The notes under the pieces were generated by a model. It was not told the origin of the DNA and did no database searches. It saw only the letters and a list, made by a program, of their open reading frames with translations. Below, piece after piece: positions 1-64,000 of a stretch of 64,000 nucleotides of DNA (position 1 is its first letter; each line of letters begins with the position of its first letter). Made by a program: the position numbers and the translations under genes. This DNA comes from Endomicrobiales bacterium. GTDB lineage: Bacteria; Elusimicrobiota; Endomicrobiia; Endomicrobiales; CAWCFT01. The DNA is taken from the NCBI GenBank assembly GCA_963794945.1, contig CAWCFT010000009.1, positions 64,001-128,000 on the forward strand, in the 5' to 3' direction.

Positions 1-53
1 TGTATCAGGCTTTCATCACTAAACTGTTGCCGAAGCCATTTTTTGCTATTTTT

Positions 54-140
54 GTCATTTCGGCCGAAGGGAGAAATCTTTGTTTCATTTATACATCAAG
101 ATCTCTCGTCTCGCGCATGGCGGGACTCGAGATAATAGAC
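54..140. repeat. Palindromic REP/MITE-like element (TGTCAT...GAGAAATCT / AGATCTCTC...GACA family)
   Basis: TGTCATTTCGGCCGAAGGGAGAAATCT followed by AGATCTCTCGTCTCGC...GACA; related copies at 41574, 43669, 43824 and 46762. Confidence 0.65.
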
Positions 141-293
141 AACCAGTTCGGCACCAAGCACCTAACTTAACTAGCTATTTTTTGCGATAATGCATCTTAT
201 CTCACAACATTATGAAAATCTTACATATTAAATTCCATGTTTGCAAGGCAAGTAAGCCTGTATTTTTAAACTTATCCTTTCTAATTCGCGGCA

Positions 294-1886
294 TCAAAGG
301 CCAAGGAATTTCTTGATGTCGGCAAGGTTTGCTTTGGACTTTTCAAGTTCGCCCCTTTTAGAGGCCCTCTCTTCTTCGGTTTTTGTGGGGTCTGCCGATT
401 CCATTTCAAGCCTTGCGATCTCAGAATCAAGTGCGCTGAAGTCGCCAAAGGCGGCCGTGGCGTGCTGGCCTGAGGCAGGCCCGTCAGGTAAGTCAGATTG
501 CTTCACTCCACTACACGCAGGCGGGCAGGCTGCTTCGCCCGCTAAGACGGTCTCGGGATTGTCTTTGCGAACCGGAGGTGAAGCAACCTCGCTGTTATCA
601 GTTCCTGTTGTTGGTGTTTGAGTTACACTGTTATCAGGCTGGGGCTGTAGACCGTTCTTTTTCATGGCGTCAAGCTGGGACTGGAGCTTTTGGATGGACA
701 TATTAATTCCTGTTTTTTGCGCGTCGGTTAAATCTGGGCTCCCCAGGGCCTTTTTCAATTGGGCTACCTGGGCTTCAAACCCTGATTCTACCGCAGCCTG
801 TCCGCCCTCTTTTAGTTTTTTTAGCTGCGCCAATTGCTCCGGATTGAGGCTACTTATGGGCTTGGCCATAAGCTCTTTAAGCTTGTCCTTTTTGGCCTGG
901 ATCTGCTGCCTGATGCCGGACGAATCAAGACCGGCCTTTTCGGCTTTTCTGGCGCCCTCTTCCGCAAGCTTTATCGCTTTCTTTGCCTTGGCAATGTCAT
1001 CCTTGCGCGCCTTGTCAAAAGCCTTGGCTGCCTTTTGGGCAGTCGGGTTGGGCGTTGCTTGCTCCAGCTGTGCCTGCTCATCAAACCATTTCTGGTATGC
1101 CTCTGTAGCGATCTTGCTGAAGTCCGCAACCGGGAGTACAGTCTGGGTGTCCCAAACAATATGAACGCCTTTGCCTGCCTTAGCTATCCTGATGCCTTTG
1201 GCCCTGCCTGGGCGGGTCTTCGGCTTTGGCGCACTACCTGCCGCCTGCTTGACAGCCTCCGCCTGCCCGGCAGGGTCGGGTGACGCTGACAAGGCTTTAT
1301 TGACTAGATTTTCAAGCTGTTTTACTGTAAAACCTTCCTTTACACAATGCTCTATCATGACTTTCTGGGCTTCCGGATTTCCTAACCTTGTTATTTGAAA
1401 CAGATGGGTAACATCAATTATACCTCGAGGTATAATTTTTATAACCTCTTCAGGAAGCCCGGCTATGGCCACATACTGGCTTACACATTTTTGTGTTACG
1501 CCAAGGTCTTTAGCCAGTTCCTCCTGGCTCTTTTTTCCAGCTTTCATGGCCACAATATATGAGCGGCCCTCATCTATGGGGTCTACGCCATCCCTGACGT
1601 TCTCCTTTATCATTATCATAACCTTGTCATAATCGCTGACATTTTCCTTAACAAGGCAGCTTATCTGTGTCCAGCCGGCTTGTTTAGCACCCTCAAGCCG
1701 GAGGTCACCCGCTAAAAGCTCATTGCTACCGGCGCCATCAGGTATGGGTGTAACTGTGATATCGTGAAGCTGGCCCGTTTGTTTAAGCTCTTCCGCCATT
1801 TTCGCGATGCTTTCCGGGCTGTGCTTGCGGAACCTATCGGGAACGTAAATCCTGGCAATGTCTATCAAACGCTTTTCGTCCGGCAT
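294..1886 (-). CDS. ParB/RepB/Spo0J-like protein with long low-complexity C-terminal extension
   Basis: N-terminal ParB-like segment (GQLHDITV, LLAGDLRL, IKENVR, PIDEG), HTH (SQEELAKDLGVTQKCVSQY), SD AAGGAG upstream. Confidence 0.75.
   Translation of the reverse strand: MPDEKRLIDIARIYVPDRFRKHSPESIAKMAEELKQTGQLHDITVTPIPDGAGSNELLAGDLRLEGAKQAGWTQISCLVKENVSDYDKVMIMIKENVRDGVDPIDEGRSYIVAMKAGKKSQEELAKDLGVTQKCVSQYVAIAGLPEEVIKIIPRGIIDVTHLFQITRLGNPEAQKVMIEHCVKEGFTVKQLENLVNKALSASPDPAGQAEAVKQAAGSAPKPKTRPGRAKGIRIAKAGKGVHIVWDTQTVLPVADFSKIATEAYQKWFDEQAQLEQATPNPTAQKAAKAFDKARKDDIAKAKKAIKLAEEGARKAEKAGLDSSGIRQQIQAKKDKLKELMAKPISSLNPEQLAQLKKLKEGGQAAVESGFEAQVAQLKKALGSPDLTDAQKTGINMSIQKLQSQLDAMKKNGLQPQPDNSVTQTPTTGTDNSEVASPPVRKDNPETVLAGEAACPPACSGVKQSDLPDGPASGQHATAAFGDFSALDSEIARLEMESADPTKTEEERASKRGELEKSKANLADIKKFLGL
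495..590. repeat. Palindromic repeat element inside the ParB-like CDS
   Basis: AGATTGCTTCAC...CGCTAAGAC / GTCTTTGCGAACC..GTGAAGCAACCTCG; same architecture as the TGTCTTCGCGAG...GTGGCGATCTCGCTGTT units near 47650. Confidence 0.5.
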
Positions 1887-2068
1887 GTTGAACTCCTTTT
1901 GAAATGTATTTACCCCCCCCCCTCTTTGTGCATAAAGAGGGGAAACGCCATCATTGACCTTTGCCTTTCTTATGATGTCATTTTGAAACGTAGTGAGAAA
2001 TCTCTACACACTTTACAAAATATCTCTCACCCCGCCTTGCGGGATTCGAGATGACAGGCTCATAAAAC

Positions 2069-2172
2069 AAAAAAACCACACCGCGCGTTATGCGCAATAT
2101 GGTTTACGATTTCAAGACCGTTGCAAACCCAAGAAATTAAACAGCATTTATCCCCCGAATCAATGCCATGAC
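2069..2172 (-). ncRNA. Candidate small RNA or leader RNA, copy 1
   Basis: Sigma70-like promoter, AUGGCAUU/AAUGCUGU stem, UUGAAA, terminator AAACCAUAUU...GGUGUGGUUUUUUU; homologous unit at 49437-49538. Confidence 0.5.
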
Positions 2173-2178
2173 AGGAAG

Positions 2179-2207
2179 ATTTTATAAATTAATTTAAAGT
2201 TTTTCAA
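2179..2207 (-). promoter_or_regulatory. Sigma70-type promoter TTGAAA-17-TAAAAT
   Basis: Read directly on the minus strand; 9 nt upstream of ATGGCATT. Confidence 0.55.
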
Positions 2208-2288
2208 GCGGATCATCGCCGCTATCTTCAAATACCGGGCCAGAATGACAAAGCAGGAGATTCCAGCTTATTGATCGATTCGATGATG

Positions 2289-4494
<2,206 letters not shown>

Positions 4495-4662
4495 TTTATT
4501 TGCTCCTTAAATTTTGCTGTTCTATAGATCAATTCATAATCACATTTTCTGCAAATGAGGTGGAAAGCAGTTAGTAATATTTTACTTTTTAAATTAATTG
4601 TTTTACTGATTTTTTTCTTTTAAATACTGACGTATTTCTACATGCAACAAAAAACATTTATT

Positions 4663-4700
4663 AAAAAGACAACCACACCGAACAATAGCCGGTATGGTTT
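4663..4700 (-). terminator. Intrinsic terminator after tRNA-His
   Basis: AACCATACCGG/TCGGTGTGGTT stem followed by a T-rich tail. Confidence 0.55.
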
Positions 4701-4716
4701 AAATATTTATAAATAT

Positions 4717-4794
4717 TGGGGTGGCTGACGGGATTTGAACCCGCTGCCTCCTGAGCCACAGTCAGGCGCTCTAACCAGATGAGCTACAACCACC
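4717..4794 (-). tRNA. tRNA-His (GTG)
   Basis: Cloverleaf GGTGGTTGTAGCTCATCTGGTTAGAGCG CCTGA CT GTG GC TCAGG...GGTTCAAATCC...CCA with G-1. Confidence 0.95.
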
Positions 4795-5067
4795 TTTTGT
4801 CGCACCCTTCGCTTGCGCTCAGGGCGAATATCGTTTCGGCCTTGAAAGGTATTCGTTCGCCTTCGGCAAACTGACGGCCGAAATGCTCCCGAAGGGAAAC
4901 GCAGTTTCCCTTTCGCGCTCGTCCGCCTGAGGCGGATTCGCTGAACCTTCCCAATATGTTAACTTCTTATCAATTTTGAACAGCTATAAGATTTAAGCTC
5001 TAAGTATAATCAAGACATCTATCCGTAAAACTTTCTTACCGCTTAAAGCTTACCGCTTGTTTAAAAG

Positions 5068-5141
5068 CGTCTCCGGCGTGACTTGAACACGCAACCTACT
5101 GCTTAGAAGGCAGTTGCTCTATCCAATTGAGCTACGGAGAC
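5068..5141 (-). tRNA. tRNA-Arg (TCT)
   Basis: GTCTCCGTAGCTCAATTGGATAGAGCA ACTGC CT TCT AA GCAGT...GTTCAAG; CCA not encoded. Confidence 0.95.
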
Positions 5142-5158
5142 ACCTAATAAGCAGAAGT

Positions 5159-5187
5159 ATTATAACATACAACGTGTTTTTAGTCAA
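5159..5187 (-). promoter_or_regulatory. Promoter of tRNA-Arg/His, TTGACT-17-TATAAT
   Basis: Near-consensus hexamers with 17-nt spacer just upstream of tRNA-Arg. Confidence 0.7.
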
Positions 5188-5253
5188 ACAAAGGGCTATT
5201 CGGCTTGATTAATTAATGAATATTAAATATACTTAGCTGGAAGCCCAATCCAT

Positions 5254-5514
5254 ATGCCATATGTAAAAAAATACCATTCCTATTCTTATAAGTATAAGCG
5301 CAAATCAACAATATCATTGAAAACGGTATTGACAATCGTGCTTATTTCCAGCGCTGCCGGCCTGCTTGCCTTGCTCATAAGCAGTTTGATGACCCCTGCC
5401 CCCTACAAGAAGGCCGAGATCGTGGACTCAGTAATAAAGAGATACAAAGACAACTACGGCGAGAACTGGAAAGAGAAACTTAAACAGGACTACGGCGCTT
5501 ATATCAACAAATAG
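5254..5514 (+). CDS. Small single-pass membrane hypothetical protein
   Basis: 86 aa, basic N-terminus and one hydrophobic helix; fills the gap between the tRNA and a convergent gene. Confidence 0.6.
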   Translation: MPYVKKYHSYSYKYKRKSTISLKTVLTIVLISSAAGLLALLISSLMTPAPYKKAEIVDSVIKRYKDNYGENWKEKLKQDYGAYINK

Positions 5515-5521
5515 CCGGCCG

Positions 5522-6526
5522 TTAAATCATATTGCTGTCAATGAAACTCAACAATGTTTCAGCGTTCTTTTGTGGATCTTTGCCTATAATGAATTTATAT
5601 GTTTTTGCCTTTTTTACCGCCCTGGCGCAAACCATCACTCTTGACGCTACTATCCATGCTTTACCAAAAATATCTGCAGTATCAAACCTGAGGAAATACT
5701 CGACCATCTGCGGAAGCCCCAGCCCTATAACGCAGTCTCTCAGAAGCGCTATAAACACAGTTATCTTGCCAGCCTCAACAACCCTGGGGTTGTTCGAATA
5801 CTCCCTTACCCCCTTAAAAATAAAGCCTAGTTCCACCGGAGAAGATATCCTGCCGATGAAATATTGCGTGTCTATCAACAGCTTCCTGCCGTATTTTCTG
5901 CGGTCAAGGCTGCCGAGGAATTGAGGCGGGATATCGAAGCCTTTCCCATCGCCGACGCCAATTCGCGAAGGAAATGGAAGGAGCCGTGAATCCGACGAGA
6001 TTAACGGCGTATCATCTGAAACAAGCTTAACGCTCTTATTTTTTAAAAGCTCCATATACAGTGTAGTTTTTCCCCCGCCTTGAGGCAGCAGGCATACCGC
6101 GCCTTTTTTCTCGATAGAAAAACCGCACGCGTGCACCCTGTGCATGCCCTTTTTGTCCAGCATCTCGCCGACACGTGAAAGTATCATCAGATACGCTAGT
6201 TCATGGAGCAGTTTCAGATCAGCCGAGAACAATTCGCCTGATTCGGCCTTGTAATCGTAGACAGAGAGCGCTTTTCCGAAATAGTCAACATACCTTTTCC
6301 CTTTTTGGTCGTAAGATATAGAATCCGGCTGGTAGAGGCTGGCCATTACCTCCGGTATCCTTGACAGCGGCGGTTCCTGGTCCGCTATGACGAGCGTCAA
6401 AGATGGTTTATCAGAAATTGGTGTCTTTAAAAAAAACGAAAAGTCCTTGCTTAATTCTTCTTTCAGCCATGAAGGAAGGGCTATATCAACCGCTACTCCA
6501 TAAAATTCTAAAGTTAGTCTGTCCAT
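5522..6526 (-). CDS. HprK-related P-loop protein (ScmC-like)
   Basis: VHACG...LPQGGGKTTL Walker A, LVSDD and PFPSR motifs typical of HprK-related proteins. Confidence 0.6.
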   Translation of the reverse strand: MDRLTLEFYGVAVDIALPSWLKEELSKDFSFFLKTPISDKPSLTLVIADQEPPLSRIPEVMASLYQPDSISYDQKGKRYVDYFGKALSVYDYKAESGELFSADLKLLHELAYLMILSRVGEMLDKKGMHRVHACGFSIEKKGAVCLLPQGGGKTTLYMELLKNKSVKLVSDDTPLISSDSRLLPFPSRIGVGDGKGFDIPPQFLGSLDRRKYGRKLLIDTQYFIGRISSPVELGFIFKGVREYSNNPRVVEAGKITVFIALLRDCVIGLGLPQMVEYFLRFDTADIFGKAWIVASRVMVCARAVKKAKTYKFIIGKDPQKNAETLLSFIDSNMI

Positions 6527-7509
6527 TTTTTAAACACTCCCCTGGCGAAGCCGATCCCGTAAGCCAGATGCGCGACAAAAGGCAGAATTATCAGCAAAGG
6601 CAAAGCGGTTATACTTTCGCCATATTTTATCATAATTGACGCCGCGTTGGTTAATGCAAATATTATATACGCGTATAACGGCGCCAGGTATAGCGGGTTA
6701 TTAGCATAGCCTGTCGAACACAGATATATAACGAAAAATGTAGGCAAGAGATATACAGGCCTGAGGCTTTTCGGCATTATCTTTGTCATCATCGCGCGGC
6801 CTTCGCCCGAACGGTATACCTGCTCGGCCAGGGAGAAGAGATCCTTTCTCCTGTGGTGGTACACGACCAGCTTAGGGCAATACAGGGCTTTATGCCCTTT
6901 ACCGAAGAATTGCTCCAGCAGCAGATTTTCCTCGTTGTAATGCAGCCGGCCGTCAAAATATATATTGGACGACTCGAATATCTTTCTCCTGAAAGCCAGG
7001 TTGCAGAGCGTCACGGAACTATCGTCACATACCCTCTCCGTTTCGCCGGGCATGAACCTTTCTCTCATTTTCCAGGCGGTAAATATTTCCGAGAAGGCGT
7101 AACCGGCTATACGCTCTATGAGCGGGCTGCCGGGCGGGGTAACGTTAGGCCCGCCGATAATATCAATATCAGCGCGTTGTTTGAATTTTTCTTCCAGCAG
7201 CGCGATATTGCCGAAGTCCGGGTAACAATCGTCATCAAGGAAATATATAAGCTCCGCGCCCGAATTTGTTATGCCCGTGTTTCTCGCTTCGCTTTTTGAT
7301 ATTTTATTTTCAAAGAAGACGCACTTGAACATCGGACCTGTGACGCTTAAGATGCGCAGATATTCGAATGTTTCCTTATTATACCCGTTAGCGACTATGA
7401 CTACCTGGAGGCCCGAGGCCTGAGATAGCACGTTCACGCACTTTTCAAGCGAACCTTTTCTCCCTTTGGTTATTATAACTACGCTAATTCTTGCGTTATC
7501 AAAAGGCAC
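6514..7509 (-). CDS. Glycosyltransferase family 2
   Basis: ISVVIIT, ARNTGI, YFLDDDC, NLAFRR, VVYHHRR and C-terminal TM helices; GTG start chosen after AGGGG (ORF track starts at 7539). Confidence 0.85.
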   Translation of the reverse strand: MPFDNARISVVIITKGRKGSLEKCVNVLSQASGLQVVIVANGYNKETFEYLRILSVTGPMFKCVFFENKISKSEARNTGITNSGAELIYFLDDDCYPDFGNIALLEEKFKQRADIDIIGGPNVTPPGSPLIERIAGYAFSEIFTAWKMRERFMPGETERVCDDSSVTLCNLAFRRKIFESSNIYFDGRLHYNEENLLLEQFFGKGHKALYCPKLVVYHHRRKDLFSLAEQVYRSGEGRAMMTKIMPKSLRPVYLLPTFFVIYLCSTGYANNPLYLAPLYAYIIFALTNAASIMIKYGESITALPLLIILPFVAHLAYGIGFARGVFKKWTD

Positions 7510-7610
7510 GAAAATCCCCTGAACCGTTACTGTCCTCAAATAATAAGTTCATTACACCTCGACAACATTTTAGGAGTGTATTTTGGATCAGGCTTATCAC
7601 TGACCTAGGC

Positions 7611-8438
7611 CTATTTTTCACTCTCGACAAGCCATACGTATTCATCGCACGGGCAAACCTCCGCCTCGCAGGGCATTGGCTTTTCAAACAGCTTAAAATC
7701 ATCATCGAAGAGGTTGCCGATCGGCTTGTGACTTAGAGGCCCGCACCGAGTTACTTTGCCGTCCGCTTTTATAGACGCGTATACCTGGCCAGACCGGCAC
7801 AACTTGCCTTTAGTCTTTTTACCTTCAAGATGGTATTTTACCCTTGAAATATCACCCATGAACGGTTCCATCATCTTACGCTCGGCTTCGCTGTACGAGT
7901 CCGGGTACTTTTTGCCTTCGTATTCCCCCCAGAAAGCCGCGAGGGCGAAATCGATGCCGTTTTCCTTGAATTTATTATAGTAGTGATCTATCTTTCCCAT
8001 ATTGGGAGGATATGCCAGGTAGCAAACACCCCCCTTGAAACCTTTTTTCTTCAACGCCTTGATCTTGCTTAAAAAGCTATCGTAGTTGCTGTCTTTGGGA
8101 TGAAAGTTCATATCCAGCACGACCCTGCCCGGGTCGACTTTCTCGGCAAAAGCGTACATGTCTCCCGAAAGCTGGCTTGTGACCTTGACCGTGTGCAGTT
8201 TTGACAGTTCTGTTATAAGCTCCACAAAGTTAGGGTAGATAGAAGGTTCGCCGCCGGTTATCATGATGTGGCACTCGCCGTGCCTGTCGTAGATCCGCCG
8301 CCACACTTTCATAAGCTCAGGTACCGACATATAGCGGGTTACTTTCTCCATCGTATCCCAGTTCTTGTCGAACCAGCAGTAAGGGCACCTGAAGTTGCAT
8401 TTGTAATGTATGTCCCAAACAAAATTTACTTTTTCCAT
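7611..8438 (-). CDS. Radical SAM protein with C-terminal SPASM/twitch-like domain
   Basis: CNFRCPYC, ITGGEP, C..G..YASIKADGKVTRC, CxxxxCxC. Confidence 0.9.
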   Translation of the reverse strand: MEKVNFVWDIHYKCNFRCPYCWFDKNWDTMEKVTRYMSVPELMKVWRRIYDRHGECHIMITGGEPSIYPNFVELITELSKLHTVKVTSQLSGDMYAFAEKVDPGRVVLDMNFHPKDSNYDSFLSKIKALKKKGFKGGVCYLAYPPNMGKIDHYYNKFKENGIDFALAAFWGEYEGKKYPDSYSEAERKMMEPFMGDISRVKYHLEGKKTKGKLCRSGQVYASIKADGKVTRCGPLSHKPIGNLFDDDFKLFEKPMPCEAEVCPCDEYVWLVESEK

Positions 8439-8473
8439 TTTACCTCTTTAATTATAGTCTAAACATTACCGCA

Positions 8474-8653
8474 CTAAAACAGCACGTAAATGAAAGGAAC
8501 CACACTACTGCTTTGCGCGAATATTATCAAAAGGCCCAGACCCAACAGAACTACGAACATAGGCACAAGCCACCAGAGTTTCCGTTCCCAGAAAAATTGC
8601 CAGAATTCACCCAGTATCGAGAACCTAGACATAAATTGCTTTAATGTAACCAT
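8474..8653 (-). CDS. Small membrane protein, DUF5989/SxtK-like
   Basis: EFWQFFWERKLWWLVP...AQSSSVVPFIYVLF signature; SD AAGGAG. Confidence 0.8.
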   Translation of the reverse strand: MVTLKQFMSRFSILGEFWQFFWERKLWWLVPMFVVLLGLGLLIIFAQSSSVVPFIYVLF

Positions 8654-8667
8654 CAAATTCTCCTTAT

Positions 8668-9780
8668 TTAGAGACCTTGATCTTTGGTTATTTGACCTTT
8701 ACCTGTCTTTATTGCCTCTCCCAGCATAAAACCGTTAGTGCAGGTGAGCCAGCAGTGGCATGTTTTCTTGTTGAAGAACTCTCTTATGTCTTCCGCTTTT
8801 TTCGACTGCCAAATACCGTCAAATCCATCCTCCAGAGCGTTTCCTGCTATAAGGTTTTTATGCACGGGACAGAAATACAGGTTACCGTAAGGGTCCAGCA
8901 TAGCGTATTTCTCTCCGCACGGGCAATCCGGGAAAAACCGTCTTCTTTCGAGTATATATTTCTCTATGTAATGAATGCCCATAAGCATGGACAGCAGGCC
9001 ATCATTGTTTAAAAGCATTGAATAGTCGGTGATGCCTGGAAAGTATTTAGCGATAATACCGTCTATGAGGGCATCCAGCTGGATGCGCACGGTTTCGATG
9101 TGTACATTAGTCCACGCGAACTCTTTTGTCTCCTTCTTCTGCACCATGACCTGGAAGGAGACGTGGTAGCCGTTATCACTGCACCACTGGTATGCTGGAA
9201 GCATTTGCCCACAGTTTTCTGGTGTCAGGGTGAAATTAAGGCTGAAGTAGAGCTCAGGGTACTCTTTTCTTATGAATTTAAGCGTGTTGGATAACAAGCG
9301 AAAACTGTCCTTCCTGCCCCTGATATTATCATGCGCCGCGCCTATGCCGTCCAGCGAACTGCCTATTGACACGTTCTTTAACCCTATTTCATTTTGTATT
9401 TCCCTGATATTATTTAAAGCCAGCTCGGTGTCTACAAGGTTCGAAAGAATCAGTATCTCCACTGCAGGGTAATTATTCCGCAGGTATTTAATTAATTCTA
9501 TCAGGTCTTCCTTAAGCCAGGCTTCCCCACCGCTAAGCACAATATAACGGACGTCTTTTAGCAGCTTAGCATCTTCGATCAACAACTTCCATTGTTCAAC
9601 AGTTAGCTCGTTTTCCGGCTTATTAATATAGCGAAGATTGCACATTATACAGTTAGTATTACATCTGTAGGTCAGCTCGATGTGCAGCTCCCTGGGCGGA
9701 ACGCAGGATACCTTATTTTTTAAAGCGCTTGATTCCAGCACTTTGCCGCATTTTTCCAGGAACTCTCTCGCTTTATTCAT
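8668..9780 (-). CDS. Radical SAM/SPASM protein
   Basis: CNTNCIMC, LSGGEA, SLDG, CPCGEKYAMLDPYGNLYFCP, CHCWLTC. Confidence 0.9.
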   Translation of the reverse strand: MNKAREFLEKCGKVLESSALKNKVSCVPPRELHIELTYRCNTNCIMCNLRYINKPENELTVEQWKLLIEDAKLLKDVRYIVLSGGEAWLKEDLIELIKYLRNNYPAVEILILSNLVDTELALNNIREIQNEIGLKNVSIGSSLDGIGAAHDNIRGRKDSFRLLSNTLKFIRKEYPELYFSLNFTLTPENCGQMLPAYQWCSDNGYHVSFQVMVQKKETKEFAWTNVHIETVRIQLDALIDGIIAKYFPGITDYSMLLNNDGLLSMLMGIHYIEKYILERRRFFPDCPCGEKYAMLDPYGNLYFCPVHKNLIAGNALEDGFDGIWQSKKAEDIREFFNKKTCHCWLTCTNGFMLGEAIKTGKGQITKDQGL

Positions 9781-11352
9781 AGCTTCCGGCGCTCCTAAGG
9801 CATTCGTCCATAAGCTGTCTAGTTAGCTCATTGTTTGATTCCAGGTCGAGTGATCTTTTAAAGCATTCCACCGCCTTTACTGAGTCATGATCGTACTTGT
9901 AATACTGCCCCAGAAGGAACCACTTGTCAGGCTTAACTCTCAGCACTCCGGATGTCTCTGGAAGGCCAAGCTTAAGCGCGGTAGCGCAAAACTCTTCATA
10001 TCTCCTGAACCGTTCAGGGTAATCATTTTTCCCTTCGTCCGATTTCCAAAAGAGATGGTGTTCGCTTCCGGTGATCCCGAATATTCTAGGGTTCTTTCGA
10101 ATATACGTCTCTTTTTCCAAAGTAAAGAATGACTGGCTGGCAAGTATGGAAGTGATATACGGCCTGGCCTTCGTTAGAAACTCAATCGTCTTTTCAAAAT
10201 CCCGTCTGGTCTCGCCCGGGAACCCGAACATTATGTTAATCTGGAAATCTATTCCGGCTTCCCGAGTGTCTTTTAGTATGCCAACGGCTTTTTCGATGTC
10301 GAAGTGCTTATTCATCAGATCAAGTATTCTCTGCGAACCGGATTCTATACCGTACCCGAGCCACACGCATCCTGCCTTTGCCATTTTGTTTAACAGGGCC
10401 CTGCTCATATCTTCGCGGACCATCGCCTGGCCGGCCCACTTGATTTTCGTATTGTTCTCTATCATCTTATCGCAAAAATCCTCAAGGACTTTCAGGTTCC
10501 CGTTAAGAAGCAGTCCGTTAAAATAGAAATAATTGATCCGCGGATAATCACGGACATGCTTTTTTATCTGTTCAAATATTCTGCCACCACTCATCAGTCC
10601 GGTATCTAGGCCAGAAAAGCCTCTCATAACAGAAATGGCAAGCGTTTATACATCCGCGGGAATCTAGTATATCAAGCCTGTGTGGTTCGCTGTATTTATT
10701 ATCCCTTATGTCACTGTCAAAATCACTATAATCCGGAAAGGGCATCACGTCCAGGTCTTTAACATAATCCGGCACGCCGCAATCCTCTACTATTTCCCCG
10801 TCTCGTTTTACCAGAAAACCATTTTCTAAAGGCAGCTCGCCAGCCTTTAAAATCCTCCAGTTTAGCTAACAGGTTTTTGAGCGGTATATCCGCTTCGCCA
10901 GGACACACGTAATCTACGAACGGCTGCTTTATAAAATCCAAGGCCATCTGAGCGCGCGAAGCTTTGTGACCCATGAAAATATTAATAATTCCCGGGTAAT
11001 TTTCCTTGAGCCTTTTTGCTATTTCATAGCTGACAAGTACTGACGGCGTGTGCGTAACGAATACAGCTACTCGCGCGCCTGTGCCGCCGATAAGTTTGAC
11101 GTATTTTTCGAAAACAGTTTCAGGTATGGCCTGGCTGATAAAAGCTTTATTTTCCCAGATTGAATAAAAGTCCCTGTCTTCCCAGTACTTTCGCCTTTCA
11201 GGCTCGGCATCGTGATACATCCTGTTGTTAAGGTCGAAACACGACACCTCGTGCCCGTTACCGCGAAGGTATGCCGCGAAATATCCAAGTATATAGGGCG
11301 GGCAATACCTTACCCACCACGGAGAGTTAATCAAGGCGACTTTTATAGACAT
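9773..11352 (-). CDS. Cobalamin-dependent (class B-like) radical SAM protein, split by two frameshifts
   Basis: B12-binding N-terminus (10759-11352), SRGCINACHFC (10572-10775), GIESGSQRIL and MFGFPGET plus TPR-like tail (9773-10627). Confidence 0.85.
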
Positions 11353-11367
11353 TAAATTACCTCTTAT

Positions 11368-12863
11368 CTAGCGCAGCAATAACTTTTGATCGAAGATATT
11401 TCCCCTGCCAAGTATTGCGCTTGGGTCGAGCCGTTTCTTTAAGCCGCCATCTCTTCTACGCCGGCCTTGCCCACCATTTCCTCAAGAAAAGTGTGCTTTA
11501 GTTTTCCTATACCGTGTTCAGCCGATACTGTCCCGCCAAGACTCACCGCTTTTTGTGCTAGCTTTAGGTAGATATTTTTGCTCTTAGCGAAATCTTTCTC
11601 ATTATCCGGGAGAAAGTTCGCGTGCATGTGGCTCTCGCCTATATGCCCGAATATCAGGTACCTTATCCCGGAACTTTTAAGCTCTTCGCCGTAATATTTT
11701 ATCATTTCCTTTAGATATTCATCAGGCACCGCGAGATCTGTCCCTGTTTTCGGGAATTTGTTCCTGCGGACTATTTCATTGACCTTCTCAGGAAGCCTGT
11801 GCCTGAACTCCCTGAAAAGCTTTTCTTCCCTTTCAGTTGTCCCGAACCAAACCTTATCAAGTGAAACCCCGTATTTTTCCAGTGCCTGCGCCCAGCCGTC
11901 TATTATGATATCATTTCCGTTGTTAGCTATTGATTGTTCAAAGAATATTGCCGAGCGCGCTCCCGCCGGAATGTCCCTGTAGTCTTCCTTGAGCAGTTCC
12001 AGAGCACCGTGATCGAAATATTCTAAGGACATCGCGTCTACGCATTCAAAATCGCCGTTCCTCGAGGCTTTTGACAGGCGTTTTATCTCCAGGACGAATT
12101 CCCACGATCTCTCTTCATCCTGGAAGAAAGCGATCCCGGTAAGTATTTTCTGAATTCTAGGAATAAGCAGCACATCCGCTTCGGTTACAACGCCCAGAGT
12201 TCCTTCCTGTCCGATAAAAAGGTCTATCAGGTCCATGCCCGGGTAGTTAAAGTATCCGGCGGCGTTTTTTATGGCCGGCAGTTTGTAAGCTGGCAGTTTG
12301 AGTTTAATCTCGCCGGACTTTAACGGAATATTTAATGAGCTCTCGGTATCTGCAAATACCTTTCCCCTTTCAATATCCAGTATTTCACCATTTGTCAGAA
12401 CAACCTTAAGCCTGTTTATGTAGTTCCTGGTCGGCCCGAATTTTAGGCCGCGGCTGCCGGACGCGTTAGTGGATATATTGCCGCCGAGAAATGACCCTTG
12501 CTCAGTCGGATCCGGCGCGTACATCCATCCTGCAGACTTCGCCTTTTCTTTTATCTCCTTGATCGATACTCCGGCGCCCGCGGTCATTATGGCCTTATCT
12601 TTGCCCAGTACAACTATCTCACTTGTTGTGTTGAACTTCTCAACCGAAATCGAAGCCCCACCGAATGGCACCCTGCCCCCAGTGACACCTGTTCCGCCTG
12701 CGGAAACAGTTACCGGCATTTTATTGTTCGAGCATTCTTTGAGTATATCTGAGATTTCCTGCTCGTTTTCGGGTACAAACACTATTTGCGCAAAACCGCC
12801 GCGCAGGCCGGATTCATCTTCGGTGTAGGATTTAATAAGTTCGGGGTCAGTTTTTGTAAGCAT
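11368..12863 (-). CDS. FAD-binding oxidoreductase (GlcD/D-lactate dehydrogenase family), frameshift near C-terminus
   Basis: GGGTGVTGG-like motif, GGNISTNASG, GQEGTLGVV, FGHIGESHMH, SAEHGIG; LDPSAILGRGNIF continues in another frame. Confidence 0.85.
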
Positions 12864-12880
12864 GATTTGTAGAGCAGTTA

Positions 12881-15241
12881 TCAGCGGAGGGTAATTCCAA
12901 GCTCTTTGTTGAACGCACTCACTATGCCGTCGAATTGGGTGTTGACTTCCGAGTCCGTAAGAGTAAGCTCGGGATGGCGAAAAGTAAGATGGAACGAGTA
13001 GCTTATGTTTTCCGCGCCGATCTTTTCATCCTCGTATTTTGAAAACAGCTCAAAACCGGCCAGATGGCTGTCTCCGCCGGTATATTTGTCAAGCAGAGCG
13101 GTGACGCTTTCGAAAGCCACCGTCTTTTTTGCAAGTAAAGAGATATCTCTTTTGACCAGCGGTTTGCGGCTTATCGGTTTGTACATCTTCTCGGAGCTAT
13201 TCCAAATTTTTTCTATCAAATCGAGGTCTATTTCGCAGTAGCAGATATCTTTCCCAGCCTCATTAGAGAGCTCGGGGTGAAGCATGCCCGCCTCGCCTAC
13301 GTTTTTACCGTTCATCTCAATAATAGCTGTCTTTCCTGGGTGATAATACGGAGCGCACTTGGGATTCTCTTTGAGGCTCACCTTGTTGCCGCTAAGCATG
13401 TTCTCAACTATACCGGCGAAATAATAATAGTCATAGTTGACATCTTTTATCTTGCCTTCCCAGCCCCACCACTCGTGCCAAACGCCGCCGCTGGCGATCA
13501 CGCCGAACTTGCGGGCCTCTGCGCCGTGAGAGAACACAGTGCCTGCTTCAAAGAGTTTTATGTCGTTATAACCCTGGCGCAGGTTAAGGGTCAGGTTTCT
13601 CCAAAGGCCAGTAAGCATTGACGGCCTCATTACCTCGTTCTCTTTCGAAAGCGGGTTAGACAGCTTTACTGTAACCGGTAGTTTCAACAGGTCAAGCTCT
13701 TTTTGTTCGGCAAAGCTGCAGTTTACGGCCTCTGAAAATCCAAGCGACAACAACCTGTCACGCAGTATATCAGAGATATTGCTTTTCTTCATTTTCTTGT
13801 TGTCCGGCATAATCGGCATAATTGTTACCGGAACTTTATCATAACCTTTGATTCGTATTAATTCTTCAATGAGGTCTATCTCTTGATGGATGTCTATTCG
13901 CCAGGAAGGGATTTCCGCCGTGACTTTGTCTGTGCTTCCGAAAACTTTCATGCCGAGCCCTGAGAGTATGCTTTCTATCTCTTCTTTTTCGAACATGACG
14001 CCGGTTATCTTTTTTGCTCGTGCGTAACGCATATCAATTGAAACGGGCACGTAAGCTTTGGCTATCTTGTCGCATCTTGATTCTATTTTTCCGCCTGCGA
14101 TCTCGCATATGAGCTTAGCAGCCCTGAGCACCGCGGTTTCGGAGACTGTCCAGCCCGTGCCGCGTTCGAACCTATAGGATGCGTCGGTTGAGAGATTTAG
14201 TTTTTTCGATGTTTTTCTTATGCTCTGCGGCTTAAACATTGCGCTCTCAAGGATCATCGTAGTGGTAATGGAAGTAACTCCTGAACGTTCCGCACCCATC
14301 ACTCCGGCTATAGCCTGCGCGTTTTCCACGTCAGCTATTACAAGCATATCTTCATCCAGTTTATATTCTTTTCCATCAAGCGCCAGTATCTTCTCGTCCT
14401 TGTTAGCCCGCCTGACTATAATCTCTTCACCTTTCATTTTCTGGGTATCAAAAGCGTGAAGCGGGTGGCCCAGCTCAAGTAAAACGTAGTTCGTTATATC
14501 AACTATGTTGTTAATAGGCCGCAAACCGCATTTCTTTAGCTTATCGGCAATCCAATCAGGCGATGGGCCAACCTTGATACCAGATATTTTCATGCCTATA
14601 TAGCGTGAGCAAAGCTCCGGCTCTTGTATAGTTATCTTGTTCCAGGTTTCGGTAAGCGGGTTTGAGTATATCTCAGGCATTTTAAGCGGTTTGCCCAGCT
14701 TAGCCGCTATCTCCCGTGCCGTGCCCCAGTGGCTGAGCGCATCAGGCCTGTTTGTAGGTATTTCTATCTCAAGGATTGAGTCAAGCTCGCCAAGGGCTTC
14801 TTTTAGCGGTTTCCCCAGGGGCGTGTCGCCTTTTAGCACCATTATGCCGCTGGATTCTTCAGAAAGGCCGAGTTCTCTTTCTGAACATATCATTCCTTCG
14901 GATTCAACCCCGCGTATTTTTGCCTTTTTGATCTTTAGACCGCCGGGCAGTTCTGCGCCGATAGTCGCGAGAGCGACAATCTGCCCAAACGCCACGTTCG
15001 GCGCGCCGCATATTACGGAATAAGTGTTTGTGCCATCGGTTAAATTGCAAAGGGTGAGCTTATCTGCCTGCGGATGTTTGTTTGTCTCCAGCACCTTAGC
15101 TGTTATAATGTTGGTCCAGTTTAGGTCTCCTGAAGAAATAACGTTGGTTTCTATGCCGGCGAACGTGATAAGGTCAGCCGTTTCTTTAGGCGAGAGGTTG
15201 ATATCTACGAATTCTTTTAACCAGTTATATGATATCTTCAT
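12881..15241 (-). CDS. pheT: Phenylalanyl-tRNA synthetase beta subunit
   Basis: MKISYNWLKEF start, ICGAPN, RGVESEGMICS, NRPDALS, FDX-ACB C-terminus. Confidence 0.97.
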   Translation of the reverse strand: MKISYNWLKEFVDINLSPKETADLITFAGIETNVISSGDLNWTNIITAKVLETNKHPQADKLTLCNLTDGTNTYSVICGAPNVAFGQIVALATIGAELPGGLKIKKAKIRGVESEGMICSERELGLSEESSGIMVLKGDTPLGKPLKEALGELDSILEIEIPTNRPDALSHWGTAREIAAKLGKPLKMPEIYSNPLTETWNKITIQEPELCSRYIGMKISGIKVGPSPDWIADKLKKCGLRPINNIVDITNYVLLELGHPLHAFDTQKMKGEEIIVRRANKDEKILALDGKEYKLDEDMLVIADVENAQAIAGVMGAERSGVTSITTTMILESAMFKPQSIRKTSKKLNLSTDASYRFERGTGWTVSETAVLRAAKLICEIAGGKIESRCDKIAKAYVPVSIDMRYARAKKITGVMFEKEEIESILSGLGMKVFGSTDKVTAEIPSWRIDIHQEIDLIEELIRIKGYDKVPVTIMPIMPDNKKMKKSNISDILRDRLLSLGFSEAVNCSFAEQKELDLLKLPVTVKLSNPLSKENEVMRPSMLTGLWRNLTLNLRQGYNDIKLFEAGTVFSHGAEARKFGVIASGGVWHEWWGWEGKIKDVNYDYYYFAGIVENMLSGNKVSLKENPKCAPYYHPGKTAIIEMNGKNVGEAGMLHPELSNEAGKDICYCEIDLDLIEKIWNSSEKMYKPISRKPLVKRDISLLAKKTVAFESVTALLDKYTGGDSHLAGFELFSKYEDEKIGAENISYSFHLTFRHPELTLTDSEVNTQFDGIVSAFNKELGITLR

Positions 15242-15257
15242 TTGTTTAAATGTTATT

Positions 15258-16284
<1,027 letters not shown>

Positions 16285-16301
16285 CGGCAGTATCCGTAAC
16301 C

Positions 16302-16679
16302 TTATTGAACAGGTTTCTTCTCTACTGTTGGATATGAGCTTTTTGCTATCTCTGCGAGCTGTTTGAATGCCACATTGTCGTTAACCGCGAGTTCTGCGAG
16401 CATCTTCCTGTCTATGATAATGTTCGCTTTCTTAAGGCCGGAAATGAACCTTGAATAACTCATGCCGAATTCTCTTGCGGCCGCGTTGAGCCTTACGATC
16501 CAGGTCTGTTTGAAAGTCCCTTTTCTGTCCTTTCTGCCTACGTACATGTGGCGCATGGACTTTTCAAGCTGCTGGATCACCATTCTCCAGCGGTTCTTCT
16601 TAGACGCATAAGCGCCTTTAGCCAGCCTGTAATATTTTTTCTTTTTCTGTCTTGTGTGGACTACACTCTTTGCTCGCAT
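16302..16679 (-). CDS. rplT: 50S ribosomal protein L20
   Basis: WIVRLNAAAR, SYSRFISGLKKA, IDRKMLAELAV; conserved operon position. Confidence 0.97.
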   Translation of the reverse strand: MRAKSVVHTRQKKKKYYRLAKGAYASKKNRWRMVIQQLEKSMRHMYVGRKDRKGTFKQTWIVRLNAAAREFGMSYSRFISGLKKANIIIDRKMLAELAVNDNVAFKQLAEIAKSSYPTVEKKPVQ

Positions 16680-16711
16680 TTTTTTGCTCCTTCGTATTTA
16701 AAATATATTTT

Positions 16712-16921
16712 TTATCCGTTTTTTCTTCCGTACGGCAGATAGAGGTTGATCTTTTTGTCGTTAATTTTGTCAAGAACCGCAGAACGGCGCAGTTTTCTTC
16801 CCCTGTTCGAACTCATCCCGGTCATGAGATGCCTGAGGCCCATCTTTTTGTGCTTTACTTTACCGCTTTTTGTTACGCTGAATCTCTTTTTCGCTCCGCT
16901 GTGAGTCTTCATTTTCGGCAT
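16712..16921 (-). CDS. rpmI: 50S ribosomal protein L35
   Basis: MPKMKTHSGAKKRF. Confidence 0.97.
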   Translation of the reverse strand: MPKMKTHSGAKKRFSVTKSGKVKHKKMGLRHLMTGMSSNRGRKLRRSAVLDKINDKKINLYLPYGRKNG

Positions 16922-17056
16922 TTGTTCCTCCTGTTTTTCTAATTTATTCTTTATATAAGTATTCTAATCACTTAATACCCTGCTGGCATATATAACGTTA
17001 CGCGCCACCAATAATATTATCGTGGATTGTTGTCAGGCCTAAAGGTGTGTTTCAGG

Positions 17057-17587
17057 TCAAGCCGTTTTTTTTGGCATCAGGCTAAGGAACAGCCGGTTTC
17101 CAAGCATAGACGGGTTGTGCTCGACATCTGCGACATCCGCCAGGCTGATCTTGATCTTGTTGATCAAGGCCATCCCTAGGTCGCGGTGCTGCATTTCGCG
17201 GCCCATGAACATCACTGTTATCTGCACCTTGTCGTTGGCAAGAAGGAACTCACGGGCATGTTTAAGCTTTATTTCGAGATCGTGTTCCCCTATGCGAGGG
17301 CGGACGCGAACTTCTTTAAGCTGGCTGGCCTTCTGCTTCTTTCTTGCTTCCCTTTCCTTTTTGTCCTGCTCGTAACGGAACTTTGAAAAATCAATGACTT
17401 TGCATACCGGTGGGGTCGATTGTGGAACTATTTCAACTAGATCTTTCCCCCTCGTTTGGGCCAGGGCTAGAGCTTCATTTATCGGCTTTATCCCGACCTG
17501 TGTTCCGTCCTCATCGATCAGTCTGACCTGCGGTACTCTAATCTGGTGATTAATACGCATTCTTCTGTCTACGGGGGCCTCCCACAC
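17057..17587 (-). CDS. infC: Translation initiation factor IF-3 (true start uncertain)
   Basis: RINHQIRVPQVRLIDEDG, PPVCKVID, LKEVRVRPRIGEHD. Confidence 0.95.
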   Translation of the reverse strand: MWEAPVDRRMRINHQIRVPQVRLIDEDGTQVGIKPINEALALAQTRGKDLVEIVPQSTPPVCKVIDFSKFRYEQDKKEREARKKQKASQLKEVRVRPRIGEHDLEIKLKHAREFLLANDKVQITVMFMGREMQHRDLGMALINKIKISLADVADVEHNPSMLGNRLFLSLMPKKTA

Positions 17588-17605
17588 TGCTTATAATATA
17601 GTCCA

Positions 17606-17728
17606 ACAAAAAAAATAAGAGAAAGCGTTAATAAACGCCATCCCTTGGTAACATTGCCCAACGAAATGTTTCTTCATGTTTAACCTTTTTTCCTAAGGAT
17701 CAAGGTGAGCCGGGATGGCTGCTTCAAT
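17606..17728 (-). promoter_or_regulatory. Ribosomal protein L20 leader-like RNA
   Basis: GAAGCAGCCATCCCGGCTCACCTT...AAGGTTAAACATG...GGGATGGC with GCCATCCC/GGGATGGC pairing and a U-tract, upstream of infC-rpmI-rplT. Confidence 0.6.
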
Positions 17729-17738
17729 AAGTATGCGT

Positions 17739-17767
17739 ATTATATTAGATTATCAATAATATGTCAA
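17739..17767 (-). promoter_or_regulatory. Consensus sigma70 promoter TTGACA-17-TATAAT for the infC operon
   Basis: Perfect consensus; the -35 overlaps the thrS stop codon. Confidence 0.85.
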
Positions 17768-19518
17768 ATAGTATTTAACAATTCCGGGTATACCGCTTCT
17801 TTCGTAAGTTCAGTTATAAAGCTATCGACATCCTTTACGCCAAGGTCCTTGTTTCCCCTAGCTCTCACGGCGACCGTTCCGGCTTCCTTCTCTTTATCGC
17901 CTATGACGATCATGTAAGGTATCTTTTTTAGGCTTGCCTCGCGTATCTTGAAACCTATCTTCTCGTTTCTGTCGTCAAACCTCACCCGGAGGCCGGACTT
18001 TTTCATCTTGGCAACTACGGATGCTGCGCAATCGATCTGGCTGTTTGTAATGTTCATGACAACTACCTGCTCGGGCGCGAGCCAAAGCGGGAACGCGCCG
18101 GCGTAATGTTCTATCAAAACACCGAAAAACCTTTCGAGCGAGCCCATAAGCGCCCTGTGGATCATGTACGGACGCACTTTTTTACCTTCTTTGTCAACGT
18201 ATGTCATATCGAAACGCTGAGGTTCATTAAAGTCGAACTGTATAGTAGAACACTGCCACTCGCGGTTTAACGCGTCTTTAATTTTTATATCTATTTTAGG
18301 CCCGTAAAAAGCTCCACCGCCTTCATCCATTATGCATTTAAGGCCTTCGACTTTGACGGCTTCCTGCAAAGCGCTGGTGGCATCGGCCCAATCCTTGTCG
18401 TCTCCAACTGAATCTTTCTTGGGTTTCGTTGCAACATAAATACTATACTGAGTAAACCCAAAAGCGTTCAGCATCGCAAGGCAAAATCTTAGAACTCGCC
18501 TTATTTCGGACGGCATCTGTTCCGGGCTGCATATAATGTGCGCATCATCCTGCGTAAACCCTCTCACTCTCATGAGACCGTGAAGGACCCCGCTTTTTTC
18601 GTATCTGTACACTGTGCCTAGTTCGGCCCAGCGCACGGGCAGGTCTCTGTATGAGTACAGGGCGTTGTTATACATCATTATATGGAACGGACAGTTCATG
18701 GGTTTAACATAGAAATCCTGCTCATCGACTTTCATCGGTGAATACATGTTCTCACTATAGAACCCCAGATGTCCGCTTGTTTCCCACAGCTTGCCCCTGC
18801 CTATGTGCGGGGTGTAAACCAGTTCATACCCGTTAGCGAGATGCTGGTTGCGCCAAAAGTTCTCTATTTCAAGCCTAATCCTTGCACCTTTGGGATGCCA
18901 CATCACAAGCCCCGGCCCAACTTCTTCGTTTATTGAGAATAATTCTAATTCTTTGCCGAGCTTTCTGTGATCGCGCTTCTTTGCTTCTTCTATTCTGGCG
19001 AGGTACTCTTTGAGCTCTTCTTTCGTAAAGAACGCCGTTCCATATATCCTCTGGAGCTGCTCGCGTTTCTCGTCGCCGCGCCAATATGCGCCTGCTATCG
19101 AAAGAAGCTTAAAGAACCTCAGCTTGCCCGTAGCCTCAACGTGAGGCCCGCGGCAAAGGTCAATGAAATCGCCTGATGTATAAAAAGTAATTTTCTGCCC
19201 TTTGAGTTCTTTTATAAGCTCAACTTTATATTTCTCGCCCTTAGAAGCAAAATATTCTTCCGCTTCATCGCTTGTCTTTTCAGTGCACGCGAACTTGTAA
19301 TTCGCGTTAACTATTTCTTTCATTTTCTCTTCGATCTTTGGCAGGTCTTCAGGCACGAATGGCGTAGGCCGGTCAAAATCATAATAAAATCCGTCTTCTA
19401 TTGAAGGCCCAATAGCAACTTTTGTTTCCGGGTATAACGACACCACTGCCGCAGCCATGACATGCGCCGCCGAGTGCCTAAGTGTTTCTAGTTCTTTCTG
19501 TTTGTGCTCATTGCTCAT
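17764..19518 (-). CDS. thrS: Threonyl-tRNA synthetase (lacks N-terminal TGS domain)
   Basis: LRHSAAHVMA, DLCRGPHV, RDHRKLG, KPMNCPFH, MIHRALMGSLERF. Confidence 0.97.
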   Translation of the reverse strand: MSNEHKQKELETLRHSAAHVMAAAVVSLYPETKVAIGPSIEDGFYYDFDRPTPFVPEDLPKIEEKMKEIVNANYKFACTEKTSDEAEEYFASKGEKYKVELIKELKGQKITFYTSGDFIDLCRGPHVEATGKLRFFKLLSIAGAYWRGDEKREQLQRIYGTAFFTKEELKEYLARIEEAKKRDHRKLGKELELFSINEEVGPGLVMWHPKGARIRLEIENFWRNQHLANGYELVYTPHIGRGKLWETSGHLGFYSENMYSPMKVDEQDFYVKPMNCPFHIMMYNNALYSYRDLPVRWAELGTVYRYEKSGVLHGLMRVRGFTQDDAHIICSPEQMPSEIRRVLRFCLAMLNAFGFTQYSIYVATKPKKDSVGDDKDWADATSALQEAVKVEGLKCIMDEGGGAFYGPKIDIKIKDALNREWQCSTIQFDFNEPQRFDMTYVDKEGKKVRPYMIHRALMGSLERFFGVLIEHYAGAFPLWLAPEQVVVMNITNSQIDCAASVVAKMKKSGLRVRFDDRNEKIGFKIREASLKKIPYMIVIGDKEKEAGTVAVRARGNKDLGVKDVDSFITELTKEAVYPELLNTI

Positions 19519-19597
19519 TGATTTACCCAAGGATTTCCGGTGTGTATTTCGACTTTTCAGGTATTTAAAATTAAATGCCTAATGGCGGGTCTACCTC

Positions 19598-19650
19598 TGG
19601 TGGAACACGAAGCTCTGACCCTCCGCTGTTGCGAATACTCTAACCAACTA
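19598..19650 (-). other. Degenerate tRNA-like sequence in the thrS leader
   Basis: 14-nt and 9-nt blocks identical to the adjacent tRNA-Val; ends in ACCA. Confidence 0.5.
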
Positions 19651-19670
19651 TGAAAGATTTGTTGAAATGT

Positions 19671-19747
19671 TGGTGCCCGGTAGAGGACTCGAACCTCTGA
19701 CCCCTTCCATGTCAAGGAAGTACTCTAACCAACTGAGCTAACCGGGC
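19671..19747 (-). tRNA. tRNA-Val (GAC)
   Basis: GCCCGGTTAGCTCAGTTGGTTAGAGTA CTTCC TT GAC AT GGAAG...GGTTCGAGTCC...ACCA. Confidence 0.96.
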
Positions 19748-19898
19748 ATTTAAGTCGCAATACTGTTATATTTCTAGTTTTTAGACCGAAATGTTACTTC
19801 TGAAAAAACACAAGACTAGAACGTTTTTTGATTATACAAAAAATATGTCTTAAATTCAAATTTTAGTTTCTAAGATGAGAGAACATTTTCATTTTGTA

Positions 19899-20753
19899 TC
19901 ATCGCGCCAGCCCCCTGCGCCTGCAATTACTTTCGATACAATTTAGGGGAAGCTCTAAAAGCTTTAAGTCATATTTGAAAATATTGCCCAACAGCGGGCC
20001 TTGCAATTGGCCACAAGGCCTCACCGAACCATCGACCCCAATAACTGCAAAATCCATGCCGGCATTACAGCAAGCACCTGATGATTTTTGATTTGTTTCG
20101 AGATTTATCGAACCAGATGAATCTCTTTCTTCACAAAGCATATTCATGTCATCTTGATCCTTACCCCATCTTTCCGTAATATCCATTAATTTTAGTTCTT
20201 CAATTGAATATGCGTGCGGATATTCTTTGCCATTATATTTGCCGCAGAATTGTGTCAAAGCCATATCGATATTTAAACCTTTAAAATACCTCTTGTAGTT
20301 AAGCATTTCTCTCAGTTGAAGTGGATGCGCCAGATAGCATACATTACAGATAAACCCTGCTTTTCGCAGTTTTATGACATTGCCGGCAAATTTAAAGTGA
20401 TCAGTTTTAAGAGGATGAAAAGTGGAATTAATTTCCACCTTTGAAGCGTCATTCTTTAAGATAAACTCTTCCAAAGGGACAGATAGGTTAGTTGTAACAT
20501 GAATAACATGCATTTTACTTAATTTGTATATAATATCAGCAAATCCCGGATAGAGAAAGGGCTCGCCTCCAGTAATGTATATCTTAATCGGTCCGTGCTC
20601 ATCATAAATATTTTCCCACGCGGAGCACACTTCATCCACGCTTCTGTCCGTACCATGCTGCTTTTTGATGTTATCCCATCCTGTTTGCGTAAAAAAGCAA
20701 TATTCACACTTGTAATTGCACTCATATCCCATATCCCAGGTAAATATCTTCAT
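19899..20753 (-). CDS. Radical SAM protein, paralog of 7611-8438
   Basis: CNYKCEYC, ITGGEP, CYLAHP, CNAG..AVIGVDGSVRPC. Confidence 0.85.
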   Translation of the reverse strand: MKIFTWDMGYECNYKCEYCFFTQTGWDNIKKQHGTDRSVDEVCSAWENIYDEHGPIKIYITGGEPFLYPGFADIIYKLSKMHVIHVTTNLSVPLEEFILKNDASKVEINSTFHPLKTDHFKFAGNVIKLRKAGFICNVCYLAHPLQLREMLNYKRYFKGLNIDMALTQFCGKYNGKEYPHAYSIEELKLMDITERWGKDQDDMNMLCEERDSSGSINLETNQKSSGACCNAGMDFAVIGVDGSVRPCGQLQGPLLGNIFKYDLKLLELPLNCIESNCRRRGLAR

Positions 20754-20848
20754 AAATATCTCTCTTTATCTGATTCAATAATGTTGCAATAACCATTATT
20801 AGAATTGCCGCCGCTCACACGGAAACCGGTGCCAACATGAAGCTAGCG

Positions 20849-21946
20849 TCATTTTGAAAGTTCCACAAAACACATCTCATTATCAGCCGCAATATCTATC
20901 AACTTAAAACCGCTGGCGGCGGCCATTCCCCCGATTTCAGTTATTCCAAGCTTATATTGTATCACATGTTTACTTACAGTCACAGAATCACTGCCAGGAC
21001 CATTATAGGATTTGCCAAGCACGGCCGACCATATCTTTCTCTTTAATACGTTAACTGCCTTCTCTTTGAGGTCGATCCACGAAATCAATATCCTCCCGTT
21101 CTGCGAAAGGCACTTTTTAAGCTTCTTTAATGTTTCAAGCTGCTTTGCGGGATCCAGAATATTAAGCATTCTGGCAAATATGATGTAGTCATATTGTTCA
21201 TCCGAATTAATGTTGTTTAAATTAATAGTTTTCACTTGCTTTCCCTGCCTTATTAATTTTGCGGCTTCTTCGGAATAGCCTCCGGACGACTGGATGTCAG
21301 CTATATTCTTTTCTAGTCCAACGTTTTGTATTTTACTTTCTGTAATCTTCAGGCTTTGCTGCCATTTTTCTAAAGATACGCCCATATTTGACCGCAATAA
21401 TATATAATTTTTATAATAGCTTAAATCGGTTTCAGGTAAAATTAACGATAGTATTGCTTTAATATTAAGGCGGAACCGCTTCAAAACAAACGAAATATAA
21501 GATAAATTTAATATATTAATCGTGATAGAACAATATAGCAACAAAATACTTATGCTTTTCCCGATCGGCGAATCGAGGTTAATTTCATATCCATTCTTTT
21601 TTATCCTCACAACTCGGCCCAGGATATCATCATAAATAACAAGCCTATCATCTTTAGCCACGTTGTTATCGCCCTTTGTGCAGAAACAAGGCCCGTTTTT
21701 GCCTTTAACCTTTTTTATAACTCTATGCGCGGTATTGATGTCCAACGACCTGTCAATATTTTCATAAACAACTATATCTCCAACACGAATTATATCGGGA
21801 GATACCTTTTTAACAAAAAGTGAATCGCCGGATATCAGAAGGGGCCACATACTTCTCCCTTTTGACTTAAATATTACCTCATTTCCTTTTACAAGCGACT
21901 CTTTACCCAGTTCGTTCAAAGTCTTCCGAAATTTTGCTGAATCCAT
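20849..21946 (-). CDS. S26 (signal peptidase I-like) peptidase fused to a methyltransferase-like domain
   Basis: GRSMWPLL..GD, AHRVI, TKGDNN; C-terminal YDYIIF..ML, LKKCLSQNGRILI. Confidence 0.75.
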   Translation of the reverse strand: MDSAKFRKTLNELGKESLVKGNEVIFKSKGRSMWPLLISGDSLFVKKVSPDIIRVGDIVVYENIDRSLDINTAHRVIKKVKGKNGPCFCTKGDNNVAKDDRLVIYDDILGRVVRIKKNGYEINLDSPIGKSISILLLYCSITINILNLSYISFVLKRFRLNIKAILSLILPETDLSYYKNYILLRSNMGVSLEKWQQSLKITESKIQNVGLEKNIADIQSSGGYSEEAAKLIRQGKQVKTINLNNINSDEQYDYIIFARMLNILDPAKQLETLKKLKKCLSQNGRILISWIDLKEKAVNVLKRKIWSAVLGKSYNGPGSDSVTVSKHVIQYKLGITEIGGMAAASGFKLIDIAADNEMCFVELSK

Positions 21947-22004
21947 TATAACGCCTCTATGCCCATGCTTATAGCTTCTATGATACTCTAAAGGACTGAA
22001 TTTC

Positions 22005-22925
22005 CTATATTAATAATACACTATACTCATTTGTAATTTTCTTAATAATCATTTTTTCAATTGTTTTACTGAACTTCATAGGGCAATATCCGCTGTAGCA
22101 GGACCTGGATATTGTGATAATGGCAGGGTTGATAGCTTTATTTTTCAGCGTGTCGAATATTCTATTAATCTCTCCGTTTATAGCTTCGGTATCCTGAAAA
22201 TATTCTTTCACTCTGGACTTTTTATGGCTAACAACAACAATATACCTTCCATTGTCTTTAGAGAATTCTAACTTAATATTATCGTACAACAAATATTTAT
22301 TTTTCGATAATAATTCCCTTTTTAAATATTGCCCGCGCGTTATTTCAATAGTGTGAAACAGCTCATTGCCGACAGAATCCCTGCAGGCAAAATAGTCCAG
22401 ATCAATATCAAGCAATACTTTTTTATTTTGCGGAATATGATCCATATCACATATATGTGAATCGAAATGTTTTATGTCGGGGAAAGCTTTGGTGAACATT
22501 TTGTTTTTTATAGGCGGTTCACTGCTTTTCTCGCACTTAATTATTTTCCCTTCCCCAAAAACAGAATAGACGATCATTTTGTGGTCTTCGGGTTTAATTT
22601 TTCTCCATTTTGGAAATACAAAATAAGCGTTTTTTACTATTCCGCCAAGAATGGCCGGTAGGATAAAACTTCCTATATCGATTTGCATATCACCGCGGAT
22701 AAAATCATTATAATAACCCGCGTAATCGGCGTATTTATTCTTTGGTATGTAAATCGATTTTGACAGCGTATTCGGCGTACCCATATCGCTATGCGCATCC
22801 AAGTGCAATATATCCAACGGCTCATTAATATTATTTTTATTTTTTTCTTTATGCCAGCAATAAAATGATTCATTGTGTTCGTCAACAATATAGACTGGAA
22901 TTCTATTATTTTTTTTGGTTATCAT
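22005..22925 (-). CDS. UPF0489 family (arginase/deacetylase-like) protein
   Basis: VYIVDEHNE, LHLDAHSDM, IGSFILPA, LLDIDLDYF, ITISRS..SGYCP. Confidence 0.75.
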   Translation of the reverse strand: MITKKNNRIPVYIVDEHNESFYCWHKEKNKNNINEPLDILHLDAHSDMGTPNTLSKSIYIPKNKYADYAGYYNDFIRGDMQIDIGSFILPAILGGIVKNAYFVFPKWRKIKPEDHKMIVYSVFGEGKIIKCEKSSEPPIKNKMFTKAFPDIKHFDSHICDMDHIPQNKKVLLDIDLDYFACRDSVGNELFHTIEITRGQYLKRELLSKNKYLLYDNIKLEFSKDNGRYIVVVSHKKSRVKEYFQDTEAINGEINRIFDTLKNKAINPAIITISRSCYSGYCPMKFSKTIEKMIIKKITNEYSVLLI

Positions 22926-23186
22926 AATTTAATTCCTTATACATACCGCCTATTAATTTCGAGGTTGAATCCCAATAAGTCAAACTAAATGCTAAAATTT
23001 GTGAAGAGTGAGAGAGTAGAATAAATATCTATATTACTCATTAGTAAACCCGCACACAATATATTTTTGTTATTAGATCAGGAAGGGAACTTTCGAGCAT
23101 TTTTTCATCTCTATTTATGCCAAATGGTGACCCTTTTATCAGAGCCCTCTGAAATCTATTATGTTATCAGATAGTATTTAGACGCT

Positions 23187-24299
23187 TTACACTTTTAAGT
23201 CGGTATTTAAAACCCTCGTTTCAGGGAAGAGACCTTCATCGCGGGCAATTTTACAGAAGACAAAAGGCGCTAAAAACGATTTTTGCTCCCAATAAGCTTC
23301 CGCCCTGCATTTTCCAAGGCAGAAATTCTTCATCATGCACTTCCCGCAAATTCCCTCAAGCTTTAAAGGCACGTCTTTTCTGATAATATTAAGAATCTTG
23401 TTATTTTCCCACACCTGCTTAAGTTTTGTGTCCTTAATATTGCCCATATTGAGTTCTTTAACGACACTACCTATTCCGCAAATTGATATTGTCCCATCAC
23501 CCGTAATACCGATTATAGACTTTATTCCGCATACGCACTTTTCAGTTTTGAGCTCTTCTATTGTTTTAAACGCCGGAGGAATATCAAAACACAGCTTGAG
23601 TTTTTTCTTAAGCCTTGGTCTGGACATATAGCTTTTCATTTTTTTATTTGTTTTGAGTATTTCGCCAATAGTAAGCAATTCGCCTTTACTCTTCATAATA
23701 TCCGCGCGGGAAACATTCATTATCGGGTTTATCTTCAGGCTGTTCACCCGCAAGGCCGCGCAAAGATCTATCATTTGTTTCATTTTACTTTTGTTTTCGT
23801 TCCAAAGGCTGCATATTACTTGTAAACTTAGCCCGGGGTTATATTTTCTCAACTGCCTTATTCCGTTTACAGCATTTTTGAATGACCCTTTTACATTCCT
23901 GAGTTTTTCGTGTGTTTGTTCATCAGGCCCGTCCAATGATACCGCTACTTGCATCACTTTATAATCTCTTACAGCCTTAGCCTCTTTCTCGCCGATCAGG
24001 GTGCCGTTTGTTTCAATATGCATGTTCAATTGATTCTTTTTGATCCATTTAAACAGCTCTATAATATCTTTTCTTAAAAAAGGTTCTCCGCCGGTGATCT
24101 TCACTGTTCTAAGCCCCAGCTTTTTGGCTTGTTTTAGCGCGTTTATTATATAACGCAGCTCAATGTCTTTCTTGTTGCCGCCATTGTCATCAGGCATACC
24201 AGTAAAATCGGGGTTTATCCAGCAGTGCCTGCAGTTAAGGTTACAGTATTTTGAAAAATATAAATACACTGATTTTAAAAGATATTTTTTTGTTTTCAT
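23187..24299 (-). CDS. Radical SAM/SPASM maturase, SynChlorMet ScmF-like
   Basis: CNLNCRHCWINP, KITGGEP, FDIPPAF, CGI..IIGITGDGTISICGIG, CGKCMMKNFCLGKC, FPETR. Confidence 0.8.
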   Translation of the reverse strand: MKTKKYLLKSVYLYFSKYCNLNCRHCWINPDFTGMPDDNGGNKKDIELRYIINALKQAKKLGLRTVKITGGEPFLRKDIIELFKWIKKNQLNMHIETNGTLIGEKEAKAVRDYKVMQVAVSLDGPDEQTHEKLRNVKGSFKNAVNGIRQLRKYNPGLSLQVICSLWNENKSKMKQMIDLCAALRVNSLKINPIMNVSRADIMKSKGELLTIGEILKTNKKMKSYMSRPRLKKKLKLCFDIPPAFKTIEELKTEKCVCGIKSIIGITGDGTISICGIGSVVKELNMGNIKDTKLKQVWENNKILNIIRKDVPLKLEGICGKCMMKNFCLGKCRAEAYWEQKSFLAPFVFCKIARDEGLFPETRVLNTDLKV

Positions 24300-24302
24300 C
24301 GC

Positions 24303-25337
24303 TTAGTTTTCCCTTTTCCAGCAGTAAAGTTCAGTATTTTTAATCCCTCCGGGATAATGGTACGGGTAACACCTGTGCCCCCAGAAACAGATATACTGAT
24401 GCTCGCATTCAACGCATTCCGGCATTTTTGTAATATCAACATGCAGATCCTTCCTGAAACTCCGCAGCACTTTTGAATTTTTCCAAATCTCCTTAAAGCT
24501 GTTTTTGTAAAGGCTCCCGGCTTTTACTTCCCAAATAACTTCACACGGAGTCACTGATCCGTCAGGCCGAATAGCGCACCTGGAAGTTGCCGCACCGCAG
24601 GGTGGGACTGTTATTTCCTTCATTTTAGGTTTAAACTTGCCAAGCCCTTTCAATTTATCATTCTGCTGCAGGTACGAGCCCGTTATAAAACCCGGGTATA
24701 GTTTCGAAAGCTTGACAATTTCTTCGATCGCTTTCCGCTCTTCATCAGGTGAAACATACACTTCCTTAAGGAAACACGCTGCGTTCCCGCCGTAAAATAC
24801 GTGGTTAAACCTGACACTGCTTGCTCCGATCTCTTTTCCAAGCTTTACAACTTTTTCTATATCTCCGATATTAAGCTTGGTCACGGTAAACGAAAGAAGC
24901 GCCTGCCCGCCGTATTTGATAATATTTTTTATTCCTGCTACGGCGCGGTCAAACGTATTTTTGCCTCTTTGCCTTTCATGCGTACCTTTTGCGCCGTCTA
25001 TGGACACAACGTAAGACCTAATATTAAAATCTTTTATTAGCATTTTTGCCATTTTATCCGTCATAAGAGTGGCGTTAGTGTTCATCGAGATCTTAATTTT
25101 ATACTTTCGGAACCTTTCAAGAAGAGCCGGCAGGTCCTTCTTTACAAGCGGTTCCCCGCCAAAAATTGAGACATTGAATACTTTTGCCCGGCCCACTTCG
25201 TCGATAACGCTAAGCATCTTTTCAGTGGACATATCTCTTTCCCCCCAGCTTTGCTTGACTCCGCAATGCCTGCATCGTTGGTTGCATTTGCCTGTTACAG
25301 TGAAACATAATGACGTAGGTGCGGAATATATCTTCAT
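24303..25337 (-). CDS. Radical SAM/SPASM maturase, SynChlorMet ScmE-like
   Basis: APTSLCFTVTGKCNQRCRHC, FGGEP, CGAATSRCAIRPDGSVTPC, CVECEHQYIC..HRC. Confidence 0.8.
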   Translation of the reverse strand: MKIYSAPTSLCFTVTGKCNQRCRHCGVKQSWGERDMSTEKMLSVIDEVGRAKVFNVSIFGGEPLVKKDLPALLERFRKYKIKISMNTNATLMTDKMAKMLIKDFNIRSYVVSIDGAKGTHERQRGKNTFDRAVAGIKNIIKYGGQALLSFTVTKLNIGDIEKVVKLGKEIGASSVRFNHVFYGGNAACFLKEVYVSPDEERKAIEEIVKLSKLYPGFITGSYLQQNDKLKGLGKFKPKMKEITVPPCGAATSRCAIRPDGSVTPCEVIWEVKAGSLYKNSFKEIWKNSKVLRSFRKDLHVDITKMPECVECEHQYICFWGHRCYPYHYPGGIKNTELYCWKREN

Positions 25338-25533
25338 CGCTTATCTCCTCTCAAACACTAACTTCCTGCTTAAAGACAAACTTTTTGAGTTGTGGCACAG
25401 GCTCTAAATTCGAAGGGTTCCATGTCGCTGGAGTGATTGAACAAGCTTAGCCTTTGCTTTATCCGCTTCAAAGTGTATTATTTCTGTCTCCGGCCATAAA
25501 CAGTTCCAGCAGTCGTTGACTAAACCATTGATA

Positions 25534-25797
25534 TTAATCCGCCCGCAACAGTATCTTTGATTTAACCAGGTCTTTAATTATGTTATTAATATCATCTTTA
25601 ATGTCATCTATTTTAGCCACGTAGGCCTTTGACAGCTCACCGTAAATATTTTCAATGTCCAGCCCTTTGTTTACCATTTGCCATACCTCACTGCCTGTCT
25701 TGTTAAGGTAACAATTTTCATTTGTATCAATGTTTACTATCACAACCTCGCCGTCAATATCCCGCCAAAGAACATCCTTGTTAATTTTATATTTCAT
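25534..25797 (-). CDS. PqqD family RiPP recognition element
   Basis: WRDIDGEVVIV..LNKTGSEVWQM...DINNIIKDLVKSKIL. Confidence 0.85.
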   Translation of the reverse strand: MKYKINKDVLWRDIDGEVVIVNIDTNENCYLNKTGSEVWQMVNKGLDIENIYGELSKAYVAKIDDIKDDINNIIKDLVKSKILLRAD

Positions 25798-26071
25798 TTC
25801 CCGCCTCCAGCAAGCCGTCCTTTTTCATTTTTTTAATGAATAATAATATATCCGGCCTTATCTTTTTATTGTTTTTGCCGTACTTATCTGTTGCTTTTGC
25901 GATAATATCTTCGATGCTGTATTTTCCGTTGCAAAACCCGCATATATATGCGCCGGTTTCATTGAGCGTTTCCATACTCCCTGTTTCCGAATTAAATACA
26001 ATAGCCTCTTTGCCTTCGCGCCTGAAAACTATTTTTGGGTTTATAACGAAATAAATATTTTTCCTACTCAT
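25787..26071 (-). CDS. PqqD family RiPP recognition element (ScmD-like)
   Basis: NPKIVFRRE..AIVFN..LNETGAYI..CNGKYSIEDI..FIKKMKKDGLL; SD AGGAGG. Confidence 0.85.
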   Translation of the reverse strand: MSRKNIYFVINPKIVFRREGKEAIVFNSETGSMETLNETGAYICGFCNGKYSIEDIIAKATDKYGKNNKKIRPDILLFIKKMKKDGLLEAGNEI

Positions 26072-26329
26072 CAAAACCTCCTGTGCCGCTTTATGTAAAT
26101 AATTTCTTGAATCGGCTTTTTAATAAACCTCGATTTTTTATTCCTGTTCCACCTAACCTGTCATTCAGCAATGAATTGCCGCACGTTAAGTGTTATAAAC
26201 AGCAGCCTTTTTCATGGAATGTTGAAAATCCGTTTATGGTTTAGCGGCTGGACACATTTTTAAACTGGGCTCACAGTTATTGTTAAGAATTGGTATTTTA
26301 TCTTATGGATTCTTTTAAGCCAAAAAATA

Positions 26330-26539
26330 TTAGTCCAGCGGAGCTGTGCCTGGCCCACATGTGCTAAAAGGATAGCTACCTCGGACACATTCCCCTTCCG
26401 AAACACCACTACTACCACCAACGCACAGCGGAAGCGCACTGTATCCGGATGCTTCAAACTTGTAGTCTGTTTTGTTCCCGAATAGTATCTTTTCAGGTTT
26501 TATCCATTTCATCTTGCTTTGCTTCTTCCTGCTTTTCAT
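26330..26539 (-). CDS. RiPP precursor F (3 CxxG)
   Basis: KWIKPEKILFGN leader; core CVGG, CVRG, CGPG. Confidence 0.8.
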   Translation of the reverse strand: MKSRKKQSKMKWIKPEKILFGNKTDYKFEASGYSALPLCVGGSSGVSEGECVRGSYPFSTCGPGTAPLD

Positions 26540-26618
26540 CTTTCTTTCTCCCAAAACAACTTACACCATTGGTTAGCTGTTGTGTTATGACAAGATTGCT
26601 GGAAGTTTTCAACATCTG

Positions 26619-26837
26619 TCACCATTCTATTATAGGCCTGTTACCAGTATTGCAAGTGTTTACTCCGACAGCGGCACCACCGCCATTACATATATAGCCT
26701 GCAAAACCTTCACCACCGGTGACGCACTGAAAATCGTATCCGGATGCTTCAAACTCGTAGTCTATTTTGTTCCCAAATATTATCTTTTCGGGTTTTATCC
26801 ATTTCATCTTTTTATGTTTCCTGATGTTTTTATTCAT
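26619..26837 (-). CDS. RiPP precursor E (3 CxxG)
   Basis: KWIKPEKIIFGN; CVTG, CNGG, CNTG. Confidence 0.8.
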   Translation of the reverse strand: MNKNIRKHKKMKWIKPEKIIFGNKIDYEFEASGYDFQCVTGGEGFAGYICNGGGAAVGVNTCNTGNRPIIEW

Positions 26838-26890
26838 TTTTCCCAATCCTGGAATCTGGCCTGCAATGGCCAGGCATCTCGCCCGTACTG

Positions 26891-27178
26891 CTACTGCGCT
26901 ATCGGCGCAACAGTAACAATTTGACCGTCGCTACACGCATTCCTGCTAGGGCCAACAGCGCTGATACCTAGGCTACAATCATACAAAGCAGTGTTACCGT
27001 ACGTACAATCTGACGCATTGCCGCTACCACTAATACAACCGAGACCAGCAACACAAGATGCCGCATCGCCAATACCAGTGGAACAATTGGCAGCTACAAT
27101 CATTGCTTCATTCCCAAAGGAGATTTTTTCAGGTTTTATCCATTTTATTTGTTTTTGTTTCCTAACGTTTTTATTCAT
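26891..27178 (-). CDS. RiPP precursor D (6 CxxG)
   Basis: KWIKPEKISFGN; CSTG, CVAG, CISG, CTYG, CSLG, CSDG. Confidence 0.8.
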   Translation of the reverse strand: MNKNVRKQKQIKWIKPEKISFGNEAMIVAANCSTGIGDAASCVAGLGCISGSGNASDCTYGNTALYDCSLGISAVGPSRNACSDGQIVTVAPIAQ

Positions 27179-27376
27179 TCTTTATCCAATTACTAGATTA
27201 TTGAAAACCCCAACAAGGCTCAACTTGATCATCCGGACTTCATCTACATTCACTCGCCCTCTTTCTATATTTGTTTCAATTAAATCAAGACAGGGCCCAA
27301 TTTACCTGTCATGCAATCGTAATTATTCTAGGGTTAGAATAAACATCACCACTTAAGCTGAAGAAAGATTATAAAG

Positions 27377-27613
27377 CTACCTCAACATGGGGTTGCCGCC
27401 TCCAGTACAATCGCTAGAAGGGTACGAACCGCCTGAACAGTGCAAGCCTTGGTTACCTGGGGTACACGAAAAAGCGCCTCCACCACTACTGCATTGGTTA
27501 GCATCACTGCCGCCGGAAGTACAATTAGCAGATGAAATAATTGAGTCATTACCGAATACTATCTTTTCAGGTTTTATCCATTTCGTTTTACTTTGCATCT
27601 TTCTGTTTTCCAT
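27377..27613 (-). CDS. RiPP precursor C (5 CxxG)
   Basis: KWIKPEKIVFGN; CTSG, CSSG, CTPG, CSGG, CTGG; SD AAGGAG. Confidence 0.82.
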   Translation of the reverse strand: MENRKMQSKTKWIKPEKIVFGNDSIISSANCTSGGSDANQCSSGGGAFSCTPGNQGLHCSGGSYPSSDCTGGGNPMLR

Positions 27614-27695
27614 TATTTCTCCTTCAATAGCTTACGCCATTAGTAAACTGTTGTGCCCTGACAAAATTGCCGGAAGTTTTCTATATCTGTTAAAT

Positions 27696-27899
27696 TTATT
27701 CTGCAGCACCGACGCCCGGAGTGCAAGGACTTCCAGTATCGTCGGAACCACCGTTACAAAGAAGAACAGCACGATTGCCAGGGCCACACTGATGGCCGAT
27801 ATCGTATCCAGCTGCTGTAAACTCGTGGCCCAAATTGTTCCCGAATACTATCTTTTCAGGTTTTATCCATTTTATCTTACTTTGATCTTTTTTTGTCAT
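27696..27899 (-). CDS. RiPP precursor B (3 CxxG)
   Basis: ATG at 27899 after GGAG; KWIKPEKIVFGN; CGPG, CNGG, CTPG. Confidence 0.8.
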   Translation of the reverse strand: MTKKDQSKIKWIKPEKIVFGNNLGHEFTAAGYDIGHQCGPGNRAVLLCNGGSDDTGSPCTPGVGAAE

Positions 27900-28019
27900 T
27901 TTTCTCCAAGTTGCTTGTGCTTGTTCTGAACACAACCTTTTGCTGTATCTCCTTGGCAAAGCCACATCAGTCATCTGTATGGATACAGCGTACGCAAAAA
28001 GTTCCGCGGATATACGCCG

Positions 28020-28271
28020 CTATAACATTTTTATAGGGCGAATACCTGGGTTGCAAGGGCTGCCATCTCCACCGCCTGTCCAGCAAGCGGTATAATCAGC
28101 GCCATTGCCAGAGCTACACATATTACCAGACGGTTGAGTCGAGCCATCTTGACAACCTGCAGGTATAGTGTATCCAGCTGCATTAAAATTGTCACCCATA
28201 TCGTTCCCAAATGTGATTTTTTCAGGCTTTATCCATTTCATGTTATTTTGATTCTTTCTGTTCTTTGTCAT
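28020..28271 (-). CDS. RiPP precursor A (4 CxxG)
   Basis: KWIKPEKITFGN; CQDG, CSSG, CWTG, CNPG. Confidence 0.8.
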   Translation of the reverse strand: MTKNRKNQNNMKWIKPEKITFGNDMGDNFNAAGYTIPAGCQDGSTQPSGNMCSSGNGADYTACWTGGGDGSPCNPGIRPIKML

Positions 28272-28296
28272 TTTCTTTTCCAATATTATTTATAAT

Positions 28297-29567
28297 CACT
28301 TCTGTCCGGTTAAAAAGCGAACGCCATTGTTAGTTGGCGGTCTGTGTTTTTGATTTTAGGCAGCAATCGATCATTCAAATTAAGTAAGTCAATGAGATTG
28401 AGGCGTTCAAGAAGCGTTTCCTGAATGACTTTGTGCAGGTAGAACAGTGAATATTTATATTTTGACTGATATTTGATGTAAGACAGAAGCAAGTAGTAGC
28501 ACATGGCAATCCAGATCTGCGTAAGCACAGCGTTCTTTGAAGTGCCAAAGAATGTTTTGATTTTAAGGTTCTGCTTGATCCACTTGAAAAAGACTTCAAC
28601 TTGCCAGCGGGCTTTATAGATACCAGCAATAGTAGAAGCGGCAAGCTTGAAGTTGTTGGTAATAAAAACAAGCAGTTTATCGGTTTGCTTGTCATAGTAA
28701 CGGATCAAGCGCAGTTCTTTGGGATAATCCTGCTTCTGATAAAAGCCGTTCAAGGCGATAATTTCATCTGAAATTACGCTGTTTTTTGATGATTCAGGAT
28801 GCTGTCCGGAAACAGTGTAATTGATGTTGTCTTTGGCTCTGGTAACGAAGAAAGCGCCTACTGTGTCTATTGAATTAAACCAGGCAAAGTCTATATAGCC
28901 CTTGTCCATGCAGTAGATGCTGTCCGGCACAATGTCAAAAGAAGAACGGGCAACGGTTATTTCGTGCTTTTTGGCATCTGTGACAACCATGAACGTGGGT
29001 ATCTGCCCGGCATGGTCTAACTGGCAATGCAGTTTTATAGCCCCTTTGGTAGTGCGGAATTTTGCCCATGAAAACATTGACAGGCACAAGTCAATGACTG
29101 TGGCGTCAAAAATGAACAATGGGTTTTTAAACTTGAATTTGTGTGTAGGGGTTATATTCTTACAGCGTTCAAGCAAGGCATAAAACAACCCTTCATATAT
29201 GCGGTAGTCGCGTTTCTGGTTGGCATCGGCAAGAGTAGAACGGCGCACAATGGCAAGGCCGACATGGTAGAGCTTTCCGGCTTGCGCCAGAAAAGCATTA
29301 ACAATATCACGCAAGCTGTCCTTGCCGCTGATTTGGGCATAAAGCATGACTGTTAGTTGTTTCCAGCAATTGAAGGTTTTGACGTATCTGTCCCCGAAAT
29401 GACGAGAAACGAGGTTTTCAAAACGATGTCTCGGAATAAACGTTTGCAATTGGTTCATGATAGTGTTATAATGCATCTTATCAATCCTCCGTCAGTAGAT
29501 TTGTTCCTTTGCAGAAACATTCTACCTGATCGGGGGATTTTATTCAAATTTTAACCGGACAGGTGTG
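28297..29567 (-). mobile_element. IS4-family insertion sequence, 1271 bp
   Basis: 19-bp terminal IRs CACTTCTGTCCGGTTAAAA / CACACCTGTCCGGTTAAAA (17/19 identical); 9-bp target duplication ATTTATAAT at 28288-28296 and 29568-29576. Confidence 0.92.
28310..29476 (-). CDS. IS4 family DDE transposase (DUF4372 N-terminus)
   Basis: SLRDI, RSTLADAN, FDAT, MDKGY, YKARWQVEVFFKWIKQNL (Y-R-E-K motif). Confidence 0.95.
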   Translation of the reverse strand: MHYNTIMNQLQTFIPRHRFENLVSRHFGDRYVKTFNCWKQLTVMLYAQISGKDSLRDIVNAFLAQAGKLYHVGLAIVRRSTLADANQKRDYRIYEGLFYALLERCKNITPTHKFKFKNPLFIFDATVIDLCLSMFSWAKFRTTKGAIKLHCQLDHAGQIPTFMVVTDAKKHEITVARSSFDIVPDSIYCMDKGYIDFAWFNSIDTVGAFFVTRAKDNINYTVSGQHPESSKNSVISDEIIALNGFYQKQDYPKELRLIRYYDKQTDKLLVFITNNFKLAASTIAGIYKARWQVEVFFKWIKQNLKIKTFFGTSKNAVLTQIWIAMCYYLLLSYIKYQSKYKYSLFYLHKVIQETLLERLNLIDLLNLNDRLLPKIKNTDRQLTMAFAF

Positions 29568-29645
29568 ATTTATAATAATTAATAACTGCCTTTGTTCTGA
29601 AGCCCGATCACGGATTTCCGGCAATACAAACACATTATGTGAGGA

Positions 29646-30749
29646 TCAAGTATTATCAATTATTCCATATAACTTTTTCATCGCCGTTTCGAACGTTTTT
29701 TCGCCGAAACGCCTTTTTGCCATATTAAAGGCGTTAAATGACAGCTTGTTCCAAAGCATTTCGTTATTATATACTTTTACTACCTTTTTCGCAAACTCTT
29801 CCGGCTTATCAGCGACTAAAACCTCTCTGCCGTGTTTCGCGCCTATGCCTTCGACACCGATCGAACTCGTCACAACCGGGGTCCTTGAGATCATTGAATC
29901 AACTATCTTCTTCTTTACACCCGCCCCATAACGCATGGGGCATACAAAAACACGGTATTTGCCGAGCTCATCAAAAATATCATCTACGCGCCCATGGGTC
30001 AGTAAACCTCCGCCCATTCTATGAAAATGGTCCGCCCCATTGCCTGCCACATGGAATTTTATGCTGGGGATCTTTTTTTTGATCAAAGGAAATATTTTTC
30101 TCATAAAATATTTTATAGTATCGTCATTGGCCCCTTCATTTCCGTATTGCCCGAAAAACACAAGGCCGGACCTTTCCGCGAACTTTCTCGGAACTGTTCC
30201 CTTTTCAGGAACTTCCGTGGGCGTAGGTATGATCATTATTCTTTTGCCTGGAAGTTCTTTCCTGAATATATCCCTTTCGGGCTTTGATATTGCGATTAGC
30301 GTGTCAGCCAGCTTGAGCCCTTCAAGTTCATTAATTTTACTTTTTCTAAAAAAAGAATCACGGCTTTTTACGCCGTTTATTTGCATTTCTCTTCTTTGCC
30401 TGATGTATGTGATCTCATGAGTGTCAACAATAATGCGGTTAAATAACGGCAGGCAGCTGCGGAAACCGGCTATGCAGTAATATGACCTGAATATCGCTGT
30501 TTTTATTCTGTTTTTTAAAATAAACCTGTTGATGTTTGCAACATGATTCTTATCCAACGGAAAAACAATTTTTACTCCCATATCTATAAGCGCTTTGCCG
30601 CTTAAACCACTATTCCATCGGACGGTGAGCGGCAGCAGAAACACTCTGTACCTTTTTGCCAGGCTTTTACAAAGGCGGTAAACCCTCCAGTCTCCTGCAT
30701 TAGTTTCAAAATGTGGGATATGAGTGACGACAACAAGGATGCTTTTCAA
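29646..30749 (-). CDS. Glycosyltransferase, GT-B fold (family 4-like)
   Basis: IIVDTHE, VFVCPMRYGAGVKKKIVDSM..TPVVTSSIGVEG. Confidence 0.85.
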   Translation of the reverse strand: MKSILVVVTHIPHFETNAGDWRVYRLCKSLAKRYRVFLLPLTVRWNSGLSGKALIDMGVKIVFPLDKNHVANINRFILKNRIKTAIFRSYYCIAGFRSCLPLFNRIIVDTHEITYIRQRREMQINGVKSRDSFFRKSKINELEGLKLADTLIAISKPERDIFRKELPGKRIMIIPTPTEVPEKGTVPRKFAERSGLVFFGQYGNEGANDDTIKYFMRKIFPLIKKKIPSIKFHVAGNGADHFHRMGGGLLTHGRVDDIFDELGKYRVFVCPMRYGAGVKKKIVDSMISRTPVVTSSIGVEGIGAKHGREVLVADKPEEFAKKVVKVYNNEMLWNKLSFNAFNMAKRRFGEKTFETAMKKLYGIIDNT

Positions 30750-30782
30750 GTAACGTTCCTTTTGCTTTAGCCTTACTCTTCT

Positions 30783-31670
30783 TTAACTTGCATAATTCCG
30801 CGCCGTCCGCCAGTGGTGGGCCTCTACAACAGAGGCACGGCCTTCTGTTTGCTGTTTTTCATAAATGCTGTAAAATCTTCTCCCTGCTTTTCCCCACTTC
30901 TTTAAGAATTTCTTCTTGGCCGCGCGGCACACCGCGTCTATTCTTCCGTATTTGTGCTTGAATATTCCGGACTTCGTGGCTTTGCTGATAAAATGAAATA
31001 TAAAAACATTCATGGCATTAACCAGTTTGTACCCTGCCTTTTTTGCCCTGAACGAATATTCAAGGTCTTCACCGCTGCATGGATAGAACCTTTCGTCAAA
31101 CAGGCCTATTTTGTCGACAACGCTTCGTTTTATCAGCATGCACATTCCGTGAATATAAAGCGCCTCATCATACTGCCCTTTTCTACTCAGCGATAACATC
31201 ACCGCGGCTTTTTGGATTTCTTTTATATTTCTAAACCCGGCGATAGCTGGAAAAAGGCCATAATCGTTTATGACATTATTGCTCGCGCAGCCAACAATGC
31301 CTGTCTTTTTATCGCTTTCCGCGCAGCTTACCAGGCCCTCAAGCCAGTTAATAGTCACTATTACGTCATTGTTCAGATAACAAACATATTTACCTTCGGA
31401 TATATATATCCCGCGGTTTAACGCCCCGGATACGCCAAGGTTCCGTTTGCTTATTATCGGCTTAAACGCCCGTATCGAGCTCCTGGCTCCAACGGCCAGC
31501 CTGTTTTTAAGGGTTTTGAAATACTTTCCGGTGCCATCGGATGAACCGTTATCAATTACTATCAGTTCAAAAGGGTATGATGTGTATTTAAGTATGCTGT
31601 TAATGCACATCTTTGTGAATTTAAGCTCATTGAAACAAGGTATTATTATCGAGACAATATTTTCTGTCAT
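30783..31670 (-). CDS. Glycosyltransferase family 2
   Basis: VSIIIPCFN, IDNGSSDGT, YLNNDVIV, IGLFDERF..GEDLE. Confidence 0.9.
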   Translation of the reverse strand: MTENIVSIIIPCFNELKFTKMCINSILKYTSYPFELIVIDNGSSDGTGKYFKTLKNRLAVGARSSIRAFKPIISKRNLGVSGALNRGIYISEGKYVCYLNNDVIVTINWLEGLVSCAESDKKTGIVGCASNNVINDYGLFPAIAGFRNIKEIQKAAVMLSLSRKGQYDEALYIHGMCMLIKRSVVDKIGLFDERFYPCSGEDLEYSFRAKKAGYKLVNAMNVFIFHFISKATKSGIFKHKYGRIDAVCRAAKKKFLKKWGKAGRRFYSIYEKQQTEGRASVVEAHHWRTARNYAS

Positions 31671-31780
31671 ATAGAATTATTGATCTTTTTGCGGCCAGAA
31701 CCAGCTAATATTAGCAACAATAATTATAAAATAATGCGCAAGAGTTTTCCGGAAGAACAGAAAACATCAAACAAAGACGC

Positions 31781-32563
31781 TTAAAGTATTTTAAAAACAA
31801 CCTCGCTTTGCTTTTTTTCCTTAATTCTGACACTTTGCTCATATTGCCCTGTTATTTCATCTATATTTCCAAAACCCAGCTGTTCACCGTGATTTATGTA
31901 AAGCGCCCTTTTACAGTATTTTTTTATACTGCCGATCCCGTGCGAAATGAACAATATCGTGCTGCCACTATTAAGAAGCCTTTCGATCGCGCCGATGCAC
32001 TTAGTCTGGAATGAGGCATCGCCAACGGCCAACACTTCATCGATCATTATTATGCCGGAAACTGTTTGTATAACGGTAGCAAAAGCTAGGCGGGCTCTCA
32101 TGCCGGATGAATATTCTCCAAGCCTCGTTTCCATAAACCCGTCAAGCTCGGCGAATTCCGTTATTTCCGGCAGTTTTTGGTCTATTTGTTTTCTCGTCAT
32201 GCCGTGCAGAGCTCCGTAAAGATACACGTTCTCCACAGCGGTGAACCGCTGGTTAAAACCGAGCCCGAGCTCAAAAATACATGAAACCTCTTCCCTGACC
32301 ACGTAGCTCCCGACGGTCGGGGCCATGATACCTGAAAGGATCCTTAACAGGGTTGTTTTGCCCGCGCCATTCGGCCCGATAATAGGCAGCATCTCTCCCC
32401 TGTTCACCGTAATGTTTATATCACGCAGCGCCCAAAAATCTTTTGTAGGGTATTCACCGCTCAACTTATACTTTAAAGTTGTAAACAGCGTATGCCTTTC
32501 TTTTGTGCCTATCCTGAATTTTTTAGATAGGCCCTTGGTCTCTATCAATGGTTCGTTCAGCAT
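31781..32563 (-). CDS. wzt: Polysaccharide ABC exporter ATP-binding subunit (Wzt/TagH-like, no C-terminal sugar-binding domain)
   Basis: FWALRDI, GPNGAGKTT, YSSGMRARLAFA, IDEVLAVGDASFQTKC. Confidence 0.88.
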   Translation of the reverse strand: MLNEPLIETKGLSKKFRIGTKERHTLFTTLKYKLSGEYPTKDFWALRDINITVNRGEMLPIIGPNGAGKTTLLRILSGIMAPTVGSYVVREEVSCIFELGLGFNQRFTAVENVYLYGALHGMTRKQIDQKLPEITEFAELDGFMETRLGEYSSGMRARLAFATVIQTVSGIIMIDEVLAVGDASFQTKCIGAIERLLNSGSTILFISHGIGSIKKYCKRALYINHGEQLGFGNIDEITGQYEQSVRIKEKKQSEVVFKIL

Positions 32564-33327
32564 ATCTTTTCCACAAAGAATCCTTCCATTTTTTTAAACA
32601 ACCTGTATCCCACGATCAAAATTACTGTCGAGAGCACGAATACATAAATAAGCCCCGGCAGGTCGGGGAATTTATTGTCGATTAATATTTGCCTGGTAGC
32701 TTTTATAATATGCGTCATAGGGTTAAGGAGGATTATCCTCTGCTTGCCTACGCTAAGCATATCCATTGAATAGAATATCGGAGTTATGAATATGCCTATG
32801 CTCATCAGTATGCCCCATATCCTTGATATATCAAGAAAATATACGCCTATTGTGGCAAGAACAAAAGAGAGCGCGACCACAAGATAAATATTCAAAGCGA
32901 GTATCGGGAGCAGTAGAATAACTTTTATGCCAACGTGCCCTTTAATAATAAGAAAGACAACTATCAATATAAATAATTCCAGCAAATGGATGTAGAGAGC
33001 GGACAATACCGAGCACATGACCAGCACCGACTTCGGGAAGTTTATGCTTTTAATATACATGCTGTACCTGATAAGCACAAAAATGGCCGAGCTCGTAGCG
33101 GACGCAAAAAAGTTCCATTGAACGAAACCTATGATCAGGTAAAGAGGGAAATCCGGTATACGCGAGCCCATCCATTTTACGAACAATCCGTAAAGGACAA
33201 GATAGTAGATCAGCGGATTGAGCAACGTCCACAAGAATCCCGCGACCGTACCCTGATCCCTCATTTTGAAATCAGCCGTGGCAAGAGAGAAAACCATCGT
33301 CCAGTAATTTTTCTTGAGCATTTCCAT
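32557..33327 (-). CDS. wzm: Polysaccharide ABC exporter permease (Wzm/TagG-like)
   Basis: GFLWTLLNPL, FITPIFYS, LNPMTHII; about six TM helices. Confidence 0.88.
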   Translation of the reverse strand: MEMLKKNYWTMVFSLATADFKMRDQGTVAGFLWTLLNPLIYYLVLYGLFVKWMGSRIPDFPLYLIIGFVQWNFFASATSSAIFVLIRYSMYIKSINFPKSVLVMCSVLSALYIHLLELFILIVVFLIIKGHVGIKVILLLPILALNIYLVVALSFVLATIGVYFLDISRIWGILMSIGIFITPIFYSMDMLSVGKQRIILLNPMTHIIKATRQILIDNKFPDLPGLIYVFVLSTVILIVGYRLFKKMEGFFVEKIC

Positions 33328-33499
33328 TATTACGCCGGATCTCCTTCAAAACATGGGCACAGGCAAACAGTCGAAAGGGCCTGAATAAATATTGAACGCG
33401 GGGCTAATAAGCAACCCAGCGTTCCCTGTATTCGCGTTCATTAAGCTCACTGTTCATTGACACCGGATTTTGAATATTTAATACAAACCACCCCAACAC

Positions 33500-34461
33500 T
33501 CAGTTTATGCCTTTTTTAAATGACCTGAGAGCATACCCTATACATCCTCCGTGGCATGTTTTTCTGATAAAATGCTTGCATTTACGGCACTTCGGTTCTG
33601 CTCCAAGCTCTTGTATATTTTTAAACCTGTCATTAAAATATTTATCCGCGTCTCTCACAGTATTAAAATCATTCATCGAAGCGTTGAACAACCCCGATGT
33701 TGCAAAGCATCTCCACATAGTTAAATCTATATTTATGTCATTTGCACCCTTGCAGAATAACAATGGAAAATTATCATCATAGTACAACTGTCCAATCTGC
33801 TTTTTTGTAAAACTGCATAGCCTGAAGCCGCAATCGAAATCTATTCTAATATTATGCTTGTCACATTCTTTAGAAAAACTTACAACATATTTTCCGATTT
33901 GCCCGTGGTCCAGTGCTGACAAATGTTTGTTGCCGCCATCAGCTAACGGAGCAGCTAACCCCAGCCTGACCACCTTTTTTAAATTATATTTTCTTATTAA
34001 ACTGATAAGCCAACTACCATTAAAGTTTCTGTCATGTATGGTATAACCTGCTCTTGCTATTTTATTGAGCCCTTTCATTGTTTTATTAAGTATTTTCCAA
34101 GACTTAATAGAATAGCTTTCGGGGTTATTTACGTTTAAAATGACATTTACTTTTTTCGGGTCGACCCCCTTCAAATATTGCAACACCTTGTCTTTCATAA
34201 TGCCGTTTGAAAATATTCTAACACTTATCCCTGACTTCAAGATCATATCAATAGCCGCATTAAATTGCGGATGAAGAGTCAGCTCGCCCCAAGTATTCCC
34301 AAAGTATTTTCATTGGATTTTTTCGCGAAATTAATTACTTTATTTATATTTTCAAGAGTAACATAATGATCCTCTCCTGCGCTTTTTGTGTCTTGTATTT
34401 TGCCTTTTGCAAAACAATACTGGCATTTTAGATTACAGATATTTGTGAACAGGACATTCAT
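33500..34461 (-). CDS. Radical SAM protein with SPASM-like C-terminus (one frameshift near 34285)
   Basis: CNLKCQYCF in 34279-34461; G(G)ELTLHP junction; FDCGF, CRKC..F..KTCHGGC in 33500-34246. Confidence 0.8.
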
Positions 34462-34683
34462 TGTTTCCTCTTTTTAAGGGCCGTCTAGCCATTGCAATAG
34501 AACAAAAAGGTACTGTAAAACCAAATTAAAGTGTCGTAGGTATCAATGAAATATTTTACAGATAGGCTGAAGAAAGGAATTATATATGCTGTCTTATTAG
34601 TGGTTCCCATGTCAATGAAGTGCTATAACCAACCGAGTTAAATGGATATATATTAGATTATAACTTGCAAATGAAGGCTAAAA

Positions 34684-34759
34684 TGGAGGTGCGGGTCGGA
34701 GTTGAACCGACGAATGACGGTTTTGCAGACCGCCCCCTTAACCACTTGGGTACCGCACC
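34684..34759 (-). tRNA. tRNA-Cys (GCA)
   Basis: GGTGCGGTACCCAAGTGGTTAAGGGG GCGGT CT GCA AA ACCGT...GGTTCAACTCC...TCCA. Confidence 0.96.
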
Positions 34760-34771
34760 AAAAGAGATAAA

Positions 34772-34800
34772 AGTATACATAAAATACCGTTTTATGTCAA
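34772..34800 (-). promoter_or_regulatory. tRNA-Cys promoter TTGACA-17-TATACT
   Basis: Near-consensus hexamers with 17-nt spacer. Confidence 0.75.
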
Positions 34801-34827
34801 CATTCCATCAAACATTCCATCAAACGT

Positions 34828-35535
34828 CTATCTAGATGCGTTTATAATACCCCTAACTTTTTTAACGCATTCATTTGAATGGCTTAAAATACTCTTCTCT
34901 TGAAAACGAGCCACTTTCCAGCCATGCCTGCGCAGGAAACTATCTTTTGCCTTATCCTTCCTTTTCTGAGCCCTGCCCGAGTGCGCCTTGATATTATCGC
35001 ACTCAATAGCTATCTTCACACTTCTTTGGAGTACAACCAGGTCAATCCGAAACCTTTTTCCTTTAACCGATACACTGAACTCTCTTTTCGTTTTTATGCC
35101 GGCGCGGTGTAGCGCTCTTTCCAATATGCTTTCGGTATCAGGCACTCCGTAAAGTTGGAGGATATTCCGTGCGGAAAGCAACGTCTTTAGTTCAGTGAAC
35201 CCGAAAGACACCCTGCGCGGTACAATATTTTTTATCGGCCTTGCCAGTTTAATTATTTTCTTAAATTCGTACTTATAATATTTACACTCCGCACTCGGAT
35301 GCCCGCCCTCATTGGGCAGCAGATATTTCCTTTTAACTTTCCTCTTTTTCGATATACGTGCATAAAATTCTATGCGCTTCCCTCTCTTGCCGAATAATGA
35401 AGGCTGGTAAAAAGCGATGTAGTCGAATTTTCGCTTAAATGAAAAGGCCACCGGTATCCTGTACCAGTGGTCTTTCAAAAGGATATCAAGATCTATCCGG
35501 CGCTTCAACACCCCAACCAAAACATTTTTTACCAT
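34828..35535 (-). CDS. DUF559/Vsr-like endonuclease-domain protein
   Basis: HWYRIP N-terminus; FRIDLV..KIAIECD..AH..DKAKDSFLRRHGWKVARF. Confidence 0.75.
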   Translation of the reverse strand: MVKNVLVGVLKRRIDLDILLKDHWYRIPVAFSFKRKFDYIAFYQPSLFGKRGKRIEFYARISKKRKVKRKYLLPNEGGHPSAECKYYKYEFKKIIKLARPIKNIVPRRVSFGFTELKTLLSARNILQLYGVPDTESILERALHRAGIKTKREFSVSVKGKRFRIDLVVLQRSVKIAIECDNIKAHSGRAQKRKDKAKDSFLRRHGWKVARFQEKSILSHSNECVKKVRGIINASR

Positions 35536-35546
35536 AAAGTGAAACT

Positions 35547-35645
35547 CCGCCAGCAGGAGCTGGCGGCTTTTTTACTACGCCAACAACCTGCGTGTCGCCT
35601 TCGGCGGCCGCCTAGCCATCCTCAAACAGGAGCTTGGGGTTTAAC
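35547..35645. repeat. Palindromic element resembling REP or IS200/IS605-type ends
   Basis: CCGCCAGC-AGGA-GCTGGCGG hairpin plus second AGGAGCT half; no transposase nearby. Confidence 0.35.
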
Positions 35646-35710
35646 ATGGCGGACTAATTGATCTATAAAATACTTTTATATTTATTCAAAACTGCCGCCG
35701 TGCGCAGCGC

Positions 35711-36224
35711 TTACAGGCGCTGCTCAGAAAGGCCCATGTGATCCGTCTCAATTTCAACAAGAGCTGTAAATATCTGTTTTATTCTTTCATCGGTTGATTC
35801 CGCCGCGCTTTTTTATAAAACTCTATGGCGCGAATTTCGCGTTTATGGGACTCTTCGAGATTCTCATTATTAATCACAAAACATTGCTCCGAACCCTTAG
35901 GCGTCGCATCAAGCTTCAGTATTTTTTTCCACATGGCCGCATGTTCGGCTTCTACTTTGGCAAGCGCTTTAAATAATTGTTTGCCTTCAAGGTCATTAGT
36001 CTTGCCGGCTGCAGAAATAGAATGTCGAATTGCTTACCTCTACCTGCAGGGCGTGCTCAGCATTCTCCTTATCTTTCGCGTTCAAACTTACATTAAAGTT
36101 CACATTAGCGGCTTTCGCATTTTTGATGTATTGCCTGTGAGCGCCGCAAAACGGACAGTTATCCGGCGGATTTTCGCCGAATGTATGGGTCTCCGCAAAT
36201 CTCGCATCTCCAAAGTTTAGCCAT
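35711..36224 (-). CDS. Reverse-rubrerythrin-like protein (rubredoxin + ferritin-like), about 3 frameshifts, absent from ORF track
   Basis: Manual translation: MAKLWRCEICGDPYI/GENPPDNCPFCGA...QVEVSNSTFY...VEAEHA...REIRAIEFY...IETDH; SD GAAGGAG. Confidence 0.8.
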
Positions 36225-36270
36225 TTTGTTCTTCTCCTTCGACCCTAGGCTTTCCGGGTGATATCAGTTA

Positions 36271-37351
36271 TTATATAAAAGACAACAGTTTTTTATTATT
36301 TGTGAATGTTTTGACCTGCTCCAGCAGGAAATTCATTGCCTCTTCCGGCTTCTTATGGGATAATATTTTTCTCAAGTCGATTATTGATTTGATGTCTTCC
36401 TTATCATAGAGCAGTTCTTCTTTTCTTGTGCCGCTTTCCATTATATTGATGGCCGGAAATATTCGTTGCTCTGCCAGCGCCCTGTCCAAAACTATTTCAC
36501 AGTTTCCCGTGCCCTTGAATTCCTGAAAAATAAGGTCGTCCATGCGCGAACCCGTGTCGACCAGCGTTCGTGGCGAGTATAGTGACCGAGCCGCCATTCT
36601 CTATTTTGCGGGCTAGGCCGAGGAAACGGCGCGGTATCTGCAGCGCTTCGCTATCCACCCCCCCGGACATGGTCCGGCCGCTTGACGAGCCCCTCTGATT
36701 GAAAGCCCGCGCCATGCGGGTCAGGCTGTCAACAAGTATTACCACATCCTTTTTGCATTCCAATTCTATCCTTATCTGCGCTAATACAAGTTCTGTCAGC
36801 GCGACGTGTTCCGCTACCGTGCGGTCGCTGCTGCTTGCGATAACCTCCGCATCGACACCGCGTTTGAAAAATGTTACTTCTTCGGGCCGTTCATCTATAA
36901 GTAATACTATTATCCGTGCGTCGCCATCAGCCTCGCGAATGGTCTTTGCGATCTTCATCAAAAGCGTTGTCTTGCCCGCTTTTGAAGGTGAAACTATTAG
37001 CCCTCTGGTACCTTTGCCGATGGGGGTAATCAGGTCAAGTATCCGCATACTGATATCCGTTGACTTTGAAAGATCGAACCTTTCATTTGGGTCTACAGCT
37101 GTCAGCTCATCGAACGGTGTCCTATTGGAGAACTCACTTGGAGAAAGGCCGCAGATGGTATCTATCGAAGTGATCTGTTTATTTTCTTCTTTCCCTTCGA
37201 CAAAAGCGCCGGATATAAGATGATACTGTTTGACTGATGCCTGAGGCACAACAACATCATCAGCGCACGGGACAAATGATCTTTTAGGGTCGCGCAGCGC
37301 CCCCGCTCCATTGCGCGTGAATTGAAAAATACCTTTTGTTTGTATAGACAT
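36271..37351 (-). CDS. rho: Transcription termination factor Rho, compact form (one frameshift near 36570)
   Basis: PIGKGTRGLIVSPSKAGKT, LLIDERPEEVT, DSLTRMARAFN, FQEFKGTGN, SGTRKEELL. Confidence 0.9.
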
Positions 37352-37718
37352 TTATTTATTCCTTTTAACTAAACAATCATCAACATAACAATGACAAATC
37401 AATTTGATGTTCACTTATAGTCCGAATGATGAATGGAGGTGCGTGTTGGTTAGTTTCTTGCATCAATTATATCAAATTATGCGAAATATAGTATGTTTTA
37501 GCTAAAATATATTTATGTTTAATATATTTGCGTTTATCCCGGTTGAAATTCTTTCAAAATGCATAGAATTAAGTCAGTAGAAACACGAAATATACTATTT
37601 TAAACGAACGAGGTTAAATGTATAATTTTTACTAATGCATCTTAATGACAGCGCGAAGCGGGAGGTGATCCTCTAAGTCCTCATACAGTAAATATTTACG
37701 ATAAAAGGAGACCGTACC

Positions 37719-38129
37719 ATGAAAACTTCTATACTAGCGTTAGTTTTATCGGCAGTGGTCATCATGTTCGCAGGATATTTATCAGCTGACGATAATGGAT
37801 TTGTGTGCCCGTTGGACAAAAAAACAGCAAAAAAAATGATGGATGAAGACCACGCGAAAAGAGTCGCTTACTACACCACATTGCTAAACCTCACACCGGA
37901 TCAGAGTAAAAAGATCTCAGATATCATGGTTGAATACAGGGACAGGCAGCTTGCCAAAAAAGACGAGTTCATTCAAAGCCAGGTAGATGCCGTAAATGAA
38001 TCAGATAGAAAAATTAAGGCGGTATTGACGCCTGAACAGGTTGACAAATATAAGGAAGCGCAAAGCAATCAGAATAAAACTCTTGGTGATAAAATGAGGG
38101 ATTGGTTCCAGAGCGGGATGTGTTATTGA
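37719..38129 (+). CDS. Secreted helical protein, Spy/CpxP-like
   Basis: Signal peptide; LNLTPDQ and VLTPEQ motifs; SD AAGGAG. Confidence 0.6.
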   Translation: MKTSILALVLSAVVIMFAGYLSADDNGFVCPLDKKTAKKMMDEDHAKRVAYYTTLLNLTPDQSKKISDIMVEYRDRQLAKKDEFIQSQVDAVNESDRKIKAVLTPEQVDKYKEAQSNQNKTLGDKMRDWFQSGMCY

Positions 38130-38163
38130 ACCGGCTGATAACCGTGTTAAAATATGCTTGTTA

Positions 38164-38559
38164 CTAAGGATGTTCGTATTCTTTGATCCAGCACATGGCT
38201 TCATCCATCGACTTGAACACTATAGATTTCAGCGCTTCAGGGTCTTTCTGTATTGTTGCCGCGTAACCGGTATATACACGGGCTAAGCCGTACTTTAACA
38301 GGCCTGACACAACTATCAGGTCTATACAACCCCGCCTCGCTTTTCCGGAAACACTGACCTGTGTTCCAAGTTTTTTTATATCAACATTGTTAAGTTTACC
38401 TATTTCTGCCGCGGTAAAATCCCATATCGTGTACTTTGTAAGATCTCCTCTGTAGTACAAGTCTATCGCCTCTCTCAACTCTTCGTAGCTGATCTCCCCC
38501 TCCATAGTGTAAACAGCGATATCGAACTGAAGATCTTTCGATAAAATAATCTTTCCCAA
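38164..38559 (-). CDS. Hypothetical protein (STAS/SEC14-like)
   Basis: EGEIS..EL, TIWDF, YGLARVY, VFKSMDEAMCWI; SD GGGAGG. Confidence 0.6.
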   Translation of the reverse strand: MGKIILSKDLQFDIAVYTMEGEISYEELREAIDLYYRGDLTKYTIWDFTAAEIGKLNNVDIKKLGTQVSVSGKARRGCIDLIVVSGLLKYGLARVYTGYAATIQKDPEALKSIVFKSMDEAMCWIKEYEHP

Positions 38560-38735
38560 TCACCCCTCCCTTGAGACCGGCATGACTCAGTCGTTTTTCT
38601 ATAAGGCAGTTGTAAAACTATAACAGATTTATCTTCATTTTCAAGCGCTAAATAGCGATTTATGTGATATAATACATTCCCAACTTAATGTGGCTGTGCT
38701 AATTTGTGCCAATTTAAACAACCTAGGCGGTATAA

Positions 38736-40618
38736 ATGTCTCTGATCAGTTTACGCAATATCAGCATAACGTTTGACGGGCCTCCGATACTTGGGGATCT
38801 CTCCCTGGACATCCACAAGGGCCAGCGCATCTGCATTCTTGGCCGCAACGGCACGGGCAAATCAACGCTCATGCGAATTATAAACGGAGAAATTAAACCT
38901 GACTCGGGAGAGATAATAGTTTCACCAGGCTTGAAAATCTCGTATCTGGCGCAAGACGTCCCGGAGAATATCACCGGATCGGTATTCGATGTTGTCGCGG
39001 CGGGCGCAGGCAAGATAGGCGAAAGCCTTGCCCAGTACCATCACCAGCTTGAGAACCCGACTGATGATAACCTGCTTCACACCCTTCAGCACGAACTTAC
39101 CGAGCACGACGGCTGGAAAATAGAGGCGGTGGTAAACCGTGTCCTGGAACAAGTACAGGTTAGCCCCGATGTAGAGTTTTCATCCCTGTCGGGCGGGATG
39201 CGCCGCAGGGTTTTTCTTGCCAGGGCCCTGGTCAGGGAGCCCGACCTTCTTTTACTTGATGAGCCCACCAACCACCTGGACCTCGAGTCCATCAAGTGGC
39301 TAGAAGATTTTCTGCTGTCCGCTCGTCTTACCGTAATGTTCGTTACCCACGACAGGCGGCTTCTAAAAATTTTGGCGACACGGATAGTTGAGATAGACCG
39401 CGGCAGGATAATAGACTGGAGCTGTGATTACACCACTTTTCTTGAAAGAAAACAGGCCGTTTTAGATAACGAAGAAAAAGCTAACGCTGATTTCGACAAA
39501 AAACTCGCGCAGGAAGAGATATGGATACGGCAGGGCGTAAAGGCCCGCCGCACCAGGGCTGAGGGCCGCGTCAACGCGCTCAAGAAAATGCGCGAGGAAC
39601 GCAGGATGCGCAGGGACCGCACCGGCAATGTTTCCATGGCCATCAGCGCCGGGGACCGTTCCGGCGACAGGGTGCTTGAAGCAAAGAACGTGTCGTTCTC
39701 TTACGAAGACAAACCGATACTTAAGGGCTTCTCTTATTACCTTACCCGCGGAGAACGTGTTGGAATTATAGGCCCCAACGGCTGCGGAAAGACCACGCTG
39801 CTTAATATTTTGCTCGGAAAACTCCAGCCCCAAAGCGGCCATATCGAGCTCGGCTCAAATGTGCTTACATTATATTTCGATCAGTTGCGCAAGGGCATAG
39901 ACCCCGAGAAGACCGTTTGGGAGAACGTGGCCTCCGGCGGCGACAACGTGTACATAAACGGAAGGCCCCGCCATATAATAAGCTACCTTCAGGATTTCCT
40001 TTTCACGTCAGAACGAGCCAGAACCCGCGTTAAGTGGCTCTCCGGCGGCGAACGCCACCGCCTCTTGCTCGCCCGTTTGTTCACTATGCCTTCGAACCTG
40101 CTGGTTTTCGATGAGCCTACGAACGACCTTGATACCGAAACTCTCGAACTTCTCGAAGAGGTCCTTCTGCAGTACGAAGGAACACTGATAGTTGTAAGCC
40201 ACGACCGCGAATTTCTAAATAACGTAGTGACCTCGGCCCTGATATTCGACAACGGCCGTATCAAAGAGTATATCGGCGGTTATGATGATTGGGAGCGCCA
40301 GATAACTCACGCGGCCGAACAGGAGAAACCGGAGCTTGCCCCCCAAAAAAAACCCGCCCCGCGCAGCCGGCGGCAAAGGGCCCGAGAAAGATGTCTATGA
40401 AAGAAAAGCGCGAATTCGAAGCCATGCCGGCCGTTATCGACGCTCTTGAGGCTGAACAACACAATATCAACGCTCAACTGGCTGATTTTACTCAGTGCCA
40501 GAAACCCGGCTTTGTCACGCAGTCAAAAACCCGCCTTTCGGAAATTGAATCGGAACTCTCTAAAACATATTTGCGCTGGGCCGAACTTGAAGCTCTTTCC
40601 AAAGACAAGGCAAAATAA
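38736..40618 (+). CDS. uup: ABC-F family ATPase Uup (one frameshift near 40360)
   Basis: Two ABC domains, WIRQGVKARRTR linker, C-terminal coiled coil ending LRWAELE in ORF 40289-40618. Confidence 0.9.
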
Positions 40619-40620
40619 TA

Positions 40621-40734
40621 GGGCGGTTTTATTTGGACCTGGCCCACACCTCAACAACAACAACATCTACATCAACTTCCACTTCTACTGCTACTGCTTT
40701 TGAGCCTGGCCCTATGTCTCTAATAAAACCGCCC
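40621..40734. repeat. 13-bp inverted repeat enclosing a 6-nt periodic tract, between convergent genes
   Basis: GGGCGGTTTTATT...AATAAAACCGCCC; inner direct repeat CCTGGCCC; CAACAA/CTACAT/CAACTT/CTACTG units. Confidence 0.6.
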
Positions 40735-40746
40735 GTTATATATCTT

Positions 40747-41421
40747 TTATCTTCTTAAAATGCTTAATGAATTACCGCCTTGCGACAGCGTTTCAAGGAA
40801 CAAAATACCGCTTATCGCCAGCAGCCCCGAAAGCGCGAGTATCGTCGGGTTTATACCAATAACCGCAAGCACCCCTACCGCAAGCGCTCCGAGCCCGCCC
40901 AGTGTCCTGATGTCCGCCGATGCGGCCGATATCGATATCATCACGTTTTTAGCGAACTGGTTCTTCATCGTCCTGCTCGCCTGCAGGGAATTGATCATCG
41001 CTATGCTTCCCGCGCCAAAAGCTATCGCCGCGCCGAATATTATTACCGCGATAGAATTGAGCGCCATCGAATTAATGCCCAACAGGGCTATAATCCCAAG
41101 CGTCACGCCGCTTATGCCCGCGATAGTTTCAACCGAAGTTCCGCCTGGCGTAATACTAAGGTCCGCCGCGCTCTCGCCTATATCCTGCACTATTGAAGAA
41201 AACCTTCCCATAACAGCGCCCGCCTCTATTATCAGGCCGGCTCCCAACGCTATCGACGCGATAGATAGCATCATCTCCGGAAGAGCGCCTGCCAGGCCAA
41301 TTATCGCTATCACTCCGGCTGCAAGCCCAACGATGCCTTCCATCATCGAACCTCTCGCGATGGTTTTACTCTGCCTTCTTTCAACAAGAACTTTTTCCAA
41401 CACCTGCTGATTAGTCTCCAT
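40747..41421 (-). CDS. Gly/Ala-rich multi-pass membrane protein
   Basis: About six hydrophobic helices in three repeated hairpin units; SD AGGGG. Confidence 0.65.
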   Translation of the reverse strand: METNQQVLEKVLVERRQSKTIARGSMMEGIVGLAAGVIAIIGLAGALPEMMLSIASIALGAGLIIEAGAVMGRFSSIVQDIGESAADLSITPGGTSVETIAGISGVTLGIIALLGINSMALNSIAVIIFGAAIAFGAGSIAMINSLQASRTMKNQFAKNVMISISAASADIRTLGGLGALAVGVLAVIGINPTILALSGLLAISGILFLETLSQGGNSLSILRR

Positions 41422-41573
41422 TGTATCCCCCTATCATTGAATTTGTGCCCGCGTTCTACACAATTATTGTTTATCAAATATTGTTTAAAATATCACTGAT
41501 CTGTTTGAACCAGGCACTGCCATATTTCCACCGCCATAATTGAGCCCTCATCGACAATTGAAACCTTCAATTT

Positions 41574-41662
41574 TGTCATTTCGATCCCGTATGAGCGGGA
41601 GAGAAATCTTCCCTGTTGTCATAGACAAGATCCCTCTCCGCCTCTGGCGGATCGGGATGACC
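41574..41662. repeat. Palindromic TGTCAT/ATGAC repeat element
   Basis: TGTCATTTCGATCCCG..GGGAGAGAAATCT / AGATCCCTCTCCGCCTCTGGCGGATCGGGATGAC. Confidence 0.7.
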
Positions 41663-41731
41663 AACACCTAACTTAATTGGAAATACTCTTTAAGGCATGA
41701 CATGCTTGCAAGGATTTTTTAACTTTTTAAT

Positions 41732-43560
41732 TTATATTTTAACGGCTTCGGCCGTTGGCTTGCGTTCCACTATCGCTCTCGCGGTGCCGAATATGTTTGT
41801 GATGTTGCCGGACATATCAATTTGCGACTCGCCCTTCATAATAACGTACTTCTCGGAACCGTCCCGCAGTATTACCCGCACTATCTGGTTGAACGGCAAA
41901 GTCCCTGGAACACCCTCAAAAGGTTTCTGTATAACGTTCCAATCCCCGTGATGTATAATCCCCCTAAGATCTCTTACGGTCATCTTGGTCTGCCCCGGGT
42001 CGACACCTAAGACGGCTGCCATCTCGCTTGATATGGACATGGTTCTGAGTATTATTGTCAAAGCTCCAGCTTCCGATGTGTTCTCTTATAAGCGACATCT
42101 CCAGCAGCTCGTTCTTTCGCCTCACTGCTTCGTGCCTGTCGATGTGCGCGGATATATCCCTTACCGTCTCGATGTAATATTCGTTCCATTCCATTATGAT
42201 CTGTTGCGATTTTACTTCCGCTGGAAATGTTGTCCCGTCCTTTCTCTTATGCACCGCTTCGTAACAAGCGCTGCCTTTTCCCTCACTCTGTTAAAATCAC
42301 CTTCGCAGTACATTACAGATTCTGACGCCCTCAGGTCTTTTAGGGTTTTTTGCATCATCTCTTCATGAGTGTACTGGTAAGTCTTAAGCGCCATGTCGTT
42401 GGCTTCGATAATATTTTGTTCCTTATCATAGATCAGCATTATTTCATTGGCGTATTTGATTATCGAATCATATTTTCTTGATAAGAGCCTGTGCCCGGCT
42501 TCGGCCTTGTATAGCGCCCTGTAAAACATACTTATTTGCTGATGCAATATGAGCCCCATCAACCCGCCGATCCCTATCAGAATACTTGCGACCAGAATGC
42601 CAACCGCTAACCCGCGCGCCCGCACAGGGCCGTAAACTTCTTCCGCGTCCATTTTTGCCATCAGGCTCCAGTCAGTATCAGGTATGGTTCTTGAAAAAGC
42701 GAACACCGGTATCCCCCTGTAGTCAACACCTGCCACTACATTATTATTATTTGAGGATTCGGCGATAACTGCGGCTGCCGGTGCGTCTAAAGATATCCTG
42801 AACGTCAGAGCCGCGTTCTTTTGGTATTTAAGTTCGTTTAAGAACACCTCTTTCCCGTCTTCCTTTTCCATTAAGATCGTCTCGCAGCTTTTAACCGATT
42901 CGGGACAGTATCCCTGAATGTACGGATATAGGAATTTTTCCGGGTCTATCTTTAACACTACCACGCCTATGGTTCTTTTTTTCGCCCGGATGGCCTCGCT
43001 GATAGGCACATCGATATCTATTCCAATAGAGCCGTCATGTTCGTTTTTATAAAGGTCTGAAAACTTGATCTCGCCGTTCCTAATTGCCTCCAGCGCTTGT
43101 ATCTCTTCATATTCATTTAACGGCACATACCGGCCATTCTGGCTAACGGACGCGATATTATTTAGTGAAACATCTACAAGAGACATGCTTGCGTACTCCG
43201 GCTTCCAGTTAATTGATTTTGTGTATTCATAAAATGACCTGTCCCTTTGCCTCTTTTTAGAGATATCTTTTATCTCGCGCAGCATAACGGGGTTAAAATA
43301 CAGCCTTCCCAGCTCAACAGCGTCATCCATGCGTTCACGCCTCCAAGTCGATATCTGGTTCGCTTTCAGCGCAGCCAGGAGAACAAGGTCGTCTTTCTTT
43401 TCATTGACGATAGATCTTTTTTCCGAAATAAAATAATAATATCCCGCGGCAAGGACAAGTATTGCCAGCAGGACATACATGGACAGCAGCTCGTTTTAGC
43501 GGCCGTCTTCAATGTTGTGTCCGTCTTTAATAATTCATCTATATTATTAATTATATTCAT
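41732..43560 (-). CDS. Membrane sensor with Cache-like and PAS domains, split over four ORFs
   Basis: TM-periplasmic-TM (VDYRGIPV..WSLMAKMDAEE), PAS (ANDMALKTYQY; HKRKDGTTFPAEV), second PAS (GSWS..; RVILRDGSEKYV). Confidence 0.7.
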
Positions 43561-43668
43561 GATGATCGTCTAGCCGGATCTTTAAGCCTATTATACAAAC
43601 AACGGCAATTTTCAACGCTGGCTTATTTCATCATGATTCTGACTTAATTCTGTTGTTTTGATAAACCT

Positions 43669-43924
43669 GTCATTTCGGGCCTGCCAAAGGCGGGCGCGGC
43701 AATCTCGACGTTGCGAAGATTCGCCGGAAGACACTTGATTGGTGATAGTTCCATAAATGACTGGGATTTACCTGAGGGTTATTGTAGTATTTGGCTGGAG
43801 TTGGGGGGTGTGTTACTGTATCGTTGTCATCTCGAATCCCGCTATAAATTGTCATTCCGATCCGCCAGAGGCAGAGAGGAATCTTAAGATTTCTCCCCGC
43901 CTATTCGGCGGGATCGAAATGACA
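43669..43924. repeat. Cluster of TGTCAT palindromic repeat elements
   Basis: TGTCATTCCGATCCGCCAGAGGCAGAGAGGAATCT/AGATTTCTC..GGCGGGATCGAAATGACA plus two partial units. Confidence 0.7.
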
Positions 43925-43946
43925 GAGTTATAGCTCTTACGAGATT

Positions 43947-44762
43947 TTACCGGAGAGGATTTGCCCTGAAAGCGTAGTAGAAACCGTCCCTGGCCTCAAG
44001 TTTAATGGGCGTGTTGTACAGTTCGCTTATCTTTTCGCTGGTCAGTATATCTTGTTTCGCTCCGTCTATGGCTATCTTTCCGTTCTTCATGAAAACCACC
44101 CTTGTTATCTCTGGTATAATGTCTTCAATGTTCTGTGTAACAAGTATCACGCTTATACCGGATTTCGCCAGCTTGCTGAGTATGTCGGTAAATTTAAAGA
44201 GCGCGTGAGGGTCAAGGTTATTCATGGGCTCATCGAGTATCAGCGCCTTTGGTTCGTGCACCAGCGCCCTGCCTATCAAAAAACGCCTCGCCTCACCCGA
44301 AGACATTTCATCCATGTCCTTATCCTTCAGATGGGCTATTTCCAGGAAGTCCATGACCTCTTTAACTTTCTTTTCCATTTCCGGCGTCACCGGCTCTTTA
44401 TATATGCCGATACTGCTGAAAAAACCGGAAAGGATAGTCTCAAAACCCATCACGTCCCTGTCGCACTCGTGCTGCAGGTCGCTCGAAACAATGCCAAGTG
44501 TGGAACGCAGGTCAAAAATATTCCATTCGTCCTGTCCCCATATCCTGGCGCTGTATTCTTCTTCTTTGTACGAAGGGTAATGCTGCCTGGTTATAGTTTT
44601 TATCAGCGACGATTTCCCCGCCCCGTTCGGGCCCAATATCGCAACATTCTCGCCCTGATTGATGGTTATTGTTATCGAATCCAGCACAACGCGGTTAACA
44701 TTTTTTAAAACCGTAATATTCTTAAACTCAATTAAAGGCCTTTTGTTTGTATCAGTTGTCAT
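43947..44762 (-). CDS. ABC ATP-binding protein, ModF-like
   Basis: GPNGAGKSS, ILSGFFSSIG, MSSGEARR, ILDEP. Confidence 0.8.
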   Translation of the reverse strand: MTTDTNKRPLIEFKNITVLKNVNRVVLDSITITINQGENVAILGPNGAGKSSLIKTITRQHYPSYKEEEYSARIWGQDEWNIFDLRSTLGIVSSDLQHECDRDVMGFETILSGFFSSIGIYKEPVTPEMEKKVKEVMDFLEIAHLKDKDMDEMSSGEARRFLIGRALVHEPKALILDEPMNNLDPHALFKFTDILSKLAKSGISVILVTQNIEDIIPEITRVVFMKNGKIAIDGAKQDILTSEKISELYNTPIKLEARDGFYYAFRANPLR

Positions 44763-44902
44763 TTTTTGTTCCTTTAGTTGGGATCGTAGCCGTGTAGTCC
44801 CCCCTCTTTTGTTTAAAGAGGGGTCGGGGGAGTTTAGGCATGTAACTTCAAACCGCAACCTGGAAATTCAAGGTCGATATTCACGTTCGGCTTAGACCTA
44901 CC

Positions 44903-46708
44903 TCATTCAGCATACGTCCTTATAACTTCCGTAAAAACCGCTCCGTACTCTTTTTGTTTCGCGGCTCCCACTCCAAAAACCGTGGCGAACTGCTCTATGG
45001 TTTTCGGTTTAATCACCGCCATATCCCTCAACGTCTTGTCGCTGAATATTATATAGGCCGGCACGTTCTTTTTTCCGGCAAGCTCTGTGCGCTTTGTCCT
45101 TAGCACATCGAACAGCTTTTGGTCGACGCCTTCCCACTCCTGCGACCGTTTTGAACGCCTTTTCTTTTCAATGTCTTTCTTCTTGGCGGCCACGACGGGT
45201 TTCGCAAGCACAGGCGTTGCCTCGCCCCTCATAACTGCCCGTCCGCTTTCGGTTATCGCAATTGTCATGAACTCGCCCTGACGAATAAGAAAACCCTGGC
45301 CTATCAACTGCTCTATCATAAACCTTATGAAAACTTTAGTTTCGCCGCTCATGAGCCCGAACGTGGAAAGCTTGTCGTGGCCTCTCTGCTCTACAGCCGC
45401 GCTGGCATTCCCTTTTAGTATATCCGCGATGTAGTCCGCCCCAAAACCTTCGTGCACCCTCGCCACGCAGGAAATTATCTTTTGCCCTATAACAAGCGGC
45501 TCGTCGGCCATATCCACTTCCCCCAGACAGAAATCGCACGCGCCGCAGGTTTTGTTCTTGTATTCCTGGGCGAAATAGTTCACCAGGTACTTATGCCTGC
45601 ACTCCGGCCGCACGCAGAAGTTGTACATTGCGCCGAGCTTTTTTAAAAGCACTTCCCTGTCCGCCGAATCGTGAAGCATATACTCCCAGGTGCGGTAATC
45701 CGCCCCGGAGTAGAAAAGGTAACAGTCAGCGGGCAGCCCGTCGCGCCCCGCGCGCCCTGTCTCCTGCTGGTAGTGCTCTATCGATTTCGGCATCGCGGCG
45801 TGTATAACGTAACGTATGTTGGAACGGTCCACACCCATCCCAAAAGCTATCGTTGCGACTATTATGTTGGTCTTCTCACGGGAGAATTCTTCCTGGTTCT
45901 TTTTCCGCTCGGAGTCGGACAGCCCGGCGTGGTACGGCAGGTTGTTGTAGCCCAGGCTGTTAAGCTTTCTGGATATCTCGTCCACATCGGCGCGCCTTAA
46001 ACAGTATATTATACCGGGCTCGCCTATGTGCTTCTCAATGGTTTCCACAATCTGCCCCACCGCCGTGCCTTGGCGCTGCAATATCCTGTAGTTGAGGTTG
46101 GGCCTGTCAACGTTGCCGACATAAATATGAGGTTCAACAAGGTTTAGCTGCGCCACAATATCTTCCTGCACCTGCACCGTAGCCGTCGCCGTGAACGCGT
46201 GTACGCTGATATTGCTGAACTCTTTCTTTATCATGCCAAGCATGCGGTATTCCGCGCGGAAGTTGTGGCCCCAGTGGCTGATGCAGTGAGCCTCGTCTAT
46301 AACAAAGAACGATAGCTTGACGCTTTTTAAGAGCTCAATAGTGTGTTCGGACATCAGGCGTTCGGGAGAAATATAGAGAAGCTTCAGCGCGCCCGCCCTT
46401 ATCTGGTCAACAACGGCCTGCTGCACTTTCGCTGTAAGGCTAGAGTTGAGGCATTCGGCGGAAATACCCATATCCTTAAGGTAATCCACCTGGTCTTTCA
46501 TAAGCGATATAAGCGGCGATATTATAACAGCCATCCCGTCAGATATAATTGCCGGCAGCTGAAAGCAAACCGACTTCCCGCCGCCCGTGGGAAGTATGGT
46601 CAGCGTATCCTTTTCGTCCATTATCGAAAGGATAGCCTCTTCCTGGAACGCCCTGAAAGTGCTGTAGCCCCAGTATTTTGAAAGTGTTTGTAGTATGCGG
46701 TTTTTCAT
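44903..46708 (-). CDS. recQ: ATP-dependent DNA helicase RecQ
   Basis: PTGGGKS, DEAHCISHWGHNFR, VATIAFGMG, QETGRAGRDG, Zn-binding Cys, RQC and HRDC domains. Confidence 0.96.
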   Translation of the reverse strand: MKNRILQTLSKYWGYSTFRAFQEEAILSIMDEKDTLTILPTGGGKSVCFQLPAIISDGMAVIISPLISLMKDQVDYLKDMGISAECLNSSLTAKVQQAVVDQIRAGALKLLYISPERLMSEHTIELLKSVKLSFFVIDEAHCISHWGHNFRAEYRMLGMIKKEFSNISVHAFTATATVQVQEDIVAQLNLVEPHIYVGNVDRPNLNYRILQRQGTAVGQIVETIEKHIGEPGIIYCLRRADVDEISRKLNSLGYNNLPYHAGLSDSERKKNQEEFSREKTNIIVATIAFGMGVDRSNIRYVIHAAMPKSIEHYQQETGRAGRDGLPADCYLFYSGADYRTWEYMLHDSADREVLLKKLGAMYNFCVRPECRHKYLVNYFAQEYKNKTCGACDFCLGEVDMADEPLVIGQKIISCVARVHEGFGADYIADILKGNASAAVEQRGHDKLSTFGLMSGETKVFIRFMIEQLIGQGFLIRQGEFMTIAITESGRAVMRGEATPVLAKPVVAAKKKDIEKKRRSKRSQEWEGVDQKLFDVLRTKRTELAGKKNVPAYIIFSDKTLRDMAVIKPKTIEQFATVFGVGAAKQKEYGAVFTEVIRTYAE

Positions 46709-46761
46709 GATTTGTTAAACGGCGGGATCATCTGCGGTACAAGTATAATATCTATTTATCG

Positions 46762-46879
46762 TTGTCATCCAGAACACCACTTAAATTGTCATCCCGAATC
46801 CGCCAGAGGCGGAAGAGGGATCTTGTTGTTGTACTACTGAAGATTTCTCTCCGCCTATTAGGCGGAATCGAAATGACAA
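46762..46879. repeat. TGTCAT palindromic repeat element
   Basis: TGTCATCCCGAATCCGCCAGAGGCGGAAGAGGGATCT / AGATTTCTCTCCGCC..GGCGGAATCGAAATGACA. Confidence 0.7.
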
Positions 46880-47124
46880 CTGTAACTAAGCGTCTAGTTG
46901 TAGTTTATCGACTCATCTCTAGTAAGTATATTAGTATTTCGTCCCCCCCCCTTGTCAAGTTTTCCGCTGCAGAGCAATTTATCCCAGATTTTGTAATATG
47001 CATAAACGCTGTTGTAGCGGCAGAGCTTGCTCTGCCGGTTGACGTGAAAGGTATAAAATCAAGCTTGATTATCTGTAGTGCTTATAAACTTACTTCAAAA
47101 ACCGCTTCTCTTCCGCGCCGTTGT

Positions 47125-48205
47125 CAGCTTCCTTTGCCAGCTCAAACTCCCCTACGATCTTCATAGCCATTGTGGCCTCCTTTCAGCCCTGATACGCCTT
47201 CATCCATCAGACTGTGCCGTAAATATTATGCTTCCGCATAGCTTCACTTTATGCTTCCTGAATAGCTTCACTTATGCTTCCAGTTTAGCTTCCATTTCAG
47301 CTTCTTTTTTCTTCCATACTTGCTTCCAGTCCAGCTTCCATTTTAGCTTCCGTTCAGCTACCAATCCAGCTTCCTATTTGCTTCCAGCTAAGCTTCCTCT
47401 TAGCTTACAATCAAGCTTCCACTTAGCCATAGACACGCAATCAAAGCGGTATTGGATGTATTTTGTTTTCCTTCCTCGCCCTGTACGGGTAAGACTTTGG
47501 GCCTTGAGGAGTTGATTATTAACTCCGAAAAGGAAGAGGATTGAGGTGAGGGTAAGTTTAGCCAAATTTCAGTTTCCACTTTAGCTTCCTATTTGCTTCC
47601 AGTTAAGCTTCCTTTTAGCTTCCAATCCAGCTTCCGTATTGCTTCTATTTGTCTTCGCGAGTCCACCACCAAAGGCTGATAAACTCCGGGACGCCTGCCC
47701 GCCGAAGATTCAGTGGCGGGTGGCGATCTCGCTGTTCGCCTTCGTAATATTTTAGTAAAGCAGCCTTAATTTAGCCAGTTTTCAGCTTCCATTCCAGCTT
47801 CCTTTTTGCTTCCAGTTTAGTTTCCATTTCAGATTCTCTTTTGCTTCCATACTTGCTTCCAGTCCAGCTTCCATTTTAGCTTCCGTTCAGCTACCAATCC
47901 AGCTTCCGTTTTGCTTCTATTTGTCTTCGCGAGGCCGCCTCTGGCGGGCGTGGCGATCTCGATGTTCGCCTTCCTTTCAGCTTCCAGATAAGCTTCCTTT
48001 TTGCTTCCAATCCAGCTTCAGTTTTACTTCTATTTGTCTTCGCGAGTCCGCCTCAGGCGGACGTGGCGATCTCGATGTTCGCCTTCGAAATATTTTAGTA
48101 AAGCAGCCTTAATTTAGCTAGTTTTCAGCTTCCATTCCAGCTTCCTTTTTGCTTCCAATCCAGCTTCCATTTATGCTTCCCGATATGCTTCCGTATCTGC
48201 TTCCT
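47125..48205. repeat. Strand-biased GCTTCC array with 11-12 bp period and internal duplications
   Basis: About 35 exact GCTTCC counted by eye, all on the plus strand; ~60-bp duplication near 47312/47845; three TGTCTTCGCGAG..GGCGATCTCG modules. Confidence 0.85.
47487..47553 (+). repeat. 67-bp dispersed repeat, copy 1
   Basis: One mismatch to 51014-51080. Confidence 0.9.
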
Positions 48206-48641
48206 TTCAGGCATAACCTACAGCCCCATAAGCCCTGTTTAAATAAGTAATATTCACTCATAATACAATATATTAATGTATTTGGTATAGGCAAACGCTA
48301 CGGTGTACCTAAAGTGAATACTTTGGTGAATATTTGCGCAATTAATAACGCTTGTACGCGGATGGTTAGCGCAATACAATTTGCACAAATATTAATAACA
48401 GATTTTTTGGTATTTTCAAGGGTTTGAGAGTTTAGAATTGGAGATCGAGTTAGAGAGATCGAAGATCCGGAACAGTCGCCGACTATTTGGAGGCCGACAA
48501 CGTGTCCGCCAAAGATGTTGGTGGAGTACGCCTCAGCGGCATGCCAGGCACATTTTACTTTAATTAATTACACTGTTGTCCCCATTTACATATTAAGCAA
48601 GCCTGACACCGAAATTCTTTACTATTACAATAGTTCACAAA

Positions 48642-49289
48642 TTATTCCAATGTTATTTCATCTTGACAATAATTGCCTTTTATCTTAATTGGGGAATCTT
48701 GTGATAATTTAATTTCTATTGTTGGATATCCTGCTCCCATTAAAGAATAGATTAACCTTGCCGACTTTCCATCCGGTGCAATTGTTTTAGATTTATCTCC
48801 GGCTATAAATGGCCCGGCAGCGGCATTGGGCCAAAAATCAGTAATTTGTGCCTTTGTTTCTATTGGAAGAAAAATATCAAATTCAATTTGACCCAAAGGT
48901 TCATTTTTTAAAGGTTCAAATGAAAGAATCCAACTAATGCCTGACGCTATATTAGTTTTACTTTGAGAATAGAGCTGAATTGTATTTGGTGCTGTATTTG
49001 TTTTAATTTCCTTAAGTTCCTTTTCGAGTGAATCAATTCTTTTATCTTTATCTTTAATCATCTCAATTAGTTCTGGTTTATCTAGGGAATTAAAATTATA
49101 ATTATAAACATCTCCTTTTATCGTGTCGTGTTGACTTGCAATAGTCTCAACGTTCCCAGATTTTGTAATTCCAAACTGATTAACAGGCATAGTTTTCGCA
49201 TTTTTACCATTCGCACATCCAATGATAAAAAAGCATAAAAAACAATATTTTAGATTCTTCACACTTTCCCTCCTATAACATATTTTCAT
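48642..49289 (-). CDS. Putative lipoprotein, hypothetical (AT-rich)
   Basis: Lipobox-like FFIIG-C; short coiled coil; beta-rich C-terminus. Confidence 0.55.
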   Translation of the reverse strand: MKICYRRESVKNLKYCFLCFFIIGCANGKNAKTMPVNQFGITKSGNVETIASQHDTIKGDVYNYNFNSLDKPELIEMIKDKDKRIDSLEKELKEIKTNTAPNTIQLYSQSKTNIASGISWILSFEPLKNEPLGQIEFDIFLPIETKAQITDFWPNAAAGPFIAGDKSKTIAPDGKSARLIYSLMGAGYPTIEIKLSQDSPIKIKGNYCQDEITLE

Positions 49290-49436
49290 AAATATTTATA
49301 CATTTTATGCGAGGATTTACAAGTTATAACACAAATTAGTGGTCAAATGCTTACACCAAAGTAATTGCTTTTATACAAATGGGGACGGTTCTAATTATTA
49401 CCCCCCTTATCAGCGGATCATTCGCCCCTGCGAATG

Positions 49437-49538
49437 AAAAAACCACACCCGTCTTTCCGACGGCCACGGCCACTCGGGGCGTAATGTGGCTTATGTTTCA
49501 ACAGCATTTCTCTCCCAATTAATATCAAATGCCATAGT
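49437..49538 (-). ncRNA. Candidate small RNA or leader RNA, copy 2
   Basis: AUGGCAUUU..GGGAGAGAAAUGCUGUUGAAAC..AAGCCACAUU..GGUGUGGUUUUUU; homologous to 2069-2172. Confidence 0.5.
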
Positions 49539-49544
49539 AACGAG

Positions 49545-49573
49545 ATTCTAACTCTTTTTTAGGGGTTTATCAA
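49545..49573 (-). promoter_or_regulatory. Sigma70-type promoter TTGATA-17-TAGAAT
   Basis: Read on the minus strand; 9 nt upstream of ATGGCATT, same spacing as copy 1. Confidence 0.55.
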
Positions 49574-49591
49574 GGAATGAGGCAGGAACTG

Positions 49592-50134
49592 TCATTGTAT
49601 TGTCTTTTCCAGTTGTGACACATCGTACCCGTTAGCTTCGATGCGTTTAAGCAACGCTTCGTACAAAGCAGGGTCCATGCGCGGCGTTCTTGAGAGTATC
49701 CACAGCTTTTCGCGGGAGGTGTTGCCGACAACGGCATAATCATAGTTATCACCGAGCTCAATTATATAGAAAGTGCCCGTAAAGAACAAAAAGAACCTCA
49801 CGACTATCTCCGCGTTGGTCTTTTTGTCCGCTATATCGGCCTTAAGAACTTTGTAATAATACTTCCCTTCAAAATTATTTTTATAAGCCTTTATGGTAGT
49901 AAGCACTTTTCCGTCAGGCAAAGGGCTGTAGGTCACCATAGTACCTTCCAGCCCGCTTTCAAACCAGTGCGGTATCTTGGCTATCTCGTACCATGACCCC
50001 ATGTACCTGTTTACGTCCGCGTACGGGACAGTGCGCAGTTCCGGGGTCTTTGCGTCGCCGCCCGGAATTATAATGATCAGCGCTGACAGAACGCACAATG
50101 CCGATATTTTCAGCTTCGTTATGGCTGCCTGCAT
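49592..50134 (-). CDS. blc: Lipocalin family protein (Blc-like)
   Basis: RYMGSWYEIA, YDYAVVG, LWILSRTP. Confidence 0.85.
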   Translation of the reverse strand: MQAAITKLKISALCVLSALIIIIPGGDAKTPELRTVPYADVNRYMGSWYEIAKIPHWFESGLEGTMVTYSPLPDGKVLTTIKAYKNNFEGKYYYKVLKADIADKKTNAEIVVRFFLFFTGTFYIIELGDNYDYAVVGNTSREKLWILSRTPRMDPALYEALLKRIEANGYDVSQLEKTIQ

Positions 50135-50263
50135 AAACCTTCCTCGCGCACAAATATATACCCCGAAAGAATCCCTTCTGGAATTTTCCCGGGGTATACC
50201 GCAAAAGCCGATGTTATCGCCATGGCGGCAGTGCGGTGCTTTAATAACATTTCGGAGATGCTC

Positions 50264-50809
50264 CTATTTCTGCCGGCTGTACGTTATCTCCATCATCTTG
50301 TATTCTTTTTTGTTCTTTTCTTCCGAGTACATCTCGAAAGTATATGTATTGGAATCGATTATCTTTGTCACCGAACGGTTTTTCATCGGGCCCCTTACGG
50401 GGTCGTCAAAATAACTTTCCATTGTGATGGATTTTCCGTCAGCCCCTGCTGTCCCCTCAAAATACAGGATATGCGTGCTCATTGAATCCAGCCAGAACGA
50501 AACGTATTTCTTGGTATTATTGTCATAGCCCGTGATACCCATACCCTTGTAAGGCGCTCCCATCATGTCCATGCTTTCCTCATCATAAAGGTAACGCCCG
50601 TCGAATATCATTTTCTGCTCGCTGGTTCCCTTGTGCTCCTGCGGCGGCTTGTCCGGGTCCATCCATGTCCTTGCGCTGGCTTTCCAGCTGCCGGCCATCC
50701 TGGAAAGGAATATGTGCTGCGCACCCGGCGTTCCCAGTTCCTTATACACTTTCATCATGTCCTGCGTGCTCGTTTTTACGCTCGATTCTTTTTCTTGTAC
50801 TGTTACCAT
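50264..50809 (-). CDS. DUF1579 family protein
   Basis: TPGAQH..L..MAGSW, GRYL, G.GITGYDN..KKYVSFWLDSMST. Confidence 0.85.
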   Translation of the reverse strand: MVTVQEKESSVKTSTQDMMKVYKELGTPGAQHIFLSRMAGSWKASARTWMDPDKPPQEHKGTSEQKMIFDGRYLYDEESMDMMGAPYKGMGITGYDNNTKKYVSFWLDSMSTHILYFEGTAGADGKSITMESYFDDPVRGPMKNRSVTKIIDSNTYTFEMYSEEKNKKEYKMMEITYSRQK

Positions 50810-51013
50810 AAAAACCTCCTGTACCGCGTCCGGTTTAACCAGCGGGTTAGTAGTGTTCGTATAAACACACGATACTAAAACTGCAGGCTCAGCTCAATGA
50901 CCTGTATCGACATGTTACTGACCTATTAACAGGTTGGTTTCTCGTTAAACAATGAATCATCTACAGTAAACTGCGAAGTACCAGATGATTATTTCTACTT
51001 CCTCTCCCTAGAT

Positions 51014-51080
51014 GGGTAAGACTTTGGGCCTTGAGGAGTTGATTACTAACTCCGAAAAGGAAGAGGATTGAGGTGAGGGT
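51014..51080 (+). repeat. 67-bp dispersed repeat, copy 2, within a CCTCTCCC..GAGG..GTGAGGG palindromic element
   Basis: One mismatch to 47487-47553; partner half CCCTCATCCCTACCTTCTCCC..GGGAGAAG at about 51111-51146. Confidence 0.9.
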
Positions 51081-51158
51081 GAGCTTTCAAATGCAACTTC
51101 AATTTTGCCCCCCCTCATCCCTACCTTCTCCCACCTGGGGAGAAGATAAATTCGGTAA

Positions 51159-53676
51159 TTAACTCAACAGCTTTTGCAGTTTATCTGTAACATTTGCGAT
51201 ATCGAGCCTGCGCTTATATAGATCTTTCCAGGGATCACCGTGTTTTTCCAGCCTCTTCGGCACGGTGTTGATATTGAATCTGGCGGGGTCAAGTTTTAAG
51301 GTAACTTCATTCCATTCAAGAGGCGTCGACACCGGAGCTCCCGGCCTCGGCCGCAGGGAATATGCCGCCGCTGTAGTTGCCCCGTAGCGGTTCTGCAGAT
51401 AATCAAGATACACCCGCCCCTTTCGCTTTGCAGGCGAGCGGTCCAGGCTCGTTACCTCTGGCAGACCGCCTTCTTACTACCATATTGATAAGATGCGCAA
51501 GGTCCTGAGCCTGTTCGAACCCGTAAACCGGTTGTATGGGCACGTAAATGTGCATGCCCTTGCCGCCTGAAGTCTTGCAGAACGCGGGAGCTTCGATCTC
51601 GTCTAAAACCTTTTTGGTCGCAAGTACCGATTCCACAACTTTTGAGAAAGCTACGTCCACGGGGTCAAAATCGAGAACTATGTAGTCCGGCTTATCAAGC
51701 CTTCCGGCAACGGAGTTCCATACATTAAGCTCAATGCAGCCTAAATTTGCGAGATAAAGCAGAGTATCAGTGTCCTCGCAAAGAAGATAATTGTTCAGTT
51801 TTCCGCCTTCCTGAATCTTGACGGTCTTTACCCACCCGGGGGCGGTGTCTCCCGCGTCCTTTTGGAAAAAGCTCTCGCCTGTAATGCCGTCGGGAAAGCG
51901 ATTGAGCGATTGCGGCCGGTCTTCAAGGTACGGCATTATCCACTCGGACATGCGCCAGTAATACTCGATGAGATATTTTTTTGTGATACCTTCATTGCGG
52001 CCAGAACATCTTATAGAGGTTGGTGAACCGTACTTTTGTGTGTCCGGGCTGGTTATCAGCTTTCGTGCTTACGGGCTCCTCAGGCACTACTTCAGCTGGT
52101 TTTTTGTCCTGCGCAAGGCCCAACACTATGGGCTGGCGCATCAGGCCGTCTTTGGTCCATTCACTGAATTTCACTTCTACAACCAGCTCGGGCTTTACCC
52201 ATGTGACCGGCATATTGGTTTTTGGCTTGTGTTCGAACGGGCTTTTATCTGTTTCTAGGGGTTTAAGTTTATCATACATCGCTTTGAGCCCTTTATCGTC
52301 AAAACCGCCGCCGGCGTGGCCGGCAAAGGTAAGTTTGCCGTCCCTGTAAACACCCAGCACCAGGGCCCCGAAGTATTTCCTTGAAGAACGGCCTTCAGTG
52401 AAACCGCATACCACGGCTTCCTGCCGTTTCTGCGCTTTGATTTTGATCCAGTCCCGTGAGCGCATGCCCGAGCGGTACGGAGCTGTTAAGGTTTTTTGCT
52501 ATTATCCCTTCTAAACCGTTTTTAACCGCGGCCTCGTAAAACTGTTTCCCGTCGGTATCCACGTAGCCGCTAAGCCTTATGGTGTTTGATACCGGCAGTA
52601 TCTTTTCCAATATTTTAATTCGCCGCTTTAACGGAAGGCCGCGCAGGTCGTACGAGCCCGCGTAAAGGCAGTCGAACACATAGTAAACAAGCGGGCCTTT
52701 TCGGCTCATCAGGTACGCCTGAAGCATCTGGAAGTCCGAGCGCCCTTCTTTGTCTAAGACAGCCAGCTCGCCGTCGAATATCGCGTTGACCGCAAGCCCC
52801 TTCAAACCTTCAGCGACAGCCGGGAACTTTCCGGTATAAACTTTCCCCGCCCTGGAAAAAAGCTTTACATCACCGTTCTTTACTATCGCTATAGAGCGGT
52901 ACCCGTCCCATTTTACTTCAAATATCCAGTCGTAACGGTCGAAAGGTTTTTCGTCCAATGTCGCGAGCATGGGCTCTACAAAGGCCGGCATGCTGTGTTT
53001 GACAGCCCCGGCGAGATCTTTACCCGAAAGCAAAACCTCGTGATCTTCTATTGCCTTCGCGGGCCTTTTAACGGCGGCAGGCGGATCGTCCGGCACGTCA
53101 ACCTTATCACCTTCGACGTCTTCCAGCGTCCGGCCCGAACGTGCTGAGCGCTCGTCCGTAATGCCCGTAGGCGCCGCGTACTCATCCGCTTTTTTGATTA
53201 TAAGCCACTGGTTCTCGCCGTTCTTTAATTTCACCAGCGAATACTCGCCATGCATTTTTTTTCCCTTGAATATAAGCGTCAGGTGCCCTTTCTCGAGAGC
53301 CTGGGCTGTTAACTTTTCCGTCTGTTGAAGGTCATCTTTGTCGGCGCCATACAAACTGTAAGTTCCTTCATCCCAGATAATAACGCTTCCCGCGCCGTAA
53401 TTGCCTTTTGGTATAAGGCCCTCGAAATCTTTGTAGTCGTAAGGGTGGTCCTCCACCATTACCGCGAGCCTCTTATCCGCGGGGTTCATCGATATGCCTT
53501 TAGGCACGGCCCAGCTCTTAAGCACTCCTTTGTGTTCAAGCCTCAGGTCGTAGTGCAGGCGGTGCGAACGGTGTTTTTGAACGACAAAACGCAGCCCCGC
53601 CGGCCTTACGAGCCGGCGCCGAAGGCTCGGGAGTCTTGGTGAAATCCCTTTTTTTAATATATTCTTTTAAAGGCAT
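51159..53676 (-). CDS. ligD: NHEJ DNA ligase D (phosphoesterase-ligase-polymerase), split by several frameshifts
   Basis: YIKKRDFTKTPEP, LKSWAVPKG, EVKWDGYR, EGIIAK, WIKIK, KTSGGKGMHIYVP, YSLRPRPGAPVSTPL. Confidence 0.92.
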
Positions 53677-53683
53677 AGCTTCG

Positions 53684-54450
53684 CTATTTGACGGACACAA
53701 GGCTTTTCTTGAGCTTCTCAAGTATATCGCCTGCGGCTGTTTCCTGCAGGGGGCCTTTTTCAACGTGAACGGTTTTGCCGTGCTTTTTGGCATCTATAAT
53801 GTGTTTCAGGCGTTCGTTGTAGGTATCTTTAAATTGCTCCGGCTTGAAATGGCCTTTGAGCTTATCTATAAGCTCGAGAGCAAGCTCTTTCTGGTTCTTA
53901 GGTATATCAGCGTTTTTGGGAAGTTCGAGTTCCGAGGTTTTTTCAGTGTGTTAGCGAAACGCATTACGATCAGCATTATCACGTCGCGGTCGGCCTTAAG
54001 CATCACGAGATGCTCCCGGTTTTTTAGCACGAACCTTCCTATGCCGGCCATCTTCGATTCGGCAAGAGCCTCGCGGAACAGGGCGTACGTTGCGTGCGAC
54101 TTTTTTTCCGGCTCAAGATAATATGGTTTTTCAATATATTTAAAATCAACTTCTCTTTCGTCAACGAATTGTTCTATGTCTATCGTGTAGGTCTTCTTTG
54201 AAGCGGCCTTCTGAAAATCCTGCTCGCTCAAGACCACGTAATCATCCTTTTGGTACTGGTACCCGCGGACTATATCTTCGAACGGAACTTCTTCGCCCGT
54301 CCTTCTGCACACCTTCTTGTACTGTATCGGGCAGAGGTCGTCTTTCCTAAGGTAATTCATGGATAAAGTGTCAGGCGTCACCGCGGTGTGCAGCTTGACC
54401 GGTATGTTGACGAGACCGAATGAGACCATCCCCGACCATATAGCGCGCAT
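53684..54450 (-). CDS. ku: NHEJ Ku protein (frameshifted C-terminus)
   Basis: MRAIWSGMVSFGLVNIPVKL, IVRGYQY, KPYYLEP; DILEKLKKSL C-terminus in another frame. Confidence 0.92.
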
Positions 54451-54539
54451 TGTAACCTCCGTGCACCTATATTTTACCTATATGTACGAAATAACTTATA
54501 ACATTATTCCGCTTTTCGCTGATGTTTTTCTCTGTTGAT

Positions 54540-57500
54540 TTATTGCGGGCCGGCAGTGTTGGAATTACCGTTGAGGCTGGTAAACCAGAGGTATGAAAAT
54601 ATCCCTATTGCTATAATTGCCGCGGTTGAGCTGAATATATTTGACGGGCATGGGTTGAGTATGATCTGTCTTACCTGAGCCAGTGCCAGCGGCCCGCCCA
54701 GAGCCAGTGGCACAACCTGAAGATTGCGGCGGAATAGATAAATATAGCCCACGAGCATCGTTGTACCTAACATTAGCCCAAACGCGGTCCAGGACAACAA
54801 CGTATTTATTTGGTTGTTCCCTCTACTAATAAGACCAAAGATAATTATAAGCAGAGCAGCAGGCGCTTTTCGTTTGGTCCACGAGCCTGTGAACAGCTCA
54901 ACAGCCATGAATACGAACATGAACAAACTCGACTGCTTTATGAGGCCCACCGACACTGAAATAGCTTCGTCAATTACCGGGAATGTCGCGCCCAGCGAAC
55001 CGAAGTCTGGCCACACGGGCATTGTGTACCGCGTTGCCGCGGAAACAGCCGCCGTTACGCCCGCAAGAATTAACGCCCATGCGGCTGCAAGCCTTAGCGC
55101 TTCCTGCAGCTGCAGATTCTGTTCTGGTTTTAGGTTCCCTGCTACCATCGCGCTGATCAGCGCCACATTGAACGATGAAACCAGCGCCGTCATAGTGTAC
55201 AGCCCGATCTTGGTAAGAGCCTGGTTCGCGAACGGCTGAACTGCGGAGTATTGCGATAAAGCTGTCTGCCAGTTATTGGCGAAACTTACTGCAAGCATCA
55301 ATAGTACCGACCCTAAAAATATGTAGAACACATTTACCGTGAACCTTTTTTTGCTCCACGCTACTATCGCCGTAGCGAACGCGGCGAGGTATAAAAGAAA
55401 GATCAGCAGCGAACACATGCTCGATATTGAATCCGTTACCGCCGTCCTGTTAGCTTCGTTCCTCTGCCACTCCTCTGGCACGTGAACGTAGCTGTTTGTG
55501 TCTGTAACTTTATCGCCCGCTATCGTTACCGATATCCTGGGCTGTCCGTCTTTCAGCGGGTAGCCGGACGGGTCGGAGAACTCGAACTTCCAGTCGGTCC
55601 TGTTCGGCCGCTTCTCGTTTAGCGCCGAGACCTCGGTTATCTTGCTCGTATCAACGCCGAATCTTTTTAAAACAGCTTCGTGCGCGGCTTTCCGCGCCAC
55701 GTCTTCGCTAAGCGACGGCGCGGGCGCGCTCTCGGGAAGCTTGTGGTACGTCTTGATAACTTTCCCTTTCCAGGAAACAGGTATAAGGTACTCTTCCGCC
55801 CTGTCCGCCAGATCCCCCTTGAACATCGCGTACCGCACTATCCATCTCGGGGGCTTAAGGTAGCCGTTTTGCATAAGGATAGAATACGCCTTTGCCCCGC
55901 CGCTTTGCCAAACGAACCTGTCTTCGCCTCCGGGGCTCGCCGCGACGTAGGCAAACGTCTCCCACGGCTTTGAAAGCGATATGCCCTGCTCTTTAAGCGC
56001 CTCCACACTTGCCGAGACAGCCTCTGACCTGTTTATTTCTATTAAAGGCACCGAACTGCGCAGCCTTGAGAACGCGCCCCACAGGATAAGCCCTGAGGCA
56101 GACCGCTATAATTAATATTTCAGGTTTTATCGTATATTTCCGGGCGGCAGGCGCTGGTTCTTCGGCCTGACCTGCAGGCGTCGTTTCACCAGCGATCCAT
56201 ACTTTATTGAAAGGGATCTCGCTGTCCTCAGGTTTTTTGCCGTACTTCAAGCGGGCAATAATAGCGTATGCCAGCGGCACAACCACAGCCGCTATCACCA
56301 CCACCTGGTTGACCAGCGCCCCTTTGCCGGAATAAAAGAACAGAGGCAGGGACATCCACGAAGCGTCAAAAGTAAAGTGAAGTATTATAACTGGAAGAAG
56401 GCCGTAATAAATATACAAGAGCCCAAAAACAAGGGCCGGTATAAGAAGTTCTACGGGCCTCGCGTAGGCGGGCTCATTGACATAATTAGCGTGCGCCGAC
56501 CCGAATATCACGGCCTGCAAAATGAGCGCCCCTATTATCCAGAGTTTTCTCTTGCCCAACCGCTGGCCGATAAGCGCCGCGCCGGCTATAGGTACCGCTC
56601 TGAACAGGCACTCTTCCCAAAGGCCCGCGTGCACGGCCGGAGCCAGCGAATTGAACCACGGGACGTAGGACGCAAGCACGTTCGGGTCGAATATCGTATC
56701 CGACGGCGACCACCAGCCGAACCACCTGTTCGCGCCGAAGTAAAGCGCCACCTGGTACGCGCTGAATACCGCCGCAAGCAGGTATCCCGCCGATATCCTT
56801 CCGGCTATCCTGGGTGATGCCGGCGTGTTCTTTGAGAACAGCTTCCAGAACTGTATGTGCTCGGGGAAGGCTTTTCTTGTCAGTCCTTCCGCGGCCATAA
56901 AGCTTACGGCAAGAAGCGCCGAATCCTTAAGGAATTCCGACAGCATCGAGGTTATGTTCTGCATCAGAAAACCCTGCTGCGATAAAGCCGTATCGTACGA
57001 CATCAGCGATAGCGGCCACTCGTTAATCCTAGCCACAAGCTGAAGGAAGCCTACTACCACTCCCAGCATTACAGGCTCACGCCATATAACAAGCTTTTCT
57101 TTGAGCAGGAAGTACAACCCGATAACACAGCCGCCCAATATATAAAGTATTATGAACGACACGGACGCGGAAGTTGCTATGACATTGTTCGATGAGCGCA
57201 TGTGCTCGAATCGCAGTTTGAACGCCTCAGGGATCTTGAGGAAATGCTCGAGGCCCGTCGGCTCGCTGCCGGACACTACAAGCTTCAGCCTGTACCTCGC
57301 CTCGCCGATCTTGACATCGGGCCTTTCGTACACGAACGTGTGGTCTATCCGCCCGCCGGGCTTTTTCTCGCTGGACTGTTCAACGAGCGCATAAGTTGAA
57401 ATATTGACGCCCCACGCCGCGAGCAGCGTTTTCCGCTACTGTCCTTGCTTCCGGGCTGCTTATGTTCTTTCCGGGCTCTTGTTCAGGAAGCTTAAGGCTG

Positions 57501-57883
57501 AAACCGTACGGTCTGCCTTCCGGAGTGAAAGCTATGTTAGCCTCTCTTGTCACCCGCGTTTTAAAATGCCTGACCGTCCAAACGTAAGGCGAGTACAGCC
57601 CGCCTTTGAGCATTTTGGTGAAAGCTTCCTTCCCGCCGCCTTCAAGCTCAACGTAGTTTTGCGCCTCGTTATCCTCATCGAAAAGCCAGGCCTGGCTGTA
57701 TCCCGCAGGGCCCCAGCCGTATTTAGCGTCAAGTTTAGCGGCCTCGGCGAGCGCGGCGCCGCGGTCCATCACGAAATTCAGCGTGACTATCGGGAAAGCC
57801 TTAGAAAAAAAGCGCACCGTGAACAATACCGATGCGCAGGATACGGCTATAAGCGATATCCAGAAATACAATTTTCTTGTCAT
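54540..57883 (-). CDS. Large membrane protein with CPBP (CAAX/Abi) intramembrane protease domain, split over three ORFs
   Basis: AGLWEECLFRA, IFGSAHA, IILHFTFD; duplicated extracytoplasmic plus TM halves. Confidence 0.8.
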
Positions 57884-57893
57884 TAATTTTCCG

Positions 57894-59369
57894 TTACTGT
57901 TTCTCAGAGAATGATAAATACAAAAGCGTGCCCTGCCTGTCGACATCAATAACGACGCCCTCCGACAATTTGACCTTTGATGTGGCGGCAGTGAACTCTT
58001 TTACGGTCGGGGTCAGCGACTGGTTAATAGATCTTATCAAATCTCCCTGCATAATTCCAATCGATTCAGCCGTACTGCCCGGAGCCACGTCGATAACCAC
58101 GCAGCCTTTCTCGTTCTCCGTTATATTATACCGCTGCGCGAGTTCGCTGTTAACGGTCATCACCTTCATCCCTGCCCACTGCGTCGATGACCTTTCCGAA
58201 GGCTCGGCACCGCGCCCCATTTCCGCGAGTTTCTCTTCGAACGGTGTCTCTCCGGCGGTAAGGCTTACTGTCATCTCTTTTTTGTTACGTATTATAAGAA
58301 GCTTTATTATGGTCTTCGGTTCAATGTGCGTGACTATGTTCTGTAGCTCGTCCGGCGTGTTTATAGTTTTCCCGTTTATCGCCCTTATGACGTCTCCTCT
58401 GATGAGCCCCGCTTCCTTCGCGGGTGAGTTATCAAATACGGAATTGATCAGTACACCCGACTTGTCAGCCAGCCCGAACTGGCTTGCTATCGCGCTGTCT
58501 ACCGGCCGTATCTCCACCCCCAGCCAGCCCCTCACCACTTTTCCTTTGCGTATCAGCGAGTCTAATATTTCCTTGGCGTTGTTTATCGGTATGGCGAAGC
58601 CTACACCTGCGAACACTCCCGTAGGCGCGTAGATAGCCGTGTTAATGCCTATAACCTCGCCGTATATATTGTAGAGAGGGCCTCCTGAATTTCCTCGGTT
58701 TATAGCGGCGTCGGTCTGTATAAGGTTATTGTACATCTTACCTTCTATCTCTATCGACTGCCTCTTAGCGGATATTATGCCGGTCGTAATGGTCTTTTCC
58801 AGCCCGAACGGGGAACCCGCCGCTATCACCCACTCGCCGACTTTTATCTTGTCGGAATCCCCAAGCCGCGCGAAAGTTATGTCTTTTCCTGCGTTGATCT
58901 TTATTATAGCTATGTCGGTGCGCTCGTCCCTGCCCACAAGCTTGCCGGTATATTTCCTTTCGTCGGACAGCGTAACCTTTATGGACTGCGCGCCGTGCAC
59001 AACGTGCTCGTTTGTGAGGATGTACCCCTCTGCGCTTATTATCACGCCCGAACCTTCCGCTTCAGCTTTCTGCGTCTGGCTCTGGCCCGGCATCTTCGGC
59101 GTGCCGAAAAACTCCTCGAAAGGCGACCCGAAAAAGAATTCGTACTGCGGGAGCTTCTCTTCAAAAACCGTAGATATATTAACTACTGTCGGTTTTACAG
59201 TACTCGCGAGCTTTGAGAACGATTCCTGCATCGAAACCATCGCAGGGCTCGGCTTTAGAAGTTCTGTTTCGTCGGCATAGCCCAAAGAGACCAGCAAAAG
59301 CAGCGCTGCAGCGGTACTTAGAATATGTTTAGCCATAATATTTGTTTTCATTGTATTTATGTAACACAT
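57894..59369 (-). CDS. degP: DegP/HtrA (Do family) serine protease with two PDZ domains
   Basis: GSGVII, ILTNEHVV, IQTDAAINRGNSGGPL, RGWLGV; start may be a few codons downstream. Confidence 0.9.
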   Translation of the reverse strand: MCYINTMKTNIMAKHILSTAAALLLLVSLGYADETELLKPSPAMVSMQESFSKLASTVKPTVVNISTVFEEKLPQYEFFFGSPFEEFFGTPKMPGQSQTQKAEAEGSGVIISAEGYILTNEHVVHGAQSIKVTLSDERKYTGKLVGRDERTDIAIIKINAGKDITFARLGDSDKIKVGEWVIAAGSPFGLEKTITTGIISAKRQSIEIEGKMYNNLIQTDAAINRGNSGGPLYNIYGEVIGINTAIYAPTGVFAGVGFAIPINNAKEILDSLIRKGKVVRGWLGVEIRPVDSAIASQFGLADKSGVLINSVFDNSPAKEAGLIRGDVIRAINGKTINTPDELQNIVTHIEPKTIIKLLIIRNKKEMTVSLTAGETPFEEKLAEMGRGAEPSERSSTQWAGMKVMTVNSELAQRYNITENEKGCVVIDVAPGSTAESIGIMQGDLIRSINQSLTPTVKEFTAATSKVKLSEGVVIDVDRQGTLLYLSFSEKQ

Positions 59370-59385
59370 TAACGCTTACTCCTTC

Positions 59386-60460
59386 CTATTTATTAAACAA
59401 CGCTTTATACTTTCCGTAACCCTGCTTTTCCAGCTCTTCTTTCGGAATGAACCTCATTGCCGCCGAGTTCATGCAGTACCGCAATCCTGTCGGCTGAGGC
59501 CCGTCATTGAAAACATGCCCCAGGTGCGAATCGGCATGTTTACTCCTTACTTCTGTCCGCGACATAAAGAAGCTGTTGTCCTGCTTTTCTACTATATCGC
59601 CGGGCTCGAGAGGTTTTGTAAAACTTGGCCAGCCCGTCCCTGACTCGAATTTGTCAAGCGAGCTGAACAGCGGCTCGCCGGATACGATGTCTACATATAT
59701 CCCGTCTTTATGGTTGTCCCAGTATTCGTTATGGAAAGCGGGTTCTGTGCCTTTTTCCTGTGTCACTTTATACTGTATAGGCGTTAGTTTTTTCTTAAGT
59801 TCTTCTTTTGAGTAACTTACCGAATATTCACCCGGCGGGTCGGAGTGTATAGTTTCTTTACCCCAGAACCTTATCGAGGTAGCGGTCGCGCCCGCACGAG
59901 GTCCTGTAGTATTTGTATCGTATCGGGTTTTTTTTGTAGTAATCCTGGTGGTAGTCTTCGGCGGGATAGAAATTGGTGAAAGGTATTATCTCCTCCGCGA
60001 AAGCCTTGCTGAACCTGCCGGACTTTTCCAGGCGCTTCATTGACTCTTCAGCTGCGGTTTTCTGGCGGGCGTCGAGATAGAATATCGCCGGCCTGTACTG
60101 GGGCCCGCGGTCGCAGAACTGGCCTCCTCCGTCCGTAGGGTCTATCTGGGTCCAGTAAACGTCAAGGAGGGCCGGGTAGGTTATTTTTGACGGGTCATAT
60201 GTCACCTCGACGGCTTCAACATATTTTTTTTCGGCGTAATCTTCATATGTTGGGTTACTGCCCTCACCCCCGGCGTAGCCGGACACTACTTTTATTACGC
60301 CGTCAAGCTTTTCGAAAGGCGGTGTCATGCACCAGAAACATCCGCCCGCGAAAACGGCTTTTTCCTGGCTTGGGCCGGCGAAAGACGACGTTCCTGCGAA
60401 CAGGCATACAAAAGCGAGACCGGGTGCGATAAGTGCTCTTATCATTTTATTGTCCTCCAT
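59386..60460 (-). CDS. msrAB: Bifunctional methionine sulfoxide reductase MsrA-MsrB (frameshift at the junction) with signal peptide
   Basis: GGCFWC and AEDYHQDYY (MsrA); [32 protein letters not shown] (MsrB). Confidence 0.88.
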
Positions 60461-60695
60461 GTGGCACGAACTGTAGCGAACTGCTGTTGTATATATTTTA
60501 CTTATATATTATTGCACTAAGCTAACCTAATTCCCTGATCTACTGACATTTTTATCATTAAACGGGCATGAAAAATACCATCCGAGTCAACAGGATAGTA
60601 TAATATTGTTTTAGATTATTAAGAGCCGGCTATTTATTCTTCTTTTTTATCTTTACTGCTCGACAAAGCTTTCATCGGACGACATTTTTAGCCAT

Positions 60696-61523
60696 TTAGA
60701 TCTTAACCCTTAACAACTCTTTGTCGGACACTCTTGGTGTAGGCAGTTTAAGACGAGAAAGAGCGTTTTCTACTATAGACGCTACCGCGTAGTTGCGGTA
60801 CCACTTGTGGTCCGCCGGTATAATGTACCATGGAGCGCATGCCGTTGATGTGCTGGACAGGCAGTCGTTGTAGGCCTTTGTGTAGTCTTTCCAGAATTCC
60901 CTCTCCTTAAAATCCGCCCACGCGAGTTTCCATTGTTTTGCCGGGTCCTGCTGGCGAGCGCGAAGCCGCCTGCGCTGCTCGTCCTTTGATATGTGCAGGA
61001 AGAATTTTAGTATCGTGACACTATCCTTGGCCAGCATCTCTTCAAAAGTGTTAATAAGGCCGAAACGCCACTTCCAGAGGCCTTTAATTTTCCGCACGTC
61101 GGGCGGCAGCAGTTTGTCTGCATGCACGCGGACTATCAATGTGTCTTCGTAGTACGAGCGGTTGAATATCCCGATGGCTCCGCGGGGCGGAACAGAATTG
61201 TGGGAGCGCCAGAGAAAATCATGCTGTTTTTCAACAGTGGTCGGCTCCTTAAAACTTGTAACAACGCAGCCGGCAGGGTTAACGCGCCCGAATACGCGGC
61301 GAACCGTGCCGTCCTTACCGGAAGTATCCATACCCTGTAAAATGATCAACGCCGCGCGCGACCCGTTTAAATGCAGGCGCATCTGCTGTTGGCTTATCTT
61401 TTTTACAATTTTGTCCGTTAGGTCTTCCACTTCTTTCTTTTCTGAAGCGCCTGGTGTTGCGCTGGTATCGATGCTGGTGATATCTACATTTCTCGGGCAC
61501 TTGAGTATTTTCGATAGATCCAT
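60696..61523 (-). CDS. ppk2: Polyphosphate kinase 2 family protein
   Basis: QGMDTSGKDG, SFKEPT, FNRSYYED, KFFLHISKDEQ, PWYIIPADHKW. Confidence 0.9.
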   Translation of the reverse strand: MDLSKILKCPRNVDITSIDTSATPGASEKKEVEDLTDKIVKKISQQQMRLHLNGSRAALIILQGMDTSGKDGTVRRVFGRVNPAGCVVTSFKEPTTVEKQHDFLWRSHNSVPPRGAIGIFNRSYYEDTLIVRVHADKLLPPDVRKIKGLWKWRFGLINTFEEMLAKDSVTILKFFLHISKDEQRRRLRARQQDPAKQWKLAWADFKEREFWKDYTKAYNDCLSSTSTACAPWYIIPADHKWYRNYAVASIVENALSRLKLPTPRVSDKELLRVKI

Positions 61524-61548
61524 ATAACGATTCTCCCGCTTTGTTTTG

Positions 61549-62117
61549 TCAGAGGCTCTTTCCAAACTCCACTGCCTTTTCGCGTGCTCCTGGCTTCTTT
61601 CTAACGTCGCCTGAAACTCCGGCGTTAGGCACTATCAGCGAAGCGTATTTCATGCCCGTGTATTTGGCCGTCATTTTGAAAGGTTCCTCTAGCGCCGCGA
61701 ACCCTTCCCCCTCGAAGGCGCTAGCTATCACGGCGAACGTTTTTCCCTTGAGGGGCGTTTTCATCGTCCCGGCCTCGTTGTCCCATTTGTAAAGAGAGAA
61801 CATCCTGTCGAAAACACCTTTTATCTGCGCGCTGGCAGAAAAGAAGTAAAGCGGTGTAGCCATAACAATAACATCAGCGGTCAGCATCTTATCGAGCGTA
61901 AGTTTCACATCGTCCGCAAAAGCGCATCCGTATGCTTCGCGCCTCTGGCACGCCCTGCAAGACTGACAGCCGTTGACCTTGCTCTTAAGCAACGCGGCAT
62001 TGACTATTTCTACCCCGGCGCCGCGAGCTTAGCCCCTTCGGCGAACCATTCCACAAGCGCCGCGGTGTTGCCGTCTCTCTTTGGACTTCCAGTGATAACC
62101 AATATAGATGCGCCCAT
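61549..62117 (-). CDS. Flavodoxin-like / NADPH-dependent FMN reductase (iron-sulfur flavoprotein type), frameshift near 62030
   Basis: ILVITGSPKRDGNT N-terminus, CQSCRAC..C..DD, ATPLYF. Confidence 0.8.
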
Positions 62118-62377
62118 CAGGTATTGCGTCCTGTTTTCGACAACCCGCCTTTTGTCAGATACTCCTGCATCTGCTTTTTTGAATAGTAGCGGGAATATTT
62201 TACGTGTATCCTTGAGAATTTGAGTTCGGCAGCTTTTATCACGGCCTGTTTGACGTTCAATCCCAGAATATCAGCCAGCTGTTCTTCGGTGAGGAACTTT
62301 CCCGGAGAGCTCATTATCGTTGTTATGTTTTTATCTTCTATCTTTGGTGTGTAGTGCTTAGTGGGTTTTAACTTCAT
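62117..62377 (-). CDS. Hypothetical protein, possible HTH
   Basis: FLTEEQLADILGL; TGATG coupling to the downstream gene. Confidence 0.55.
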   Translation of the reverse strand: MKLKPTKHYTPKIEDKNITTIMSSPGKFLTEEQLADILGLNVKQAVIKAAELKFSRIHVKYSRYYSKKQMQEYLTKGGLSKTGRNT

Positions 62378-62392
62378 TAGATTCCTTTACAG

Positions 62393-62638
62393 TTAGTGGC
62401 CGGAACATTTCCCGCCGCAGCAGGGTCCGCCCGAACCCATCGCTCCTCCGCACCGCTCGTCGCGGCTAAGGCACGCCTTGCCTGAACTTCCCTTCTTTGA
62501 TGAGAGGGGTGTAGCCGCGCTCAACATCTTGCGGACACTGCCTTTGCATTTGGGGCAATTGGGCTTTCCCTCGTGCATCTCCTGAAGATGTTCAAAACGT
62601 TTACCGCAAGACTCGCACTCGTACTCGTATATAGGCAT
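62393..62638 (-). CDS. FmdB family zinc-ribbon protein
   Basis: MPIYEYECESCG..FE..CPKC. Confidence 0.9.
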   Translation of the reverse strand: MPIYEYECESCGKRFEHLQEMHEGKPNCPKCKGSVRKMLSAATPLSSKKGSSGKACLSRDERCGGAMGSGGPCCGGKCSGH

Positions 62639-62656
62639 TTGATCTCCTTGTAATAT

Positions 62657-63862
62657 CTACTTGCTTTCGCCGCGCCCTGGTGTGCCCGCGGCGACTGCCG
62701 CGGTCATGAACTGCAGTATATACATGAACGGCCTTATAAAGCGCGCGGGGCGTTTAATCTCCACCGCTTTCGACGGACAAAGTTCCTGGCAGCAGAAACA
62801 GCGTATACAGCCCTCAAGATCGGCATGAGGTTTATTGTCCTTCATAATAATGACCCGGGCCGGGCATGAACGGATGCACTCACCGCAAGAAGTGCATTTG
62901 TCATGGTTAAAAACCGGCTTCGGCTTTGTGTAGCGGGCCAATAACGAGGGTATCGCGCCGTCAGTCATTGATATGCCGGCCTGGTTGCCCAGCATAGGTA
63001 CGTCGAAGGAGTCAAGGCGCGCTTTTTCTAAAAGCATTCCGGAAATTTCAATATCGTTCACACTTTTGGGAGCAAGTCCCCTCACCGCAGCCTGCTTGAG
63101 CACCGGCACCTGGTCAGGCCTCAACCCTATAATGTGCGCTGCCGCTGTATCAAGCGCGAAGGCGTCCGTGCCCGCAAGCACAAGCCCTACCTGTTTCGGC
63201 TTGCCGGCAGACGGCCCTTCGCCTTCCATTCCTACAACGGCGTCCATTATGGTTAACGCCGGCCTTACGCTTAAAAATATATCTATCAATGCGTCAGCAA
63301 ACTGGTCGTGGCCGGACAGGCGCATGTGGTACTCGATCTTAGTCGTGCCGGCTATTGCGCCGAACATGTTCTTTACCGCGCCGGTGTAGATCATCTGCCC
63401 ATGAGTTTTTAACTTTGGGATATTGATAACGATGTCCGCGTCAACCAGCGGTTTGATAATACTAAGCTTTTTGAGGTATTTCGCGCCGGGGTTTGAAACA
63501 ACGGCTTCCGTAACATCATAGTTAAGCAAACAACCGGTCTCTTTTGCGATATCCGCGAAGCCGCAGGCTTTGTAAACACCTTCTAGGTAATGCTTGAAGT
63601 ACGGCCCGCCCGGGCTGTCGGCAATGGTAACAATACCTCCAGCTTGCTGTATAAGCAGCACAAGCTCTCGCACAAAAGCCGGGTGCGTCGTTGTCGCGTC
63701 TTCGGGGCGCTTGCCCATCAGAAGGTTGGGTTTAAGCAGTACCTTGGTGCCTCTTTTGACGAACTGGTCTATACCGCCAAGGTTATTAAGCGCCTGCTCT
63801 ATGGCTGCCGATACCGTTATTTTTGAATAGTCACTGCATGGTATGATAGTAACAAGGCTCAT
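62657..63862 (-). CDS. DUF362 domain protein with 2x[4Fe-4S] ferredoxin domain
   Basis: VLLKPNLL, TTHP, PKLKTH, GMEGEGP, CTSCGECIRSCP, CIRCFCCQELCP. Confidence 0.9.
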   Translation of the reverse strand: MSLVTIIPCSDYSKITVSAAIEQALNNLGGIDQFVKRGTKVLLKPNLLMGKRPEDATTTHPAFVRELVLLIQQAGGIVTIADSPGGPYFKHYLEGVYKACGFADIAKETGCLLNYDVTEAVVSNPGAKYLKKLSIIKPLVDADIVINIPKLKTHGQMIYTGAVKNMFGAIAGTTKIEYHMRLSGHDQFADALIDIFLSVRPALTIMDAVVGMEGEGPSAGKPKQVGLVLAGTDAFALDTAAAHIIGLRPDQVPVLKQAAVRGLAPKSVNDIEISGMLLEKARLDSFDVPMLGNQAGISMTDGAIPSLLARYTKPKPVFNHDKCTSCGECIRSCPARVIIMKDNKPHADLEGCIRCFCCQELCPSKAVEIKRPARFIRPFMYILQFMTAAVAAGTPGRGESK

Positions 63863-64000
63863 TATACGATCCTAATATACTTTTCGCGCAACAAAAATAC
63901 TAGCCGCGCGGAGGGCCGAAACTTCTACCGCCCGCTTTTGTGAAACGAGAGAACGGCTTGTCCTTTCTAACTCCTGAACTGCGCCCGCTGAAAGAACCGT

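Follow-up and report, generated by a model that had tools for sequence, protein, structure and literature searches.

Does a pair of radical SAM enzymes suffice to mature a cysteine-rich peptide? A locus in the 64,000-nucleotide stretch of Endomicrobiales DNA analysed here (the window) asks this directly, since it resembles the SynChlorMet (SCM) family and yet holds neither a kinase nor a nucleotidyltransferase. With six natural substrates of 3-6 repeats each and stand-alone RREs, it is also a convenient test case.

The cluster spans 19899..28271 and comprises 13 genes, every one on the minus strand and every one with an open reading frame: six precursors, two RREs, an ScmE-like and an ScmF-like enzyme, a UPF0489 protein, an S26 fusion and a short radical SAM protein. 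All the genes named in a preliminary description of the region are thus present and co-oriented.

28020..28271, minus strand: precursor A1, 83 aa, 4 CxxG, one core Arg
27696..27899, minus strand: precursor A2, 67 aa, 3 CxxG, one core Arg
27377..27613, minus strand: precursor A3, 78 aa, 5 CxxG, Arg at the C-terminus; weak ScmA match (TIGR04252, 18.6 bits)
26891..27178, minus strand: precursor A4, 95 aa, 6 CxxG, one core Arg
26619..26837, minus strand: precursor A5, 72 aa, 3 CxxG, one core Arg
26330..26539, minus strand: precursor A6, 69 aa, 3 CxxG, one core Arg; TIGR04252 14.4 bits
25787..26074, minus strand: RRE 1 (PqqD family); PF05402 49.4 bits (cut-off 23.4), ScmD 28.4 (cut-off 100)
25534..25797, minus strand: RRE 2 (PqqD family); PF05402 39.9 bits (cut-off 23.4), ScmD 20.2 (cut-off 100)
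24303..25337, minus strand: ScmE-like radical SAM/SPASM enzyme, 'HxC' branch (C254, H321, C323) from conservation and tree; TIGR04250 158.9 bits (cut-off 400)
23187..24299, minus strand: ScmF-like radical SAM/SPASM enzyme, seven-Cys SPASM motif; TIGR04251 317.5 bits (cut-off 400)
22005..22925, minus strand: peptide arginase homolog (PF12640/UPF0489), three metal motifs intact, full-length OspR match
20849..21946, minus strand: S26 (SEC11-like) peptidase fused to an apparently degenerate class I methyltransferase-like domain; TIGR02228 over cut-off
19899..20753, minus strand: short radical SAM protein, generic PF04055 match over the N-terminal part only

Relationship to the SynChlorMet family

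Two radical SAM/SPASM genes, an RRE and a Cys-rich peptide lie near one another, the arrangement by which an SCM cassette is recognised, and the cluster very probably encodes an SCM-related RiPP. The best NCBIfam match is ScmE for one radical SAM/SPASM protein and ScmF for the other, both below the 400-bit cut-offs; for the ScmF-like enzyme the second-best family reaches only 141.8 bits. Neither RRE attains the 100 bits of the ScmD model TIGR04248, though both pass the generic PF05402. The searches for ScmD, ScmE and ScmF that the preliminary description had proposed as a check therefore all fall short (28.4 and 20.2, 158.9, and 317.5 bits). When TIGR04251 was run on five relatives, three were also below 400 (350, 350 and 363 bits) and two above (539 and 591), so the cut-off is narrow. 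Judged by these matches and by its lack of ScmC, the cluster is a divergent SCM relative outside strict membership; its proposed kinship with SynChlorMet is upheld by the ScmE and ScmF best matches, the PF05402 RREs and the Cys-rich precursors.

Members of the SCM family are spread widely through anaerobic bacteria and methanogens: genome contigs hold at least 491 ScmF-like stretches, and 476 ScmF-like homologs lie at E<=1e-60. We fetched 160 related loci, 58 of them well covered (at least 6 kb on each side). Among these 58, an ScmE-like enzyme occurs in 53, an RRE in 54 and an S26 peptidase in 39; the ScmC kinase is found in 50, a nucleotidyltransferase in 34 and a peptide ABC exporter in 32, and all three are absent here. 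Calling the cluster 'expanded' is for that reason only half right: precursors are numerous, and these partners are missing. The ScmC model TIGR04249 has no match anywhere in the genome (85.9% complete), and a custom kinase profile finds two distant kinase-like proteins elsewhere in it (100 and 43 bits), the higher-scoring of which lies in another RiPP cassette. We found no experimental characterisation of the SCM family in the open literature, as the preliminary description had supposed. Its view of the locus as a candidate for an undescribed system does not stand, given some 160 known related loci, two of which, among those tested, pass both the ScmE and the ScmF cut-offs, and another of which has six precursors.

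Six precursors with a shared repeat motif

All six precursors (67-95 aa) share the leader KWIKPEKIxFGN, in keeping with the earlier suggestion that one set of enzymes serves a number of divergent precursors. Seven of the 11 invariant leader codons vary among them with synonymous changes only, the pattern expected of translated genes. Each of the 24 precursor Cys stands in a CxxG context; in 20,000 rounds of shuffled cores 4.3 did so on average and 13 at most. Across these 24 repeats the Gly at +3 is the sole invariant position other than Cys, +6 being variable, and the Cys spacing ranges from 6 to 14. The ScmA model TIGR04252 (cut-off 35 bits) matches two precursors weakly, below cut-off, and has no match to the other four, nor to two CxxG precursors of related loci.

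In 94 non-redundant family precursors from related loci the CxxG recurs, mostly at a spacing of 10-11 and with Ala/Pro at +6 in 66%; having been picked by CxxG, this set gives a circular figure for Gly. A leader Tyr occurs in 90 of the 94, and the W-I-K-P leader of the window is a variant of the family's Y-x-x-P leader. A single precursor is the rule (74 of 86 precursor-bearing loci).

The radical SAM enzymes and a putative thioether

The two radical SAM/SPASM enzymes are non-paralogous (25% identity). The ScmF-like protein is full length against its homologs, and the nearest folds to its structure model (pLDDT 91) are SkfB, SuiB, CteB, PqqE and anSME, a search that does not separate thioether-forming from C-C-forming enzymes. 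Its seven SPASM Cys are kept in 99-100% of 146 ScmF sequences. A further Cys near this motif is present in 67 of the 146 and absent from 79; the window's copy has it (C255), so Aux I may be fully ligated. In a quick tree with no outgroup, the ScmE-like enzyme falls in an 18-row branch (SH-aLRT 99), mostly Omnitrophota, apart from the 64-row branch that holds an above-cut-off member. The smaller branch has its own invariant residues and eight Cys plus one His in its SPASM region, and its C254/H321/C323 signature offers a specific starting point in the search for unusual ligation of auxiliary clusters. The catalytic-site residues, by motif adjacency W-T-E-S-G-I in ScmF and G-F-N-S-E-V in the ScmE-like enzyme, match neither StsB (Y-T-I-S-K-L) nor CteB (F-F-T-S-H-Q), and the StsB model gives 84 bits for each.

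AlbA and CteB have seven Cys and an open site on Aux I, while anSME and SuiB have fully ligated auxiliary clusters (accessible part of PMC6231123); in PapB and Tte1186 a substrate chalcogen contacts auxiliary Fe (accessible part of PMC10177961). Cys-to-Gly sactionines are precedented by StsB and BlaB (PMC10288494), and four-residue unnested sactionine rings by streptosactin (PMC9389541).

We propose that the RREs would engage the W-I-K-P leader that the precursors have in common and deliver each of them to the radical SAM enzymes, as suggested by known RRE function and by 18 RRE-ScmE-like fusion ORFs among relatives. One of these enzymes, most likely the ScmF-like one, would then bind each core Cys on auxiliary cluster I and abstract H from the invariant +3 Gly, giving a Cys-S to Gly-Calpha thioether and so 3-6 unnested four-residue rings per peptide. 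By analogy with the sactionines we hold this assignment tentatively. The ScmE-like enzyme might make a second change in each repeat, perhaps, at a guess, at the Ala/Pro-rich +6 position. The poly-macrocyclic product of the preliminary description is likewise something that we infer.

A peptide arginase homolog

The UPF0489 protein, entered under that name in the preliminary description, is no protein of unknown function; it is a peptide arginase homolog. It passes PF12640 (62.9 bits, cut-off 27), is full length against homologs, and its profile matches OspR (8BRP) over the full length (E 1e-47); against the FlmR/OhkR model it scores 161.7, below the cut-off of 350. DEHNESF, DAHSD and LDIDLDYFAC correspond to the three family motifs as set out in the accessible part of PMC12703449. 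None of the 161 related loci has an arginase, and we found no second arginase-bearing SCM locus.

Every one of the six cores contains exactly one Arg, at differing positions, one being the C-terminal residue. Of 61 length-matched cores from arginase-less loci, 30 have no Arg, and resampling gives P = 0.009 for all six having at least one if independent, although the observation is post hoc and the six genes are paralogs. From its motifs, the homolog probably converts this single core Arg to ornithine.

The S26 fusion and the last radical SAM gene

With 63.2 bits the S26 domain exceeds the TIGR02228 cut-off of 51.85; its Ser/His/Asp motifs GRSMWP, HRV and KGDNN align with SEC11A/C, and it would remove the leader. 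Class I SAM-dependent methyltransferases are marked by a Gly-rich SAM-binding motif I and an acidic residue after strand 2. By eye, the second domain offers DIQSSGG as a candidate motif I and INLNN at the end of strand 2, which lack these marks; PF08242 gives 19.8 bits (cut-off 30), Atlas matches 0.88-0.90, and a single-sequence fold pLDDT 38, and the fusion has no full-length homolog in its own length class. Of the fusion proposed earlier, then, the peptidase half holds, and the methyltransferase half looks degenerate. The last radical SAM protein, previously counted as a tailoring enzyme, has no blastp match in the 161 related loci and at least nine paralogous frames in other parts of the genome, the majority of them within an array of radical SAM genes on another contig (C13); it is probably a passenger from a family expanded in this genome. 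Neither it nor the methyltransferase-like domain probably contributes to the pathway.

Genomic setting

19753..34606, no strand: island of lower GC, 14.9 kb, between tRNA-Cys (34684-34759) and tRNA-Val (19671-19747)
28297..29567, minus strand: IS4-family element; transposase 28310-29476, NF033592 287 bits (cut-off 115), inverted repeats

Neither the island nor the IS4 element directly upstream of the first precursor appears in the preliminary description. The limits of the island are set by a 46-nt repeat (78% identity) of the 5' half of tRNA-Val; in 8 of 9 relatives' loci the two tRNA genes lie next to each other. The island's other cargo comprises two glycosyltransferases (GT2, GT4), Wzm/Wzt and, at the far end, a frameshifted radical SAM gene. 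The IS4 element, with a 9-bp target-site duplication, has entered 25 nt ahead of where the first precursor begins, so that the cluster may be silent; the insertion is recent, as the six genomic copies are 99-100% identical. It cuts off a promoter-like site (29601-29572) from the first precursor, and another such site (28313-28285) spans its right end. Promoter matches are no commoner than in shuffles (53 vs 42.7, sd 7.5), and neither site is therefore evidence of function.

Alternative explanations

The same RiPP pathway might employ other sulfur chemistry, with Cys oxidised to a thioaldehyde or heterocycle, or linked to another residue (the Ala/Pro at -4, in the preceding repeat, for example), the +3 Gly being kept for a tight turn. 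Ala/Pro/Val are enriched at +6, which with a spacing of 10 corresponds to -4 relative to the following Cys; two different radical SAM enzymes are conserved together; their active-site profiles are unlike those of StsB and CteB, both thioether-forming; and the SPASM ligands of the ScmE-like branch fit the fully ligated clusters of anSME and SuiB. We nevertheless find this reading doubtful, with Gly and not +6 invariant and a variable spacing that favours links within repeats over links between them. It is quite improbable that there is no Cys-carbon cross-link at all, the Cys forming disulfides or binding metal in a small repeat fold, the radical SAM enzymes epimerising the backbone or forming C-C links in it, and the product belonging to the surface or matrix and connected with polysaccharide export. 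The island's glycosyltransferases and Wzm/Wzt suit such a product, as do glycosyltransferase/polysaccharide-export genes within about 10 kb in 27 of the 58 well-covered relatives and Wzc, Wza or Wzy in 17, though these counts have no background rate and the loci are non-independent. In four of the six precursors, however, the Cys count is odd (3, 5, 3, 3), and where a Cys-rich core accompanies a seven-Cys SPASM enzyme, it is as a rule a thioether substrate.

Improbable, too, is a decaying or mosaic island, in which an SCM core has lost its partners and been silenced by IS4 while the arginase, the methyltransferase-like domain and the last radical SAM protein are unrelated passengers. The missing ScmC, nucleotidyltransferase and exporter, the frameshifted gene at the far end, the IS4 between an upstream promoter-like site and the first start codon, and the arginase gene's lower GC (0.33, against 0.38 and 0.44 for the two radical SAM genes) and 260-nt distance from scmF all point that way. 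Yet none of the 13 frames is interrupted, ScmF and the arginase extend over the whole length of their homologs, ScmF loses no residue conserved at >=90% except by L266T, leader codons vary only synonymously, and the IS4 is both recent and spanned at its right end by a promoter-like site.

As a whole, the account given above, of a horizontally acquired SCM-related cluster with one enzyme set and six precursors, has in our view a little under an even chance. Of this account, gene content, motifs, family setting and island are observed, and the chemistry is predicted. A bolder and unlikely form of it is a working minimal SCM branch, in which two radical SAM enzymes, one of them with the unusual Cys8+His SPASM ligand set of the mostly Omnitrophota branch, put a repeating, undescribed modification on every CxxG, with no kinase or nucleotidyltransferase, and the arginase adds ornithine. 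If true, it would mean a new RiPP class and a new pairing of arginase and precursor, with six natural substrates.

Comparison with known systems

With SynChlorMet (ScmD TIGR04248, ScmC TIGR04249, ScmE TIGR04250, ScmF TIGR04251, ScmA TIGR04252) the window shares paired radical SAM/SPASM enzymes, PqqD-type RREs, a Cys-rich precursor with a weak ScmA match and an S26 peptidase. It differs in that all Scm scores are below cut-off, ScmC, nucleotidyltransferase and peptide ABC exporter are absent, the leader is W-I-K-P, an arginase is added, the precursors number six, and the partner radical SAM enzyme comes from a branch of its own that differs in active-site and SPASM residues. The sactipeptide systems of StsB, BlaB, GggB/streptosactin and QmpB likewise have Cys and Gly conserved in the core and an RRE-dependent SPASM enzyme, and four-residue rings are precedented there, whereas the window has other catalytic-site residues, 3-6 periodic repeats and two non-paralogous radical SAM enzymes. 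The enteropeptin pathway has a common logic of thioether, Arg-to-ornithine conversion and possible methylation (accessible part of PMC12703449), but its KgrD is a PF00491 arginase and its methyltransferase is Fe-S dependent, against PF12640 and a seemingly degenerate class I fold here, and the core Arg of the window is never next to Cys.

The homolog shares all three metal-binding motifs with the peptide arginases of PF12640 (OspR, FlmR, OhkR, BipC, PbsE). The precursor types listed for these in the accessible part of PMC12703449 are NHLP, N11P, SCIFF, SCCRRSCN, DD(I/V)LF and MGXRRSSE, and CxxG-repeat peptides like those of the window are not among them; the locus would give a new type of precursor to peptide arginases, a family that serves as tools in peptide engineering.

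Gene cluster and precursor peptides

The cluster is a run of 13 co-oriented genes:

28271-19899, minus strand: six precursors, two RREs, two radical SAM (rSAM)/SPASM enzymes, a UPF0489 protein, an S26 fusion and a short rSAM protein

This bears out the gene set of the preliminary description, all of whose named parts are present. The six precursors (A1-A6) have in common the leader KWIKPEKIxFGN, in which seven of the 11 invariant codons show synonymous change only, and they diverge after it, the cores being 29-49% identical to one another. All 24 Cys residues in the six precursors are followed by Gly at +3 (CxxG), as compared with a mean of 4.3 and a maximum of 13 such motifs in 20,000 shuffles of the cores. 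Each of the six cores also contains exactly one Arg, a pattern that no other residue shows. The leader turned up on no other precursor in the genome, and A3 as phmmer query retrieved, besides itself and A4, two genuine relatives along with three repeat proteins that look spurious (two of the three inspected). A 73-residue metagenome peptide (P0173), encoded on a contig of 952 bp, carries the leader KWIKPEKIIF and five CxxG motifs with no core Arg.

Relationship to the SynChlorMet family

It is very probable that the cluster is a RiPP system related to the SynChlorMet (SCM) cassette. HMM comparison with the families named in the preliminary description places the two rSAM/SPASM enzymes best in ScmE (158.9 bits) and ScmF (317.5 bits), as had been supposed, but both scores fall below the 400-bit cut-offs, and matches in the cluster to the models of ScmD and ScmA are no more than weak; two related loci that were tested pass both Scm cut-offs. 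The cluster is real and intact-looking and would work like an SCM cassette, yet falls outside strict membership.

An alignment of ScmF served to fetch 160 related loci, made up of the best 80 on genome contigs, where at least 491 occur, and the best 80 in metagenomes, where at least 526 occur; their hosts include Omnitrophota, Thermodesulfobacteriota, Chloroflexota, Chlorobium and methanogens. Gene content was counted where a locus had 6 kb or more of sequence to either side (58 loci, near-duplicates among them): RRE (54/58), ScmE-like enzyme (53/58), ScmC-like kinase (50/58), S26 (39/58), PF14907 nucleotidyltransferase (34/58) and peptide ABC exporter (32/58). The 94 non-redundant CxxG precursors from related loci bear a Y-x-x-P leader in 90 cases and W-x-x-P in four, with a repeat spacing of mostly 10-11 and Ala/Pro at +6 in 66%; no selenocysteine-type precursors were found in these loci. 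Most loci encode a single precursor and one other (L130) encodes six. Those six are more Cys-rich, CxxG accounts for about 60-80% of their Cys, their cores have 0-2 Arg, and no arginase accompanies them. The five closest ScmF relatives show 54-64% identity; a single-protein genome scan gave no match. ScmF occurs in two of 401 genomes of the phylum, the window's own counted; at the other locus (L180 767-10644; genome G384, contig C31) the SCM cassette continues, by eye, into lasso-peptide-like genes.

The ScmC model TIGR04249 gives no match anywhere in the window's genome (85.9% complete). Our own ScmC-like kinase profile, which gives a median of 204 and a 5th percentile of 76 on the same family members that built it, finds a kinase-like gene on contig C14 (100 bits), inside a separate RRE/rSAM cassette, and a second at 5522-6526 of the window (43 bits). 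These distant genes may serve the cluster in trans. A nucleotidyltransferase is present in the genome but unlinked, on contig C2. The surroundings of the two kinase-like genes are:

L176 7091-9637 (C14:51081-53640): separate RiPP-like cassette of kinase-like gene, RRE, rSAM/SPASM and a 48-residue peptide (leader YKRP; three Cys, none in CxxG)
window 5522-11352, minus strand: second rSAM-rich run of kinase-like protein (distantly ScmC-like, 43 bits), GT2, rSAM/SPASM, split B12-binding rSAM and a paralog of the short rSAM protein (38% identical); no RRE or precursor seen in it

Radical SAM/SPASM enzymes and proposed mechanism

Three positions set the ScmE-like enzyme apart: at those filled in the canonical branch by a hydrophobic residue, Cys and Ala/Gly, it has C254, H321 and C323, respectively. 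This signature occurs in 17 of 100 sequences, all within one 18-row branch, mostly of Omnitrophota, which a quick, unrooted tree sets apart (SH-aLRT 99) from a 64-row branch with an above-cut-off member. The conserved barrel residues also differ, with F59, S149, R176 and E266 in 17/17 and N86 in 16/17 of the former and L86, Q110 and R149 in 62-64/64 of the canonical branch; the substrate motif is alike in both. ScmC is kept in 13 of 16 other loci of the C254/H321/C323 branch, in contrast to the cluster.

In the ScmF alignment, the seven-Cys SPASM motif is exactly the invariant Cys set. In AlbA and CteB, this arrangement has been linked to an Aux I site that is left open (PMC6231123), and PMC10177961 reports that substrate and cluster are in direct contact in PapB and Tte1186; Cys-Gly sactionines are precedented, as are four-residue unnested rings (PMC10288494 and PMC9389541). 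Because Cys and the +3 Gly are the only invariant core residues, the simplest reading is that each CxxG repeat would receive one Cys-to-Gly alpha-thioether through rSAM/SPASM chemistry. Against this thioether reading, the ScmF of the window carries an eighth nearby Cys, the catalytic-site residues match neither of the thioether-forming enzymes StsB and CteB (as mapped by motif adjacency rather than superposition), and the folds nearest to the predicted ScmF structure mix thioether, C-C and oxidation enzymes. Neither RRE1 nor RRE2 could be matched to one particular rSAM enzyme, and any role given to the second rSAM is a guess. The mechanism as a whole, thioether formation together with conversion of Arg to ornithine, is put forward tentatively, as a little short of probable.

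A putative peptide arginase and the core arginine

The arginase subfamily profile of the UPF0489 protein gives a full-length match to the known peptide arginase structure OspR (8BRP; E 1e-47), and the three motifs described in PMC12703449 are intact; the family is also treated in PMC12707348. Forty-five relatives of the arginase were recovered. It is reasonably likely, on the strength of the sequences, that this arginase acts on the six precursors. No Arg is found in 30 of 61 length-matched cores elsewhere, and resampling gives P = 0.009 for all six cores to have at least one; this statistic is suggestive only, since the pattern was noticed post hoc and the six genes are paralogs.

The arginase was found in none of 161 related loci, and PF12640 in none of the 50 ScmF-bearing genomes searched (of 80; incomplete genomes, with a positive control run). 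Samples of 401 genomes each gave no arginase when centred on Omnitrophota, one weak match when centred on Syntrophaceae and, in the window's own phylum, five weak matches besides the one in the window's genome. Of the six loci with weak matches, the four inspected, over 2-4 kb each, had no SCM genes, and viral contigs gave arginase matches only at 22-27%.

Genomic setting and peripheral genes

The cluster is part of a 14.9-kb stretch that lies between tRNA-Cys and tRNA-Val, is lower in GC and is bounded by a 46-nt repeat of the tRNA-Val 5' half (78% identical). The two tRNA genes adjoin in eight of nine loci from relatives (in the ninth, the contig breaks off), and no integrase was seen in the island, for which we infer horizontal acquisition. 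The idea that the tRNA-Val is a chimera was dropped, its acceptor stem pairing perfectly. An IS4 element with a 9-bp duplication lies 25 nt before the first precursor start codon, and the operon may have been silenced by it or else given a new promoter; the element has five near-identical copies elsewhere in the genome, though the IS end patterns matched the window's copy alone and the other five gave no confirmation of the ends. Further genes of the island, and two split genes of the window, are:

29646-33327, minus strand: GT4, GT2 and Wzm/Wzt exporter, of glycan type by family matches
33500-34461, minus strand: rSAM/SPASM-like gene at the far end of the island, frameshifted in a short G run
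2289-4477: katG, split
36271-37351: rho, split

Glycan genes flank 27 of 58 related loci as a raw count. With katG, rho and the far-end rSAM gene broken, the assembly looks indel-prone.

The S26 peptidase-methyltransferase fusion of the preliminary description holds for its first half, where the SEC11-like motifs are intact and S26 is a normal member of the SCM-family gene set; its C-terminal half resembles class I methyltransferases weakly and appears to be without the Gly-rich SAM motif that is expected in such enzymes. No full-length homolog exists in its length class, and the S26 proteins of related loci align to residues 1-172 only. The fusion is possibly artificial, because the assembly has frameshifts elsewhere; the junction contains no long homopolymer. 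In an Omnitrophota locus (L016 7394-9919), ScmF has as its C-terminal fusion partner a class I methyltransferase whose motif looks intact; this domain was rejected as kin of the window's, the two being unrelated.

The additional rSAM gene is present as described, but its place in the pathway is doubtful, given that related loci show no match to it and that the genome has many paralogs of it, most of which share an array with B12-type rSAM genes. On contig C13 (L177 3429-19998 and L178 340-1047), about 14 rSAM genes alternate between such paralogs and B12-type rSAMs; the Atlas neighbours of the family are Elusimicrobiota and phages. The methyltransferase-like half and this last rSAM are probably outside the pathway.

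Comparison with known systems

We found no experimental or other paper on SynChlorMet in the openly accessible literature, in agreement with the earlier claim that the cassette lacks characterisation, nor one there on a CxxG precursor with a radical SAM enzyme or on the kinase/nucleotidyltransferase/S26/RRE gene set. Scm names gave no match in the supplements of PMC10288494 and PMC9062424, where the enzymes may appear by accession only, and the text of PMC10114670 gave no match for the system. The SCM kind is already catalogued and apparently uncharacterised. Compared with the SCM cassette, the cluster is without a linked ScmC, nucleotidyltransferase or peptide ABC exporter, whereas an arginase is added. 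What is new in it is the pairing with an arginase, a partner rSAM from a separate branch, and a reduced gene set with six substrates.
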